Source: Bdellovibrionales bacterium
Lineage (GTDB): Bacteria > Bdellovibrionota > UBA1018 > CAIMNF01
Assembly: GCA_947372355.1 (NCBI GenBank)
Contig: CANBTI010000007.1
Coordinates: 1,010 to 65,009 of the forward strand
Direction: 5' to 3'
DNA: 64,000 nt
Position numbers and translations under genes: made by a program. Shown here piece after piece: positions 1-64,000 of the stretch; position 1 is the first letter of the stretch; each line of letters begins with the position of its first letter. The notes beneath the pieces were generated by a model. That model saw nothing but the letters and a program-made list of their open reading frames with translations, was not told where the DNA came from and made no database searches.

Positions 1-101
1 CCTAACAAAACAATTCCTGCCTCCACCAACTCATCTAAAAAATAATTCGATCGCGCGGATGGATTGGACGCAATTAATTTTTCACCTTTATTTTCACTCA
101 T
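1..101 (-). CDS. smpB: SsrA-binding protein SmpB, 5' part (runs off the window start)
   Basis: Not in ORF track. Manual translation from ATG at 101 gives MSENKGEKLIASNPSARSNYFLDELVEAGIVLLG, matching the SmpB N-terminal pattern (IAxNxxAxxxY...EAGIVLxG). Start overlaps the stop of the upstream DUF502 gene. Confidence 0.85.
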   Translation of the reverse strand, partial: MSENKGEKLIASNPSARSNYFLDELVEAGIVLL

Positions 102-696
102 GAGGCATTGCCACCCCAAGACTTAAAATTAATTTAAAAGCATCATCCACTTTGAGTCCGCTTTCTTTCACTTCTTTTTCACTCACCATGAGATGAAAAC
201 CAGAAGTTGGATTGGGGACTGTAGGAATGTAAACACTGAGATAACCCTCAGGAATACCTTTAAGTTTTGCATTACCCGTTACAAATGCAACCGCCCAAAC
301 ATCTTTACGTGGATATTCAATATAAACGACTCGATTAAATTGCTTTCCACCACTACTTGAAATGGCACTAATAAGTTGTTCAAGTGAACTATAGATGGCG
401 CCGAAAAATGGAATTTTTTGCATTCCTTCTTTGAGCCACTCAAATACTTTCTGTCCAAAATACAGACGTGAAAACAATCCAACCAAGGAAACCAAAAGTA
501 CGCCTGCTAAAACAACACCCAACACAATTAATAAATTAAAGAGTGGAGAAATATCTCCTGTGAGGTGATGAATGGAAACGATGAGGCCACCAAAAATCCA
601 CTGGAATACAATGATCACAATTAAAATGGGGGCTAATACAATTAAGCCAGATAAAAAGTGATCTTTGATGATGAGTTTAATATTTTGTAAATTCAT
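94..696 (-). CDS. DUF502 family membrane protein
   Basis: Two N-terminal hydrophobic helices, then IYSSLEQL, VYIEYPRK, VYIPTVPNPTSGF and LILSLG, typical of DUF502. Confidence 0.85.
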   Translation of the reverse strand: MNLQNIKLIIKDHFLSGLIVLAPILIVIIVFQWIFGGLIVSIHHLTGDISPLFNLLIVLGVVLAGVLLVSLVGLFSRLYFGQKVFEWLKEGMQKIPFFGAIYSSLEQLISAISSSGGKQFNRVVYIEYPRKDVWAVAFVTGNAKLKGIPEGYLSVYIPTVPNPTSGFHLMVSEKEVKESGLKVDDAFKLILSLGVAMPHE

Positions 697-1916
697 ATTC
701 TTTTAGCCTCAAATGGAATGGTTAAACTAATATTTCCACCATATAGCCACCCAGATGCTCGATAACCAGGAGCACCGATTTCTGTTGAATCTGATTTTAC
801 CACGGTTTGTTCTGCCAAGCGAGAAACCTGAAGGGATGTTGAGAAATCCCATCCAGAAGAAAATGGAAAGATAACCCCAAATTGAAATGAGTGGCGAGGA
901 GGATCTAGATAATTGCCATTACCACTTGGAGTTTCTTTGAAAATACTGTCTTTATATTCATAACCCAATTCGAACTTTTGATTTCCGAATGACTTATTAA
1001 TAGCAACTCGAGGTACAAAAAGATTTTTAGTCTTAAAAGAAGGTGCTAATCCGTTAGAAAAAGTACTGGATACATTGTTGATCACCGCCGCCCGCGACTC
1101 AAACCCACTCCAAAGTTGATAAGAGCATCCCAGTGCTAGCATCCAGGTATCTAGTCCAATAAAACCTAGTGCGTATTGATGACTTAAATCAAAGGTCCAA
1201 GGATCAAAATATAAAGCACTGTTAGTTGAATAAGTAATATCAAAACTTGCATTCAACGGGGGAAAAACACTCGCACCCGCTGTCGTGTTTAAAGAGAAAT
1301 TAACTTTATTTTCTGCCTTTACCAAAAATCGATAACCCTCGTATTCCAATACCCCGATAGGAATTAGTTTAGGCTTCACTGACGCAGAAATTCTTTGATT
1401 GGAATATTTTCCAGTACCACTAAGAAGATAAGCGGTTGCCTCAGTGGTTACCCCAAACCCCAAATCAAGACCGACGCCCATTCTAAATGAATCTGATAAA
1501 TTCATCTCTCCCATGACTGAAATTCTTGGACGCTGTTTTTCAGCACGATACAAAACATATTCTGGCAAATAAGTATTACCGCTATCAATTTGTGAGAGAG
1601 AATTTAAAGGTAAAAACGATTTTAGTGTGAGATTCGCTTTTTTTTCTTCGTTGAGTACAATTTTAGCATTGATGGTTTGTGCAAAAACATCAGGATAGTT
1701 TTGATCCACTCCTCCACTCACTCCAGTTGCAACACTTGAAGTTTGCGGATTTTGAATCAATACATTGTTGATTGCACCAAAATTAGGGTGAAGATATTCA
1801 AAACCGAATTCAACCACTATAGGATATGAGTTTGAATTAAAGTACTCACTGGTCATTGCATGAGAACTAATGGAAAAGAGAAAAAATGAAACTAAAGCTA
1901 AAGTGAACTTTGCCAT
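693..1916 (-). CDS. Outer-membrane beta-barrel protein, possibly FadL/OmpP1-like
   Basis: Signal peptide from ATG 1916 (MAKFTLALVSFFLFSISSHA); alternating amphipathic strands; GNYLDPPRH segment near the C-terminus; aromatic residue near the end. ORF-track start is 1937. Confidence 0.5.
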   Translation of the reverse strand: MAKFTLALVSFFLFSISSHAMTSEYFNSNSYPIVVEFGFEYLHPNFGAINNVLIQNPQTSSVATGVSGGVDQNYPDVFAQTINAKIVLNEEKKANLTLKSFLPLNSLSQIDSGNTYLPEYVLYRAEKQRPRISVMGEMNLSDSFRMGVGLDLGFGVTTEATAYLLSGTGKYSNQRISASVKPKLIPIGVLEYEGYRFLVKAENKVNFSLNTTAGASVFPPLNASFDITYSTNSALYFDPWTFDLSHQYALGFIGLDTWMLALGCSYQLWSGFESRAAVINNVSSTFSNGLAPSFKTKNLFVPRVAINKSFGNQKFELGYEYKDSIFKETPSGNGNYLDPPRHSFQFGVIFPFSSGWDFSTSLQVSRLAEQTVVKSDSTEIGAPGYRASGWLYGGNISLTIPFEAKRI

Positions 1917-2695
1917 ATAGCCATCCAATCTTTCCACTCCAAAGCCTCAGCTCTAAGAGTGGGATCTACTCCTGATTTTTCAAAGGCAGCTTTCCAATGA
2001 CCATGACCTAAATTTGCTCGTAACATTTTTCTACGGTGCAAAAATGCCGACTTCAATAAGTCATTCCATTTTTTTCGTGCAGCTTCATTTGGAAGTTCAA
2101 TAAAAGGTGCTTCTCTTCGTTTTAACGTTACCACTTCCGACATCACTCTTGGCGGAGGATTGAAAGCATCCGGCTTAACCACCAACAAACGTTTCACATC
2201 CCATTCATTTTGAATATAGAGAGATAGCGAACCGCGATCTGGAGTGGAAGAAACTGCATATAATCTCTTAGCAACTTCAGCCTGAAACATTAAAACCATT
2301 TCAGGAATTTGAGAGGCATGCTCACAAAGTTTCACAACAATTGCAGTGCCTGCAGAATAGGGAAGATTTGAAACAACAACTACTTTTCCAAGAGATTGCA
2401 ATACTTCTTCAGAATGATCTAAAAAATCCCCCTCAAGCAAGCGAGTGATTCTCGTTTCAGGTTTCCAAAAATTAATGAGCTCTCGATCGCGCTCGGCAAC
2501 AAAGAATTTTTTTTCTATAGGAAGCTGAGCTAAAAGTGGTCGAGTGATCGCTCCCTTTCCTGGCCCAATTTCAAGTAATGAATGATCTTCATGACGAGAG
2601 AGTGCAGATATGGTTTCACTTACAATTCCATTAATGACTACAACGTCGGTAAGAAAGTGTTGTCCGAATGCTTTTCTTTTATCAAATGATTTCAT
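1898..2695 (-). CDS. rsmA: 16S rRNA m6,2A1518/1519 dimethyltransferase
   Basis: KAFGQHFL, LEIGPGKGAIT, VSNLPYS, MFQAEVA, FNPPPRVMS, AFLHRRKML. Confidence 0.96.
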   Translation of the reverse strand: MKSFDKRKAFGQHFLTDVVVINGIVSETISALSRHEDHSLLEIGPGKGAITRPLLAQLPIEKKFFVAERDRELINFWKPETRITRLLEGDFLDHSEEVLQSLGKVVVVSNLPYSAGTAIVVKLCEHASQIPEMVLMFQAEVAKRLYAVSSTPDRGSLSLYIQNEWDVKRLLVVKPDAFNPPPRVMSEVVTLKRREAPFIELPNEAARKKWNDLLKSAFLHRRKMLRANLGHGHWKAAFEKSGVDPTLRAEALEWKDWMAIWQSSL

Positions 2696-3747
2696 GAATC
2701 AGCCACCGCAAAAGCATTTAAGGTTAAATAGTCTTGTGCAACCAATCCGGCGCCTTGCTCAAACCGAATCGCACCTGCAGCCGCAATCATCGCAGCATTA
2801 TCAGTACAGTATTTTAAATCTGGATAAACAACGGGAACATTTGATTCCTGAGTAAACTTTGCTCTCAATCTGGAATTTGCAGAAACCCCGCCCACTACCA
2901 CAATTGTTTTGGCTTTTTTTACATTCGATAAATGGATTGTTTTTTTAACGAGTGGCTCTAGGATTGCTTCTTGAAGACTTGCACACAAATCACGGGTTGA
3001 TGATTCGAGTTTACCGAGCTTAATCAATGTTTGAGTTTGTAACATCACTGCAGTTTTTAACCCGCTGAATGAAAAATCATAAGAGTCTTTATTTTTAAGA
3101 CCACGAGGCAGTTGAAATGCTGCAGGATCTCCACCTACTGAATATTCATCAATCCATTTTCCTCCTGGGTAAGGAAATCCTAATAGCTTTGCTGTTTTAT
3201 CAAAAGCCTCTCCAGCGGCATCATCAATTGAGTGACCATAAAGTGAGGACTTTAATAAATCCTTTTTCCACAAATGAGGTTGTTCCTCAATAAAATGTAG
3301 ATGGGTGTGCCCACCAGATACCATTAAAAATACTGCTGGGAATTTGATCGATGAGTTACCAATAAAAGCACTCATCAAATGACCTTCGAGATGATGAACC
3401 GGAACCAGTGGTTTATTTGTTGAATATGCTAGCGCTTTTGCGGCAGTCACTCCAACCAACAATGCTCCAATTAAACCCGGACGATTCGTAACCGCAATTG
3501 CATCACAATCTTCAACACTTACTTTTGCAATTTTTAATGCATCTAAAATTACGGGCTGAACTTGCTCAAGATGATTTCTTGAGGCCACTTCTGGAACCAC
3601 CCCACCAAATGGCTGATGTAATTCTATCTGTGTGAAGGTACTCACACTCAGAGGTATAAATTGATCTACTCCTGCTTTTTTTTCATGAAGCAAAATAGAA
3701 GCAGAACATTCATCACAAGAAGTTTCGATCCCTAAAATTAAACTCAT
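2692..3747 (-). CDS. tsaD: tRNA N6-threonylcarbamoyltransferase TsaD
   Basis: ILGIETSCDE, GGVVPEVASRNH, HHLEGH, VSGGHT, DDAAGEAFDK, FSFSGLKT, CTDNAAMIA. Confidence 0.96.
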   Translation of the reverse strand: MSLILGIETSCDECSASILLHEKKAGVDQFIPLSVSTFTQIELHQPFGGVVPEVASRNHLEQVQPVILDALKIAKVSVEDCDAIAVTNRPGLIGALLVGVTAAKALAYSTNKPLVPVHHLEGHLMSAFIGNSSIKFPAVFLMVSGGHTHLHFIEEQPHLWKKDLLKSSLYGHSIDDAAGEAFDKTAKLLGFPYPGGKWIDEYSVGGDPAAFQLPRGLKNKDSYDFSFSGLKTAVMLQTQTLIKLGKLESSTRDLCASLQEAILEPLVKKTIHLSNVKKAKTIVVVGGVSANSRLRAKFTQESNVPVVYPDLKYCTDNAAMIAAAGAIRFEQGAGLVAQDYLTLNAFAVADS

Positions 3748-4607
3748 TTTTTAGAAGATTTTCCGCTTAATTTTTTCTTAGCTAGTTTTCCCTCAAGAGT
3801 CTTAGGATATTTCTCGGAGAGCTCTTGATAAAATGCCTTTGAATCTTCTTTCATTTCTAGCGCATCAAAACATTCAGCAATTTTTAGTAACGCTTTCGAA
3901 TTGAAGTTCGACTTTGGAAATTTTTCAGAAAACTTTGAGTAATCGACAATTGCCTTTTTATACTGCTTTAACTTGAAATAACTTTCTCCACGAATAAACA
4001 CTCCCTCTTCAACGTCTTTTCCTTTTTCGTTATTACTTAAAAAAGAATCAAGATACTGAATTGCCGTTTCATACTTTGAAGAATAGTAGGCATCCTTGGC
4101 AGCTTGAAGTGGGGTTTTACCCTCTGGTACTGCTGGTCCGTTATTTTGCTCTTCTTTTTCTTTTAGCTGTTTTTCTAATTCAGCTATTTTGACCTGAAGT
4201 TTATTTTGCTCATCCTGCTGGGTTACCTGTTGATTTTTTTTGTCTTGTTCAAGCTCCTCAACTTTTCCACTTAACTTTGCAAGCTCTGCTCTCATTTCCT
4301 CAATCCCATACTGAGATTGTGTATTTGAAGGCACAGGTGTTGTGGCCGGTAAAAGCGGGGATGGTCTGCTGGTTGTTTGTGAAGTTGTCTCAGGAGCTTT
4401 GTTTGATTCCACCACTGTAGGTTCTACGGGATTTAAATCTTCACTTTTAACTACTGAATTTTTTGTGGAAGCATTTGAAGTTTCATCTGCTGTAGAATCA
4501 CCCGATAACAATCCACGTTTTTCATTCAACTCAGATCGGGTGGTTACACAACCTGAAAATATAAACGCTGATAAAGAAATGACTAATAAAAATTGAACTG
4601 ATTTCAT
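3744..4607 (-). CDS. CpoB/YbgF-like coiled-coil plus TPR lipoprotein
   Basis: Lipobox (FSGC), low-complexity linker, coiled coil, C-terminal TPRs; lies downstream of pal as cpoB usually does. Confidence 0.75.
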   Translation of the reverse strand: MKSVQFLLVISLSAFIFSGCVTTRSELNEKRGLLSGDSTADETSNASTKNSVVKSEDLNPVEPTVVESNKAPETTSQTTSRPSPLLPATTPVPSNTQSQYGIEEMRAELAKLSGKVEELEQDKKNQQVTQQDEQNKLQVKIAELEKQLKEKEEQNNGPAVPEGKTPLQAAKDAYYSSKYETAIQYLDSFLSNNEKGKDVEEGVFIRGESYFKLKQYKKAIVDYSKFSEKFPKSNFNSKALLKIAECFDALEMKEDSKAFYQELSEKYPKTLEGKLAKKKLSGKSSKK

Positions 4608-4648
4608 GCTGAAATCTTCTCAAATATAAGGTCAACTGACAAGAATTG

Positions 4649-5095
4649 TTACTTGTGTGGAGCGGAACCAGGCGTTGGGGCAGATGGGTTCATGTTTCCG
4701 TTATCAGATGCCGGTGGCGCAACTGGCTCAGGAGCATAGGATGGATCAGAAAGAGGATCTTGTGGCAGCGCTTCTCTTTTTCCACCATTACGGATGGATT
4801 CAAATTCAGCTTTTTCTGCGAAAATGCGCGCCTGATCAGCAAGCTCTTTTGCTCTGGAGAAGTTTTTAAAACGGTACTCCTTGCGCGCATCTTGCCCACG
4901 TTCTAGTGCAAAACGATATAACTCTGGTGCTAAATTATCAGCACCTACTTCTTTTGCAGCCTTGATTGCCACATCCATATTCGACATCTCTTGCGAAGGA
5001 CGGACTGCCGTAATCGAACAAGAACAAAGTAAAACAGAGAGCATCCAAACGGACACTCCCTGTTTAAAGGTAATAATATTAAACTTTGAAAACAT
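4649..5095 (-). CDS. DUF4398-like lipoprotein
   Basis: Lipobox (LCSC); AAKEVGADNLAPELY...A..A...AEKAE helical pattern; Pro-rich tail. Confidence 0.7.
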   Translation of the reverse strand: MFSKFNIITFKQGVSVWMLSVLLCSCSITAVRPSQEMSNMDVAIKAAKEVGADNLAPELYRFALERGQDARKEYRFKNFSRAKELADQARIFAEKAEFESIRNGGKREALPQDPLSDPSYAPEPVAPPASDNGNMNPSAPTPGSAPHK

Positions 5096-5098
5096 AAA

Positions 5099-5584
5099 TT
5101 AACGAGCGGTGATTACAAAAGTACCACGGCGATTCTTAGCATGAGCTGCATCTGAATCTGAAGTATCCAATAATTTCTCTTTACCAAAACTAATAATACT
5201 CAATCGATCCCCAGAAACACCTTGATCGATCATAAATTTTTTCACTGAATTTGCTCTTTTTTCGCCAAGTGCGAGATTATACTGAATTCCACCACGAGAG
5301 TCGCAATGTCCTTCGATTTGAATTTTAAGTGATGGTTTATCTTTTAAAATTTGAGCATTCGCTTTGAGTTGAGCTTTATTTGCATCATCAAGTGTATAAG
5401 AATCGTAACCAAAGTGAATGGTTTGTAGTCCCATTGCTTTGCCACTATCAGAATCACCCATGGTGTTTTCATCAGCGTTTGCTGCAGTTGGGATCACTCC
5501 GTCATCGGTAGTTTGTACTTTTGGTTTAGAACAAGCAGATAGAGAAATCAAAGCTGCGAGGGTTAAAGTTAGAATTTTTTTCAT
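5099..5584 (-). CDS. pal: Peptidoglycan-associated lipoprotein (OmpA-like domain)
   Basis: Lipobox LSAC from ATG 5584; IHFGYDS, IEGHCDSRG, YNLALGEKRA, ISFGKEK, NRR. Confidence 0.9.
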   Translation of the reverse strand: MKKILTLTLAALISLSACSKPKVQTTDDGVIPTAANADENTMGDSDSGKAMGLQTIHFGYDSYTLDDANKAQLKANAQILKDKPSLKIQIEGHCDSRGGIQYNLALGEKRANSVKKFMIDQGVSGDRLSIISFGKEKLLDTSDSDAAHAKNRRGTFVITAR

Positions 5585-5604
5585 GTGTGTTCTCCTTAGG
5601 GTAT

Positions 5605-6774
5605 TTAAGAACACTTTACCCATTCCTGCAAGAGATCATTCCCAAATTCGCATAGCGTTGTACGCTCCCACTCTTCCCGATTGGCCTCAAAAAACCCAGT
5701 AACTCTATAGGGCGAGGACTGGGATAGAACTCCAAAATCCTTATCCCCCGTAAAACGATGGACTATATCAATTCTATTCACCCGAAAGAGCTCACTTAAG
5801 GTTCTAGCCCCCCCTTCGCAAAAAATACTTTGAATCTCAGTACCGAAATCTGTTTTCTCAACTGCTGATATGAGTTCTTCAATAGTTTTTTGTTTATAAA
5901 TGTAAGTTGATTGTGGAATTGAAGTTTTCGGGATTTGATCTTTGGGATCATGGATTAAAACAATCGGATTTCTCCGATGAGGTTCGGCGCAATCTCGAAC
6001 CGTTAGCTTTGGTTGATCTTTAATCCAAGTTCCAGCACCCACTAAAATTGCATCATATTTCTGCCTAAGCCAATGAGTGTAAGCCCGCGAAGAAGTATTG
6101 GTGATCCATTTTGAGTTTCCCTCAAAATCCGCTAGTAACCCATCTTGATTCTCAGCCCACTTCGCAACCCATATTGGAGAATGGTGGGTTTGAAAATTTA
6201 AAAATGGATAATGCCAAGCCTTTACTTCATTTTTCAATACACCAATGATCACTTCTTTTTTCGCTTTTTTTAAAAGATCTATACCTTTACCAGCAACTAG
6301 CCGATTTGGATCTTCGCATCCAATCAATACTTTTTCTATCGCGGGGTGAAGAAGTAATTCCGCACAAGGTGGCTGCTTGCCGATGTGTGAGCAAGGCTCA
6401 AGGGTAACGTAAACATGAAGATTAGAAAGATCATCAAGAGAGTAAGATTTTTGTAAAGATTCGAACGCCATTCTTTCTGCATGGAAGCCGCCGTATTTTT
6501 GCGTGAATCCACGAGCCAACACTTGGTTGTCCTTCACAATCACACAACCGACAGAAGGATTGGGTGCGGCCCATCCAATTCCATTCATCGCTTCTAATAG
6601 GGCAAGCGACATCCACCTTTCTTCCAAAGTGGTTGCTGAATCTGGGATTAGAAAATCATTTTCAGAATGACCAGGTAATGTGCGAGCTGCGATCCCCCCC
6701 ATTCCGAATCCTTTTTTTAGCATGGCATAATAGTCGCAATCTTTTGTGCTTCGAACAACCAAAAACAAACTCAT
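5605..6774 (-). CDS. ribD: Riboflavin biosynthesis deaminase/reductase
   Basis: PNPSVGCVIV, HAE, VTLEPCSHIGKQPPC, then KWITN, HWLRQKYDAILVGAGT, CEGG. True start uncertain and probably downstream of 6774. Confidence 0.9.
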   Translation of the reverse strand: MSLFLVVRSTKDCDYYAMLKKGFGMGGIAARTLPGHSENDFLIPDSATTLEERWMSLALLEAMNGIGWAAPNPSVGCVIVKDNQVLARGFTQKYGGFHAERMAFESLQKSYSLDDLSNLHVYVTLEPCSHIGKQPPCAELLLHPAIEKVLIGCEDPNRLVAGKGIDLLKKAKKEVIIGVLKNEVKAWHYPFLNFQTHHSPIWVAKWAENQDGLLADFEGNSKWITNTSSRAYTHWLRQKYDAILVGAGTWIKDQPKLTVRDCAEPHRRNPIVLIHDPKDQIPKTSIPQSTYIYKQKTIEELISAVEKTDFGTEIQSIFCEGGARTLSELFRVNRIDIVHRFTGDKDFGVLSQSSPYRVTGFFEANREEWERTTLCEFGNDLLQEWVKCS

Positions 6775-6798
6775 TTAAAAAATGAGAAAGGAATAAAT

Positions 6799-7179
6799 AT
6801 GATGAATCTAAACAAAGCACACTTGATGGGAAGACTCGGAAATGACCCGATCATGCGCACAACTCAAAAGGGAACAAAAGTAACAACCTTCAGTCTTGCC
6901 ACTCAAGATTTTGTGAAAACTAAAAATGAAAATGAAACCACCTGGCATCGAATTGTACTTTGGGGTCAAGCTGCTGAATTTTGCTCTACTTACTTAAAAA
7001 AAGGAGATGCAGTTTATGTGGACGGAAGCATGAAAGTGAGAAAATTTGAGGGGGAAGATGGAAAAATGAATTACATGCATGAAATTCATTCCATGAAAAT
7101 TCAAACTCTTGGATTTAGAAAAGATGGCCAAAAAGGCACGCAACCTACTGAACCGGACGAACTACATCACCAATCATGA
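6799..7179 (+). CDS. ssb: Single-stranded DNA-binding protein (short, no canonical acidic tip)
   Basis: LNKAHLMGRLGNDP, FSLAT, TTWHRIVLWG, YLKKGDAVYVDG OB-fold motifs; ends EPDELHHQS rather than DDDIPF. Confidence 0.88.
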   Translation: MMNLNKAHLMGRLGNDPIMRTTQKGTKVTTFSLATQDFVKTKNENETTWHRIVLWGQAAEFCSTYLKKGDAVYVDGSMKVRKFEGEDGKMNYMHEIHSMKIQTLGFRKDGQKGTQPTEPDELHHQS

Positions 7180-7552
7180 TTGCTTGGGGCAGGAGCGCAG
7201 GCTCCTGCTCCACTGATACAAATCGATCAGCGCGCGCGATTGCGGTTTTTTCATCTACATGAATCACTCGAATTTTACCCACTGGAATCATATGATCACC
7301 CATGTGTTTTTGAGTTAAATTATCAAAACTGGAAATGCGTCGGTACACATCGAGCATGGATCCCTTATGAACACCTTGACTACTACCGATGCTTACAAAA
7401 ATATCTTTGGGTGGCTGTGCACTTCCATCACCTAAATCAATTGGTCGGTAAACTTGATAAACAGTATAATCGGATTCAATGCCCAGCGCTCTGGTGCCAA
7501 ATAGAATTTCGCAAAATATTGCAAAAACTGAAAAAACTTTTATTACTTTCAT
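7145..7552 (-). CDS. Secreted protein resembling the FlgT C-terminal beta domain
   Basis: GGAGGAG Shine-Dalgarno before ATG 7552; signal peptide; IFVSIGSSQGVHKGSMLDVYR...VGKIRVIHV...AIAR pattern. Confidence 0.5.
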   Translation of the reverse strand: MKVIKVFSVFAIFCEILFGTRALGIESDYTVYQVYRPIDLGDGSAQPPKDIFVSIGSSQGVHKGSMLDVYRRISSFDNLTQKHMGDHMIPVGKIRVIHVDEKTAIARADRFVSVEQEPALLPQAIMIGDVVRPVQ

Positions 7553-7643
7553 GGCCACTCCTCCAAAATGAATGGGCGAAAACATTTAATCCATTGCCCA
7601 TTCCGTGGCCTTTTTTGAGAGACATCCTTGCCTCTGCACTTAC

Positions 7644-7671
7644 TCATCGGGTCTTCCTAGACACAGCTTTA
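7644..7671 (-). promoter_or_regulatory. Putative sigma28 (FliA) promoter
   Basis: Minus strand TAAAGCTG-N12-CCCGATGA versus consensus TAAAGTTT-N11-GCCGATAA; about 90 nt upstream of the 7552 start. Confidence 0.45.
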
Positions 7672-7695
7672 GTAAAATTTAATACAAATCTTTGG

Positions 7696-8589
7696 TCATT
7701 TTTTTGACTTCATTTTTTCCGTTAAAATTGCTTCGAGATTAAGAAAATGAAACTCTTTTCTCAACTTGGGAACTTCAACACTCAAAAGTTCTTCGGTTGG
7801 TTTCTTCCAATTAATTTTGCTTTCTAGCTCTTTCCAAGATTGATCCCAAGCCAACATTTCTTCTTGGTTGTGCTTAGTGAAGATGTCATTAAATGTTTTT
7901 TTATAGATTGGTGCAATTTGTCTTTGTAAAATCCAACGCTTAGCCTCGTCAGTTTTAATCGTCATGCCTAATCGATCAGTCGTCTCTTTTAGCAATTGAT
8001 CTTGCTCTGTGAGCCAGTGATCGTTCAAGCAGGAATAAAAGGCTCTAGGCAAATAGGTGTTTCCTCCAAGAAATGGAGCAAAATTCGTAATGGCTGTTTC
8101 GTCCTCTTTATCATTTGATTCTTCACATAATTGGGCCAAATCAACTGCACGCTGTGCTGCTCTCAGTTCCACTCCCGATAAAATCATATGATGAAAACTC
8201 TCTACCCAATTTAAAACATTTTCATATGAGTAGTTTGCCAAAAAAGATTTTTGCTCAACTAGATACTCTTCTTTATTTAAATTTATATTTTGATCTTTTA
8301 ACCGTAAAAAGGCTTGATCAAATGCAAGAGCGAGTTGGGTTTGATAACACTCTTTGTGATCACATGCGATTAAATAAGATCTAAAAGGCAATCCCTCAAG
8401 CACTTGCTTTAAAATCTTAATCCCTGCGCGCGGATCAGAAGCCAATGAACGATCTTCATGAGTTTTTTTGAGTTTTAGTTCCTTATAATAATCATTCCAT
8501 GCATCCTCATCCGAAACTCCTGAAAGCACAGAAACACATGAAGTGAGCAATAAGATAAATCCGGTAATTAAAATGCTACTTTTTTGCAT
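7696..8589 (-). CDS. Hypothetical lipoprotein, all-helical
   Basis: Lipobox LTSC; 297 aa; overlaps the stop of the upstream gene; no family recognised. Confidence 0.7.
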   Translation of the reverse strand: MQKSSILITGFILLLTSCVSVLSGVSDEDAWNDYYKELKLKKTHEDRSLASDPRAGIKILKQVLEGLPFRSYLIACDHKECYQTQLALAFDQAFLRLKDQNINLNKEEYLVEQKSFLANYSYENVLNWVESFHHMILSGVELRAAQRAVDLAQLCEESNDKEDETAITNFAPFLGGNTYLPRAFYSCLNDHWLTEQDQLLKETTDRLGMTIKTDEAKRWILQRQIAPIYKKTFNDIFTKHNQEEMLAWDQSWKELESKINWKKPTEELLSVEVPKLRKEFHFLNLEAILTEKMKSKK

Positions 8590-8845
8590 CTTCTATTACC
8601 TCTCTTACACGATCTCCATCTGATATTATTTTCCAGTTTTGTGAAGGACATGCCAATTCAATGGGTGCATTGGTTGTGTGATCTTTTTTGATGGATTCTA
8701 CTTGTGGTTGATTTTCACAAAGGTAACGCCAGTAGAGTAATGATTTTTCGTTTTCGCTTTTAGGCGCACGAGTGCGTGCTTCCGAAATGGAACCACTGAT
8801 CGTTATGCAAAAAACGAGTGTGAATACTACTGAGATTGATCTCAT
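8576..8845 (-). CDS. Small secreted hypothetical protein
   Basis: Signal peptide (…SISEA); two Cys in the mature part (YLCE, LACP). Confidence 0.65.
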   Translation of the reverse strand: MRSISVVFTLVFCITISGSISEARTRAPKSENEKSLLYWRYLCENQPQVESIKKDHTTNAPIELACPSQNWKIISDGDRVREVIEDAKK

Positions 8846-8853
8846 CTAAGAAC

Positions 8854-8880
8854 TTATCGGTTCGCAGATGGAAAACTCGA
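8854..8880 (-). promoter_or_regulatory. Putative sigma28 (FliA) promoter
   Basis: Minus strand TCGAGTTT-N11-ACCGATAA, with exact consensus spacing; 8 nt lie between the -10 box and ATG 8845. Confidence 0.6.
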
Positions 8881-8909
8881 GTTTCGAGAGAAACCGACAA
8901 TTTTTTGAC

Positions 8910-8942
8910 AAAAATGGGCTGATGAGAATCTCTCACCAGCCC
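8910..8942 (-). terminator. Intrinsic terminator after the ABC substrate-binding gene
   Basis: Minus-strand stem GGGCUGGUGAGA / UCUCAUCAGCCC (one G-U pair), 3-nt loop, followed by A and U5. Confidence 0.7.
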
Positions 8943-8968
8943 TTTAGACTTTAAAAATATGAACGCAA

Positions 8969-10756
8969 TTAGTTCTTTGCTACCACTGGTGGTTGTTCAA
9001 TTTTTAGATATTTATATTTATTTGGTATCGTTTCAATCGCACGGTAATTCTTCACGTAACCTTGGCGCAAACGATACACTTTAGAATAAAAGCCATAAGC
9101 CCATGGAGTTTCTTCTTGAATAATGTTTTCCATTTGCTGAACTAGTTCCGCACGCCCCTTAGCGGCCACCGGCATTCCAGATACTTTTTTGTATAAAGCA
9201 TCATATTCCGCATTTTCAAACATCGCTTCATTTGGACCAGGTGATTTATTCGCTCCAAACAGAAGTTGGTATCCATTCTCAACATCTGGATAATCAAAAC
9301 TCCAAGAGCCTAATGAAATTTGTAAATTACCTTGTTTTGCTTTTTCTAGGTAAGCTGGAAAGGTATTTAAAATCACATTTACCTTGATTCCAACCGCACC
9401 GAACTGCTCCACAAAGAACTCTCCTAGCTGACGATAGCGTGTTTCTGCTCCACGGAAATCAAAGTTCAATACTGGCAAGCCTTTTCCTTCTGGATATCCT
9501 GCTTTTACTAAAAGCTCTTTAGCTTTAGCGATATTGAAATCATATTTGATTCCTTTACTTTTTACTCGATCCGCTAACCCAGGAGGAGATAATTGATCTG
9601 CTTTTGTTGCTCTAAACTTTTCAAAGGTATCAATCCATTTATCTCGATCAATCACTGATGAAATAGCCTGACGAAGATACTTGTTTGAAACAATTTTATC
9701 TTTCATGTTGAACGAAATATAGGACATCACTAGTGAGTCTTCATATTCAGGTTGGGCACCCTTTTTAGATAACTCTGCTTTAATATGAGTGGCATCATCC
9801 ATCGAAGCTCTGAAGCTATCTTTAGTCAGTTCAAAAACATCAATTTCACCACTTTCGAATTTAAGCAGTCTAGGTTGATCTTCCTTGATGATATCAAATT
9901 GAAGCGCACTTAAGAATGGAAGCGCTTTACCAGCATCCACCAAATATCCTGCATCGTTTAATTTTTTTGAACTAGAAACGCTTGGATAACTTTCTTTGTA
10001 GTTTAGATTTTTCTCTAAATATAAACCCTGACTTGTCTTCCAAGATTTCAGCACATACGGACCAGTACCCACTGGGTGATCGCGTAAGTTTCCATCAGTA
10101 TCTGCATAAGCATCCAACGCTTCTCTTGGAACCGGAGCGGTAAATGGCATTGCTAAAATATAATTCAAAGTCGGATATGCTTGAATGAGTTTAAATTCAA
10201 GAGTGTAATCATCCTTTGCAGCAAATCCCTCTATCGGCTCTTCAAATGCTTTTTTAAATTCTTCACCCTTTAAGCCCTGTAGTTTTTTCTCAAACTCACT
10301 GAATCCAACCACTTTTCCTTCGAAAATCCATGAACCTTGTGACTGAAGGGAAGGAATCGCCAATCGTTTAAACTCTAAGATAAAATCTTGTGCTTTTAAT
10401 TCGCGACCTTTGCCTGCTGTCGCCTTAAATGCAGCATCATCAGCATACATCACTCCTTTTTTAATTTTGATGGTTACCGTTTTTCCATCTTTCGAATAAA
10501 TAGGCATCGATTCAGCAAGCAATGGTTCTAGCACCGCTTGATCTTCCAGATATTTATATTGGAGTAAGGTATCCACAATGTTGGGAAGAACATCCCAACT
10601 GACAGAATCATAGGCATTGGCAGGATCGAGTGTTTTCACATCATCCTTTAATGCAATCCTTAATACATTCGTTTGAATTGCTGTTTTTTTAGTACAAGCC
10701 GTACCACCAACAATCATTAACATTAAAACAAGGCTCGTAAGCCCACTCTTTTTCAT
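8969..10756 (-). CDS. ABC transporter substrate-binding lipoprotein, family 5 (OppA/DppA-like)
   Basis: Lipobox GTAC from ATG 10756; TLDPA, LLQY, EPLLAESMP, PVGTGPYVLKSW, YLRQAIS, W..DYPD. ORF-track start 10903 is probably too early. Confidence 0.9.
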   Translation of the reverse strand: MKKSGLTSLVLMLMIVGGTACTKKTAIQTNVLRIALKDDVKTLDPANAYDSVSWDVLPNIVDTLLQYKYLEDQAVLEPLLAESMPIYSKDGKTVTIKIKKGVMYADDAAFKATAGKGRELKAQDFILEFKRLAIPSLQSQGSWIFEGKVVGFSEFEKKLQGLKGEEFKKAFEEPIEGFAAKDDYTLEFKLIQAYPTLNYILAMPFTAPVPREALDAYADTDGNLRDHPVGTGPYVLKSWKTSQGLYLEKNLNYKESYPSVSSSKKLNDAGYLVDAGKALPFLSALQFDIIKEDQPRLLKFESGEIDVFELTKDSFRASMDDATHIKAELSKKGAQPEYEDSLVMSYISFNMKDKIVSNKYLRQAISSVIDRDKWIDTFEKFRATKADQLSPPGLADRVKSKGIKYDFNIAKAKELLVKAGYPEGKGLPVLNFDFRGAETRYRQLGEFFVEQFGAVGIKVNVILNTFPAYLEKAKQGNLQISLGSWSFDYPDVENGYQLLFGANKSPGPNEAMFENAEYDALYKKVSGMPVAAKGRAELVQQMENIIQEETPWAYGFYSKVYRLRQGYVKNYRAIETIPNKYKYLKIEQPPVVAKN

Positions 10757-10938
10757 ACTTTCATCCCCCATGAATATTTTTCGAAACCGAAGTAAATATT
10801 CAAAAGCAATCAAAGTGCCAAAGTTGTTAGAAATTAAAAGCAATACTATTAGATAGTTTGCGATGCGACAAAAAACAAAACTATTCATGGAGTCATAGTG
10901 CACCCACGAAATAATATAGTGAAAAGGATTAAAACCGT

Positions 10939-13620
10939 TTAATTTGCGCTGATTTTACCAAGCACAAATTTCTTTGCCGCAAGGATTGCATCACTCAAAC
11001 CAGCACTATTGGTTCCACCCGCTTGTGCAAAATCAGGTTTTCCGCCACCCTTGCCGCCGAACTTTTCCGCGCTAGCCTTAATCACATCTCCAGCAGCGAT
11101 TCCCTTCACGGCAGATCCAACAGCAACTACCAAGAAAGGTTTTCCACTTTCCGATTCTTTCACTGCTAAAATTGCTACCATTGAAGAATCTTTTTGCTTT
11201 AAGCGATCGGCCATTTCGCGGAGTTTTTTCATTCCATCAGAAGAATCGCTTACGATTCCGCTAATTAACTTAATGCCTGAATGAGATTCAGCCGATGCCA
11301 TTAAAGACTCAATTTCAATTCCTTGTTCAGCTGCTTGAAGTTTTTCAATTTGCTTACGCAACTCTCTCTCTTCATTAAACAAGCGATCAATTTTGTTTGG
11401 AATTTCATCTACAGTAGATGCCTTAATTTGATCCCGAACCTGTTTCAGTTTTTCATCTTGTTTTCTAAGGTATTCAAATGCGCCTTTCGAAGTAAATGCA
11501 ATGATTCTTCGAACACCCGCCGCGATCCCCGCTTCAGAAGATATTTTAAAAAGGTGAATCTCTGAACTTTGATCCACATGAGTTCCGCCACACAATTCAG
11601 TGGAATAATCTCCCACTTGAATCACGCGAACTTCATTTCCGTATTTTTCGCCAAAAAATGCAATCGCACCTGCACTGATGGCTTGGTCTTTACTCATCAC
11701 TTGTTTTTTTACAACGTTGCCCTGCCAAATTTTTTCATTGATAATGTTTTCAACACGAATTAACTCCTCTGGCTTCATCGCCTCAAAGTGAGAGAAATCA
11801 AAACGCAAAAGTTCTGGGGTTACCAAAGATCCAGCCTGTTTCACGTGATCACCAAGTACACTTCTGAGCGCCCATTGAAGCATATGAGTGGCTGTGTGAT
11901 TTCTAGCCGTGAATCCACGAATCTCATCATTCACTTTTTGAACAACTTGATCACCAACTTTTAATACACCTTTTTTAACTTTTAAGTGTGCAACAAATAG
12001 TTCCGGCAATGGTTTTTGAACATCCAACACCTCAGCTTCAAAATCACCCTTGAGTGATTTTACGCTGCCGCGATCACCACTTTGTCCGCCGGATTCTCCG
12101 TAAAATGGAGTTTTAGAAAAGATAGCAAGAACTACATCTCCATGCTCCTCTGATGTGGACGGAGCTACGAATAATGTTTCACCCTCAGAGGATAAGTGCT
12201 CATAACCCACAAAAACAGGGAGTTTATTTGATTTTTTAAGTTGATCTACTACTTGGAACCATTGCTCATCGAGAACTTGATCGCCGGTTCCCTTCCAATG
12301 CTTGCGTGATTCCTCTCGTTGTTTTTCCATCGCTGATTCAAAGCCTGCTTCATCCACTTGAAGATTTCGTTCTTCACAAATAGTACGAGTCAGATCGACG
12401 GGAAACCCGAAAGTATCATAAAGAGTGAAAGCAACGGAACCGGGGAGAATTTTTTTAGTTCCTAATTTTGCTAACTCCTCATCCAATAAACCTAGACCAC
12501 GATCTAAGGTTTTAAAGAATTGCTCTTCTTCAGCGAGAACGGCTCTTTCAATAAATGCACGTTTATCAATCAAATCAGGATAAGCGCCCTTCATTTGATC
12601 GATTACAAAACCACAGGTTTTATGCATAAATGGGCCAGTAAAACCAAGTTTTCTACCATGTCGAATGGCTCTACGCATGATTCGACGAAGAACATAACCA
12701 CGACCTTCGTTCGAAGGAAGTACACCATCGCCCACTAAAAAAGTTGCGGCGCGAGAGTGGTCCGCAATCACTCGAAATGAAAACACCGACTCATCGGTTT
12801 TGTTGTTCACCATTAATTTTGGGTTATATGGTTTTCCTACCAGTTGTGAAATTTTCTCAATGATGTCTTTAAATAAATCGATATCATAATTGGTTTCCAC
12901 ATCTTGAAGGAGCATACAAATGCGCTCTAATCCTGCACCGGTATCTACCGATGGTTTTGGAAGAGGATTCATTTTACCTGAACTGTCGCGATCATATTGC
13001 ATGAAAACTAAGTTCCAAAACTCAATGTAACGATCTTCACCCGCATCAACACTTTTTCTAAAATCATCTCCGCCGTATTTTGCGCCACGATCGAAATAAA
13101 TTTCAGTACAAGGACCACAAGGACCTGTATCACCCATAGACCAAAAATTATCTTTTTCACCAAAACGATAGAGGCGGTTCATCGCCACACCTTCTTGTTT
13201 ATGCCATATTTGCTCAGCTTCATCGTCTTTTTCAAATACGGTGACGTACAATCGATCCACTGGAAATTTCAATTCCTTCGTAATGAATTCCCAAGCAAAG
13301 TGAATGGCTTCTTTTTTAAAGTAATCACCGAAGGAAAAGTTTCCAAGCATTTCAAAAAAAGTGTGATGTCTTGCTGTAAAGCCTACATTTTCAAGATCGT
13401 TATGCTTTCCACCTGCTCGAACACACTTTTGTGAAGTAGATGCTCTGGTATATGGACGAGGATCTTTCCCTAAAAATACATCTTTAAATTGAACCATTCC
13501 TGCGGTGGTAAAGAGTAGGGTTGGATCATTGGATGGAACCAATGATGAACTTTCAACAATGGTGTGTCCGTTTTTTTTAAAGTAATCTAAAAAATTTTTT
13601 CTAATTTCTGCGCCGTTCAT
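10939..13620 (-). CDS. alaS: Alanine--tRNA ligase
   Basis: DPTLLFTTAGMVQFK, RHHTFFEMLGNFSFGDYFK, NHTATH, ELCGGTHV, GGKGGGKPDFAQAGG. Confidence 0.99.
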   Translation of the reverse strand: MNGAEIRKNFLDYFKKNGHTIVESSSLVPSNDPTLLFTTAGMVQFKDVFLGKDPRPYTRASTSQKCVRAGGKHNDLENVGFTARHHTFFEMLGNFSFGDYFKKEAIHFAWEFITKELKFPVDRLYVTVFEKDDEAEQIWHKQEGVAMNRLYRFGEKDNFWSMGDTGPCGPCTEIYFDRGAKYGGDDFRKSVDAGEDRYIEFWNLVFMQYDRDSSGKMNPLPKPSVDTGAGLERICMLLQDVETNYDIDLFKDIIEKISQLVGKPYNPKLMVNNKTDESVFSFRVIADHSRAATFLVGDGVLPSNEGRGYVLRRIMRRAIRHGRKLGFTGPFMHKTCGFVIDQMKGAYPDLIDKRAFIERAVLAEEEQFFKTLDRGLGLLDEELAKLGTKKILPGSVAFTLYDTFGFPVDLTRTICEERNLQVDEAGFESAMEKQREESRKHWKGTGDQVLDEQWFQVVDQLKKSNKLPVFVGYEHLSSEGETLFVAPSTSEEHGDVVLAIFSKTPFYGESGGQSGDRGSVKSLKGDFEAEVLDVQKPLPELFVAHLKVKKGVLKVGDQVVQKVNDEIRGFTARNHTATHMLQWALRSVLGDHVKQAGSLVTPELLRFDFSHFEAMKPEELIRVENIINEKIWQGNVVKKQVMSKDQAISAGAIAFFGEKYGNEVRVIQVGDYSTELCGGTHVDQSSEIHLFKISSEAGIAAGVRRIIAFTSKGAFEYLRKQDEKLKQVRDQIKASTVDEIPNKIDRLFNEERELRKQIEKLQAAEQGIEIESLMASAESHSGIKLISGIVSDSSDGMKKLREMADRLKQKDSSMVAILAVKESESGKPFLVVAVGSAVKGIAAGDVIKASAEKFGGKGGGKPDFAQAGGTNSAGLSDAILAAKKFVLGKISAN

Positions 13621-13646
13621 AGTGGAATTAGTTTACACTAGAGAAG

Positions 13647-14120
13647 ATGACTACTCTACCGACTTCTGCACTGATGATTCACTTCAAAGACTATGAACAG
13701 TATCATGGTCACAAAAGTAACAAAGCGTGTCACTATATTGGGGTTCCAACTGTGATGTTTAGTCTGATCGGCCTGCTCAGCTATGTGATTCTATGGGCAC
13801 CCTCTCTAGATTTTGGAATCGAATCACTATTTAGAATTGATCTGGGTATTTTAGTTTGTCTTTGGGGTTGTATTTTTGCATTCAGGGTTGATCGAAAACT
13901 CTCCATCCCCTTCACCCTGTTTATCTACCTCAACTACCTCATTTCTAGACACCTATCCATTGGAACTCTAGTTGCGATTCAAATCGTAGGATGGGTTTTT
14001 CAGTTGGTTGGCCATTATGTTTACGAAAAAAAATCTCCTGCATTTCTCACCACACTTTCACATCTTTTTGTTGGTCCGATGTGGATTTTTGCAAAATTGA
14101 TTGGTTACTATAAAGCATGA
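13647..14120 (+). CDS. Mpo1-like (DUF962) membrane protein
   Basis: Y..YH....N...HYIGVP, GWVFQLVGHYVYEKKSPAF, GPMW. Confidence 0.88.
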   Translation: MTTLPTSALMIHFKDYEQYHGHKSNKACHYIGVPTVMFSLIGLLSYVILWAPSLDFGIESLFRIDLGILVCLWGCIFAFRVDRKLSIPFTLFIYLNYLISRHLSIGTLVAIQIVGWVFQLVGHYVYEKKSPAFLTTLSHLFVGPMWIFAKLIGYYKA

Positions 14121-15070
14121 AATTACTCCTCATTACTCTTTTTACACTTTCTATTTCGGCTTGTGATTTTTCCTGTAAACCGAAAAAAACAGAATTAGCA
14201 GCGCCCCTTTTTAACGCTGATTATGCTTTTGAAAAAATCTTACAATATGAAAAACTTGGTCCTAAAGTTCCAGGCACTCCAGAACACCTAAAAGCCGGGG
14301 ATTGGATTGTTGCAGAACTCAAAGCACTGGGCATAGAAGCGCATGAACAAAAGGCGGAAGCCATTAACTTTGATGGCAATAAAATTCCAGTTAGAAACAT
14401 TATTGCGAGTTTTCGTCCTGAGTTGAAAAAAAGAATTCTTCTCTCTGCACATTGGGACAATCGCCCCTTTGCCGATCAAGATCATCGTGATCAAAAAAAG
14501 CCAATATTAGGCGTAAATGACGGCGGAAGTGGCGTAGCCGTTTTAATGGGAATTGCGAAAGCGATCTCGACCAGCAATTCCTTTAAATCGATCAACACAG
14601 GAGTTGATTTTGCATTTTGGGACGCTGAGGATTGGGGTAACCCATCCAAAGCAGACAGCTATTGTTTGGGCTCACAATATTGGGCTAAAAAACCAATCCC
14701 AGAAAACTATAAAGCCGAATTTGGAATTAATTACGACATGGTGGGAAGAATCGGATCCGTTTTTCCAATCGAAAACTATTCGCTTGAACATGCAGGATCA
14801 GTGATAAAAAAACTCAAGGAAGCAGCAAAAAAAATTGGCTACCAAGATTTTTTTCCTGACTACCGAATCGGTCCAATTGTTGACGATCATTATTTTGTAA
14901 CTGAAGGCTTGGGCATCCCTATGGTGGATCTTATCTATATGACACCCGAAGGTAGATTTCCTCCCGAGTGGCACACTCATGACGATACTTCTGAGTTTAT
15001 TTCACGCGATGTGATGAAGGTGGTTGGACAAACCACAATTCAAACGATTTTAGATTTTGACGGCGAATAA
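14117..15070 (+). CDS. M28-family Zn enzyme, glutaminyl cyclase-like lipoprotein
   Basis: Lipobox ISAC; [51 protein letters not shown]. Confidence 0.8.
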
Positions 15071-15111
15071 TTGTTTTTCATTTCAAGCTTTTAGGCTATT
15101 CTGCTGGGTAT

Positions 15112-16467
15112 ATGAGCGAAAACATTACTCCCGCACCAGTTGAATCAAAAGAACTCACTTCCTTTGCAGATCTCGTTTCACTTTGTAAACGTCGAGGTTT
15201 TATTTTTCCTTCATCGGAAATTTATGGAGGAATTGGATCTTGCTGGGATTACGGCCCGCTCGGAGTGGAGTTAAAACTCAATATTAAGAATTCATGGTGG
15301 AAAGCGATGACCGATCGTGAAGATGTTGAAGGATTAGATGCATCTATTCTTATGCATCCTCGAACCTGGGAAGCATCTGGGCACGTGGAAGGTTTCGTAG
15401 ACCCACTTGTAGATTGTAAAAACTGTAAGGCGCGTTTTCGTGCAGACAAAATGGATGAAGCGCAACTCAAGGCGGGCGAATGTCCAACTTGTGGGAAAAA
15501 AGGAACACTCACAGAGCCTCGTAACTTTAACCTCATGTTTAAAACACATATGGGTCCGCTTGAAGAATCAGCAAGCATCGTTTATTTGAGACCAGAAACT
15601 GCACAAGGAATTTTTGTTAACTTTGAAAATGTTCAGCAAAGTGCTCGTCAAAAAGTTCCTTTTGGAATTGCACAAATTGGGAAAGCATTTCGAAATGAAA
15701 TCACTCCTGGTAATTTTATTTTTAGAACTCGCGAATTTGAACAAATGGAAATGCAATATTTTGTAAAACCTGGAACCGATATGGAATGGTTTGAAAAATG
15801 GAAAGAGATCCGTTTGAATTGGCATTTAGGCAATGGGCTTCGTCGTAAAAAACTTCAGTTTCACACCCATGGACCAACCGAACTAGCGCACTATGCCCGC
15901 GCAGCATTTGATGTTGAATATGAATTCCCTATCGGATGGCAAGAAATTGAAGGAATTCACAATCGTTCAGATTTCGATTTACGCCGCCATCAAGAATTCT
16001 CTAAGAAAAAATTAGAATACTTTGAAGAGTCTACAAAAGAACGATATTTGCCATTTGTCATTGAGACATCAGTGGGATGTGATCGCGCACTGTTAGCAAT
16101 ATTATGTGATTCCTACCGTGTTGAAGGTGATCGAACAGTTTTAAAACTCCATCCAAAACTCGCTCCCTATAAAGTAGCGGTGTTTCCTCTCATGAAAAAA
16201 CCAGAGTTATTGGAAATGACGGATAAAGTATTTAACACGTTAAAGAAAAACTTTAGAACTACATACGATGAAAGTGGAACCATTGGTAAGCGCTATCGCA
16301 GACAAGACGAAATCGGAACTCCTTATTGCGTCACCATTGATTACGATGGAGTTGCAGACAATACCGTTACCGTACGTGAACGCGATGGCATGACCCAACA
16401 ACGCATCAGCGCTGATCAATTAGTAAATTATATTAATGATCAAATGCTGGCATGGAAATCAGAGTAG
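15112..16467 (+). CDS. glyQS: Glycine--tRNA ligase, homodimeric (alpha2) type
   Basis: [71 protein letters not shown]. Confidence 0.97.
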
Positions 16468-16470
16468 TAT

Positions 16471-17616
16471 TTACTTTTTGCTAGGACGCTTTCTCAACAC
16501 TCGATCAAACACTTGAATTAATTTTTGTGTTCGAGTGTTTCGATCATAATGTTCTCTTGCAAAATGAACCGCTCTTTTTCCCATTTGCTTGAGTTCTTCT
16601 GGATCTTCTAAAATCGAACGCAATTTTCTTTGCAAATCAAACGAATCACCTGAGCGCATTAAAAGTCCACCTCGAGAGTTTCCAATCCATTCTCCAGAGT
16701 CGGGACCATTTGCACAAATAATCGGTGTACCCATAGCAAGTGATTCTATGGCCTGTAAGCCAAACATCGCTTTGCTCGAAGGCATTACATATACATCCAA
16801 TGTACCTAAAACTTTAGGAACAGATTCCTGAAACGGCACTAAAATAATCTGATCTTGAAGATGAAATGTTCGAATTAAATCAATTAACTCTTCACTACCT
16901 TCATGATCGAAACCAACAATGACAAATTTCGTTCTTTTGGCTAACTCTTCGTTTCTTAAGAACGATGCTGCTGCCTTAATAAAAGCACTTTGAGCCTTTA
17001 CATATTCAGATGAAGCTATCATGCCCACCAAATAGCATTTTAGATCAATACCCCACTGATCTCTTAAAAAACTGAAATCAAAATGCTGGGGATTAAAAAT
17101 ATTAAAATCCAATCCTGGATGAACCACTCGAATTTTATGAACAAGAGAGGGTCGCATTTGCTGAATGCGTTTTTTTAGTGCAACTGAAGGAACAATGATT
17201 GCATCAATTCGGTAATAGAAAAATGATTGGATGAAATGCCAAATTGTTTTTCTTACTCGCGGACCTTCGCTGACCACTACAGAGACATTTCGATTACCAA
17301 GTAACCAAGGTAAAACGCTACCTAAATAATTTGAACCGAAAACATGAATAATATTTACACCGCGAAGGATTTCTTCATTCAAGAGCTCTTTGATGGTCCG
17401 ATCAAAATTTTCATTCGGCTTTTTATCTAAAGCAATAAATCGATTTTTACCAAACTGTTCAACTCTCATTTGAATCTGTGTGTTTTTCAAGCAAACAATT
17501 TTCCAATTCACTTCCTGAGAATTTAATTCAAAAATATCTTCTAAGGCTAATTGCTCATCTTCCCCGAATTCATCGCTGATATAAATGAATAAGATATTGG
17601 GAATGACTTTAGACAT
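16471..17616 (-). CDS. Glycosyltransferase family 4 (GT-B)
   Basis: DAIIVPS, VVHPGLD, LDVYVMPS…FGLQAIESLAMGTPII. Confidence 0.85.
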   Translation of the reverse strand: MSKVIPNILFIYISDEFGEDEQLALEDIFELNSQEVNWKIVCLKNTQIQMRVEQFGKNRFIALDKKPNENFDRTIKELLNEEILRGVNIIHVFGSNYLGSVLPWLLGNRNVSVVVSEGPRVRKTIWHFIQSFFYYRIDAIIVPSVALKKRIQQMRPSLVHKIRVVHPGLDFNIFNPQHFDFSFLRDQWGIDLKCYLVGMIASSEYVKAQSAFIKAAASFLRNEELAKRTKFVIVGFDHEGSEELIDLIRTFHLQDQIILVPFQESVPKVLGTLDVYVMPSSKAMFGLQAIESLAMGTPIICANGPDSGEWIGNSRGGLLMRSGDSFDLQRKLRSILEDPEELKQMGKRAVHFAREHYDRNTRTQKLIQVFDRVLRKRPSKK

Positions 17617-18637
17617 TCAATTCTCCATTTACTTCAGTCATCACTCTTGATGGTAAAATACCTTCATGGCACTGATTCATTCTTTGATCTTGAAACTGAC
17701 AAACATTTTTTTCGCATGGCCAACAATCAACACTAGAATTGGTAATTACCTTAACTGAACCGGGTCCTACGGGTTTGGTTCTTTTTGGATCTGCGGCACC
17801 ACAAACGATGAAAACCTTAGCGCCACAAAGTGAGGCGACGTGAGCTAAACCAGATTCATTACAAATGACGAATTGTGAATTTTGAAAAAGTTTCCAGAGA
17901 GAAGAAACACTGCCCTTACCCGTATAATCTAAAATCGGAATGTTTTTTCGAATAAACTCTTCAGCTATCGATTTTTCTGCTGTTCCGCCAACAATTACAG
18001 ATTTATATCCGTATTTAATTTCAATATTTTTAATCAAATCAGAAAAGTTCTGCGCACTCCATCTTCTTGAATCAGCAGTCGCACCAGGTGCGATGACCAC
18101 ATATCTTTCACGCGGAATTTCTTGGGGTATCACTTCTGGCCACTGCTTAAAAGGATCAAATTTTGTAAAATATTCCTTGGCAGAATCAAATTCTGAACCC
18201 CCAGAACGAACTAGATTAAAATAGGTATCGGCCCGATGAATCATGGGATCAGGATTCCACTTCACTTTTTCAGTAAGAAAATATCCTCTTAAATCAGTTT
18301 GATATCCTCGGATTGTTTTCACCTTTGCTAAATAGAACAAAAAAGCTGAACCAAACGAATTAGGAAGTAAATATCCTAAATCCCAAGGTCCCTTATCTCT
18401 TAACTCAGCTGCAATTCTTCGAATGCTTTGATAAGAGTTCCAAAGTGATTTTTTTTTAAATTTAGGCAAAATAAAAACTTCATCTACATATCCACGAAAC
18501 TGAATGTCTTTTACCCATTCAGTACAAACAACTCCGATCCAAGCTTGAGGATGATCTTTTCTGAGTTGACTATAAAAAGCATAAGCCATCACTTGATCAC
18601 CAATCCAATTTGGTGCTCTAACCAAAATTCTTTTCAT
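17609..18637 (-). CDS. waaF: LPS heptosyltransferase II (GT9)
   Basis: ILVRAPNWIGDQVMA, LLPNSFGSA, IAPGATADSRRW, CNESGLAHVA, DCWPC. Confidence 0.85.
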   Translation of the reverse strand: MKRILVRAPNWIGDQVMAYAFYSQLRKDHPQAWIGVVCTEWVKDIQFRGYVDEVFILPKFKKKSLWNSYQSIRRIAAELRDKGPWDLGYLLPNSFGSAFLFYLAKVKTIRGYQTDLRGYFLTEKVKWNPDPMIHRADTYFNLVRSGGSEFDSAKEYFTKFDPFKQWPEVIPQEIPRERYVVIAPGATADSRRWSAQNFSDLIKNIEIKYGYKSVIVGGTAEKSIAEEFIRKNIPILDYTGKGSVSSLWKLFQNSQFVICNESGLAHVASLCGAKVFIVCGAADPKRTKPVGPGSVKVITNSSVDCWPCEKNVCQFQDQRMNQCHEGILPSRVMTEVNGELNV

Positions 18638-19617
18638 AGAATGCGATCTAGGGCGATAGCAAAGGATCCCACTTTAACTTTTGCTTCAATCCTTAATAAA
18701 TATCGATGTTCATCATTTGAAATCCAAACGGTATTATCTTTGTTTTTTAACTCACCATTTTGAAAGTTTTCAACTCGATAAACGTTTGATTCAAAATCTT
18801 TACTGCCGATAGATATTTTTTCTTTTCGGTCAAACATCACTACCGATTCCCATTGCTTACCATCTAAAATAATAGGAATTCTAATCGATTCTCCCTTGTT
18901 TTGAGGAAGTTGCACCACTCTGATGTAGTATAAAAACGAAAGCGGATCTTGTGACCACAACTTAATGTCATTCTCTTCTTTCTTTTCTGAGAATCCTTTT
19001 TCGGTATGATCGATCCTATTCCAATAAAAGCTTTTTTTCTTTTCGTAATCGTATAGTTCAATTAACTTTCTTGATTGTTTTGACTCATCAAGATTCATAG
19101 TAAAACGATGAGAGTAAAGCCCATCATAATCAAAAAAACTTTCAATTAAATCATCCACTCGATAAACTAATTCGAAAAGTTTAACCGTTTTGGCATGGCC
19201 AGATAAATGGTATACTTTTCGATCATTCACTACTTTTTCAGGATAAACTTCCAAGTTAAAAGTAGCTGCAGTTACACCCACATATCTAATATCATAAAAA
19301 AGTCTCTCACCTGCCGCAAATGGCATTGGATCAATTCTTCTGCTCGGCGGAATCACTGGGGTTGGCTCTGGCACTATCACGCCCTTTTTAGATTTAATTT
19401 TTATTTTTGGTTTTACTATTTTTGCGATTAAATCTGGATTCGGTTTCGGAAGTTCACCGACGTCTTTAACTTCAAACTTTTCAGCTACCTCTTTTGGAAT
19501 TTCTTTTTCGATGTTTAATTCATCAAATTTTCTTAATCCGTTATTAGTTGAACAAGAGGTAATGAGGGCAACTAAACAAAATGGCGCTATAAGACTTCGT
19601 AAGTTAACATGATTCAT
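18634..19617 (-). CDS. DUF3108-like lipoprotein
   Basis: Lipobox ITSC; GERLFYDIRYVGVTA, QDPLSFLY, TVWISNDEHRYLLRIEAKVKVGS. Confidence 0.7.
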   Translation of the reverse strand: MNHVNLRSLIAPFCLVALITSCSTNNGLRKFDELNIEKEIPKEVAEKFEVKDVGELPKPNPDLIAKIVKPKIKIKSKKGVIVPEPTPVIPPSRRIDPMPFAAGERLFYDIRYVGVTAATFNLEVYPEKVVNDRKVYHLSGHAKTVKLFELVYRVDDLIESFFDYDGLYSHRFTMNLDESKQSRKLIELYDYEKKKSFYWNRIDHTEKGFSEKKEENDIKLWSQDPLSFLYYIRVVQLPQNKGESIRIPIILDGKQWESVVMFDRKEKISIGSKDFESNVYRVENFQNGELKNKDNTVWISNDEHRYLLRIEAKVKVGSFAIALDRIL

Positions 19618-21712
19618 CTTTAATCAGTTTAAACTTAAAAATGTAATCGATCCAATCTCGATTTCGAATTGAACGACTCAAGACATAAATATCACTTAAA
19701 TGCGACGGTATTTTGACTCTATCCTTTTCCGTTATTGCCAAGATGCATCCATTTTCTTTGGCTTCGATCATCAATTTTTTGACTTCATCACTTTTATACT
19801 CTGAGTGATCTTGCTTAATGATTGCTCTTTCAATCTTTAGACCTCTCTCTTGATAAAAATTGATTAACTCTTGGGGATCGGCGATCGCACACAGCAACCA
19901 AACAGATTTTTGCGTGGGATTGTTCCAATTCCAATCGATTTTAAAAAAATTTTCTTTTTCTTCAGTAAATACTTTCCTAAATTTTGAGCCCTTAGTTCCA
20001 ATCACTACATCAGCAAAGGTGACTTCTGAATCAAAATCTCGATAGGGAACTTCATTTCGCTTTCTATCCGTTACGGCAATTAAGTTTAAAGCACACTTGA
20101 AAGAAAGGTTTTGAAAACCATCATCAAAAATGATCAGGTCTGGTTTCTGAAGTTCTGCTTTTTTTATTGCAAGAACTCGGTCTGCCCCAACAGAAAGTAT
20201 TACTTCTGGAACTGCGGCTAAAATTTCTTGAGGCTCATCACCCAGTGGGTTTTCTTTACTGCTTCCATAACCACGGCTCACCACTGCTACTTTTTTTCCC
20301 CTGGAAACTGCCTCTTTGGCCAACGCTATGACTATTGGAGTTTTTCCGGCTCCACCTGCTTGTAAATTTCCAACCAAGATAGATGGGGTTTTCACTTTAA
20401 AAACAGGGAGTACTCCAATCACAACCAACCTTCGTCTTAGCCAGTTAATGGATGACCAAACAAAGGAAACAATTGAAATGAATGCTTTAGATTGTTTTTT
20501 TATCCGTTTTGAAGATTGAGGATGATTTATTTGCCACTGCAATATTTCTTTAGCGCTCTCTTCAGCTGAATTAGAATTTTTATTTTGTAAATAAAACAAT
20601 TCACGCACTTCATTGCATTTATCAAGCAATTGAGCTCGATTACTTAAATTTGAATAGTTTTGAAATAAAGCATCAGAAAGATTTTCCGCGGTGGCTTCTG
20701 GACCTAAAAGCTCTTTAAATAAAGCATCTTTTCTGTTTTTATTTCCTAATAAAATATTGGGTAATCCTACTGCACCAACATAGCCACCAATACCCTGAAT
20801 CAGCCAACGAAAAATTTGTTCGCTTAGCCAATTCATCTTATAAAAAATTACTGGAATACACTTTAAGACTGTGGCCTCAAGAGTAGATGTTCCAGATTTG
20901 ATTAATCCAATTTGTGTTTCTGCAAGGCTTTGAGATGAAGAGTTTGGATAAAATACATATTCCACCATTGTTGAGGAAATGAGTGTGTTTTTTATTTTCT
21001 CACCTGATACTCCAGATGGAATAGGGACTTGAGCGGTTACTTTTTTTCCAATGCGATTTGAAAATAGCTCAAGTGTTTTGGGAATAATGGGAAGATGGTA
21101 TTTTAATTCGGCATCCCGACTACCAGGCATAACCGTGATTGTTTCAAGCGGCTTTTTGTTACTTAATATTTCAGAATTTAATTCAGTTAGAGTTTCTAGT
21201 AATGGGTTTCCTTTATAAATCACTGGTATTCCAAGTGACTCATAAAATCTTTTTTCAAATGGGAAAACCACCCAAACACCGTGATAAAGTTTGCGTATCT
21301 TTTCAACCCGACCAGAACGCCAAACCCAAACCTTTGGAGGGATGCCACAAATTCTTAATGATTTTGGTGCTATTCCTTCCTTAACTACAATATCTATTAA
21401 TCGAAGATGAAAATCCGGATAATCAAAGGTAATGATTAAATCGGGATTAAAATTCCGAATCTCAACGGCTGTTCGTTTTATTAATTTTTTAAAAAATGAA
21501 ATTTTATTGATCACTTCAACAAAACCCATCGTGCGTAAATTTTCCGATGATTCAATAGATCTAAAACCTGGCAATGCACAAACGCGTGGTCCACCGATCC
21601 CCATCCATTGGACCGAATCTCCATTTTCTGAAACTAATTTTTGAATTGATTTAAGAATTTTTTCTGCGTGAATATCCGAGGAAATTTCAGCAGCAGAAAC
21701 AAAAATTTTCAT
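19604..21712 (-). CDS. lpxB-lpxK: Fused lipid-A-disaccharide synthase (LpxB) and tetraacyldisaccharide 4'-kinase (LpxK)
   Basis: One ORF. LpxB motifs: AAEISSD, MGFVEV, DYPDF, PPKVWVWR, FPFE, GNPL, MPGSR, KSGTSTLE, GLPNIL. LpxK motifs: VGNLQAGGAGKTP, SRGYG, GDEP, DDGFQ, DH, ITEKD. ATG 21712 forms an ATGA overlap with the lpxA stop. Confidence 0.92.
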   Translation of the reverse strand: MKIFVSAAEISSDIHAEKILKSIQKLVSENGDSVQWMGIGGPRVCALPGFRSIESSENLRTMGFVEVINKISFFKKLIKRTAVEIRNFNPDLIITFDYPDFHLRLIDIVVKEGIAPKSLRICGIPPKVWVWRSGRVEKIRKLYHGVWVVFPFEKRFYESLGIPVIYKGNPLLETLTELNSEILSNKKPLETITVMPGSRDAELKYHLPIIPKTLELFSNRIGKKVTAQVPIPSGVSGEKIKNTLISSTMVEYVFYPNSSSQSLAETQIGLIKSGTSTLEATVLKCIPVIFYKMNWLSEQIFRWLIQGIGGYVGAVGLPNILLGNKNRKDALFKELLGPEATAENLSDALFQNYSNLSNRAQLLDKCNEVRELFYLQNKNSNSAEESAKEILQWQINHPQSSKRIKKQSKAFISIVSFVWSSINWLRRRLVVIGVLPVFKVKTPSILVGNLQAGGAGKTPIVIALAKEAVSRGKKVAVVSRGYGSSKENPLGDEPQEILAAVPEVILSVGADRVLAIKKAELQKPDLIIFDDGFQNLSFKCALNLIAVTDRKRNEVPYRDFDSEVTFADVVIGTKGSKFRKVFTEEKENFFKIDWNWNNPTQKSVWLLCAIADPQELINFYQERGLKIERAIIKQDHSEYKSDEVKKLMIEAKENGCILAITEKDRVKIPSHLSDIYVLSRSIRNRDWIDYIFKFKLIKDESC

Positions 21713-22494
21713 CGCAAACAACCATTTTTACTAGTTTTGATAAACTCGAATAATACTTTTACTTCTTTAAAAGCTCCGAAACTTTCTTCAATTTTTTGAA
21801 GACATTCATCTTTTTGCAAATCGCTTTGCTTCCATATTTTCAATGCTTCATTGATTGCCAAAATTGCTTCGTTTTTAAAGCCTTTTCTCCGTAATCCAAC
21901 TAAGTTCGCACCTTTTACTTCACATGGTCTTGAGCCTACAAGAACTGCGTAAGGTGGTGCGTCTTTATCAATCATTGAGCCAGCTCCCACATAGACATGT
22001 TCACCGACATGAACAAATTGAGTTACACCTGTGAGTCCGCCAATAATGGCATAATCATCTAAAATCACATGCCCCGCGATTGCAACTGAGTTAGCAAGAA
22101 CACAATGATTTCCCACTAAAGAATCATGGCCAAGATGGGTGTAGGCCATCAAAAGATTATGACTTCCCAAAACCGTTTTTCCTCCACCCTGAACAGTACC
22201 AAGATTCAGAGTGACGCTTTCGCGAATCGTATTGTCATCACCGATGAACAATTCCGTTTTTTCTCCATTAAATTTTAAATCTTGAGGCACTCCACCAATT
22301 ACGGAAAATGGGAAAAAAACATTTCCTGTTCCAATGGTTGTTTTTCCATCCACCACTACATGACTAATCAGTTTTGTACCTGAGCCGATTTTTACTTCAG
22401 GTCCAATTATACAATAGGGCCCCACCTCAACATCATCGGCTAATTCAGCTTCTGAACTTACTATCGCTGTTGGATGAACCTTAGGGGATGCCAT
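21709..22494 (-). CDS. lpxA: UDP-N-acetylglucosamine O-acyltransferase
   Basis: VHPTAIV hexapeptide repeats, PQDLKF, IRESVT, MAYTHLGHDS, GANLVGLRRKG. Confidence 0.96.
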   Translation of the reverse strand: MASPKVHPTAIVSSEAELADDVEVGPYCIIGPEVKIGSGTKLISHVVVDGKTTIGTGNVFFPFSVIGGVPQDLKFNGEKTELFIGDDNTIRESVTLNLGTVQGGGKTVLGSHNLLMAYTHLGHDSLVGNHCVLANSVAIAGHVILDDYAIIGGLTGVTQFVHVGEHVYVGAGSMIDKDAPPYAVLVGSRPCEVKGANLVGLRRKGFKNEAILAINEALKIWKQSDLQKDECLQKIEESFGAFKEVKVLFEFIKTSKNGCLR

Positions 22495-22497
22495 TGA

Positions 22498-23019
22498 TTA
22501 TTCCTTTTTTTCTGAACTTTTCTCTGTCACTGGCATTAAATTCGCCATAATTTTTGCTTCCGCTACCAATTTTTCGCCAACATATCCTTTACATAAAAAA
22601 CTCCAAAGATAGGTTCGACAACCGGTAACTTCGGTTTCAATTCTTAAAACATCTCCCGGAGTAACGGGAATGCGAAAGCGCGCCTGATCTACACCAACCA
22701 ACACGCACTGGAATCTGCCACGAACATTATTTTCTAACATCATGTATGGATACATGGAAAAACTTGCAACTTGAGCCATGGTTTCCAATATTAAAACACC
22801 TGGCATGATTGCAAATTCAGGAAAGTGGCCCATAAAATGAGGTTCATTCATTGATACATTTTTAATTCCAACCACTTTTATTCCTAATTTGTTTTTAGGT
22901 TGATCATCGATCATCGTGTTCGGACCACTTACACTGAGAATACGATCCACTAGTAAAAATGGGGGTCGGTGCGGTAGAAACTTCTGAATTTCCTTTTGCT
23001 CTAGATAATACTCGCTCAT
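22498..23019 (-). CDS. fabZ: 3-hydroxyacyl-ACP dehydratase
   Basis: LPHRPPFLLVDR, KNVSMNEPHF.GHFP, MPGVLILETMAQ, PVTPGD. Confidence 0.96.
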   Translation of the reverse strand: MSEYYLEQKEIQKFLPHRPPFLLVDRILSVSGPNTMIDDQPKNKLGIKVVGIKNVSMNEPHFMGHFPEFAIMPGVLILETMAQVASFSMYPYMMLENNVRGRFQCVLVGVDQARFRIPVTPGDVLRIETEVTGCRTYLWSFLCKGYVGEKLVAEAKIMANLMPVTEKSSEKKE

Positions 23020-24113
23020 ATTTTTTTCCTAACCTTTGTACGCTCGCGTAGAAGTTTATTTTGGATAGCGAGAATTTTATAATACTCCGAAATCGGACGT
23101 GCAGGCATACCCGCTAACTCTGATTCCGGTGGACAATCTTTAGCAACTCCAGAAAAAGCACCAAGAATACTATAATCACCAACATGAACTTGATTTCCAG
23201 TTCCAGCCTGAGCAGCAACCGTTACAAATTTGCCTAGCGATGAACTTCCCGCCATTCCCGCAGCACCACAAAGAATTGAACCCTCACCGATTTCACAGTT
23301 GTGGCCAATCTGAACTTGATTATCAATTTTAACTTTTGAATGGATTAGCGTTGAGCCCATTGTTCCGCGATCAATGGTGGTATTTGATCCAACCTCAACA
23401 TCATCACCAATGATTACATTTCCAATGTGATAGATTTTTAAATGATCAATCGGTTTCTTAGTATCGGCATCTCTCACTGGAATATAACCAAAACCATCCC
23501 CGCCAATCACCGCTCCAGAATGAATTCTACATCTTTCACCAATCATTGTTTTTTCGTAAAAAGTAACTCTTGGAAACAGAACACTTCCTTTACCAATTTT
23601 ACTTTTTTTACCAATAAAACATTGAGGGTAAAGAACAACTGCATCTTGAATTTCACAACCATCTTCGATCACGCAATAAGCACCAACGCTTACTCCAGCA
23701 CCAATTTTTACATCGGAGCCTATGATTGCTGTTGGATGAATTTGGTTGGGCTCTTTAGATATCAACTGGTGATCATGAGAAGAAGAGCGAGTAGAAAACA
23801 GAGCGGTTAGAATAGCTAAGGCTCGATTGGGTTGTTCACAGGAAATAAATACACTTTTTTTCCACGCAGGAATACCAGCAGCTTGTATCGCTTGAACATC
23901 ACCATTTGCAATGATCACCAAACCTGCCTTAGTCATGTAAAGTTCGGACTCGTAATGCTTTGAAAAGAAAAAAGAGATATCAGTTGGCCCAGCATCTTTG
24001 AGCGTAGAAAGATTTTGGAGGCTCAGTGAAGTCAAAAGCGCAGATGCAAACTCTGGATTTGCTATCTGCGCCCCGATCAACTTTTGAATTTCTAAAATTG
24101 AAAACTGATTCAT
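23016..24113 (-). CDS. lpxD: UDP-3-O-acylglucosamine N-acyltransferase
   Basis: ISFF, IHPTAII, IHSGAVIGGDGFGY, VEVGSNTTIDRG, KIDNQVQIGHN. Confidence 0.95.
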   Translation of the reverse strand: MNQFSILEIQKLIGAQIANPEFASALLTSLSLQNLSTLKDAGPTDISFFFSKHYESELYMTKAGLVIIANGDVQAIQAAGIPAWKKSVFISCEQPNRALAILTALFSTRSSSHDHQLISKEPNQIHPTAIIGSDVKIGAGVSVGAYCVIEDGCEIQDAVVLYPQCFIGKKSKIGKGSVLFPRVTFYEKTMIGERCRIHSGAVIGGDGFGYIPVRDADTKKPIDHLKIYHIGNVIIGDDVEVGSNTTIDRGTMGSTLIHSKVKIDNQVQIGHNCEIGEGSILCGAAGMAGSSSLGKFVTVAAQAGTGNQVHVGDYSILGAFSGVAKDCPPESELAGMPARPISEYYKILAIQNKLLRERTKVRKKI

Positions 24114-24121
24114 TAATTGAA

Positions 24122-24631
24122 CTAGTTAATAGCTTTCATTACTTCTTCAGTAATATCGTCTTTATCTAAAGAGTAGATGACTACGTTTTCGTTCTTCTCT
24201 AAAAGCAGGGAGAATCCTTTTTTCTTAGCAATCTCTGAAGCTTTTTCACGAATTTTACGAATGATTGGCTCACTCATTTCTTGTTCTTTTTTCTGAATTT
24301 CTGCTTGTGATTTTTGGAGCAACTCTTGGTACTTCATGAATTTTTCTTGAAGTTTGCCTTGTTGTTCTTTTTTAGCACTTTCACTCAAAGCTGCTTGTTT
24401 CTTTTGAAACTCTTCTTGAAGTTTTTTAAGATTTGCTTCTTCCGCCTGAAGTTCTTTTTTCTTTTTGTTGAAAGCTTGCTCTAATTCGCCTTTAGCTTTT
24501 TTTCCAGTTTCTGATGATTGAATTGCTTTTTGCATATCAATCGTTCCAATTTTAACCTCATCTGCACGGGAAACGCCGGCATTGAGTACTAAAGCGCTAA
24601 CAATAAAAGCTATCGTGGTTACTGGGTTCAT
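24122..24631 (-). CDS. skp: Periplasmic chaperone Skp/OmpH
   Basis: Signal peptide; KIGTIDMQ; long coiled coil; DITEEVM; lies between bamA and lpxD. Confidence 0.92.
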   Translation of the reverse strand: MNPVTTIAFIVSALVLNAGVSRADEVKIGTIDMQKAIQSSETGKKAKGELEQAFNKKKKELQAEEANLKKLQEEFQKKQAALSESAKKEQQGKLQEKFMKYQELLQKSQAEIQKKEQEMSEPIIRKIREKASEIAKKKGFSLLLEKNENVVIYSLDKDDITEEVMKAIN

Positions 24632-24663
24632 AAGGTAATTCCTTTCGTTGGGTTAAGAGTATC

Positions 24664-27000
24664 CTAAAATGGTTGTCCGATAAAGAAAATGAAAACTGGT
24701 GATTCTTCAGCTCTGTTGGTGGTACTCACTACGCCTGGGTGGATAGGAAATCCCCACTCAAAACGAAGTGGTCCAAGAGGAGAAAACCAACGAAGACCAA
24801 ATCCCCAGTTCTGTTTTAACGTAAAATCTTGGTCACTAGAGAAGCCTGGCACAGAGAAAAATGTGTTACCAATATCGTAAAACATCACCCATTTTAAGCC
24901 CGCTTCTTTAATGAGGGGGTGTTCCACCTCAAACAAAGAATAAAACTCTGAAGCTCCGCCAACCTTCTCCACAATGCCTGGACCACGCATGATGACCGGC
25001 GCGAGCGAGAACGCTTCAAATCCGCGCATATTCCATGCACCGCCTAAATAAAATTTTTCTGCAGGAGGTATTCCTCGACCACCCGTATTAATCATCGCTC
25101 CCATTTCGGTACTGTTCTTAAATACAAAACTTCCAATAAAATTATTATAGTAACGATTGTTGAAGGTCACTTTGGAAAAGTTTTTTACTCCGCCCAAACC
25201 TGCGAACTCTAAAGAGAGGTTTTGATAATTTCCATCACTGGTTTCAAAACGATTGTTTCTTTTGTCGCGCACTAAACTTAAAACTACGCTCGAAAGAATT
25301 CCTGTATCTAAACTATCGTCAGCAACCACTTGCGGTGCACCTGAGATTGGATCTGCAGCGCGTGCATAACTAGTCATCACTCGAAGATGTTCGAATTTAT
25401 AGGTAAAGAAACCTTGGATATCATCTGAAAGTGGGTAGCCTAACTTAAGATTAAATCCTGCACGACGAACCAAGTATCGATCTGGAATGGGCGAATTGCT
25501 CATGAATAAGCTAAATCCTGCACTCCAATCCGTATCAAAAGCATACGGATCCATAAACTCAAGACTAAAGCTGCGAACCACATCATCTTTACCCCATTGA
25601 GTTTCAAAACTTAAGTTTTGACCACGACCAAGAAGGTTGATCTCTTGAACTTTACCCTGAAAGAAAAATCCCTGAACCGAACTAAATCCCGCACCTAGAG
25701 TAATACTTCCAGTGGAGCGCTCTTTCACAACCACTTCAATATCAAGCTTATCATCTGAACCTTTTACAGGAACTTGATTGAATTGAACTTCTCCAGGAGC
25801 AAAGTATCCAAGGCGCTCAACGCGTTCTTTGGAAATACGAAGCTTAGATCCACTAAACAATTCGCCCTCATGAATACGCAATTCACGACGAACCACTTTA
25901 TCGTAGGTTTTAGTGTTGGCCACAATGCGGATTTCATTAAAGTGAACTAGATTTCCTTTTTCAAAACCATATTCAACATTTACCGTTTTAGCTTCGTCGT
26001 TGAAATCCATTTTTGGAATCACATTGACAAATGCATAGCCCAAATCTTGATATTTCTCGGTTAGGCGCTGTATATCAGCATTTCTTGCACTAACACTGAA
26101 TGTTTGATCCTCAAGAAGTTTAATTTCTTTCTTGAGCTCTTCTTTAGGGAAAAGTAAATCGCCACTAAAATCATAAGAGCCAATTTTGTAGGAATTTCCT
26201 TCATCAACAAAAAGTGAAATGAAAACGTATTTTTTATCATCACTCACCGTGATAATTGGGTTTTCATATCTGAACTTTAAATAACCATTTTCAAGGTAGT
26301 AATAAGTTAAACGCTGAAGATCGATCTTGAATGATGCTTCCTTGAAAGTTCCTGAACTAGAAAGAAAGTTCATTGAACTTCCTTCTTTGGTTTCTGCAAA
26401 TATTGTTTTTAACTTTTCATCTGTGAATGCATGGTTATTTAAGAAAACGATTTGTTTAATTTCAACTTTATCAAAATCAGAAATCTTATAAACTAACTTT
26501 ACTTCGCCTTCTTTTACCGGACGAACTTCGTAAGCTGCACGGGCAAGATAGTAGCCTTTATCTTCATAGTGTTTTTGGAGTAGTTCCACATCACTTTGAG
26601 CTTTATTTACATCAAGAATTGCCCATTTTTTAACCTTGATCACTTCTTCAAGATCACTGGTATTTATTTTTTCATTACCTTCAAAAACAATTTCATCGAT
26701 TACCGGACGCTCTTGAAAAGAAAGCGTAAGAACAATCCCCTGTGCGGCAGATCCTTCTTTTCTGATTTCGATGTTGTCGAAATATCCCATGCCATAAAGC
26801 GCTTCGATGTCTCTTCTGGTATCGGTTTCTAAATATGCTTTTCCTGGTTTAGAAGAAATTTTTTCTAAAACTGCGTCGCGCTCAATACGATGAAGTCCGA
26901 CGGTTTTCACTTCTGTAATTTTTTCTAAGTCGGCACGCGACTCAGCACAAAGGTGTAAAAGCAAAAAACTAGATGCAATGAGTGGTGTCAAAATTTTCAC
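24664..27000 (-). CDS. bamA: Outer membrane protein assembly factor
   Basis: POTRA repeats (ERPVIDEI, TYDKVVRREL), ERSTGS, FYLGG..MRGF, GLRWFSPLGPLRFEWG, terminal GQPF. Confidence 0.97.
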   Translation of the reverse strand: MKILTPLIASSFLLLHLCAESRADLEKITEVKTVGLHRIERDAVLEKISSKPGKAYLETDTRRDIEALYGMGYFDNIEIRKEGSAAQGIVLTLSFQERPVIDEIVFEGNEKINTSDLEEVIKVKKWAILDVNKAQSDVELLQKHYEDKGYYLARAAYEVRPVKEGEVKLVYKISDFDKVEIKQIVFLNNHAFTDEKLKTIFAETKEGSSMNFLSSSGTFKEASFKIDLQRLTYYYLENGYLKFRYENPIITVSDDKKYVFISLFVDEGNSYKIGSYDFSGDLLFPKEELKKEIKLLEDQTFSVSARNADIQRLTEKYQDLGYAFVNVIPKMDFNDEAKTVNVEYGFEKGNLVHFNEIRIVANTKTYDKVVRRELRIHEGELFSGSKLRISKERVERLGYFAPGEVQFNQVPVKGSDDKLDIEVVVKERSTGSITLGAGFSSVQGFFFQGKVQEINLLGRGQNLSFETQWGKDDVVRSFSLEFMDPYAFDTDWSAGFSLFMSNSPIPDRYLVRRAGFNLKLGYPLSDDIQGFFTYKFEHLRVMTSYARAADPISGAPQVVADDSLDTGILSSVVLSLVRDKRNNRFETSDGNYQNLSLEFAGLGGVKNFSKVTFNNRYYNNFIGSFVFKNSTEMGAMINTGGRGIPPAEKFYLGGAWNMRGFEAFSLAPVIMRGPGIVEKVGGASEFYSLFEVEHPLIKEAGLKWVMFYDIGNTFFSVPGFSSDQDFTLKQNWGFGLRWFSPLGPLRFEWGFPIHPGVVSTTNRAEESPVFIFFIGQPF

Positions 27001-27015
27001 AGAGACTCTGTAATA

Positions 27016-27702
27016 TCACGAACTTTGGATTTTTCCATCTTTCATCGTAAGTACCTTTTTCATACGACTCGCCACATCATGATCATGAGTTACCAAGAGA
27101 ATTGCAATTCCAAGCTCTCTATTTAGGTTGAGTAAAAGATCAATAACGCGGCGACCATTTTCAGAATCGAGATTGCCGGTCATTTCGTCGGCGAGAATTA
27201 ATTTGGGCTTCATCATAACAGCCCGCGCAATTGCCACCCGTTGTTGCTCGCCTCCCGATAATTCTGCAGGACGATGCTCCATCCGTTCACGCAAACCAAC
27301 ATATGTTAGAAGTTCTTTTGCGCGAGATTCTGCTTCACTACGACTCACACCATTGATCAAAACCGGCATCATCACATTTTCTAGTGCTGTGAATTCCGGC
27401 AACAAATAATGAAACTGAAAAATGAAGCCCAAGTTTTCATTTCTAAATTTTGAAATCGCTTCATCTGACATCTTCCAGATATTAATTAATTTAGGACCAA
27501 AATAAATATCTCCACTCGTGGGACGATCCAATCCTCCAAGCAAATGAAGAAGCGTGCTTTTTCCCGCTCCAGAAGATCCCATGATCGCAACGCAATCGCC
27601 TTTCATGAGATCAAACGAAACACCTTTTACAATCTGAAGCTTTGCCTCACCCTTAATGAATTCTTTATGAAGATCGCGCGCGCGCAGTACTAGGCCGTCC
27701 AT
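27016..27702 (-). CDS. lolD: Lipoprotein-releasing ABC transporter ATPase
   Basis: GSSGAGKST, LGFIFQFHYLLPEFTALENV, LSGGEQQRVAIARA, ADEMTGNLD, VTHD. Confidence 0.92.
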   Translation of the reverse strand: MDGLVLRARDLHKEFIKGEAKLQIVKGVSFDLMKGDCVAIMGSSGAGKSTLLHLLGGLDRPTSGDIYFGPKLINIWKMSDEAISKFRNENLGFIFQFHYLLPEFTALENVMMPVLINGVSRSEAESRAKELLTYVGLRERMEHRPAELSGGEQQRVAIARAVMMKPKLILADEMTGNLDSENGRRVIDLLLNLNRELGIAILLVTHDHDVASRMKKVLTMKDGKIQSS

Positions 27703-28943
27703 TTTAATCCTTCCACTGGTGATCTTCGTGCAATTTTAGCGGCTGGAATCACCGTTGCTAAAAAACAGATCACAAATGCCATTAAAGCAATCGCACACCA
27801 CTCTGTAAAGCGAATCACTACGGGTAAATATTCCAAATGATAAATTTCAGCAGGTAAATGAATGAGGTGGGTTTTACTTAAAATAAAAACACAAATGAGC
27901 CCCATGATCACGCCTGCGAGGGTTCCAAGGAGACCAAAAAAAGACCCCACCCATGAGAACAAAATAAATTGATCGCGCATTTTCATTCCTAAAACACGCA
28001 AGATGGCGATTTCTTTTTCTTTTTCGTAAACCATCATTAAAAGCGCACTCACTACATTAAAAGCCGCTACAATCATGATTGCGGTTAAGAGCGCTGCAAT
28101 CACACCCTTTTCTAATTGAATTGCATAAAGTAGATTTTTATTGAGCTGTCCCCAATCTTTTACCCGATATGGAAAGCCAAAATGCTTGGCCAATTCTAAT
28201 CCAGATTGAGCCGCTAAATTTGAATCGGTCAGCTTAATCCGAAATGAAGTGATGTAGTTTTTAACTTGAGCCGATTCACCGAAAACTAACTTTTGAACCG
28301 ATGGTAAAAGCGCGTAAGCATATTTGGAATCGTAATCATGCATTCCCAAATGAAGTAATCCCGTGATTTGAAAATCCTGAACACGGGGACTCCCAAAATC
28401 ACTATCACCCTCGTATCCTGAAAATGGAAGGATCACTCTCATCGAATCGCCCACGCCCACACCTAATTTTTCAGCCAGCGATTCACCAACGGCAATTTGT
28501 CCTTCTTCAGTAGGAAACAAACCGCCCTTCACTAAATGCTTTTCTACGGAAGTAACACTACTCCATGTGGATGGATCCACACCTTCGATGATTCCACCCG
28601 AAACACCATTCGGCCCATGAAACATCACTTCACTCACAAAAGAGCCGGTAATTGCCTCAAAATTTGGAGTGAATTCTTTAACTTTTCTCTCTAAACTATC
28701 TCGATCGCGAATGGGGCTACCACGACTATAAAAAATAATATCGCCCTGAGTTCCTGAAATAATTTGAGTGAGTTCTTTTTCGAAACCATTCACCACGCTG
28801 GTCACCAAAAGAAGCGCAAGCACACCCACACAAACTCCAATCACTGAAACCAAAGTAACAAATGATAAAAAATGAGTGTGACGGGTATCAGTATCGAGTT
28901 TTTTTGAAGTGAGAAAACGAAGAGCAATCTTTAAGGCAAACAA
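27690..28943 (-). CDS. Lipoprotein-releasing ABC transporter permease LolC/E
   Basis: SVVNGFE, AAFNVVSALLMMVYEKEKEIAILRVLGM, IY.LEYLP, ATVIPAAKIARRSPVEGLK. TTG start. Confidence 0.9.
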   Translation of the reverse strand: MFALKIALRFLTSKKLDTDTRHTHFLSFVTLVSVIGVCVGVLALLLVTSVVNGFEKELTQIISGTQGDIIFYSRGSPIRDRDSLERKVKEFTPNFEAITGSFVSEVMFHGPNGVSGGIIEGVDPSTWSSVTSVEKHLVKGGLFPTEEGQIAVGESLAEKLGVGVGDSMRVILPFSGYEGDSDFGSPRVQDFQITGLLHLGMHDYDSKYAYALLPSVQKLVFGESAQVKNYITSFRIKLTDSNLAAQSGLELAKHFGFPYRVKDWGQLNKNLLYAIQLEKGVIAALLTAIMIVAAFNVVSALLMMVYEKEKEIAILRVLGMKMRDQFILFSWVGSFFGLLGTLAGVIMGLICVFILSKTHLIHLPAEIYHLEYLPVVIRFTEWCAIALMAFVICFLATVIPAAKIARRSPVEGLKWTA

Positions 28944-29882
28944 TTAGTGTCCGCCCTCGGAATCTAGATATCTTTCAGCATCGAGTGCGGCCATACAACC
29001 TGTTCCCGCTGCTGTGATTGCTTGACGATAATAATGATCAGCAATATCTCCGGCTGCAAATACTCCCGGAACTTTTGTTTTCGTAGAGCCAGCTATAATT
29101 TTCAAATAACCAGTTTCATCCATTTCAAGCTGACCCTTAAACAAACTTGAGTTTGGTTGATGTCCGATGGCAATGAAAAAACCAGTCACTGGTAAATCCG
29201 TAATGGCTCCGGTTTTTAAATTTTTAACTTTAAGGCCTAGCAATTCTTGCTCACCTAAAATCTCTTCCACTGCTGAATCGTACATTACTTTTACTTTTGG
29301 ATTCGCGAGTACACGATCTTGCATCACCTTACTGGCACGAAATGCATCACGGCGATGAATTAAGGTTACTGATTTTGCAAAACGAGTGAGAAAATTTGCT
29401 TCTTCCATTGCAGTATCACCACCACCAACCACGGCGATATCTTGATTGCGGAAGAAAAAACCATCACAAGTAGCACAGGCAGAAACCCCTTTACCCATGA
29501 GTTTTTTCTCTTGTGGCATTCCCAATAGTTTTGCAGAAGCGCCAGTAGCGATAATTAAAGTTTTTGTTTTCACTTCAGAACCATCGGCCAAAAAAAGCGT
29601 GTAAGGTTTTTTAGTGAGATCTACTTTTTGAACATCACCTTGTTTGAAACGTGTTTTAAAACGCTCCGCTTGTTTGCGAAAGTGATCCATGAGCTCAGGG
29701 CCCTGAACGCCATCCGCAAAACCGGGGAAGTTTTCAACTTCAGTGGTGATGGTCAGTTGTCCGCCTGGCTGGGTACCTTCTACGCAAAGAGGACTCAAGT
29801 TTGCACGAGCAGCATAGATAGCTGCCGTTAAACCCGCAGGACCTGTTCCGAGGATGACAACATTCTCAACTGTGTTACTCAT
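28944..29882 (-). CDS. trxB: Thioredoxin-disulfide reductase
   Basis: GTGPAGLTAAIY, GGQLTITTEVENFPG, GVSACATCDG, GGGDTAMEEA, YRQAITAAGTGC. Confidence 0.97.
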   Translation of the reverse strand: MSNTVENVVILGTGPAGLTAAIYAARANLSPLCVEGTQPGGQLTITTEVENFPGFADGVQGPELMDHFRKQAERFKTRFKQGDVQKVDLTKKPYTLFLADGSEVKTKTLIIATGASAKLLGMPQEKKLMGKGVSACATCDGFFFRNQDIAVVGGGDTAMEEANFLTRFAKSVTLIHRRDAFRASKVMQDRVLANPKVKVMYDSAVEEILGEQELLGLKVKNLKTGAITDLPVTGFFIAIGHQPNSSLFKGQLEMDETGYLKIIAGSTKTKVPGVFAAGDIADHYYRQAITAAGTGCMAALDAERYLDSEGGH

Positions 29883-29891
29883 ATAGATAAA

Positions 29892-30071
29892 TTAGCTAAC
29901 AGAATCATCAAGCTCTTCAATGCTGATGTATTCAGCATTTTCAGAGTCGTCTGGAAGTTGCTCAAGGTGAGCCTTCACATCTTTATCCGCAACTACATTG
30001 CGAACTAAATTTTTATCAAGCATGCGAACATCGAATTTTTTTTCTTGGATTGAATCGTGAAGTAATGACAT
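29892..30071 (-). CDS. Small acidic protein (59 aa), missed by the ORF track
   Basis: Manual translation MSLLHDSIQEKKFDVRMLDKNLVRNVVADKDVKAHLEQLPDDSENAEYISIEELDDSVS*. Fills the gap upstream of trxB. The FDVR...N......L..LPD pattern resembles a small deltaproteobacterial hypothetical family (recalled, not searched). Confidence 0.75.
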   Translation of the reverse strand: MSLLHDSIQEKKFDVRMLDKNLVRNVVADKDVKAHLEQLPDDSENAEYISIEELDDSVS

Positions 30072-30123
30072 AGTGCTTTATGTATACAGATTTTTAGTCA
30101 AAATTTCAATAACCAAACAATAC

Positions 30124-30930
30124 ATGAAAGTTTCAGTCGTCATTCCAGTTTATAATCAGTGTCAGCTAACGGAGCGTTGTCTCCAATCCTTGCTGAAGCA
30201 CTCCAAGCTACTTGGTGAGGTGACCGTAATTGATAACGCGTCCCGCGATAACACAGCGTTGATTTTAAACGACTTTAAAGAGCAATTCACTCAAACAGGG
30301 GTTTCATTCCAAGTTATTTCAAACTCGGAAAACGTTGGTTTTGGCAGAGCTTGCAATCAAGGAATCCGTATATTTTTAAAAGGCCAGGCGCAATATTTAG
30401 TGATTTTAAATAACGATACCTGGCTAATGCCCGATTGGGACCAAGCTTTGGTTGATACATTGAACTCCAAACATTTAGATTGTGTGGGTCCTTATTTTTA
30501 TGAAAAACCGATCTCTGAAAACATTTCTCTGATCGCAAAAAAGTTTATCACTAGAAATGCGGGCAAGACTCGGAAACATTTTGTTCCAATTTTGATGTGC
30601 TTCACTCGTTCCGCAGCCGTACGCCTCGCTTCTGATTGTGCCGGCTCCAACGGCGCCATGTTTGATGAGCGGTACTTTGTTACTTATGAAGATACCGATC
30701 TACTCACCAGAATGAAAAAAATGAATATGAAATACGCGCAGTCGGGATCTTGTTTCATTTGGCACCATTCAAAAGGAACGCGCGATCAACTTCCTTCCGG
30801 TTACGAACAAGAAGGACTTAGATTATTTATAGAAAAATGGGGATTTGATCCACGCATTCAAGAACACACCTTGATGGCGAAATGGAAGCGAAAGTATTAC
30901 AAAACGATTGAGAAAATCGGACTATTTTAA
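30124..30930 (+). CDS. Glycosyltransferase family 2
   Basis: VSVVIPVYN, VIDNASRD, NVGFGRACNQG, LNND, YEDTDL, IWHHS. ATG 30124 preferred over the track start 30073. Confidence 0.9.
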   Translation: MKVSVVIPVYNQCQLTERCLQSLLKHSKLLGEVTVIDNASRDNTALILNDFKEQFTQTGVSFQVISNSENVGFGRACNQGIRIFLKGQAQYLVILNNDTWLMPDWDQALVDTLNSKHLDCVGPYFYEKPISENISLIAKKFITRNAGKTRKHFVPILMCFTRSAAVRLASDCAGSNGAMFDERYFVTYEDTDLLTRMKKMNMKYAQSGSCFIWHHSKGTRDQLPSGYEQEGLRLFIEKWGFDPRIQEHTLMAKWKRKYYKTIEKIGLF

Positions 30931-30945
30931 TTCTACAGGTTAAGC

Positions 30946-32403
30946 ATGAAAATATTTGAGCGGATCATCTTGTTTTTAGGATCAGTCACTGTCATCGCCT
31001 TATCCGTGATTCATTCCATGCACGGAACCGATTCACATCATTGGGGCTTCATCATGGGAACAGCCCTGGATTTAATCCAAGGAAAAAAACTGTTTCACGA
31101 GATCTATATTCAATATGGATTGGGGCAGCCATTTTTATTTCAATTTTTAAATTATTTATTTCCCATTAACTTTTCCACTGTCGGAATGGTTACAGGGGTT
31201 GTTTATGCGATTAACCTTTGTATGCTTTTTGCAGTGGTAAAAAAGATTGGCGGATCTTCACTTGCATTGATGATCTACGCAATGGCCCTACTCATTCACA
31301 CTTACTCAATATTTCCTTGGCCAAATTACTACTCAGGCCTGTTTCTAACTTGTGCAATCTATATGCTCATCCGTGATGGTCGCTTCATGGTGACATCATT
31401 TCTAGCGGGTGCTTTTTTGTTTGTGGCCTTTTTGTTTCGAAGCACTTATCTGGTGAGTATTTTATCTGCTTCTTTCGTTTATGGGATAGCGGTGATTTAC
31501 AATCCTAATCTTAAAAGTAAAAAGATACTGGCTTCACTTACGTTTTTTTTCGTAGGAGTAATATTTTTTTCTTTGTTATTGTCATACCAAGGAAATCTGG
31601 GAATTTGGTTTGAACAAAGTATAGCCTCTGGAACTTCAAAGTATGCATTGGGAGTTCATGACGTTATTAAAACTCTTCGCAAGGCATTTTGGCCTGTGGG
31701 CATTTACCTTCCCGATCAAATTGTGAACACCAGCTTTGTGGCACTATTTTATGTTTCCATCATCTTTTTATTTAAAAGTGTTATTAGAAAAATCACCCCT
31801 GTTAAAACAGAATATGTATTCATTGCACTATTGGGTTTGGCAGGACTCTCCCAGGTAATTCTGAGTTATGAGTTTTTCAGACTACAAAATGATTGCATTT
31901 CATTGTTGATCATTTTTTCACTCGTAATAAAAAATCACCTTTCAAAAATAAACTTCAAAATCGCCACGGGAGTTTATTTCATACTTTTACTGCTCAAATT
32001 TCCAAATGCATCCGCCCTATTTCCTTTATATGATGGCGGATGGGACTCTTATCAATCCACTTCGATTCACATTTTTAAATTTCATCGGCTTCAGCCTGAA
32101 GTAAAAACCTACTATGAAAAACTAGCTGATGTTTTATGCAAAGATGATCAAAAAATAATCAACCTCACGCCTGATTCGACGATCCCCTATTTGTGTGAAT
32201 TAAATAAAAATGATCTGCCAATTCCATTTTACTCTCAAAAACTGAGTAACATTCAAAATGTAAATATTAAAAATAAATGGATTGTTGTTGATCAGTCATC
32301 AGATCTAAGCACTTCCGAACTTAAACTAAATGCCACGATCACTCGTCCTGCTCAAATTCGGTTTTTTGGTACTTCTGAAGTAAAAATATTCAGTGTCAAT
32401 TAG
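30946..32403 (+). CDS. Polytopic membrane protein, probable GT-C-fold glycosyltransferase
   Basis: One TM helix, then a periplasmic loop DSHHWG…LIQGKKLFHEIYIQYG, about 10 more TM segments and a soluble C-terminal domain. Confidence 0.5.
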   Translation: MKIFERIILFLGSVTVIALSVIHSMHGTDSHHWGFIMGTALDLIQGKKLFHEIYIQYGLGQPFLFQFLNYLFPINFSTVGMVTGVVYAINLCMLFAVVKKIGGSSLALMIYAMALLIHTYSIFPWPNYYSGLFLTCAIYMLIRDGRFMVTSFLAGAFLFVAFLFRSTYLVSILSASFVYGIAVIYNPNLKSKKILASLTFFFVGVIFFSLLLSYQGNLGIWFEQSIASGTSKYALGVHDVIKTLRKAFWPVGIYLPDQIVNTSFVALFYVSIIFLFKSVIRKITPVKTEYVFIALLGLAGLSQVILSYEFFRLQNDCISLLIIFSLVIKNHLSKINFKIATGVYFILLLLKFPNASALFPLYDGGWDSYQSTSIHIFKFHRLQPEVKTYYEKLADVLCKDDQKIINLTPDSTIPYLCELNKNDLPIPFYSQKLSNIQNVNIKNKWIVVDQSSDLSTSELKLNATITRPAQIRFFGTSEVKIFSVN

Positions 32404-33113
32404 TGCCAAGTTTTAGGATCACGTTGATCATCATCTTTATTGGTTTTATTGGGAACTAATTTCAAATGGCCCGATTTCTTTTTAGAGATGGAACTTTTGT
32501 TAAAGTTCATTTTAATACCTCTCGCTTGAAGCCACATAAAGAATAATCCAGCACCCATTCCAGATAAGTGGGCAATTGCACTGAGTCCGTTTTGCCCAGA
32601 AAACAATGCTTGCAATAGCTCAATCCCGGCGAGTAATGCCACGAACTGTTTTGATTTCATCGGGAAAATCATCATGAAAAGCATTTCACGATCTGGAAAT
32701 AAAACTCCATAAGCGAGCAGTAATCCATAAATACCACCCGAAGCGCCCATCATCGGCATTGAAAGATAGATTGGATTTGAAATCACCAATTGCATTAACA
32801 TATAAACAATACCGGCCACGAGAATACAAAAAGAGTAAAAAACGAAAAAACGCTTCTTACCCCAAACCGATTCGATATCAGATCCTACAAAAGCTAAAAC
32901 CATCAAATTCAAAATCAAATGCATTACATCTACATGTAAAAAACTGTAGGTAAAAAGCTGCCAAAACATTCCATGCATCGTGCTGATCGGAGTGAGTGCA
33001 AGCAAACCTCTAAGATTTCCACCCAAAAATTGATCCACTATATTTTGAACCACAAAAATAGCGACGTAAGTAATCAGTAGTTTCTTTAGCATTTCGCTCA
33101 ATCTAAGTTGCAT
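32400..33113 (-). CDS. Rhomboid-family intramembrane serine protease
   Basis: WQLFTYSFLH, HLILN, ESVWG, GASGG (catalytic Ser), AHLSG (catalytic His). Confidence 0.92.
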   Translation of the reverse strand: MQLRLSEMLKKLLITYVAIFVVQNIVDQFLGGNLRGLLALTPISTMHGMFWQLFTYSFLHVDVMHLILNLMVLAFVGSDIESVWGKKRFFVFYSFCILVAGIVYMLMQLVISNPIYLSMPMMGASGGIYGLLLAYGVLFPDREMLFMMIFPMKSKQFVALLAGIELLQALFSGQNGLSAIAHLSGMGAGLFFMWLQARGIKMNFNKSSISKKKSGHLKLVPNKTNKDDDQRDPKTWH

Positions 33114-33114
33114 A

Positions 33115-33546
33115 TTATTCCTTTGTTTGAATTTCCATGAGTTCAATTAAAACTCCACCGGCGGTTGCGGGATGGATGAAATTTATTCTCATATTTTGAG
33201 CACCTAATTTTGGTTCAGCGTAAGTGAACTTGAAGCCTTCTGATTTCAACTTTTCAATTATTGAATCTAGCTTTCCTGCTCCCACCTGAAATGAAAGATG
33301 ATGAATTCCGGCTCCTCGTTTTTGAATAAATTTTGAAACAGTTCCTTCTGGATCTTGTACCTCAAGAAGCTCCAAGTGTGGCACCTCTCCCACAGGACTA
33401 AAGAAGTGTACATTCACTCCTTGTTCGGGAACGCTTTCAGAAATACCTCGAGTAATACCAAGTGATTTAAATAGTTTTTCAAGCTGATGATTTCCAGCTT
33501 CAGTGGCGATTCCAATGTGATTTAGAGTAACTTCTGGTTGTTGCAT
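33115..33546 (-). CDS. mce: Methylmalonyl-CoA epimerase (VOC family)
   Basis: NHIGIA, VPEQGV, LELLE, KFIQKRGAGIHHLSF, FIHPATAGGVLIEL. Confidence 0.85.
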   Translation of the reverse strand: MQQPEVTLNHIGIATEAGNHQLEKLFKSLGITRGISESVPEQGVNVHFFSPVGEVPHLELLEVQDPEGTVSKFIQKRGAGIHHLSFQVGAGKLDSIIEKLKSEGFKFTYAEPKLGAQNMRINFIHPATAGGVLIELMEIQTKE

Positions 33547-33577
33547 GCTTACTCAAACAATATCATCAGTTTAAAAT

Positions 33578-33745
33578 AAAAAAAAGGAGCCGTCCCACTT
33601 GTCGCTGTACCCGAATTGAACTCCTCAGTCAGGATTCAATTCGAAATTCAAGTGTAACGGCCCCCAGTCAAGATCTAAGCAGTATGCACCCACCCGTGCT
33701 CTATCTGTCTCAGACAATATACCTATCGGGTGGCTGAGTTAAAAC
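33578..33745 (-). ncRNA. Structured non-coding RNA candidate (sigma28-driven sRNA or divergent 6S RNA)
   Basis: GC-richer island within AT-rich intergenic DNA. Rod-like hairpin 33586-33665 (GGGCCGT/ACGGCTCC, CACTTG/CAAGTG, CGAATTGAA/TTCAATTCG, TCCT/AGGA) followed by T8 on the minus strand. Second inverted repeat CCACCCG/CGGGTGG at 33690-33733. Confidence 0.5.
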
Positions 33746-33749
33746 TTTA
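33723..33749 (-). promoter_or_regulatory. Near-consensus sigma28 (FliA) promoter
   Basis: Minus strand TAAAGTTT-N11-CCCGATAG; the -35 box is a perfect match and the spacing is exact. Confidence 0.65.
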
Positions 33750-33822
33750 GCTTTTTTTTAAACTAAATTATTAAATTAATTATGTATAAAAAACAACAAC
33801 TTATCTTCAATTTTTCAATTGA

Positions 33823-33851
33823 TTGACTTTAATTTATAAATACTCAATAAT
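33823..33851 (+). promoter_or_regulatory. Putative sigma70 promoter
   Basis: TTGACT-N17-AATAAT (5/6 and 5/6 matches), with AT-rich upstream DNA. Confidence 0.5.
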
Positions 33852-33861
33852 ACGCGTCATT

Positions 33862-34050
33862 ATGGCTATCATTGAAAGAATCACCCTTCCATCTACAAAC
33901 ATTGAAAATGATAGCGTAGGCACTCTTCCGGGGCTAAGAATTTCAATTCGCTCTACAACGTCTTCCTTATCGGATTACCCTGAATGGCGCTTAGAAGAAC
34001 TCTCTAAGAAGAGTCAAGATACTGTGATCACTGATGGTGCCTGTTCATAA
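33862..34050 (+). CDS. Possible 62-aa small protein
   Basis: ATG 10 nt after the sigma70-like -10 box; no Shine-Dalgarno; no recognisable family. Confidence 0.3.
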   Translation: MAIIERITLPSTNIENDSVGTLPGLRISIRSTTSSLSDYPEWRLEELSKKSQDTVITDGACS

Positions 34051-34058
34051 TTAAATAT

Positions 34059-34487
34059 CTAATACTTAAGTACCTTCAGACAGCCCATATATTGCTCCAC
34101 TATCGGTGGAGAATCTGTTTTATAAGCTTCATGGTAACAGGCCTCTAACTTTTTAAGAACTCCCAGGCTCTGAGCACCATTGTTTGCTTTTAGATATTCA
34201 TGAAACTCTCCAAAACAACTCAAATATGCATTTTTCATAGGATGAGATTGGGGTAAATCTTGGGGAAAAAGAACTTCAAAATAATCCTCATCCTTAGATT
34301 GAGATAATTTAGGATCCTCTTCTAAAGCTTCGATCACCATCAGCTCAGTTTCTTCATAACGATTGACCCACTCTGAATGATTTAAGCTTTTACAATCTTT
34401 CAATACAGACTCTAAGACATCTTTTTTTGATGCCATCGCTGTTGGTAGAGTTAAAAACAGCAAAAAAAATATTCTGATTAATTGCAT
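34059..34487 (-). CDS. Small secreted helical protein with 4 Cys
   Basis: Signal peptide (…PTAMA); start overlaps the stop of the SLT gene. Confidence 0.7.
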   Translation of the reverse strand: MQLIRIFFLLFLTLPTAMASKKDVLESVLKDCKSLNHSEWVNRYEETELMVIEALEEDPKLSQSKDEDYFEVLFPQDLPQSHPMKNAYLSCFGEFHEYLKANNGAQSLGVLKKLEACYHEAYKTDSPPIVEQYMGCLKVLKY

Positions 34488-35638
34488 CTAAAGCCTCCGC
34501 AGTTCCTTTTTTCAAAATTTGCCATCGGCTTATCAGATCCTCTTTCGGCACAAGAACGAATGGATTTCATATAGTTCAAGGTTTCACTGTTTTTATTATA
34601 CTTTTTAAAACACTCATCAAGACTTTTAACTTCGGCGCATTTTTTTGCCAATCCCGCAACGCCGCCATTATAGGAACCGGCAAGAAAAATCTCTGAATCT
34701 AGCTCGTCCATTTTATTAATGCTAATAGAATGATCATTATTTTTAGTGACTTTAATTTCATCAGGATTTTGCCCGCTTAACAAATTTAGGTCATAGGTTT
34801 GTTTTGCCACTGATAATGCAAAAGCCAATTGAGGGCATTTCACACTTTTCCCATTGATGCTATGGGGTGGGTTTTCTGTTCCTTCCCAATACTTACTCCA
34901 AACCTTTTTTGCAGCGAGTTCGGCCTTATTATTAATAATCATTCCTTGGAAATAATTGATGTTTTTTTGTAATAAAAGTTTTTCTTTTTTTACCTTGGCA
35001 GATTTAAGTTTTTTCTCTTCTTCCAATAACTTATTTTGAAACTCTAAAATTGATTTCTCAAAAGACTCTTCCGTTGAACCAACCACAATGTTCATTTTCT
35101 TAATACAATCCGGCATGAATTGAATATATCCGGTCGCACCCTTTGGAGATTTGGCTTCCGAGATAAATTGGGTTTCTTTAAAATATAAACAGGATTGAAC
35201 TGCAAAAGATAAGCCCGCACTTTCAGCCGCCAATGCAATATTTGGAACTAAAGTTGTTTTATAATGGCAAAATAGATTGACGGGCGATTCTTTCGCTCTT
35301 GTTCTATTTAAGGAATCTGGATTATAGCCTCTTTCTGCATAACAACTCATGTAATTGAGAACTTCTTTTTTTGATTTTAAATTTGTGACTGAATACAAGT
35401 CACCAATGGCACTATTGATCATACTTTCTGATGTATTGAAAACGTCCGGTGAAGAGAAACAGGCATTTGTTTCAAAAAAAATAAATGGATTAATCTTTGC
35501 TGGTGTCGTCCCGCAGGATTTCTTTGCGATCGGATCGTTAGCAGGGCACGCACAATTTTCATATGCATTAGCAACAATTGAACCTAAAAAAGAATTAAAA
35601 ATCAGCGGCAACGCGCACATCCATGTTCGCATTTTCAT
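34478..35638 (-). CDS. Secreted lytic transglycosylase (SLT-like), Cys-rich
   Basis: Signal peptide; KETQF…SPKGATGYIQFMP (catalytic Glu and GxxQ motifs); AGSYNGG; ETLNYM. Confidence 0.75.
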   Translation of the reverse strand: MKMRTWMCALPLIFNSFLGSIVANAYENCACPANDPIAKKSCGTTPAKINPFIFFETNACFSSPDVFNTSESMINSAIGDLYSVTNLKSKKEVLNYMSCYAERGYNPDSLNRTRAKESPVNLFCHYKTTLVPNIALAAESAGLSFAVQSCLYFKETQFISEAKSPKGATGYIQFMPDCIKKMNIVVGSTEESFEKSILEFQNKLLEEEKKLKSAKVKKEKLLLQKNINYFQGMIINNKAELAAKKVWSKYWEGTENPPHSINGKSVKCPQLAFALSVAKQTYDLNLLSGQNPDEIKVTKNNDHSISINKMDELDSEIFLAGSYNGGVAGLAKKCAEVKSLDECFKKYNKNSETLNYMKSIRSCAERGSDKPMANFEKRNCGGFRCN

Positions 35639-35650
35639 CTAATTATATTA

Positions 35651-36745
35651 TCAGGCTTTTCCATTTATTCGTAGAAGGTTTTGGTGCCAAACATATGCCG
35701 TTCGAATGATAGACTCAATACTTGAACGTGAAGGCTCCCACCCCAAAATTTGATGCGCCTTTTTATGGCTCGCAATCAAAAAAGGTGCATCTCCAGGACG
35801 TCGATCAAATTCAACTGTTTTAATCTGTTTCTTCGTTACTTTTTTGACTGCTTCAATCACCTCTAGAACGGAGGTTCCATTCTGTGTTCCCAAATTATAA
35901 ATTTCAACTACGCCTACCTCGCTTTTAAATAGACGATTTAATCCAAGGATGTGTGCTTGAGCGAGATCTGAAACATGGATGTAATCTCTGATACACGTAC
36001 CATCTCGTGTGGGGTAATCACTTCCAAAAACTTTTATCTCCGATTCTGGATTTAATGCATTTTCGAGAATGAGTGGAATCAAATGGGTTTCTGGCTCATG
36101 CCATTCACCAATTATTCCTGACATTGAGGCTCCTGCAGCATTAAAGTATCTAAAAATAATTGCACTCAAACCCCATTGCTGAGAAGCCTCTTGGATTGCT
36201 ACTTCAATTCTCAGTTTTGAATCTCCATATGGATTTAATGGGTTCAACGGAAAATCTTCTGTTATCAGATCTCCACCATCAACATCTCCATAAACAGCAG
36301 CGGTACTTGAAAAAACTATCTTTTTACACCCAAATTCTTGCATGGAAAGTAATAGGTTCTCAGATCCTTCAACATTGTTCTTATAATACAAACCAGGATC
36401 TTTCACCGATTCAGCAACACTGATTTTTCCAGCAAAGTGAACGACCGCTTTAGGTTGGTATTTAGAAAAGATTTTTTTTAACTTTTCTAAATCGCAGATG
36501 TTAATTTTTTCTACAATTAAGACCGGCAGATAACTTCTTCTCAACTCTTGATTTAAAATTTCAATAATCTCTAGGTGACCACCAGAAAAATCATCCAATA
36601 CAACAATTTGATGTGGCTCCAAGTACTCTTTGCCGATTTGTGTGCAAAGATCTAAAAAATGCGAACCGATATACCCCGCACCACCAGTTACAAAAATAAC
36701 TGGTAAAGAGTCGATTTTTTTTTGATCTTTATTGATTGAACTCAT
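35651..36745 (-). CDS. galE: UDP-glucose 4-epimerase
   Basis: VTGGAGYIGSH, HFAGKISVAES, FSSTAAVYG, PYGDSK, FRYFNAAGA, DGTCIRDYIHV, RRPGD. Confidence 0.95.
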   Translation of the reverse strand: MSSINKDQKKIDSLPVIFVTGGAGYIGSHFLDLCTQIGKEYLEPHQIVVLDDFSGGHLEIIEILNQELRRSYLPVLIVEKINICDLEKLKKIFSKYQPKAVVHFAGKISVAESVKDPGLYYKNNVEGSENLLLSMQEFGCKKIVFSSTAAVYGDVDGGDLITEDFPLNPLNPYGDSKLRIEVAIQEASQQWGLSAIIFRYFNAAGASMSGIIGEWHEPETHLIPLILENALNPESEIKVFGSDYPTRDGTCIRDYIHVSDLAQAHILGLNRLFKSEVGVVEIYNLGTQNGTSVLEVIEAVKKVTKKQIKTVEFDRRPGDAPFLIASHKKAHQILGWEPSRSSIESIIRTAYVWHQNLLRINGKA

Positions 36746-36773
36746 TTAGATCACAATAATATATTCTAAATAA

Positions 36774-37253
36774 TTAAGCTGCTTTTTTATCTGACTCTAT
36801 AGATTCAACGCGCACTGAAGGATGCGCATTGATTGCATAAACTGTTGCAATTTTAGAAACATCCAATATTGAAACCACTTTTAACTCACCCATGAAGGTT
36901 GCACTCATCCAGTATTTCACCATTACGTTCCAGTTAATGGGCGCACCTGTTGATACAATTTCTAAGTCGAACATTTTTTTCCCGATCGTTGCTCTAGAAA
37001 TGCCTTGAATCAAAACTCTATTGATAAAAGAAATGCTCATTCCAAAGAATAAAAAACCAAGTACCATTCCACTCCAAATTGCACCTTGGGTTTCAGTGGC
37101 ATGAACTTGATGTAGAACAATCACCAGAGCCGCCATCATGGCTCCAAAATATCCACCCAGAAAAGCTCCTCCCCATTCGATTAAAAAATCGATGGAACTT
37201 GCCATGAACCGATTGAGATAAAGCTTATTAGATTGTTGAGCGTCAAAAAACAT
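36774..37253 (-). CDS. RDD-family membrane protein
   Basis: NRFMASSID, two TM helices, ATIGKKMFDLEIV. ATG 37253 preferred; track start is 37274. Confidence 0.65.
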   Translation of the reverse strand: MFFDAQQSNKLYLNRFMASSIDFLIEWGGAFLGGYFGAMMAALVIVLHQVHATETQGAIWSGMVLGFLFFGMSISFINRVLIQGISRATIGKKMFDLEIVSTGAPINWNVMVKYWMSATFMGELKVVSILDVSKIATVYAINAHPSVRVESIESDKKAA

Positions 37254-37263
37254 ACTATATAGA

Positions 37264-37290
37264 GTATCGGTCAATTACTTGACTAAATTA
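37264..37290 (-). promoter_or_regulatory. Weak sigma28-like promoter
   Basis: Minus strand TAATTTAG-N11-ACCGATAC; good -10 box, poor -35 box. Confidence 0.3.
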
Positions 37291-37333
37291 AGCAGTTTTT
37301 TAAATATATAAATATACTAAATATTTCAATACT

Positions 37334-38551
37334 TTATGTTTCTTTAGTTTTTTTAAATGGAGCTACCTTTGATAATAAAAATAGCCCCGGTAGGGTCATC
37401 AAGGAGCAAAAGATGAAGTATGCACTCCAAGAGCCTAACTCCACTTTTATTAAGCCCGCTGGGGCAGAGATCAGTGTTCTTGGCAATGCCACCAAACTGG
37501 TGAGTAGGGCATATTGAGTGGCTGTAAATTTTTTATCCGTGAGAAAAGCGACAAAGGTATTGAACGCTGGTACAGCCATCCCCGCTGCAAACATTTCAGT
37601 TCCAATCACTAAAGCAAGAACCAGGTTGTTTTTTTCAATGCCCGAAAGCCAAACTAACCCACCGATCGCTAAAGCCTGTAACACACCAAAAATCCAAAGA
37701 GATTTATTTAAACCAATTCTTGCCATCACTCCGGCACCGACAAATCCACCGATCAGCAAAGAAATCAATCCGACTCCTTTTACTGCGGCAGCATATTCAG
37801 TTTTACTGTAACCATGTTCAATCACAAATGGAGCCGTGAGTGCTCCCGATAAATTATCACCAAGTTTATAAAATAAAATAAACGCAAGAATGATGAAAAC
37901 ATTTTTTGTTTTAAAAAAAGCTCTAAAGGGACCAACAATCGCTTCTTTTAAAGTAGGTGGAATAAAAGCATTTGCATCATCTCCCTCGGGAGCCATAAAT
38001 GTTGCGATCATTCCCAACCCCACAAATGCAGCAACTAAAGAATAGATTTGAAACCAACTCCACTTGAATTGATCTACAATCCATAATGCCATTGCACCCG
38101 CCACCAACATTCCAATTCGATAACCTGTAGAATAGAGAGAAAGACCAAATCCCATTTCTACCTCAGTCAGAGATTCTCTTCGATAAGCATCAATTAAAAT
38201 ATCTTGAGTTGCGCTCATGAATGAAACAAGTAAAGCCATTAAAGCAGTTGCTTTCAGCGAACTGAGTGGATCACTTCCACCCAAAAGTACAATTGCCAAC
38301 ATTAATGCAATTTGTGAAACCAAAAGCCAGGAACGGCGTCTGGTTAAAAATGGAAGTGAATAGCGATCAATAAAGGGAGACCATAAGAACTTTAAATTGT
38401 AAGGCAATCCCACCAACGCAAAAGCACCAATCGTTTTAATATCAATCTTCATTTCCGTCATCCAAACCTGAAGAGTAGATCCAGTCAGCAATAGTGGAAT
38501 ACCGCTTGATAAACCAAATAGAAAATGAACGATCCAGATTTTCTTTTTCAT
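37334..38551 (-). CDS. ampG: AmpG-family muropeptide MFS transporter
   Basis: GLSSGIPL, PYNLKFLWSPFIDRY, RRRSW, SATQDILIDAYRRE, YKLGD, TATQYALLTSL. Confidence 0.92.
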   Translation of the reverse strand: MKKKIWIVHFLFGLSSGIPLLLTGSTLQVWMTEMKIDIKTIGAFALVGLPYNLKFLWSPFIDRYSLPFLTRRRSWLLVSQIALMLAIVLLGGSDPLSSLKATALMALLVSFMSATQDILIDAYRRESLTEVEMGFGLSLYSTGYRIGMLVAGAMALWIVDQFKWSWFQIYSLVAAFVGLGMIATFMAPEGDDANAFIPPTLKEAIVGPFRAFFKTKNVFIILAFILFYKLGDNLSGALTAPFVIEHGYSKTEYAAAVKGVGLISLLIGGFVGAGVMARIGLNKSLWIFGVLQALAIGGLVWLSGIEKNNLVLALVIGTEMFAAGMAVPAFNTFVAFLTDKKFTATQYALLTSLVALPRTLISAPAGLIKVELGSWSAYFIFCSLMTLPGLFLLSKVAPFKKTKET

Positions 38552-39009
38552 ATAGAATTAGCCTTTTTTGAACGTTTTTTTATAAAAAAATCTTTTAAAA
38601 CTTGTGAACAGGTTTCTTCGGGCTCGTAAATCACTTCAAAGCGATGATTTAGTTTATCATCCGAATGCAAATGATAACCTAAACATATTGCCCCACCCTT
38701 TTCGTCTTTTGCACCGTAAATTACTTTTCGAATTCTGGCCTGTTGGCAAGCACTCAAACACATTGGGCAAGGCTCTAGTGTAACATACAAATCACAATCG
38801 ATTAATCGCCATGTCCCCAATACTTTTGAAGCATTTTCAATTGCACTCATCTCGGCATGTCCTAATGGATTTTGATTTTTTTCCCGAGTGTTTCGACCAC
38901 TCGCAATCACCACACCATTATGCACAATCACGGCACCTACCGGTACTTCATCATTCAATGCCGCTTCATGAGCAAGCTTAAGCGCTTCAGATAGAAACTT
39001 TTTTTGCAT
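38548..39009 (-). CDS. tadA: tRNA adenosine(34) deaminase
   Basis: DEVPVGAVIV, HAEM, WRL, VTLEPCPMC, LNHR. Confidence 0.92.
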   Translation of the reverse strand: MQKKFLSEALKLAHEAALNDEVPVGAVIVHNGVVIASGRNTREKNQNPLGHAEMSAIENASKVLGTWRLIDCDLYVTLEPCPMCLSACQQARIRKVIYGAKDEKGGAICLGYHLHSDDKLNHRFEVIYEPEETCSQVLKDFFIKKRSKKANSI

Positions 39010-39823
39010 TCGATGGATCCTTTTGCTTCAAAAGCCTACGCACAATCACTCTTAACACTTTTTTCTTTTTCCTATCAATAGTACCAAACTTAATCCCAAT
39101 CCCCTTGGGATGAGTAACGGTACTTTTTGCATTCCAAACCACAATGCCAGGAATATCTATTTTTTGGCTAACATCTTCAAAATTTAAAGTTACTTTTTCA
39201 AACGGATGATAATCGTGATGTGTTTTAACAAAACATCCTTTTCGACTCATGTCTAGAACACGTCCTTCGGTACGGCCTTCCGAACCACTTAAGTGATTGA
39301 GCGTGACTTTCAAATGTGGCATTCCTGCAATTCCACTTTCCCACCATCTAATTTTAGGGAATAAAAATGGAACACGAAGTTCATTTGATATTGATGCAAT
39401 TACATAACACTGAACTAAAACCGTAAAAGCAAAGGCCCAAACTTTAAATTCTGAGTTGCTGTGTTGAACCAAATTCAATGCATCTAAGTATACAGTAAAA
39501 AACTGCGCGATTAGTAGAGTGTACCAAGACCACTTTTTTAAATTTTTTAATCCAACACCTGTGATGATCCAAAAAAAAGAAGCCAAATAAAACAACGGGG
39601 AAAGAACGTTTGAAATAATTCCTTTTGAATCCAAATCAAAAATGAGCGTAGCAAACACCAGATAGGTAACCGGGAATGGAACCATAAAAAAAGTAAGAAA
39701 AGTCGTATAACGGGAACAGCGAAGTTCTTGATTCATGGACACTTTTCTATTTTCTTCCATATCGCTCAGACTTACGAGTGTACTTTTTTTGACGTAATTA
39801 ATTCTCCCAACTTGCTTGACCAC
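38987..39823 (-). CDS. Membrane protein with C-terminal PilZ-type domain
   Basis: Four TM helices, then LDMSRKGCFV, GIVVW, GIGIKF. True start uncertain. Confidence 0.75.
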   Translation of the reverse strand: MVKQVGRINYVKKSTLVSLSDMEENRKVSMNQELRCSRYTTFLTFFMVPFPVTYLVFATLIFDLDSKGIISNVLSPLFYLASFFWIITGVGLKNLKKWSWYTLLIAQFFTVYLDALNLVQHSNSEFKVWAFAFTVLVQCYVIASISNELRVPFLFPKIRWWESGIAGMPHLKVTLNHLSGSEGRTEGRVLDMSRKGCFVKTHHDYHPFEKVTLNFEDVSQKIDIPGIVVWNAKSTVTHPKGIGIKFGTIDRKKKKVLRVIVRRLLKQKDPSNAKKVSI

Positions 39824-39841
39824 ACCCGTCTAACATAGGAT

Positions 39842-40498
39842 TTGAGTGTGTATTGGATATTTTTCATCATTTCTACAACTGCATTTTCAGCTCCTACGGC
39901 AAAGAACCTGGAGCAAAATACCTATGAGGCCGTTACGGGCGAAAGTTCAGATGAGGATAAATCTTTTTGGGATACATTTTACAAACAAAAAGATGATGCT
40001 TTTGGAAAAGATGCTGTTGGATTTCTAAAAGAAAACATTGCCAAAATTCCTAAAGGGAAAGCTTTTGTGCCAGCTATGGGCGAAGGACGAAACGCCATCT
40101 TTCTCGCTAAGCACGGGTTTGAGGTTACTGGTAATGATATTTCCGAAATTGCCGTTGATAAAGCGATGGTGATTGCTAAAAAGCACAATGTAAATATTAA
40201 ATCTGCGGTTGTTGATTTAAAACAATTTAAGTTTGTTGAAAATCAATTTGATTTAGTTTTCATATCTTTGTATTACGAAAAATCTTTAATTCCTGGTTTT
40301 AAAAAAACCGTTAAAAAGGGTGGATACATCATGTTTTATGAAGAAATCTATGATGGTGATCCAAAGAAAGCACCCGATCTATTTTGGGTTAAGCACAAAG
40401 AAATGAATGAAATTTTAAAAGACTTTAAAGTGATCACGATTAAAGAATTTAACGATCATGGAAAAAAAGTGGTCGGAGCACTTGCCCAAAAAATATAA
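39842..40498 (+). CDS. Class I SAM-dependent methyltransferase (TehB-like) with apparent signal peptide
   Basis: GKAFVPAMGEGRNAIFLAKHGFEVTGND, FDLV, LKKGG-like VKKGG; N-terminus MSVYWIFFIISTTAFSA. Confidence 0.8.
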   Translation: MSVYWIFFIISTTAFSAPTAKNLEQNTYEAVTGESSDEDKSFWDTFYKQKDDAFGKDAVGFLKENIAKIPKGKAFVPAMGEGRNAIFLAKHGFEVTGNDISEIAVDKAMVIAKKHNVNIKSAVVDLKQFKFVENQFDLVFISLYYEKSLIPGFKKTVKKGGYIMFYEEIYDGDPKKAPDLFWVKHKEMNEILKDFKVITIKEFNDHGKKVVGALAQKI

Positions 40499-41397
40499 TG
40501 CAAAATAATAACGAAAATTTAATCAAGGGTGTCGTCACAGAAGTTTTTCCAAATCAATGTAGCGTGATCCTAGATAGTGATCCTAGTAAAAAACTTCTCT
40601 GCAGTTACCGTAGATCCCAATTCCTAAATAAAAAAACCGAATGGCGCGAAAGATCGCCCGTTGCCCCTGGTGATTATGTTGAAATTAAGGTTTTAGGCTC
40701 TAAGGATGGAGTTGTTGAAGGATTAATTCCAAGACGAAACCAAGTTCAGAGAAAAGCCCCCGGAAGAGAAGGAAAAGTACTTCATACGATTGCGGCCAAT
40801 ATCGATCAAGTGGTCATCGTATCCGCTTTTTTGGATCCACCTTTTTCGCCTGGTTTAATTGATCGCTTCCTCATTGCCACTCAACAGGAAAAAATAGTTC
40901 CTTTAATTGTGATCAATAAAATGGATTTAGCTGCTGGAGTTCCTGAATTTGATCGAACACCATGGAAACTTTACACTGATATGGGTTATCAATGCTTTCC
41001 GGTTTCGGCACATGATCCAGAATCATTACAAATTTTAAAGGATAAGGTAAAAGGGAAAACTTCAGTTTTTTGTGGTCATTCTGGTGTAGGTAAAACCTCA
41101 TTGCTTCATGAAATTTTTGGTGAAAAAATTGGGAAGATTGGAAGTGTAAACTCTGTAACGGGTAAAGGAAAACACACCACTACCTGTTCCATCCTTTTGC
41201 AGCCAGAAATTGGAACGCGTTTTATTGATACACCGGGAATTAAAGAGTTTGGTTTATTCAACATTAAACCCAATGAATTACTCGAACATTTTCCTGAATT
41301 ATATGAGTTAGATCAAAAACGGGAGAAGTATGATCACCTCTCCCGCTATCAAAGTTATTTGAGAATTAAACAAGGTCTCGAAGAAGAGAACCGCTAA
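40498..41397 (+). CDS. rsgA: Ribosome small subunit-dependent GTPase A
   Basis: IAANIDQV, DRFL, NKMDL, GHSGVGKTSL, GKGKHTTT, DTPGIKEF; the C-terminal Zn-finger region looks reduced. Confidence 0.9.
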   Translation: MQNNNENLIKGVVTEVFPNQCSVILDSDPSKKLLCSYRRSQFLNKKTEWRERSPVAPGDYVEIKVLGSKDGVVEGLIPRRNQVQRKAPGREGKVLHTIAANIDQVVIVSAFLDPPFSPGLIDRFLIATQQEKIVPLIVINKMDLAAGVPEFDRTPWKLYTDMGYQCFPVSAHDPESLQILKDKVKGKTSVFCGHSGVGKTSLLHEIFGEKIGKIGSVNSVTGKGKHTTTCSILLQPEIGTRFIDTPGIKEFGLFNIKPNELLEHFPELYELDQKREKYDHLSRYQSYLRIKQGLEEENR

Positions 41398-42549
41398 TTA
41401 GCCTTTCATTGCATCAATGACATCTTTTGCAATGATCATGCGTTGAATCTGAGAAGTTCCTTCATAGATTTGGTAGATCTTTGCATCCCGCATGAGTTTT
41501 TCAACTGGGTATTCTTTTGAATAACCGTAGCCACCAAACACCTGAACAGCATTAGTAGTTACTTGCATCGCCATATCAGCAGCAAATGCTTTTGCCATCG
41601 CTGCGAATTTTGTATTTCTACGTCCTTGATCAATTTCCCAACCCGCGCGCCAAACAAGATATCTTGCTGCTTCAATATCCTTTGCCATATCAGCAATCAT
41701 AAAACTTACCGCTTGATAACTTGCAATGGGCTGGCCAAATGTTTTACGTGTGAGTGAGTACTTGATTGCCTCATCCATCGCACGGCGAGCCAAGCCCACC
41801 GCACCGGCAGCAACCACTGGGCGCGTGTGATCAAATGCACCCATGGCGATTTTAAATCCTTCACCCTCATTCCCTAAACGATATTTCGAAGGAACTTTTA
41901 CATCTTCAAAAGTAATTCCACGAGTATCAGAGGCACGTTGTCCGAGGTTATCTTCTTTTTTACCAACGGTGATACCCGGAGTTTCGCGTGGCACTAAAAA
42001 GCCACTCATACCTTTGTGTTTTAATGATTGGTCAGTGTAAGCAAGAACAAAATACCAATTAGCTACACTTGCATTGGTGATCCACATTTTTGAACCATTG
42101 ATCACGTAATCATCGCCCACTTTTTTAGCTGTGGTTGCAATGCCCGCAACATCGGAACCTGCACCCGGCTCGGTTACACAATAAGCTGCATATTTAGGCT
42201 CTGCAGTGAGCATTCCTAAAAATTGTTTTTTCTGAGCATCGTTACCTGCAACCATCAGTGGAGCTGAGGCAAGTGCATTTGCTTCCATTGCAGTAGCCAT
42301 ACCAGTACAACCGTAAGCCATTTCTTCCGTAACGATACAACCATCAAGAACACTTAATCCCAATCCGCCGTACTCAGCGGGAACGTGAGTGTTCATCAAT
42401 CCTAATTCCCAAGCTTTTTTAACCACTTCATGGGGGAACTCTCCCGTGCGATCATGGTGTTCTGCTCTTGGAATCATTTCTTCTTTTGCAAATTTGCGAG
42501 CGATGTCTTGAAGTTGTTTTTGATCTTCTGATAATTCGAAACTAATCAT
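41398..42549 (-). CDS. Acyl-CoA dehydrogenase, MCAD-like
   Basis: [61 protein letters not shown]. Confidence 0.95.
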
Positions 42550-42604
42550 TGGTGAATCCTTCCACTTTTGTTCTTAACTATTCTGATACAAAGATTATAC
42601 CACC

Positions 42605-43612
42605 TTAAAATTTACGGTAATAGTGACAAGTATATCCATTGGGGTGTTTTTTTAAGTAATCTTGATGTTCTTCTTCCGCCAAATAAAAGTCGCCCGCCTT
42701 TTTTACTTCTGTAACTATTGGATTGGGCCATTTTTTAGACTCATTCCATTTTTTGATCGTTTTTTCGGCAACTTCTTTTTGATGATCGGTCGTATAAAAA
42801 ATTGCGGAACGATAAGGGTGGCCTATATCATTTCCCTGACGATTTAATGTGGTAGGGTCATGCATAGTAAAAAACTGATCCAATAAGGCCTCAAAGGATA
42901 GCTTCTTCGGATCAAATACAATTTTTACTGATTCCGCATGACCAGTATTTCCCTTTTTCACATCATGATAGGTCGCATTTTTGAATGTTCCGCCCGAGTA
43001 ACCAACCTTAGTATCAATCACTCCAGGAATTTTTCTCACTAAATCCTGAACACCCCAAAAACAACCTCCGGCCAAAATCACTTCTTCATTTTTTACCGCG
43101 GATGCTTTTTTTTGAAATGCTGGAAAAAGCTTTAAATATTGACCATAACCTTCGGATTCTAAATCTTTCGCATGAATGAATTTCATCGATGCTGAATTAA
43201 TGCAGTAACGTTTATGATCTGCACCTGGTCCATCATCAAATACATGTCCCAAATGAGATTGTGCATTTTTAGATTTTACCTCTGTGCGAACCATTCCAGC
43301 TGTTTTGTCTTCTTTAAAATCCACAACAGTTGAATCAATTGGCTTTGTGAAACTTGGCCAACCAGATCCTGAATCAAACTTATCGGTTGAAGAAAACAAT
43401 GCTTTTCCATCTACCACATCTACATAGATTCCTGGTTCATGGTTATCCCAATACGCATTTTTAAAAGGGGGCTCTGTTGAACATTGCTGAGTGACCGCGA
43501 ACTGTTCCTTTGAAAGTTTTTTAATGAGATCTTCTTTTTTAGACGAATTGTTATCATTTGCCATAGATGCAATTGAACCCAATAGAAACACGATAGTGAT
43601 GATCGATTTCAT
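42605..43612 (-). CDS. msrAB: Exported bifunctional methionine sulfoxide reductase, MsrB-MsrA order
   Basis: AAGGAGA Shine-Dalgarno before ATG 43612; signal peptide. MsrB: [24 protein letters not shown]. MsrA: [25 protein letters not shown]. Confidence 0.93.
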
Positions 43613-43742
43613 GGTTTCTCCTTTATATTTATTCACCATACCTGAAACCCCCAAATGACAGGATATGCTATTTTTTCTAATGGTTTCAGTAGTTTAAATA
43701 TGTTTGCAATTATACGATTCTTCGGTTATTGTGCACCGCATT

Positions 43743-44516
43743 ATGATTAAACCAATTTCATTGAGTCTTACCATCTTCTGCCTCCAAACCGCACTTGCCC
43801 AAGCACAAGTTGCCACACCCACCAACGTGAAGGATTTAGTGACCCTTCGAAGTTGCGCTCAAGCGGTGTCAAAATCGATTGAAGGAAGTCACATCCGAGC
43901 TGACTGGGGGAGTGATGACCAAGATAGTATTTATTATCTGAATTGTAATGACGATGTTAGCAGAGCCACGGGTGAGGACTATTACATTATCACCCCAAGT
44001 GGCGTTTACTACTATTTCATCAAGCCCCATAAAGATTATAAAGGTGGCGCTTATGGTGCCCTTTATCGAGTTAAAATTGAAAATAGAAATTATTACTTTA
44101 GTGCTGATATCACCAATAGTCTTGGCGGTTTGTACGATGAATCCGGAAATAACTTATCTTGCTCAGTTACTGATCCGGATTATTCAAATATTGATCCAAG
44201 TTCAAAAAACCCCGTACTCGCCTTTTACATGAAGGTAATCACCGGTAGCAGCGACCCAAAATCTGCAGTACTTGCTGAACCCGCAACTGGTGATCGCTTA
44301 GAAAAAGCAGCTGCTTGTATGGAAAGTAAAATTAATAAATTAGCCGAATCCTTAGCGGTGACTTACGAATACAGAGTGAAGTACAAACAAGTACCACCCG
44401 AAACTTTAGTTATTTACAAAGCAACCCTTGAAAACGCGCTTAAAACACCTGAATGTAGCGTGAATAAAAATGTTGCAGATAACTTCCTAAAGCTTCTTGC
44501 CAATATGCCTCAATGA
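43743..44516 (+). CDS. Secreted hypothetical protein
   Basis: Signal peptide (…ALAQA) from ATG 43743; Tyr-rich beta region followed by helices; no family recognised. Confidence 0.65.
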   Translation: MIKPISLSLTIFCLQTALAQAQVATPTNVKDLVTLRSCAQAVSKSIEGSHIRADWGSDDQDSIYYLNCNDDVSRATGEDYYIITPSGVYYYFIKPHKDYKGGAYGALYRVKIENRNYYFSADITNSLGGLYDESGNNLSCSVTDPDYSNIDPSSKNPVLAFYMKVITGSSDPKSAVLAEPATGDRLEKAAACMESKINKLAESLAVTYEYRVKYKQVPPETLVIYKATLENALKTPECSVNKNVADNFLKLLANMPQ

Positions 44517-45313
44517 AAAAAGAGATTTCTAAATTCAAAATTTACGAAGAATCAGTTCAGAGCCCTCGCTGGCAAGTTGAATATCTTCCGCAGTTTCATA
44601 CATGGCTTGTGGGAACAAAACCCACAGCCATGCGCGAAGATTTTTCAGGTACAGGATTAATTTCTTGTGAATGGGTAAAGCTTTCAAAAAAAAATCGCGC
44701 AGTAGGACTAGACCTTGATCTCGAAACCTTAAAATACGCCAACGAAGTGAATCGTGCTGCACTAAACTCTTCAGAGCAAAAAAGGGTTACTTTTTTAAAA
44801 CAAGATGTCATGAAACCAACCAAAGAAAAATTTGATTGGATTGGTGCATACAACTTTTCTTTTTACACCTTTCACGAGCGTAAGCAGCTTCTGAAATACT
44901 TTAAAGCAGTCCATAAATCACTTAAATCAAAGGGTACATTTTTTCTTGAACTCAGTGGTGGAGAAGGCTTTAAAGAAACCACCCAAGAGATGAAAAGATT
45001 CACCATTCCTGGTTTAGGTAAATTTCAAAGCATCTGGCAACAACATCAGTACGATCCGATCTCTAGTCTCAACCACTATTCCATTCATTTTAAATTACCC
45101 AATGGCAAATGGATCAACGACGCCTTCACTTATCATTGGCGCATTTGGGAAATTCGCGAAGTGAGAGAAATTTTAGAAGAGGCTGGCTTTAAAAAAACGG
45201 TCGTACTTTGGGAAAATGCGGATGAAGATGCAGATGAATATCTTCCGCAAGAACAAGGCGACTATCGTAGAGATTGGTTAGCTTATGTGGTCGGTGTCAA
45301 AAGCGGAAGCTGA
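44513..45313 (+). CDS. Class I SAM-dependent methyltransferase
   Basis: YEESVQSP, MREDFSGTG, VGLDLD, AYNFS, DAFTYHWRIW. Confidence 0.85.
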   Translation: MKKEISKFKIYEESVQSPRWQVEYLPQFHTWLVGTKPTAMREDFSGTGLISCEWVKLSKKNRAVGLDLDLETLKYANEVNRAALNSSEQKRVTFLKQDVMKPTKEKFDWIGAYNFSFYTFHERKQLLKYFKAVHKSLKSKGTFFLELSGGEGFKETTQEMKRFTIPGLGKFQSIWQQHQYDPISSLNHYSIHFKLPNGKWINDAFTYHWRIWEIREVREILEEAGFKKTVVLWENADEDADEYLPQEQGDYRRDWLAYVVGVKSGS

Positions 45314-46962
45314 ATCACGAAACGAGTATTGGCAGAATTTGAATCATAATAAAACTCCCCACCATGGGATTTAATGATCCCATGAGAAATGCTCAAACCC
45401 AAGCCAGTACCTTTTCCAATTTCTTTTGTCGTATAAAATGGCTGCATAATTTTTTGAAGTATATTTTCAGCTATCCCTTTTCCAGAGTCAGTGACTGATA
45501 ATTCAATGTGATCTTTAGTCAACTGACTTTCAATCAAAACCCAAGGATTATCAGTTCCCACGATTGCATCAAAAGAATTACTCAGTAGATTTAGAAGAAC
45601 TTGCTGAATTTGAATGGATCTGCAATTTACAGATAAACTTGAATCCATCTTAAGTTTTATTTCAACTCCATGACTCTTAAACCTTTCTTTTGAGAAATCT
45701 AAAACATCCTGAACCATTGATTCTACTGTAGTGATTTGAAACGCATCTTCATCTCCGTTTCTAGAAAATGATTTTAGTCCCTTAATGATCTTTGCAATTC
45801 TTTCACTTGCCGAAATGATTTTTTGTAAATTGATAATAATTTTTTCTTTTGGAACTTCATTGTTTTTCAGTTCTTCTATCATTACGCCCGCACGTCCAGT
45901 CATTACGGCAAGCGGGTTATTTATTTCGTGTGCAATACCAGCCGACATCTCTCCCAAAGTTGCAAGTTTTGCACTCTCTGTGGCTCTGGATCGCTGATGA
46001 TCAAGTTCCATTTCAGCTTCGACTGCCGACTGAATATCGTAGGCAACAATTAACACTCGCCCCTCTTCAAACTCTTGATAACTACTTAAATAAACCATCA
46101 TCCAACAAGAACCATCAGGAAAGATCATTTGGTGCCTAAACTGATCAACTTCTTTTCCACTAGAAATGAAGTTCTTCACTAGAGTTGGAAATTCATCATT
46201 GGGTAAAAATGAGCCCAAAACCCTCACTATATTCATTACATCAAATCCAAATTTTTCATTGAGTGCAGAATTTACCCAAATGTATTTTAAATGATGATCA
46301 ACACAACTCACCATTCCTGGTACAGAGTGAAGAACACCCTCCATGATTTGTTTGTTTTGAATTGCTAGCTCACGATTAATGACCGAATCGTCATAGTGAA
46401 GACTATTTTGTTTTGATAAATTTATTAAATACAAAACACTCATGCCAAATACGATCGCAATAATATTTGCTTCTTTATTTCCAAGAAGTAACATTACAAA
46501 ACTTGGAAACACGGTGATGATCACAACTGAATACATTAACTTTTTACTGGGCGCAAAACCCATTAAAGCACTCACGGTAATTGAAATAATTAAAAAAGCA
46601 TTAAAATACGATGAGTCACCCATGCCCAAAAAGTAGATGTGTGTACATAACCATGTAGACCAAATAGCAAAAAATAAAACCGTTAAAACATAAAATGCTG
46701 AATTCCAATGATTGGATTTTATTTTTTTTTGTACTTTAGGGATACAAATAACGGACCTAACCAAAACCCCAAAAAACATCATTAAAAATAAAGTGATGCA
46801 GAATACTGGATAAGAATTTCGAAAAGGACTCAAATAAATTGCGACCGCTAGTCCAAATGGATGAGCAAATCCAGTCTTGGCATTTCTTTTGGCTAAATCT
46901 ACTAATCTAGATTTTTTAAGGTTTAATTGAATAACAGGATGTAGCGATTGGGTTGAATCCAT
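45283..46962 (-). CDS. Membrane sensor histidine kinase (TM - PAS-like - HisKA - HATPase)
   Basis: LGEMSAGIAHEINNPL, QVLLNLLSNS, DSGKGI, FYTTKEIGKGTGLGLSIS. Confidence 0.93.
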   Translation of the reverse strand: MDSTQSLHPVIQLNLKKSRLVDLAKRNAKTGFAHPFGLAVAIYLSPFRNSYPVFCITLFLMMFFGVLVRSVICIPKVQKKIKSNHWNSAFYVLTVLFFAIWSTWLCTHIYFLGMGDSSYFNAFLIISITVSALMGFAPSKKLMYSVVIITVFPSFVMLLLGNKEANIIAIVFGMSVLYLINLSKQNSLHYDDSVINRELAIQNKQIMEGVLHSVPGMVSCVDHHLKYIWVNSALNEKFGFDVMNIVRVLGSFLPNDEFPTLVKNFISSGKEVDQFRHQMIFPDGSCWMMVYLSSYQEFEEGRVLIVAYDIQSAVEAEMELDHQRSRATESAKLATLGEMSAGIAHEINNPLAVMTGRAGVMIEELKNNEVPKEKIIINLQKIISASERIAKIIKGLKSFSRNGDEDAFQITTVESMVQDVLDFSKERFKSHGVEIKLKMDSSLSVNCRSIQIQQVLLNLLSNSFDAIVGTDNPWVLIESQLTKDHIELSVTDSGKGIAENILQKIMQPFYTTKEIGKGTGLGLSISHGIIKSHGGEFYYDSNSANTRFVIQLPLLTPTT

Positions 46963-46988
46963 TTTATTTAATTTTAAATCAGGAATAT

Positions 46989-47029
46989 AAAAAAAGCCCC
47001 AGTTACTTAATTGTAATCGGGGCTTTTTT
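46989..47029. terminator. Intrinsic terminator downstream of tRNA-Ser
   Basis: AAAAAAGCCCC…GGGGCTTTTTT inverted repeat with A and T tails; lies directly 3' of the tRNA CCA on the minus strand. Confidence 0.85.
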
Positions 47030-47038
47030 AAATATTAA

Positions 47039-47128
47039 TGGCGGGGAGAGAGGGATTTGAACCCCCGAACAGATTGCTCCGTTGCCGGTTTTCAAAACCG
47101 GTGCATTCAACCGCTCTGCCATCTCCCC
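47039..47128 (-). tRNA. tRNA-Ser(UGA)
   Basis: Acceptor stem GGGGAGA/TCTCCCC, discriminator G, encoded CCA; anticodon arm CCGGT-TTTGAAA-ACCGG; long variable arm; GTTCAAATC T-loop; 90 nt. Confidence 0.96.
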
Positions 47129-47308
47129 GCGGTCTCTTCACGCTTTTTACCTCCTAAACAGTAGGTAAATTACGCAAGCTGATTACGCTTATTGAAAACG
47201 GCACTGTCTATTTGTTAGCAGAGCGATTCAGATACTTTTCAATAAAAGTGAGAAGTTGTCAATTCACATTCATTACGCTTCAAGCACCAAAAATGCGCCT
47301 GATACTTT

Positions 47309-48112
47309 TTATTGGCTCGCGTGGCTCTCGCCTGGTTTGGGTTTGAAATAGATCTCTTGATGGATACTGGTCTTTTCAACCTCATGTGCAGTCAAAATAG
47401 ACTTCACTTCATCAATCATGGCGCCATTTCCACAAAGGTAAAACTCCGTATTTTTCCAATCTAAGGTTCCTGCATTTTCACGCAACCAATCTGTAACGCG
47501 CCCCTTAAAACCTGGCCAACCCACCGTTGGACGAGAGAGCGTTTGAACGAAGTCTGTACTCAAAACCGGCGTTAGCTCTTCGGTATAAAGCAAATCATTG
47601 GTATCGCGCGCGCCGAAAAGCAACGTAGTCGTGATTGGCTTATTTTGCTGATAAACCTCGGATAAAAGCATAGAGCGGAAAGGCGCTATGCCCGTTCCTG
47701 TTGCAATCATGACTGCATGTTTATCGCTTTTGGTTTTGTAAACAAAATCACCGAAAGGAACTTGTCCCTTGATCGTTTCGCCCATTTTAATGTTATTTAG
47801 GTAATTCGTTCCGGGTCCACCCTCAACGAGTTTTACACAAAGTTCAAAAATATTTTTGCTTGGCATCAACTCGGGTGAAGACGAAATGGAATAAGCCCGA
47901 CGCAAATCACGTCCGCCCGGACCCGCTCCCGGTATCAAGACACTGATAAATTGACCCGGCGCAAACAAAAAGGGCGCGGAGGACTCTAAATGCATCTCAA
48001 AAACGTCTGCGGTGAGTTGCTTTTTACCTACTAATTTTGCGTCTACGGTGATCGGTTTTACTTTTTCTTTTGGAGATTCCATCCCAACACTTCTAGCTAA
48101 ATTTTCCTGCAT
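47309..48112 (-). CDS. FAD/NAD(P)-binding oxidoreductase (ferredoxin-NADP reductase family)
   Basis: PGQF, RRAYSISS, GPGTNYL, ATGTGIAPF, LLFGAR, YLCGNGAMI. Confidence 0.9.
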   Translation of the reverse strand: MQENLARSVGMESPKEKVKPITVDAKLVGKKQLTADVFEMHLESSAPFLFAPGQFISVLIPGAGPGGRDLRRAYSISSSPELMPSKNIFELCVKLVEGGPGTNYLNNIKMGETIKGQVPFGDFVYKTKSDKHAVMIATGTGIAPFRSMLLSEVYQQNKPITTTLLFGARDTNDLLYTEELTPVLSTDFVQTLSRPTVGWPGFKGRVTDWLRENAGTLDWKNTEFYLCGNGAMIDEVKSILTAHEVEKTSIHQEIYFKPKPGESHASQ

Positions 48113-48144
48113 AATCCAGCCTTTTGTGTGGTAGCTTTCTAAGT

Positions 48145-48312
48145 ATGTTTGGATTAAGCGGTGGACATTTACTTATATTAGCTGTGGTTGTTTTACTTTT
48201 TGGTAGTCGCCGATTACCGGATCTTGGCTCTGCCTTAGGAAAGGGCGTTCACGCCTTCAAAAAAGGCCTCGAAGGCAAGAATAGCGATGACGACCAAAAC
48301 AAACTTTCCTAG
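48145..48312 (+). CDS. tatA: Twin-arginine translocase TatA/E subunit
   Basis: MFGLSGGHLLILAVVVLLFGSRRLPDLGSALGKGVHAFKKG. Confidence 0.92.
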   Translation: MFGLSGGHLLILAVVVLLFGSRRLPDLGSALGKGVHAFKKGLEGKNSDDDQNKLS

Positions 48313-50032
48313 AAGTTTAACTTCAGCTCTCGATATTCCCGAGCATCTGCATGAATACATTACGGAGCAAGATCCGACCCTTTACACGCCCGAAGATCAT
48401 GCTTCTTGGCGCTTCATCATGCGTGTTTCAAAGTTTTTTTTTAGCACTCACGCTCACCCACTTTATTTAGCTGGACTTGAAGCAACTGGCATCGCGACTG
48501 AACGCATTCCACTCATCAGCGAAATGGACCAAGCCCTGAGCAAACTCGGCTGGAGAGCGGTAGCGATTAATGGGTTTATTCCTCCAGCAGTTTTTTTAGA
48601 ACTTCAATCACTTAAAATTTTAGCCATTGCTTGTGACATGAGAAAAATTGAAAATCTGGGCTACACTCCCTCGCCAGATATTGTGCATGAAGCGGCCGGA
48701 CACGCACCCATTGTTTGCGATCCAAATTACAGAGCCTATCTTGAGTCTTATGGACAAGTGGCAAGAAATGCAATCATCAGTAGAGAAGATCTCGAACTTT
48801 ATGATGTGATTTTTGAATTGTCAGAAATTAAGGAAAATCCCAAAGCATTGCCTGAAGAAATCGCTCTCGTACAAAAAAAATTCGATACAATTGCTTCAAA
48901 AATAAAAGAACCTTCAGAGGCGGCTCTACTCACACGCATGGCTTGGTGGACAACCGAATACGGAATGATTGAAGTAGATGGAAAGCCTGTTGTTTATGGT
49001 GCGGGATTGCTTTCATCAATTTTAGAGAGTCATCAATGCATTTATCCTCACGTGAAGAAAATTCCATTCTCACTTGAGGCAACCATTAACACTTCCTACG
49101 ACATCACTCGTCCACAACCACAGCTCTTTGTTGCAAAAAACTTTGAGTCACTGACTGAAGCGTTAGAAGAATTTGCCAATCAAATGTGCTTTAGAAGAGG
49201 TGGACTATCTTCACTCTCTCTAGCTGAAAAAGCAGAAGCAACTGTAACTGTTGCTCTCGATAGTGGAATGCAAATCAGCGGGATTGTTTCAGAGTTTGAA
49301 GGCCAGAGCCAAGATGAAGTTCATTCTTTTTCCATCACCGGTCACAAGCAATTTTCTTACCATGAGGCTGCAATGACAGAAATCAGCGACACTCATTTTG
49401 GAACTAAAATTCACCTTCCATTGTTTGATCCTTCGATTTCAACCGTTCCTCTTCAGGATTTATTAAAAAAACTTCATGGCACTGGAATTCCTACAAAATC
49501 GGGAAATCGAATTACAGGACAATTTAAAAAAGAAATAAAAATTGGGACTGGTGGAAGATTGGTGATTTTGGAAAAAGCAAAAATCACTTCGCGCGAAGGG
49601 AAAGTGGTGTTTGAAGAAAAAACCAGACTTTATCCTTTTATTCTCGGCAGTAAGGTGGTCTCCGTTTTTGGAGGTGCTGCTGACCGAAAAGAGTTTGCGC
49701 TAAGATATTCTAATCTTAAGAAAAAAGTAAAATCGCATAAAACAAACGCTACACCTGAAAACGTTACCATGAATGAACTCTACCTTAAAATTAGAGAATT
49801 AAGAGATTCAGGCAAAAAAGATGTGTCGGGGTTAGAGAATTTGTCGTTAGAGGCAATTGAAAAATTCCCTCATGCGTGGTTGATTCACCTAGAGCTTCTA
49901 GAAATATTTAAAATTCATCAAATCAATTACAATCAATCGGCAACAGATTTAGAAATGCTTCTCATTAAGGCTATGGCTGAAAACCCAAATCAAGTAGAAC
50001 AAATTAAAATGGGCTTGGAGTTACTGAAATGA
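48287..50032 (+). CDS. phhA: Pterin-dependent aromatic amino acid (Phe) hydroxylase, long form
   Basis: YTPSPDIVHEAAGHAP (two Fe-ligand His), WWTTEYGMI (Fe-ligand Glu), YGAGLLSS, YDITRPQPQLFV, plus a C-terminal extension of about 280 aa. Confidence 0.88.
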   Translation: MTTKTNFPRSLTSALDIPEHLHEYITEQDPTLYTPEDHASWRFIMRVSKFFFSTHAHPLYLAGLEATGIATERIPLISEMDQALSKLGWRAVAINGFIPPAVFLELQSLKILAIACDMRKIENLGYTPSPDIVHEAAGHAPIVCDPNYRAYLESYGQVARNAIISREDLELYDVIFELSEIKENPKALPEEIALVQKKFDTIASKIKEPSEAALLTRMAWWTTEYGMIEVDGKPVVYGAGLLSSILESHQCIYPHVKKIPFSLEATINTSYDITRPQPQLFVAKNFESLTEALEEFANQMCFRRGGLSSLSLAEKAEATVTVALDSGMQISGIVSEFEGQSQDEVHSFSITGHKQFSYHEAAMTEISDTHFGTKIHLPLFDPSISTVPLQDLLKKLHGTGIPTKSGNRITGQFKKEIKIGTGGRLVILEKAKITSREGKVVFEEKTRLYPFILGSKVVSVFGGAADRKEFALRYSNLKKKVKSHKTNATPENVTMNELYLKIRELRDSGKKDVSGLENLSLEAIEKFPHAWLIHLELLEIFKIHQINYNQSATDLEMLLIKAMAENPNQVEQIKMGLELLK

Positions 50033-50391
50033 ATATGATTCGAAGAGGCGCCTTTCTTTCGGCTTTAAGTGTTGTTTTAGGGGCTTTTGGGGCTCATGGA
50101 ATAAAGGGTAAAATCACTCCTGATTTGTTTGAAGTGTACCAAACTGCAAACTACTATTTTTTTATCCATGCATTAGCGATTATTTTATATGGTCTGTTTT
50201 GTTTAATTCAAAAAAGAGAAACAAAAGTCTGGCCTGCAAATTTATTTACTCTTGGTATTTTATTGTTTTCAGGAAGTTTATATTTGATAGTTTTCACCGG
50301 AGTGAAAGCATTCGGAATGATCACGCCTCTCGGTGGACTCTCCTTCATCATTGCTTGGATAGGATTCGGATTGCATGCAAAACGCACCTAA
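50029..50391 (+). CDS. DUF423 (YgdD/TMEM256) membrane protein
   Basis: LGAFGAHG, YQTANYY.FIHAL, LFSGSLY, ITPLGG. Confidence 0.92.
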   Translation: MNMIRRGAFLSALSVVLGAFGAHGIKGKITPDLFEVYQTANYYFFIHALAIILYGLFCLIQKRETKVWPANLFTLGILLFSGSLYLIVFTGVKAFGMITPLGGLSFIIAWIGFGLHAKRT

Positions 50392-51016
50392 TTATATCGC
50401 GACACCACTTCCGATCATTGCTGATGTTTCACGTTTAGTGACTAAAATCACGGATCGCATTTCAGGAGATCGATCAGAATTTCCACTTCTAGTAAATTGC
50501 GTCGCCCTTGAAGCCCTAAAGCTTTGTGGAATTTCAGCAAATATTTTTTATGGTCAGGCAGCATGGATTGAAGTCATGGAAGACATGAGTTTGGTTTGGG
50601 CTGGATGCTGGGGAAAAAACACTCACTTCTGGATTGCTACCAATTCTGGAGAAGTGGTGGATCTCAACACCAGTGTTTCACTTCGAAAAAAAGATCATCA
50701 CAACCCACTTCATCGTCCGAAATACTCACCACCACTATTATGGTCAAGAGAGGTTCCTGCTTTTTATCGTTATGTGCCCGAGGGAATAGCAGAGATTGAA
50801 CTCACAGAAGAACGTGATCAAAAATGGTTTAAGCTTTGCTTGGAAGAAATACGTCAAAAACTACCCACTCTTGCTACCACAAGTGAAGAGGATCTTGATT
50901 TCCCAGATGAGCCAATTCTTTGTCCCGGTAGAAAAATACTCGATGATGCCGCCCAAAACTTTCGTCATTACGATCGGGCACTATTGGTCAACGGGATTCC
51001 GGAAAAACCCTTTTAA
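50375..51016 (+). CDS. Hypothetical protein, possible Cys-His-Asp (transglutaminase-like) fold
   Basis: LVNCVAL … THFWIAT … EVVDLN order and spacing. Confidence 0.55.
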   Translation: MQNAPNYIATPLPIIADVSRLVTKITDRISGDRSEFPLLVNCVALEALKLCGISANIFYGQAAWIEVMEDMSLVWAGCWGKNTHFWIATNSGEVVDLNTSVSLRKKDHHNPLHRPKYSPPLLWSREVPAFYRYVPEGIAEIELTEERDQKWFKLCLEEIRQKLPTLATTSEEDLDFPDEPILCPGRKILDDAAQNFRHYDRALLVNGIPEKPF

Positions 51017-51046
51017 TTTCAATTGTCACGATGCTAAACTTGAAAC

Positions 51047-52378
51047 ATGAAAAAAATTCTTTCGCTGATCCTTGTTAGCGCTTTTTTAATTCCTACTGCA
51101 CAAGCTGTTAACAGCATTAACGTTCAAACTTTTAACCCCTCTACCTCAGATCATTTTGTTTTACTGGAAGATGCGTATCGCTCTGAGTGGCCAAAAAATT
51201 CAAAACTTTATTTAGGCGCTAACTATAATTATGCAAGTGATCCATTTGTTGCACTCGATAGCATCAGCGGACTTCGCGCATTCAGTGTGATTGATTCCAT
51301 CCAAACTTTTGATCTCATGGTGGGCTTTAAAGCTTCATCAAGATTTGGATTGTTTTTTGGTCTTCCAATTCATTTTATTAAGTATCCGGATGTTGCATCC
51401 CTCGGCATTACCTCTCATAGCACAAGTGCAATGGGAGACATGAAAATTTTAGGAAAAATCAGACTTACAGATGATGATGCTACTGCACACATCACACTTG
51501 TTCCAGAAATTCACTTACCAACAGGAAACACTGAAAACTTTGTATCCGATGCTTCCACCTATCTTGGATTGCGAGGAGTATTGGAGCGCCAATTTGAAAA
51601 ATTCACTTTAAATATTAACATTGGTTTTGCAGCGGCTTCGAACTCCATTTATCAAACTTCAGTTGCTACCGCCCCTATTGATTTTAGAAAAAGATTAAAT
51701 TTTGGTATCGGTGGATTCATGCCATTCACCGATCGATGGGGCATGAATTTAGAGTTCAACAGTCTGAACATGATTCCTTTTGATAAAAACATCAATCCTA
51801 ACGAACTATATGCAGGCTTACGCCACGTATTGAGCGATGATGCGATTTTAACTTTCGGACCTTCAATCGGAAAAATTGGTGGTTCATCAGGTCAAAATTT
51901 CCGCTTTATCGCCGGAATCCGTTTCAATATTCATGATGTGGATAGTACCGCACCAAAACCAATGCTCACCTCAAACGCTCCGATGACCGCGATGCCGATC
52001 GCCGCTAGTCCAAGAGTAGTGATGAGAGCAAAACAAATTGAACTCAGTACACCTGTTAATTTTCAAGAAAACAGCTCATTGCTGACTCAAGATGGAAAAG
52101 ATCTCTTAGATGAAGTAGCTGATGTGATTTCCAAAAATAGCACTTCATTTAAAAAGATTTTGATTGATGGTCACACGAATAACAAAGGCCAGCCAAAACA
52201 CAATCTTTGGTTATCTCTTGAGCGCGCTAAATCAGTGAAGCATTATTTAGTGGGTAAAGGAATCTCGGTTGCAGTTCTGGAAGCTCGCGGATTTGGACAA
52301 ATGAAACCAAAAGTTTCTTACACTAATCCAAAAGCGATGGAGATCAATCGTCGAGTGGAATTTAATATCGTTCAATAG
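51047..52378 (+). CDS. OmpA-family outer membrane protein (beta-barrel plus C-terminal PG-binding domain)
   Basis: Signal peptide; barrel-like strands; Pro-rich linker; IDGHT, LSLERAKSVKHYL, RGFG, NRRVEF. Confidence 0.9.
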   Translation: MKKILSLILVSAFLIPTAQAVNSINVQTFNPSTSDHFVLLEDAYRSEWPKNSKLYLGANYNYASDPFVALDSISGLRAFSVIDSIQTFDLMVGFKASSRFGLFFGLPIHFIKYPDVASLGITSHSTSAMGDMKILGKIRLTDDDATAHITLVPEIHLPTGNTENFVSDASTYLGLRGVLERQFEKFTLNINIGFAAASNSIYQTSVATAPIDFRKRLNFGIGGFMPFTDRWGMNLEFNSLNMIPFDKNINPNELYAGLRHVLSDDAILTFGPSIGKIGGSSGQNFRFIAGIRFNIHDVDSTAPKPMLTSNAPMTAMPIAASPRVVMRAKQIELSTPVNFQENSSLLTQDGKDLLDEVADVISKNSTSFKKILIDGHTNNKGQPKHNLWLSLERAKSVKHYLVGKGISVAVLEARGFGQMKPKVSYTNPKAMEINRRVEFNIVQ

Positions 52379-52473
52379 ATTACACTTAGGTTCTAATCAT
52401 CCATTTTTATCATGAGGCTCCTGCCTACTCGCTGTGCGCATCCATGCGCGCGAGACATGATAAAAACAGATGA

Positions 52474-52911
52474 TTAAAGCCGAAAATAAACTATTCCCAA
52501 CAAAAAGCCCGAATTGATTAACGAATGTAAGATCATTCCAGGGATGATTGAAAGAGTAATAAATCTCATCCATGTAAGGCAAATCCCCACCAAAAATGCC
52601 AAGACCACTTGGATATATACAAATTTATAATATTCCTGTGGAATCATTGATAATCCGATGAGGTGATACAAGGCAAAAGTTAGAGAACATAATAAAATGA
52701 TGGTTCGGATTCTGATTTTTAATTTTAATAAGAGTGAATAAACACCCTGCCTAAAAATTAACTCCTCTATTATTGGCATTAAAATAACCAGGTGTAGAAA
52801 ATCACCTTTGGCAAAGGGAATATTGACCTTAAGGGCTTGAAACAAAAGTGGGGATACAAATCCAAGAGCCGGAAGAATTATAAACAATAAATACATCCAA
52901 CTAAATTTCAT
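52474..52911 (-). CDS. CPBP (Abi/CAAX) intramembrane glutamic protease
   Basis: PIIEELIFRQG, FALYH, MILHSLIN. ATG 52911 overlaps the VOC gene stop; track start 52998. Confidence 0.85.
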   Translation of the reverse strand: MKFSWMYLLFIILPALGFVSPLLFQALKVNIPFAKGDFLHLVILMPIIEELIFRQGVYSLLLKLKIRIRTIILLCSLTFALYHLIGLSMIPQEYYKFVYIQVVLAFLVGICLTWMRFITLSIIPGMILHSLINSGFLLGIVYFRL

Positions 52912-53287
52912 AAAGCTCGAGTGGCAATCCATCGGGATCGCTAAAGAAAGTAAATTTCTTTCCGGTGAATTCATCCATTCGAATCGGCTCCACTTCAACG
53001 TTTTGTTGAACTAAACGGAGAACACAATCTTCGATGTTGCTTACCTTGAACGCTAAATGCCTTAAGCCCTGAGCCTCAGGACGTGACGGCCTAGTGGGGG
53101 CATTAGAAAATGAAAAAAGCTCAATCTGAGTTCCATCATTCATGGATAAATCAAGTTTATAGGAATTTCTCGATTCCCTAAAAGCTTCATTCACAATTTT
53201 TAATCCTAAAATTTTTGTATAAAAATTTTTTGAACGCTCATAATCGGAGCAAATGATTGCAATGTGATGGATTCCCAATAAATTCAT
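52901..53287 (-). CDS. VOC/glyoxalase I-like protein (YaeR family)
   Basis: IHHIAIICSDYERSKNFY, SYKLDL, IELFSF, EAQGLRHLAF, DPDGLPLELYE. Confidence 0.92.
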   Translation of the reverse strand: MNLLGIHHIAIICSDYERSKNFYTKILGLKIVNEAFRESRNSYKLDLSMNDGTQIELFSFSNAPTRPSRPEAQGLRHLAFKVSNIEDCVLRLVQQNVEVEPIRMDEFTGKKFTFFSDPDGLPLELYEI

Positions 53288-53304
53288 TTATCTGAACTTT
53301 TGAA

Positions 53305-53766
53305 TTATTTGGAATGAATCTCAGCATTCATCACGCGGCGGTATTTTTCCATGAGTTCCATCTCTTCTACAGGCTTAGAGTACTCTGGCAATCCTTCAAA
53401 AAGATGATCTTCGGTTTCTGCAAACTCCCAAGAAACTTGTCCCGTACTAAGCTCAACCACTACGATTGGTTTACCTGGTACCACACCTGCTTTAGCACCA
53501 TTCGCCACCGCAAGCTTTGCAATCAATCCAACACAGGAATCTCGCTCTATATAAGCAGATTCTCTCAAGGTGATTTGATTTTCATTTTCTGTAATCAAAC
53601 GTCCCATGTCTTCTTCAATCGTGGTGAGTTTACGAAGTACATTTTGCTTGTAACCAAGGGCTTCATTTTGAAGTTGTTCAATGGTAATTAAAAGTGCCAA
53701 TGCTTCTTCGTTTTTTGCTGCAATAAATTTTTCGTTCAGGGCTTTAATTTCGTTTGGGGATATCAT
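53305..53766 (-). CDS. Hypothetical protein: coiled coil plus small alpha/beta domain
   Basis: Heptad-like N-terminal half; AYIERD…VVELSTGQVSW…LFEGLPEY…EKYRR in the C-terminal half. Confidence 0.7.
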   Translation of the reverse strand: MISPNEIKALNEKFIAAKNEEALALLITIEQLQNEALGYKQNVLRKLTTIEEDMGRLITENENQITLRESAYIERDSCVGLIAKLAVANGAKAGVVPGKPIVVVELSTGQVSWEFAETEDHLFEGLPEYSKPVEEMELMEKYRRVMNAEIHSK

Positions 53767-53771
53767 ATTTT

Positions 53772-54362
53772 TTACCGATTAATCCAATCATAATTGAAGC
53801 TCACGCTAATGCGGTCTTCGTTGTTTTGATGAGGGGGAACCTCATGTTTGATCCAGCTTTCAAATAAAATCAAATCGCCGTTTTTGGGTTTAAGATCATG
53901 CTGCATTTTTCTCGCCGGACTCGCCATAAACATTGCAGCCCTAGGATCTTCCACCCGAAGTGGACTCGCACCATCTTTGGCAACCGAAATGTAAAATGTT
54001 CCACTCACCACCGAGAGTGGATGAATGTGAAATGCATGATACACATTCTTGGGCATGACGTTCACCCACATGGATGAAAGTTCCAAAGAGCCTGTATCAA
54101 ATTTTAATCCTAGTTTTTTTACATATTTTTTAACTTCAAGATCGATCTTCTTCTTTAATGTTTCAAAAACACTAAATTGAAGATCTACACGAGAAATAGA
54201 ATCATATGAGGTGTAACCGCCTACGTAATTTTTTTTACTCCACTTCACACCCACTTCATCAATGGCAGGCATTTGGGATGCTGTCCACTTTAATTGAGAA
54301 AGAGTTTTTGCGGTAATCGCTATTTTTTTTTGTTCAATGTAAGTGCTGAAAAGTGAGTGCAT
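53772..54362 (-). CDS. TIGR02466-like putative 2OG-Fe(II) oxygenase
   Basis: GYTSY, MWVNVM, HAFHIHPLSVVSGTFY, EDPR, LFESWIKHEV, RISVSFN. Confidence 0.85.
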   Translation of the reverse strand: MHSLFSTYIEQKKIAITAKTLSQLKWTASQMPAIDEVGVKWSKKNYVGGYTSYDSISRVDLQFSVFETLKKKIDLEVKKYVKKLGLKFDTGSLELSSMWVNVMPKNVYHAFHIHPLSVVSGTFYISVAKDGASPLRVEDPRAAMFMASPARKMQHDLKPKNGDLILFESWIKHEVPPHQNNEDRISVSFNYDWINR

Positions 54363-54368
54363 GGTGGT

Positions 54369-55265
54369 TTATTCCTTCTCTTTCGGAGGAACGACATAAG
54401 TCACTACAGTCACGATTCCCTTTTTTAACTGGTTCCAATATTCCACTGCTTTTTCAGCTCGTGCGGTTGGCAACTCAAGCGTAATGGTTGGAATCCCTAA
54501 TTCTTGTCCCGTGTAGTTTCCTAATGATCCTGGGAAAAAACCAGTAGAGCTCGCTTTTACTTTTTTTCTCAACTCTTCACACTTCTGAATGTACTCGGTT
54601 GAAAAATCAGAGAGCTTTAGGTGATCTGGCCCATCGTAATCGATCATATTGAGTGGAGAGTGAATGGAAACAATTTTGTTAGGATTAAATTTTTCGATTA
54701 ACATTTTTTGAAAAAGTGTTTCGGGTTCAGAGTTTGGTTTATTTCCTGGAAATCTTCTTTTTTCAGAATGAAACTTTTTCTTCCAAGCCTTGAGTGCATC
54801 ACGCGACCAATCTTTAGTCGCGAAGTTGCGATTACAATCTACTCCATGAGCATTGGTTCTAGATTTAGGTAAACCCATAAATCCATCCGGATTCACTAAA
54901 GGAGCAATGATTAATCTGGAATCAGGATGTGCACCCATGTTTTCTTTTGCCCAAGCCGCAATTTGAAAACCTAGATAAAGTGGTGTGATCTCATCACCAT
55001 GAACCATAGAAAATATTAAAGTGGTGTTTGTAGCTTTCTCATTACCATATACCGTGTAAATAAACGGGCGACCTTTAATTGATTTTCCACCAATTTTCCA
55101 AACTGAAATATCACCAGCCAGAGAACAGGCACTATTGCCCCATTTTCTTTTTTGAAATGCTTGATCTAAAGCCGTACAGAGTTGAGCAGGAGTTTTTTCA
55201 ATAGTTTCTGCATGAATTGCTGAAGAAACTAAAAACATTAAAAGAAAAGAAAATAAATTTTTCAT
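54369..55265 (-). CDS. M14 Zn carboxypeptidase, murein peptide amidase A (MpaA)-like
   Basis: Signal peptide; HGDE, NPDG, NAHGVDCNRNF, EPET, SIHS, PGSLG, TLELP. Confidence 0.85.
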   Translation of the reverse strand: MKNLFSFLLMFLVSSAIHAETIEKTPAQLCTALDQAFQKRKWGNSACSLAGDISVWKIGGKSIKGRPFIYTVYGNEKATNTTLIFSMVHGDEITPLYLGFQIAAWAKENMGAHPDSRLIIAPLVNPDGFMGLPKSRTNAHGVDCNRNFATKDWSRDALKAWKKKFHSEKRRFPGNKPNSEPETLFQKMLIEKFNPNKIVSIHSPLNMIDYDGPDHLKLSDFSTEYIQKCEELRKKVKASSTGFFPGSLGNYTGQELGIPTITLELPTARAEKAVEYWNQLKKGIVTVVTYVVPPKEKE

Positions 55266-55870
55266 GCCTTCCTCTTTTTATAATAATGGCGTGCTACAAA
55301 AAACAAAATGCCGATAATAATTACACCAACTATTCCACCTTCAACCTTCTTGATCATTTTGATTACATATTCAAGTAGGTCACCAAATCGATAAACAGAA
55401 TAAACAATGGCAGGAACACTCACCAAAGCAGCAAGGCCATCATAAATGAGTAGGTTTCTATAGGGAAGATGAAGGAGTCCGGTAGTAAAAAAGATCGTTG
55501 ATCTAAATCCGGGCATAAATCGTGCTGCAAACAGAAGTTTACCGCCATGCTTTTTAAGTTTTTGGCGTACTCCATCAATTTTTTCTTCATCCAAAAATAA
55601 TTGAAATGGCCACTTTTTAATCAGCCTTCTTCCAAAATGATGACCAAGCCAAAAAACAAAAGTATCACCAATCATCACACCGATTAAACAAACGGCGATC
55701 ATGGTCCAAACATCACAAACCCCATAGTAAGTGAGAACGCCTGCTGCAAATAAGGTGATGTCTTCAGGAATAGGAATGCCCAAACCACATGCCAAAAGGA
55801 TGAGGAAAATTGCGAGATAAGGAATGGGGCCGTTTGCGTAATCGATTAAATAATCGACGATCAAGTTCAT
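55262..55870 (-). CDS. DedA-family membrane protein
   Basis: GIPIPEDITLFAAG, IGDTFVFWLG, LFAARFMPGFRS. Confidence 0.92.
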   Translation of the reverse strand: MNLIVDYLIDYANGPIPYLAIFLILLACGLGIPIPEDITLFAAGVLTYYGVCDVWTMIAVCLIGVMIGDTFVFWLGHHFGRRLIKKWPFQLFLDEEKIDGVRQKLKKHGGKLLFAARFMPGFRSTIFFTTGLLHLPYRNLLIYDGLAALVSVPAIVYSVYRFGDLLEYVIKMIKKVEGGIVGVIIIGILFFVARHYYKKRKA

Positions 55871-55908
55871 GGATGGTTTTTTCCTGTCTTGCTATTAGAC
55901 CTGAATTT

Positions 55909-56832
55909 TTACTTTTTTGAAAGAGGATGTGCGTTGCGATATGAATCCATTAATTCGCCAAGATTTAAATGGGTATAACGCTGCGTTGTAGACAAACTTG
56001 CGTGGCCTAAAAGCTCCTGAATACTTCTAAGATCAGCACCTGCTGTGAGCAGATGCGTTGCAAAACTATGACGAAGAGCATGTGGAGAAGCCTTTAAACT
56101 CCCCGACATGATCTGTGTTGCACGAATCAACTGGCGACTTAAAATTCGAGCAACACTACGAGCAGTTAGTCTGGTGAGTTGTTGATTGATAAATACTAAT
56201 TCACGATCTTCCAAAACCGGTCGGGATTTAAAATAATTTTGAAGCGCCTCTTGAGCAACTGGATTCAATGGCACCCAACGCTCCTTACTCCCCTTACCCA
56301 TCACTCGAACCCAGCCTTCACGCGCTTCTAATTGATTTCGCGATAATTCAGCCACTTCACTCACACGGAGCCCACAGCCGTACATTAACTCCAGTAGTGC
56401 TCGATCTCTTTTTCCCACCCAAGTGCTTTCATCGGGAGCCTTCATCAACTCTAGGACTTCTTCTACTTTTAAAAACTGGGGGAGTTTTTTTTCAATTTTG
56501 GGGGATGGAATGAGTGCAATCCAATTTTGCTTCACAATGTTTTTTCGCTTTAAATACCTAAAAAACGTTCTAATGGTACTCATTTTTCTCGCTAGCGAAA
56601 TGGATTGATTGCTTTCCATAAGAGCGCTACCAAAAGATCTAAAATGCAAGGACGCAAGAGGAAGTGACGGATTAAGAAAATTTTCCGGAAATTCTTTTTT
56701 GAAAAAGGAACAAAACTGAAGGAGATCACTTTCGTATGCGCGCAGAGTCTCTTCGCTCCAGTGCTTTTCATTGCGGCCAAAATCGAGAAATTCTATAGAC
56801 CAATCAGAAAAGTCCATCTCTTGCTTTGCCAT
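55909..56832 (-). CDS. xerC: Tyrosine recombinase XerC/D
   Basis: SEETLRAYESDL, RDRALLELMYGCGLRVSE, GKGSKER, SPHALRHSFATHLL.GADLRSIQELLGH, TTQRYTH. ATG 56832 preferred. Confidence 0.88.
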   Translation of the reverse strand: MAKQEMDFSDWSIEFLDFGRNEKHWSEETLRAYESDLLQFCSFFKKEFPENFLNPSLPLASLHFRSFGSALMESNQSISLARKMSTIRTFFRYLKRKNIVKQNWIALIPSPKIEKKLPQFLKVEEVLELMKAPDESTWVGKRDRALLELMYGCGLRVSEVAELSRNQLEAREGWVRVMGKGSKERWVPLNPVAQEALQNYFKSRPVLEDRELVFINQQLTRLTARSVARILSRQLIRATQIMSGSLKASPHALRHSFATHLLTAGADLRSIQELLGHASLSTTQRYTHLNLGELMDSYRNAHPLSKK

Positions 56833-56873
56833 TCTTGTATAAGAATATGCTGAATTGTGATAAATCAAAAGCA

Positions 56874-58232
56874 ATGTCAGTAAAAATTGATCAAACAAAA
56901 AAAGTGCACATTATCGGCGCAGGGCTAGCTGGATCTGAAGCCGCCTATTATTTGGCGCAAAAAGGTTTTAGCGTAATCATTCACGAAATGCGCCCTACCA
57001 AACTTACGGAAGCTCATAAAACCGGAATGTGTGCAGAGCTCGTTTGTTCTAATTCTTTAAAATCTAAATCACCCGTTTCTGCTCCAGGAATGATGAAAGC
57101 TGAAATGAAAATGATTGGCTCTCTGATTTTGGATACTGCAGAACAATTTTCTGTTCCAGCGGGCGAAGCGCTTGCGGTAGATCGTGATTTATTTTCTTCA
57201 TTTGTACATGAGAAAATTATTAACCATCCCAACATTCAGTTCATTGGTGAAGAAGTGGATCATCCATTTCCAGGAAAAGATGAAATCACACTCATCTGCA
57301 CGGGCCCACTCACCGGTGATAAACTCACTGAATGGATCATGCAAGAAGCGGGAAGTGAAGGTTGTTATTTTTATGATGCCATCGCTCCAATTATTGAAAC
57401 CACTTCCATAGACATGAGCTCTGCCTTTATTGCCAATCGATATGGCAAGGGCGGAGAAGAGGCTTACATCAACTGCCCGATGAGTGATGTGGAATATTAT
57501 GCTTTTATTGAAGCACTTTTAGCAGCAGAAATTGTTCCTGCTAAAAATTTTGAAAAAGAAAAATTCTTCCAAGGTTGTCAACCCATTGAGGCCATTGCAA
57601 AAACCGGTAAAGAAAGCTTGCGCTTTGGTCCGATGAAACCAGTAGGACTCGACGATCCCAGCACCGGTCGCAGACCTTACGCCAACGTACAATTACGTCC
57701 AGAAAATCGCGCAAAAACCTCTTACAACATTGTTGGTTTTCAAACCCGCATGAAGTGGGGTCCACAAAATAAAGTTCTACGCATGATTCCCGCATTAAAG
57801 AATGCCGAGTTCTTAAGAATGGGTTCTATTCACCGCAATACATTTGTGTGCGGGCCAAAAGTATTACGCCCAGATCTTTCTTTAAAAAATCATCCCCATG
57901 TATATTTTGCGGGCCAAATCACTGGAGTCGAGGGCTACTTAGAATCTGCTGCGTGTGGAATGTTAGCGGCAATTTTTATTGAACAGCGCCTGCTCGGAAT
58001 GCCCCACCTTGCCCCACCAGCAAACACCGCACTCGGTGCACTACTCAGCCATGTTACGGCAAGTGAAATTAAAAACTATCAACCAAACAACATTCAGTTT
58101 TCACTATTTGATCCTAAATATTTTGAAAATTTAGATGGGCTAGATCGTGAAAAAACACGCGAAGGGATGTCTAAGCAGGCTCCTGTATATTTTCAAAATT
58201 GGATGAACGAATGCTCAACTCAATTTTCGTAA
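56874..58232 (+). CDS. trmFO: Folate/FAD-dependent tRNA m5U54 methyltransferase
   Basis: IIGAGLAGSEAA, ELVCSNS, ALAVDR, YFYDAIAPI, RFGPMKPVGL, FAGQITGVEGY. Confidence 0.96.
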   Translation: MSVKIDQTKKVHIIGAGLAGSEAAYYLAQKGFSVIIHEMRPTKLTEAHKTGMCAELVCSNSLKSKSPVSAPGMMKAEMKMIGSLILDTAEQFSVPAGEALAVDRDLFSSFVHEKIINHPNIQFIGEEVDHPFPGKDEITLICTGPLTGDKLTEWIMQEAGSEGCYFYDAIAPIIETTSIDMSSAFIANRYGKGGEEAYINCPMSDVEYYAFIEALLAAEIVPAKNFEKEKFFQGCQPIEAIAKTGKESLRFGPMKPVGLDDPSTGRRPYANVQLRPENRAKTSYNIVGFQTRMKWGPQNKVLRMIPALKNAEFLRMGSIHRNTFVCGPKVLRPDLSLKNHPHVYFAGQITGVEGYLESAACGMLAAIFIEQRLLGMPHLAPPANTALGALLSHVTASEIKNYQPNNIQFSLFDPKYFENLDGLDREKTREGMSKQAPVYFQNWMNECSTQFS

Positions 58233-59101
58233 TACTCGGTGCTGCTCTTTGGGCTACGGATACTCTTTTTCGTCACCCCATGACCAATCAGATTTCAGCA
58301 TTATCGATTGTATTTTTAGAACATGGCTTTGCGCTCATGATCGCCGTGATTGTCACGTTTGTTTTTCAAAAAAAGAAATTAAAAATTGAAGCCGCTCCTA
58401 TGGTGGGAGCGATCTTCATCGGCATCATTGGTTCAGCATTAGCTACCGTTTTTTTCACGATGAGTTTTCAGTTTGTAAATCCCAGCATCTCTATTTTGCT
58501 TCAAAAAACCCAACCAATCGTGGTGATTTTGCTATCGTGGATATTTTTAGGGGAAAAACTTTCATTACGGTTTTTTGTTTGGGGCGCGTTGGCACTTGTT
58601 TCTGCTTTTTTCATTAGTTTTCCGCATGGGATTAGTCATGACGAAATTCATGATGCTAACTTTTCGGGAGTAATTCTCGCTTTGATCGCTTCTATATTTT
58701 GGGCAATTTCAACGGTGATTGGCAAGGTTACTCTAAAAAGAATGCCGAGCTCTCACCTTACGTTATGGAGATTTCTTTTTGGATTCATCACTCTTTGGAT
58801 TTTGTTATATTTTGTTCCACAAAGCAGAATTGAAATTCCGATCGTAACTGTGGATTCTTCTGTGATGCGTTCGCTGTTTTTTATGGCATTAGTGCCAGGC
58901 TTCATTGGCGTTACACTTTATTATCGTGGACTCACCCGAATTAAAGCCTCCACTGCCACTCTACTAGAGCTTGCCTTTCCCCTTTGTGCCGTATTCATTA
59001 ACTCGAGATTTTTGAATTTGCATCTTGAAAACACACAGCTTTTTTCAGGATTAATCCTTTTGTTTTGTATATTTAAAATCAGTCGACTAGGCATCAACTA
59101 A
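58211..59101 (+). CDS. DMT/EamA-family transporter
   Basis: About 10 TM helices in two repeats; LLQKTQPI, LGEKL, ELAFPLCA. Confidence 0.88.
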   Translation: MLNSIFVILGAALWATDTLFRHPMTNQISALSIVFLEHGFALMIAVIVTFVFQKKKLKIEAAPMVGAIFIGIIGSALATVFFTMSFQFVNPSISILLQKTQPIVVILLSWIFLGEKLSLRFFVWGALALVSAFFISFPHGISHDEIHDANFSGVILALIASIFWAISTVIGKVTLKRMPSSHLTLWRFLFGFITLWILLYFVPQSRIEIPIVTVDSSVMRSLFFMALVPGFIGVTLYYRGLTRIKASTATLLELAFPLCAVFINSRFLNLHLENTQLFSGLILLFCIFKISRLGIN

Positions 59102-59208
59102 TTTAATTGAGGTAAACAGCTGATTTAATACATATTTTTTATTTACTAATTTTTAATTTTATAATACTCTCGCCAACGAACTAAAAATTTAACCACTCAG
59201 GAGTACTT

Positions 59209-59550
59209 ATGAAAACATTATTCGTTCTTTCGCTTTTAACTTTCGCGTCCGCTTCCCAAGCAGCAACTTGTGATGTTGAGATGGCAAAAAAATACGTAGC
59301 AGGCATTGAACTTGTTGCTTCAGATATCACTAACGTTGATTCAGGTGATCGCGTGAATGGTGTAACTATTTCTAAATCAGACATTAAAGCAGTATCTGCT
59401 GATTCCGCATATGTAGTAACCGTAACAAACGAAAAAGAGACTTATTACACTCCAGGAAACTATTCTAAGTATGTTGTAACTTTGAAAAAAGTTGGAAGCG
59501 CTTGTTACCCAGCTTCAATTACTTTGATTGGTAATACTTCAAAAAAATGA
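59209..59550 (+). CDS. Small secreted protein with 2 Cys
   Basis: GGAG Shine-Dalgarno; signal peptide (…ASQA); perfect TATAAT at 59160-59165. Confidence 0.75.
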   Translation: MKTLFVLSLLTFASASQAATCDVEMAKKYVAGIELVASDITNVDSGDRVNGVTISKSDIKAVSADSAYVVTVTNEKETYYTPGNYSKYVVTLKKVGSACYPASITLIGNTSKK

Positions 59551-59555
59551 CACTT

Positions 59556-59591
59556 AAAAAAGAGAACCTAAGCAATTAGGTTCTCTTTTTT
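59556..59591 (+). terminator. Intrinsic terminator
   Basis: AGAGAACCTAA-GCAA-TTAGGTTCTCT perfect 11-bp stem with GNRA loop, T-tail, and A-run on the other side. Confidence 0.9.
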
Positions 59592-59630
59592 ATTTTGTAT
59601 TCAACTAGTACAATCGACCTTGGAGTAAGC

Positions 59631-59972
59631 ATGAAATCACTTTTAGCAATTTCAGTTTTTTTAATGATGAGCACAATTAGCCACGCACAAGGTTTTGCTG
59701 TTGAATCAAACTTCGACAGCATTAGCATCACTCCAATTTCTGATGTACTAACCATTAGCCCAGTGGAACAAAACGGTGTTCAATTTAGTGCAACCGAAGA
59801 AAATGCTTTATTTAACTGTAAAAAAGAAGGCTATAGCCTAGTTTTGAAAACAACTCAAATCGTTGGAAATGGAACCGGCTGGCTATATGTTGCAGACGGA
59901 AAAATGCATTTTGAAGATCACTCGGGTCATCCCTACGGCAGCATGCTTGGCTCTGTTACCTGTGGTCGCTAA
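59631..59972 (+). CDS. Small secreted protein with 2 Cys
   Basis: GGAG Shine-Dalgarno; signal peptide (…ISHA-Q). Confidence 0.7.
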   Translation: MKSLLAISVFLMMSTISHAQGFAVESNFDSISITPISDVLTISPVEQNGVQFSATEENALFNCKKEGYSLVLKTTQIVGNGTGWLYVADGKMHFEDHSGHPYGSMLGSVTCGR

Positions 59973-60001
59973 TTTTATAAAAAACAAAACGAAGGATATT
60001 T

Positions 60002-60463
60002 ATGAAGAATTTAATTTTGGTAGTGATTTCAATTTTATTAAACGGAACATTTGCATTAGCTCAAGATTCTAGAACTGAAGTAATCGAAAATTCAGTAGTG
60101 AAAAGTACCTACGAATTAATGCAATCAAAAAACAATGGCACCTGCGATGAGTTGAATGTAAATAGCGTTCACTTTATGTGCATGGGAGCTATCCCAAGCA
60201 ATATCACTAAACTTGAACTCATTTCTTCAGGTTGTGGGATTGCGGTTGAAATCAAATGCCCCACCGGATCTGCAAGAATTTTTGGTGAGACAAGATCCAT
60301 TTCTGCCATAGATTCTTCAGGCATTCGCCAAGACATCAAAGGAATTAATCTAGGTCTTACCTTTAGCAGCATTACTATTACGCCGGTAATTGATTCTACA
60401 CAGGCTACTTGTCCAACCGGATATTCAATGAGTAAAATTGGTTGTTTACCTCATGAAAACTAA
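60002..60463 (+). CDS. Small secreted Cys-rich protein
   Basis: AAGGA Shine-Dalgarno; signal peptide (…FALA-Q); six Cys. Confidence 0.7.
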   Translation: MKNLILVVISILLNGTFALAQDSRTEVIENSVVKSTYELMQSKNNGTCDELNVNSVHFMCMGAIPSNITKLELISSGCGIAVEIKCPTGSARIFGETRSISAIDSSGIRQDIKGINLGLTFSSITITPVIDSTQATCPTGYSMSKIGCLPHEN

Positions 60464-60923
60464 TCCACTTCAATTGATTACTTTTATCTGTTTATCGCTT
60501 ATTTCTTTGATTTCCACAGCGAATGCCTCTGATCATTTTGCCTATATAAATTGCTCAGGCAAGCCACACATTTCCGAGAGTCAGTATGTTGAAGCTTGGA
60601 CGATGAAATATAACAATTGTACGGATGGCGAATCAAAATATAGCGTTACTTTTAAACAACATGAAATTGTAAATCTAGATTTTTTATACGATAAGGAAAT
60701 CGATCCAGGCGAACAATCACTTCTACTTTTTTGCGCTGGAACTGAAATTACAGGAACCTATGGAGCTGGTGTCATTGCTGGATTAGCCGCAGTTGTAAAA
60801 ATGGAATTAGGTGCTTTCGTTTCAACCATAAATGGTCAATCTGCTTGCGCCGTTCTTCAAGGCGGTTGGGGCGCTGGCGCAGAAGTGAGTCCTGAAATAC
60901 TCGAAATTAAAAGGAACAAATAG
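60453..60923 (+). CDS. Small secreted protein with Gly-rich C-terminal half
   Basis: ATG 60453 overlaps the upstream gene end; signal peptide (…TANA); four Cys in the mature part. Confidence 0.7.
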   Translation: MKTNPLQLITFICLSLISLISTANASDHFAYINCSGKPHISESQYVEAWTMKYNNCTDGESKYSVTFKQHEIVNLDFLYDKEIDPGEQSLLLFCAGTEITGTYGAGVIAGLAAVVKMELGAFVSTINGQSACAVLQGGWGAGAEVSPEILEIKRNK

Positions 60924-60934
60924 AAAGATTTTAC

Positions 60935-61219
60935 ATGAAAACAACAATTTTTATGATCATTACCCTAACTGCAATCTTACCTGCGATCTCTCAAGCCTCT
61001 GCTGATAAACTCAAGTGTGAAAAAGAGGTGACCAAAGAAATCGAAGGAAAAACCATGTACAACGTGGTTGAAAAAGTTCACAGCAAAGATGGAAAAACTT
61101 ATGTAGTAGTATTCAGAACCGCTTCAGGTGATGCAGAAGAAGCTTCAGTTGCTATTGTTACTGCCAATACAGAAACTTGTAAGATCACGAAAGTTCAATA
61201 TGTTAAGGGAGAGCACTAA
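60935..61219 (+). CDS. Small secreted protein with 2 Cys
   Basis: Signal peptide (…SQA); convergent with ychF and overlapping its stop by 4 nt. Confidence 0.7.
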   Translation: MKTTIFMIITLTAILPAISQASADKLKCEKEVTKEIEGKTMYNVVEKVHSKDGKTYVVVFRTASGDAEEASVAIVTANTETCKITKVQYVKGEH

Positions 61220-62316
61220 ACGTTAAAACGGAAGTGCATAATATCACCGTCTTTAACGGTGTATTCTTTTCCTTCAACACGAAAAGCGCCGGCTTCTTTA
61301 ATTGCATTCTCTGTTTTGTATTTCACCAAATCTGAATAGTGATAAACTTCAGCGCGAATAAAGCCCTTTTCAAAATCAGTGTGAATCACACCCGCAGCCT
61401 GAGGAGCCTTATCACCTTTATGGATCGTCCAAGCGCGAACCTCTACATCACCTGCAGTGAAGTAAGTTTGCAAGCCAAGTAATTCATAACCACAACGAAT
61501 CACGCGATCTAATCCCGCTTCCGCCATGCCTAAATCTTTTAAAAATTCAGCTTTATCTTCAGCACTCAACTCAGCAATTTCGGATTCAATTTTTCCACAA
61601 ATCGCCACTACCAATGCACCTTCTGATTTTGCATGAGCTAATACTTTTTGGTAATTGGGATTAGTATCGGGATTCGCTTGAGAAGCCTCATCCACATTTG
61701 CAACATACATCACGGGCTTAATCGTCAGTAAGTGAAGCTCATGAATCGCTTCTTTTTCTTCCGGTGTTAAACCCGATGCACGAGCAGTTTTACCTTGATC
61801 CAAGGTTACTTTTAACTTTTCCATCACACCGAGCATTGCCTGCGCTTTTTTATCACCAGATTTTGCCTGTTTTTCAGTGTTTTTTAATTTTTTTAGAATG
61901 CCTTCAAGATCACAAAGAATGAGTTCGGTATCAATCGTTTCGATATCACGAATTGGATCCACACTTCCTTCTACGTGAATGATGTCGCCATCTTCAAAAC
62001 AACGAACCACGTGAGCGATTGCATCGGTTTCACGGATGTGTCCTAAGAATTGATTTCCCAATCCCTCACCCTTAGAAGCTCCGCGAACCAAGCCCGCGAT
62101 GTCTACGAAGGTCATCACTGCTGGAATTAATTTTTGTGGTGGAATGTATTTAGAAATTTCTTCTAAACGTGGATCGGGAACCTTCACCATTCCTGTATTT
62201 GGCTCAATCGTACAAAACGGGTAATTTGCCGCTTCCGCCTTTGCATTGGTGAGCGCATTAAAAATAGTACTTTTTCCTACGTTGGGTAGACCAACAATTC
62301 CACACTGTAAACTCAT
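61216..62316 (-). CDS. ychF: Redox-regulated ATPase YchF
   Basis: GIVGLPNVGKSTIFNALT, ANYPFCTIEPN, DIAGLVRGASKGEGLGNQFL, EVRAWTI, HTDFEKGFIRAE. Confidence 0.98.
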   Translation of the reverse strand: MSLQCGIVGLPNVGKSTIFNALTNAKAEAANYPFCTIEPNTGMVKVPDPRLEEISKYIPPQKLIPAVMTFVDIAGLVRGASKGEGLGNQFLGHIRETDAIAHVVRCFEDGDIIHVEGSVDPIRDIETIDTELILCDLEGILKKLKNTEKQAKSGDKKAQAMLGVMEKLKVTLDQGKTARASGLTPEEKEAIHELHLLTIKPVMYVANVDEASQANPDTNPNYQKVLAHAKSEGALVVAICGKIESEIAELSAEDKAEFLKDLGMAEAGLDRVIRCGYELLGLQTYFTAGDVEVRAWTIHKGDKAPQAAGVIHTDFEKGFIRAEVYHYSDLVKYKTENAIKEAGAFRVEGKEYTVKDGDIMHFRFNV

Positions 62317-62337
62317 AGGGATTGACCTTATCGGATT

Positions 62338-62922
62338 TTACGGATTTTTTCGATGAAAAAGGGCCATTGCTTTCTTGATGTCGTCTTTTAAAACAAGACG
62401 AATTCCCTTTTCAGCTTTCTGAAACAACTCAGGGAGCCCATCCCACTCAGAATTCGGAATTTTGCCCAAAACCCAATCACTAACATCAATATTGGGATTA
62501 AAATTTCGCGGGTGGCCAATTCCTAGTCTAACTCGTGTGTAGTCTGTATTTGAAGCCCCCAAGCACTCATCAATGGATTTGAGACCATTGTGACCACCGT
62601 TACTACCCCCCACCTTGAATCTGATTTCATTGGGCGGGATATCGAGCTCATCATGGATTACGATTACATCGGATGGCGTGCATTTGTAAAATTGGTAAAA
62701 AGGAGCGAGTGATCGTCCGGATAGATTCATGAAGGTTTGAGGCTTGATCAAAATTGCCTGCTCTCCCTCAATCGTGCACTGAAAATATTCAGACTGATTT
62801 TTTTGCAAAGGCCCCTGCGCCTTCCACTCTTGCATTAAATAATCTAAACAAAGAAATCCAATGTTGTGCCGAGTAGTTTCGTACTTAGGACCAGGATTTC
62901 CCAAACCTACGATCAGCTTCAT
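62338..62922 (-). CDS. pth: Peptidyl-tRNA hydrolase
   Basis: LIVGLGNPG, TRHNIGF, KPQTFMNLSG, HDELD, GGHNGLKSI, RVRLGIG. Confidence 0.97.
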   Translation of the reverse strand: MKLIVGLGNPGPKYETTRHNIGFLCLDYLMQEWKAQGPLQKNQSEYFQCTIEGEQAILIKPQTFMNLSGRSLAPFYQFYKCTPSDVIVIHDELDIPPNEIRFKVGGSNGGHNGLKSIDECLGASNTDYTRVRLGIGHPRNFNPNIDVSDWVLGKIPNSEWDGLPELFQKAEKGIRLVLKDDIKKAMALFHRKNP

Positions 62923-62932
62923 TGGAATTGCC

Positions 62933-63904
62933 TCATGTGAATAAACTACTCACAGAATCGTAGTTATGAATACGGTTAATGGCTTCAGCCAAAAGCGGAG
63001 CGATAGAGACTTGCTCAATTTTTTTACAAGCTCTTGCCGCTTCAGATAATGGAATTGAATCAGTGATGATCACTTTATCAATATTTGATTTTTCAATTCG
63101 TTCAATCGCAGGACCAGAGAGAACTCCATGGGTAGCAACCGCTACCACACTTACAGCACCATTTTTAATCACTGCATTTGCAGCTTCAGTGAGGGTTCCC
63201 GCTGTATCAATCATATCATCTAAAATAATCACGGCTTTTCCTTGAACATCTCCTACAATATTCATAGCCATCGCTACATTTGGTCCGATCCTTCTCTTAT
63301 CGATCATGGCAACGTTTGCATTCATTCTTTTAGCCAAACTTCTCGAGCGCATCATCCCACCCGCATCCGGACTCACGATCACCAAATCATCTGATTTAAT
63401 ATTTTGTTGTTCTAGTTTTTTAGATAAAAACTCAAACAGAACCGGCATTGCATATAAATTATCAAATGGAATATTAAAAAAACCTTGAATTTGACCGGCA
63501 TGAAGATCAACCGAAACTACACGCGATGCACCCGCCACCGTGAGTAAATCCGCGGTGAGTTTTGCACTGATTGGAGTTCGTGGAGAAACTTTTCTATCTT
63601 GTCTGGAATATCCGTAATAAGGAGTGATGACATTGATTTCTTTTGCGCTTGCTCTTTTGAGTGCATCCATCATGATCAATAGTTCCATTAAAGAATCATT
63701 CACGGGTGAACAAGTACTTTGGATTAAGTAAACTGCACGACCACGAACATTTTCTTTAATTTCTACGAAAATTTCACCATCACTAAATCTACGAATATCA
63801 ACTGCGCCTAATGGACGCTTTAATTGCTCGCTAATTTTTTGTGAAAGAGCTGGATGCGCACTACCAGAGAGAAGAACCCATTCGCGATTACGTTGCATAC
63901 TCAT
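62933..63904 (-). CDS. prs: Ribose-phosphate pyrophosphokinase
   Basis: FSDGEI, PYYGYSRQDRK, DLHAGQIQGFF, VSPDAGG, DDMIDTAGTL. Confidence 0.98.
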   Translation of the reverse strand: MSMQRNREWVLLSGSAHPALSQKISEQLKRPLGAVDIRRFSDGEIFVEIKENVRGRAVYLIQSTCSPVNDSLMELLIMMDALKRASAKEINVITPYYGYSRQDRKVSPRTPISAKLTADLLTVAGASRVVSVDLHAGQIQGFFNIPFDNLYAMPVLFEFLSKKLEQQNIKSDDLVIVSPDAGGMMRSRSLAKRMNANVAMIDKRRIGPNVAMAMNIVGDVQGKAVIILDDMIDTAGTLTEAANAVIKNGAVSVVAVATHGVLSGPAIERIEKSNIDKVIITDSIPLSEAARACKKIEQVSIAPLLAEAINRIHNYDSVSSLFT

Positions 63905-64000
63905 AGCTTCCTCGTTTTGAGTTAATTAATCAAGGTGAACGCCATGCTTCAAATACACTTTGTTGCGGCAAACCTTTTCTATATTGATACCAGTAGCGAT

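What the first reader, a model, noticed from the sequence alone, without database searches (positions are those of the whole stretch)
19604..21712. In-frame LpxB-LpxK fusion joining two consecutive lipid A steps
Seen: one uninterrupted ORF carries a complete LpxB (about 20530-21712), a short basic linker (QINHPQSSKRIKKQSKA), and an LpxK with an intact P-loop (GNLQAGGAGKTP), GDEP, DDGFQ, DH and TEKD. No Met near the junction could serve as a separate lpxK start, which argues against a simple lost stop codon. Established: in the Raetz pathway LpxB makes the disaccharide 1-phosphate that LpxK then phosphorylates, and the two are normally separate genes; lpxK usually sits with msbA/kdsB. I recall other Raetz fusions (LpxC-FabZ) but no characterised LpxB-LpxK. 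The kinase half is compact and diverged (DDGFQN for DDGFQH; VPYRD for GPLRE). Inference: possible substrate channelling at the membrane, or a kinase with altered activity. This matters because B. bacteriovorus lipid A is reported to carry mannose instead of phosphate.
Basis: partly seen in the sequence, partly recalled or inferred. Interest (0 to 1): 0.78.

Follow-up and report, generated by a model that had tools for sequence, protein, structure and literature searches.

The report
Fused lipid A synthase-kinase gene
One gene in an uncultured freshwater Bdellovibrionota bacterium encodes two consecutive lipid A enzymes (LpxB and LpxK) as a single protein; the fusion is real, old and shared by a whole lineage, looks like an ordinary merger of two overlapping neighbour genes, and has not been studied experimentally.

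Summary
Window 19604-21712 (- strand) is one 702-codon ORF. It holds a full LpxB domain (aa 3-387), a 22-aa basic coil, the LpxK N-terminal membrane helix (aa 410-431) and a full LpxK kinase.

It is not an assembly artefact. The identical protein sits on a second public MAG contig. An 88%-identical orthologue from another metagenome has no junction indel, with dN/dS about 0.10 in both halves and 0.13 at the junction. More than 90 homologues keep the same frame.

The window protein lies in a 70-sequence, all-fused clade (NJ bootstrap 100/100). Its relatives carry lpxB and lpxK as adjacent genes whose stop and start overlap (ATGA type). So the fusion most likely arose by a frame merge at that overlap, possibly more than once.

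Every catalytic residue of both enzymes is invariant across 43 fused proteins. The structure model is confident (pLDDT 89) and matches solved LpxB and LpxK.

The link to B. bacteriovorus is unsupported: GC is about 36% and all close relatives are uncultured MAGs. No paper describing this fusion was found, and source annotations name only one half.

Verdict: a real bifunctional enzyme and a new variant of a known kind, of modest interest.

The parts
19604..21712 (-). lpxBK: a single 702-codon ORF (ATG at 21712, TAA at 19604-19606) encoding the fused lipid-A-disaccharide synthase / tetraacyldisaccharide 4'-kinase
   Evidence: ORF list; Pfam and NCBIfam; identical protein on a second assembly; dN/dS 0.106 against the L082 orthologue
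20552..21706 (-). LpxB (GT-B, GT19) domain, aa 3-387. Active-site equivalents of E. coli E15, S17, D98, P198-R201, T277 and E281 are E9, S11, D97, P196-R199, T275 and E279.
   Evidence: Alignment to 5w8n; residue list from PMC5785501; invariance across 43 fused proteins; Foldseek 5w8s E 4.5e-17
20486..20551 (-). Junction coil, aa 388-409 (KEILQWQINHPQSSKRIKKQSK). It is basic, has no Met, and corresponds to the former LpxB C-terminal tail plus the first residues of LpxK.
   Evidence: AF2 secondary structure (coil 396-409) and lower pLDDT there. The A387-S416 distance is 25-41 aa in all 43 fused proteins and is KR-rich. dN/dS 0.129.
20420..20485 (-). LpxK N-terminal hydrophobic/amphipathic membrane helix, aa 410-431 (AFISIVSFVWSSINWLRRRLVV), now internal to the protein
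   Evidence: AF2 helix 410-431; conserved SFxWSxxNxxRR motif; hydrophobic moment 0.31-0.44; the Aquifex helix is required for activity (PMC6286764)
19607..20419 (-). LpxK kinase body, aa 432-702. It contains the P-loop G448-P459 (K457, T458), R480, D492/E493, R512, D530/D531, N535, H636 and K663.
   Evidence: Pfam and NCBIfam; Foldseek 4ehy TM 0.74, rmsd 3.2; residue roles from PMC6286764; invariance
21709..22494 (-). lpxA. Its TGA stop overlaps the lpxBK ATG (ATGA at 21709-21712).
22498..24113 (-). fabZ (22498-23019) and lpxD (23016-24113), upstream members of the same tightly packed operon
24122..27000 (-). skp/ompH (24122-24631) and bamA (24664-27000)
16471..19617 (-). Downstream operon members. 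The DUF3108 lipoprotein gene (18634-19617) overlaps the lpxBK 3' end by 14 nt. It is followed by a GT9 heptosyltransferase-II-like gene (17609-18637) and a GT4 glycosyltransferase gene (16471-17616).
   Evidence: synteny conserved in fused and split relatives

Best explanation
lpxBK encodes one bifunctional, monotopic inner-membrane enzyme that carries out two consecutive Raetz-pathway steps at the cytoplasmic face. The N-terminal GT-B half (LpxB) condenses UDP-2,3-diacylglucosamine with lipid X to give the disaccharide 1-phosphate. The C-terminal P-loop half (LpxK) then uses ATP to phosphorylate the 4' position, giving lipid IVA. The two halves are joined by about 22 basic residues followed by LpxK's own membrane-inserting helix. 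That arrangement should hold both active sites on the same membrane surface in 1:1 stoichiometry, so the lipid intermediate only has to move a few nanometres within the leaflet.

The gene most likely arose when the overlapping stop and start (ATGA type) of an ancestral, translationally coupled lpxB-lpxK pair were merged into one frame. It has since been kept by purifying selection in a deep Bdellovibrionota clade.

Shown here: the single ORF, both domains, the conserved catalytic residues, the folds, the clade-wide conservation, and the split-overlapping state in relatives. Inferred: both enzymatic activities, translation as one polypeptide, proximity channelling, and the direction of the evolutionary event.
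For: Catalytic residues. The LpxB residues listed in PMC5785501 and the LpxK residues K51, T52, R72, D99, E100, R119, D138, D139, H261 and K280 listed in PMC6286764 map to positions that are identical or near-identical in 43 fused proteins of 28-88% identity.

Structure. The AF2 model has pLDDT 89.3 and pTM 0.70, with a coil at 396-409 and a helix at 410-431. The top Foldseek hits are LpxB 5w8s (E 4.5e-17) and LpxK 4ehy (TM 0.74).

Selection. dN/dS is 0.104, 0.129 and 0.102 for LpxB, junction and LpxK at dS about 0.6, with no junction indel, against an orthologue from another metagenome.

Independent copies. The identical protein is on a second assembly.

Distribution. About 95 of the 120 best homologues carry both Pfam domains. 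The 70-member all-fused clade has bootstrap 100/100 and is recovered with the LpxB columns and the LpxK columns separately. About 40 clusters at 50% identity have junction-spanning matches.

Origin. Twenty-six Bdellovibrionota species-representative loci have lpxB and lpxK adjacent in different frames, with the lpxK start overlapping the lpxB stop. The same bamA-skp-lpxD-fabZ-lpxA-lpxB-lpxK-...-DUF3108-GT9-GT4 synteny holds in the fused and the split forms.
Against: There is no biochemical, proteomic or transcript evidence. Translation as one chain and both activities are inferred.

The LpxB half scores below NCBIfam's equivalog cut-off.

Two lipid-contact positions of Aquifex LpxK differ: His143 is Asn535 and Glu117 is Ala510. 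The window's subclade has also lost a 17-19 aa hairpin next to the lipid-binding Arg.

Only 64 kb of the genome is visible, so a second stand-alone lpxB or lpxK elsewhere cannot be excluded.

The relative orientation of the two halves in the model could not be inspected, because no PAE or coordinates were available.

The tree is NJ only, and the sampling of fused sequences is biased because the search query was itself a fused protein.
Confidence: 0.85

Rival explanations
1. Assembly or sequencing artefact: a 1-nt indel error at an lpxB/lpxK overlap has artificially joined two genes.
For: Relatives really do have overlapping lpxB and lpxK in different frames, so a single-base error could mimic a fusion. 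Independent read support for the window is only low-depth contigs, with a gap at 20443-20482.
Against: The identical protein occurs in a second assembly. An 88% orthologue from another metagenome has the same frame and no indel. Seventy clade members from ENA, JGI, NCBI and Logan sources are all fused. The junction is under purifying selection in this frame.
Confidence: 0.01
2. There is one ORF but two proteins. Internal initiation or proteolytic cleavage in the linker releases a separate LpxK, so the fusion is only genetic.
For: In-frame TTG391, TTG429 and GTG431 exist, and GTG431 has GAAGG 6 nt upstream. The linker is a low-confidence coil.
Against: There is no ATG between residues 293 and 648. 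TTG391 lacks a well-spaced Shine-Dalgarno sequence. Starting at 429 or 431 would remove the N-terminal helix, which is required for LpxK activity in Aquifex. The GAAGG arises from the conserved RRR codons. The frame is conserved over 28-88% identity, which would not be needed if the parts were made separately.
Confidence: 0.07
3. One half is catalytically changed. For example, the kinase may have altered head-group recognition or a regulatory role, with the canonical activity supplied by another gene outside the window.
For: Asn replaces the 1-phosphate-binding His143 in 32 of 43 fused proteins. Glu117 is not kept. The window's subclade has a hairpin deletion next to R480. The LpxB half is below the TIGR00215 cut-off. 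The rest of the genome is unseen.
Against: All residues shown by mutagenesis to matter for catalysis are invariant: K51, T52, D99, E100, D138, D139 and H261 in LpxK, and E15, S17, D98, R201, T277 and E281 in LpxB. dN/dS is equally low in both halves. No second lpxB or lpxK lies in the 64 kb. Asn can still hydrogen-bond a phosphate (inference).
Confidence: 0.07

Closest known systems
E. coli LpxB (lipid-A-disaccharide synthase, GT19; PDB 5W8S/5W8X)
   Same: Same GT-B fold and the same active-site residues: E15, S17, D98, PGSR 198-201, T277 and E281. Same genomic position downstream of lpxD-fabZ-lpxA.
   Different: About 23% identity. It scores below the TIGR00215 equivalog cut-off. Its C-terminus runs on into LpxK instead of ending. 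E. coli LpxB forms a dimer by swapping its C-terminal part (PMC5785501), so a fused kinase might be carried across to the partner subunit; this was not testable here.
Aquifex aeolicus LpxK (tetraacyldisaccharide 4'-kinase; PDB 4EHX/4EHY/4LKV)
   Same: Same two-domain P-loop kinase fold (TM 0.74). Same Walker A, GDEP, DDGFQ, DH and TEKD residues. It also has an N-terminal membrane helix with a basic patch beside it.
   Different: The helix is internal rather than N-terminal. His143 is Asn and Glu117 is Ala. A 17-19 aa hairpin after SRGY is deleted in the window's subclade. The gene is not linked to msbA, kdsB or waaA.
Split, translationally coupled lpxB-lpxK pairs of other Bdellovibrionota (e.g. 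L010, L013, L016, L033)
   Same: Same operon and the same two proteins. Same junction sequences: an LpxB tail of the type ...AAREIL..., and an LpxK head of the type ...SxxWSxxN....
   Different: They are two ORFs in different frames with a 1-8 nt stop/start overlap. In most of them an lpxL-family acyltransferase gene follows lpxK, and this gene is absent from that position in the fused clade.
LpxC-FabZ fusion of Bacteroidota, Chlorobi and Verrucomicrobia
   Same: It is another natural fusion of neighbouring genes of the lipid A cluster (PMC3087551).
   Different: It joins enzymes of two competing pathways, not two consecutive steps acting on one membrane-bound intermediate. It occurs in different phyla.

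Membership tests
LpxB (PF02684 / TIGR00215, GT19) | Profile match above the curated threshold | tested here: inconclusive
   Pfam scores 221 bits against a cut-off of 22.6, which is met. The NCBIfam equivalog scores 168.5 bits against a cut-off of 190.25, which is not met.
LpxB (PF02684 / TIGR00215, GT19) | Active-site residues E15, S17, D98, P198-G199-S200-R201, T277, E281 (E. coli numbering) | tested here: met
   They align to E9, S11, D97, P196-R199, T275 and E279 and are invariant or at least 95% conserved in 43 fused proteins. The residue list is from PMC5785501.
LpxB (PF02684 / TIGR00215, GT19) | GT-B two-Rossmann fold | tested here: met
   AF2 pLDDT is about 90 over aa 1-390. The best PDB matches are 5w8s, 5w8n and 5w8x (E about 5e-17). 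Their high rmsd is expected, because the crystal form is a swapped dimer.
LpxB (PF02684 / TIGR00215, GT19) | Disaccharide synthase activity | not testable with these tools
   Needs an enzyme assay or complementation.
LpxK (PF02606 / TIGR00682) | Profile match above the curated threshold | tested here: met
   Pfam scores 149 bits against 27. TIGR00682 scores 112.4 bits against 91.95.
LpxK (PF02606 / TIGR00682) | Catalytic residues: Walker A K51/T52, D99/E100, Walker B D138/D139, H261, K280 | tested here: met
   They map to K457, T458, D492, E493, D530, D531, H636 and K663. All are invariant in 43 fused proteins, except T458, which is T in 40 and S in 3.
LpxK (PF02606 / TIGR00682) | Lipid head-group contacts R72, E117, R119, H143 | tested here: inconclusive
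   R480 and R512 are invariant. E117 corresponds to A510, a variable column. H143 corresponds to N535 (Asn in 32 of 43, His in 6).
LpxK (PF02606 / TIGR00682) | N-terminal amphipathic membrane helix with an adjacent basic patch | tested here: met
   There is a helix at 410-431 in the model. It carries a hydrophobic, Trp-rich conserved motif. Its hydrophobic moment is 0.31-0.44. It is preceded by KRIKKQSK.
LpxK (PF02606 / TIGR00682) | Fold of solved LpxK | tested here: met
   4ehy: TM 0.74 (normalised by target), rmsd 3.2 Å over 328 columns.
Bifunctional fusion enzyme (one polypeptide, two activities) | Single uninterrupted reading frame conserved among orthologues | tested here: met
Bifunctional fusion enzyme (one polypeptide, two activities) | Produced as one polypeptide with both activities | not testable with these tools
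   No proteomic or biochemical data are available. Internal starts are not excluded.

The most novel reading that the evidence does not exclude
The fusion would be more than a convenience. It would enforce direct hand-over of the disaccharide 1-phosphate between the two active sites. Together with the clade-typical His143-to-Asn change and the subclade's hairpin deletion beside the lipid-binding arginine, the kinase would have co-evolved to accept substrate only from its own synthase half, or to accept a chemically different head group. This lineage's lipid A pathway would then be mechanistically distinct.
Probability: 0.1. Interest if true: 0.55.

Novelty: new variant of a known kind. Interest (0 to 1): 0.35.

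Why it matters
1. It is a natural 'Rosetta stone' showing that LpxB and LpxK work side by side on the membrane. It provides a ready-made construct for testing substrate channelling between two essential steps that are also drug targets.

2. It constrains topology. Both halves need cytosolic nucleotides (UDP-diacylglucosamine and ATP). The hydrophobic helix between them therefore cannot span the membrane once and must lie in or dip into the inner leaflet. This independently supports the monotopic model derived from the Aquifex LpxK crystal structures.

3. It is a clean example of how a translationally coupled gene pair with an ATGA overlap turns into a fusion, possibly several times within one phylum.

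4. It is a practical annotation point. The sources name these roughly 700-aa proteins after one enzyme only, so pathway reconstructions of such MAGs may wrongly report lpxB or lpxK as missing.

None of this overturns what is known about lipid A synthesis.

Tried and rejected
1. Fusions outside Bdellovibrionota. Ignavibacteria and Melioribacter loci gave full-length tblastn coverage, but they turned out to be three genes, lpxB-DUF374-lpxK. No non-Bdellovibrionota locus among the 80 kept was fused.

2. B. bacteriovorus itself. It could not be resolved. It was not among the 80 loci kept. A search seeded with the LpxK of the 'Bdellovibrio sp. ZAP7'-labelled MAG returned only unnamed or MAG-labelled unfused kinases. 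No paper mentions lpxB, lpxK and Bdellovibrio together.

3. Organism names for close homologues. The cluster look-up returned no accessions or taxa.

4. LpxB-only hits of 43-47% identity as possible fissions inside the fused clade. P0070 and P0071 are contig-end fragments of fused proteins. P0081-83 are genuine stand-alone LpxB proteins in a different context (lpxL-lpxA-lpxB-ELM1-like) with no adjacent lpxK.

5. Read-level confirmation. Only low-depth Logan contigs were available. They are consistent with the window but leave 40 nt of the junction uncovered.

6. The GT2 plus polytopic membrane protein pair at 30073-32403 as an ArnC/ArnT-like lipid A glycosylation pair. The GT2 scores only 24 bits against ArnC, and the membrane protein hits no family. 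This was not pursued.

7. The original LpxK structure papers (PMC3420166, PMC4148839) are not held. Residue roles were taken from the review PMC6286764 instead.
Full report
**Observation**

The - strand of window 19604-21721 holds one uninterrupted ORF. The likely start is the ATG at 21712, which gives 702 aa. That ATG overlaps the TGA stop of lpxA as ATGA.

Pfam places LpxB (PF02684) at aa 3-387 (E 2.7e-65) and LpxK (PF02606) at aa 410-671 (E 2.1e-43). NCBIfam's lpxK equivalog is passed at 112 bits against a cut-off of 92. The lpxB equivalog falls short at 168 bits against 190. This may explain why NCBI-sourced names for such proteins read 'tetraacyldisaccharide 4'-kinase' while JGI calls them 'lipid-A-disaccharide synthase'.

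There is no Met between residues 293 and 648.

**Is the junction real?**

- The identical 702-aa protein is encoded on a second public assembly, NCBI MAG contig CANCOA010000033.1, with the same neighbours.
- An 88%-identical orthologue from a different metagenome (L082) aligns without any indel until the last seven residues.
- Against that orthologue, Nei-Gojobori dN/dS is 0.104 for LpxB, 0.129 for the junction plus helix, and 0.102 for LpxK, at dS of about 0.6.
- Low-depth contigs from an unrelated lake metagenome match 20082-20442 and 20483-20709 exactly. They leave 40 nt of the junction uncovered.
- Among the 120 best homologues in 5.8 billion proteins, about 95 carry both Pfam domains and are 680-770 aa long, down to 28% identity.

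An artefact is therefore excluded for practical purposes.

**Anatomy**

I aligned 43 fused proteins of 28-88% identity.

LpxB half. The active-site residues compiled for E. coli LpxB are E15, S17, D98, P198-G199-S200-R201, T277 and E281 (PMC5785501). They correspond to E9, S11, D97, P196-R199, T275 and E279 and are invariant or nearly so.

LpxK half. The residues shown by mutagenesis to matter in Aquifex LpxK are K51, T52, D99, E100, D138, D139 and H261; the lipid-binding residues include R72 and R119, and K280 also lines the nucleotide site (PMC6286764). They correspond to K457, T458, D492, E493, D530, D531, H636, R480, R512 and K663, and all are invariant or nearly so.

Two lipid-contact positions differ:
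- His143, which binds the 1-phosphate, is Asn535. This column is Asn in 32 of 43 sequences and His in 6.
- Glu117 falls in a variable column and is Ala510 here.

The window's own subclade (60% identity or more) also lacks a 17-19 aa hairpin between SRGYG and GDEP.

Structure. The AlphaFold2 model built on this alignment is confident (mean pLDDT 89.3, pTM 0.70). It shows a coil at 396-409 and a long helix at 410-431. The best PDB matches are E. coli LpxB (E about 5e-17) and Aquifex LpxK (TM 0.74, rmsd 3.2 Å).

The helix carries the conserved SFxWSxxNxxRR motif. It is the counterpart of LpxK's N-terminal amphipathic helix, which is required for activity in Aquifex. The 'linker' is therefore the old LpxB tail plus the old LpxK N-terminus. 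The distance from A387 to S416 is 25-41 aa in every fused protein and is rich in Lys and Arg.

**Where the fusion came from**

I scanned one genome per GTDB species and then searched the stop-to-stop ORFs with HMMs. Three states appeared:
- Eight Bdellovibrionota loci have a single fused ORF (L001-L008).
- Twenty-six Bdellovibrionota loci have lpxB and lpxK adjacent but in different frames.
- Other phyla have lpxB alone, or in Ignavibacteria the three genes lpxB-DUF374-lpxK.

In the split loci the lpxK start overlaps the lpxB stop. It is ATGA in L010, L015, L016, L033 and L048, and GTGA, TTGA or a few more bases in others. A one-base frame change at such an overlap would make exactly the junction seen here.

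The surrounding operon, bamA-skp-lpxD-fabZ-lpxA-lpxB-lpxK-...-DUF3108-GT9-GT4, is the same in both forms. The exception is an lpxL-family acyltransferase gene that follows lpxK in most split loci and is missing at that place in the fused clade.

I built a neighbour-joining tree of the concatenated LpxB and LpxK profile columns, with 133 sequences and Ignavibacteria as outgroup.
- The window protein falls in a 70-member clade with bootstrap 100/100 in which every member is fused.
- The same clade is recovered from the LpxB columns (Jaccard 0.97) and from the LpxK columns (1.0) separately.
- The sister assemblage mixes fused and split forms, and parsimony needs at least 8 changes on this tree.
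- That number is soft. That part of the tree is poorly resolved, and sampling is biased because the fused sequences were found with a fused query.
- At least one fused form there is seen in independent assemblies (P0087, P0088, L007).

A junction-centred query (aa 300-520) against 1.84 billion representatives at 50% identity found about 40 clusters with a junction-spanning match in proteins of 690-760 aa. All the newly found ones are nearest to Bdellovibrionota sequences.

Stand-alone LpxB relatives without an adjacent lpxK also exist (P0081).

**Mechanism**

Both catalytic halves look functional and both are under equal purifying selection. The most likely product is a bifunctional enzyme making lipid IVA from lipid X and UDP-diacylglucosamine in two steps.

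LpxB binds the membrane through a hydrophobic patch (PMC5785501). LpxK binds it through its helix and basic patch and only partly extracts its lipid substrate (PMC6286764). Tethering them by about 22 residues should keep both sites on the same leaflet at 1:1 stoichiometry. This is proximity channelling, and it is inferred, not shown.

The fusion also has a topological consequence. Both halves use cytosolic nucleotides, so the hydrophobic helix between them cannot cross the membrane once. This agrees with the monotopic model from the Aquifex structures.

E. coli LpxB dimerises by swapping its C-terminal part. In a fused dimer each kinase might therefore sit beside the partner's synthase. This could not be tested.

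**Rivals**

- Artefact: see above; about 1%.
- Two polypeptides from one ORF. In-frame TTG391, TTG429 and GTG431 exist. TTG391 has no well-placed Shine-Dalgarno sequence, and the other two would delete the essential helix. About 7%.
- An altered or inactive half. The Asn535, Ala510 and hairpin differences are real, but they do not touch catalytic residues, and no second copy lies in the 64 kb. The rest of the genome is unseen. About 7%.

**The B. bacteriovorus argument**

The window has about 36% GC. From my own knowledge, B. bacteriovorus HD100 is near 50%. Its closest relatives are uncultured lake, pond or sediment MAGs labelled Oligoflexia, Bdellovibrionales or Proteobacteria. The best species representative is only 48% identical.

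The single locus labelled Bdellovibrio (L013) is split. I could not establish the state in HD100.

Phosphate-free, mannose-bearing lipid A is reported for Bdellovibrio and Francisella. In Francisella it is produced after the kinase step, by the periplasmic phosphatase LpxF and by FlmF/FlmK-type enzymes (PMC2233673). An intact LpxK is therefore expected regardless of the final lipid A structure.

**Comparison with what is known, and novelty**

Full-text searches found no paper describing an LpxB-LpxK fusion. The survey of lipid A gene clusters mentions only the lpxC/fabZ fusion and the waaA-lpxK cluster (PMC3087551).

The architecture is nevertheless visible in public protein collections, under names that cover one half only.

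I class it as a new variant of a known kind. It joins two well-known enzymes by a common evolutionary route, it is conserved in a deep uncultured lineage, and it is uncharacterised. It is useful for channelling and topology experiments and for annotation, but it would not surprise a specialist. Interest 0.35.

Noticed in passing
window 16471-24113 (- strand): Nearly every gene boundary in the lpxD-fabZ-lpxA-lpxBK-DUF3108-GT9-GT4 run is an overlap: lpxD/fabZ 4 nt, lpxA/lpxBK ATGA, lpxBK/DUF3108 14 nt, DUF3108/GT9 4 nt, GT9/GT4 8 nt. The whole block looks translationally coupled.
   Followed up: partly
window 18634-19617 (-); L001-L035 downstream of lpxK: A DUF3108 lipoprotein-like gene (signal LVALITSCS) sits right after the lipid A genes in nearly all fused and split Bdellovibrionota loci with sequence downstream, followed by GT9 and GT4 genes. 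Its function is unknown, but this conserved linkage suggests a role in LPS or the outer membrane.
   Followed up: partly
L013 6138-7076 and the equivalent roughly 1-kb gaps in L009-L031: In the split clade an lpxL-family late acyltransferase gene (PF03279, E 1.4e-40) follows and overlaps lpxK. It is absent from that position in the fused clade and from the whole 64-kb window.
   Followed up: partly
window aa 481-491 of lpxBK (about nt 20240-20272): The window's subclade (60% identity or more) has lost a 17-19 aa beta-hairpin between SRGYG and GDEP. Other fused proteins and Aquifex LpxK keep it. The deletion lies next to the lipid-binding arginine.
   Followed up: partly
window 30073-32403 (+): A GT2 glycosyltransferase gene (285 aa) is immediately followed by a gene for a 485-aa polytopic membrane protein that matches no Pfam or NCBIfam family. 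The layout recalls ArnC/ArnT or FlmF/FlmK pairs that glycosylate lipid A, but the GT2 is only weakly ArnC-like (24 bits).
   Followed up: partly
L039, L047 and other Ignavibacteria/Melioribacter loci, about 5120-5800: Here lpxB and lpxK are separated by a DUF374 gene of about 220 aa in one operon. This is a different way of linking the same two steps.
   Followed up: partly
L083/L084 (P0081 context): Stand-alone LpxB relatives sit in an lpxL-lpxA-lpxB arrangement followed by an ELM1-like gene (PF06258), with no lpxK nearby. All three linkage states (fused, adjacent, unlinked) therefore occur among close relatives.
   Followed up: partly
Foldseek result for the whole model (ranks 9, 11, 12): Subunits of about 500 aa of the Tetrahymena thermophila respiratory complex I (8b6f_A0, 8gym_T1, 7tgh_T1) match the model at E 1e-11 to 5e-14 over about 450-505 columns, ahead of ordinary GT-B enzymes. 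Which half they resemble was not examined.
   Followed up: no
window 48287-50032 (+): This 581-aa protein has only partial matches (two stretches; best aa 214-300) to the biopterin-dependent aromatic amino acid hydroxylase family. That is unusually long for that family.
   Followed up: no
window 47042-47128 (-) and 55909-56898 (-): There is one tRNA gene (Rfam, 59.7 bits) and a tyrosine recombinase of the phage-integrase family (XerC/D-like) about 9 kb away. No other sign of a mobile element was looked for.
   Followed up: no
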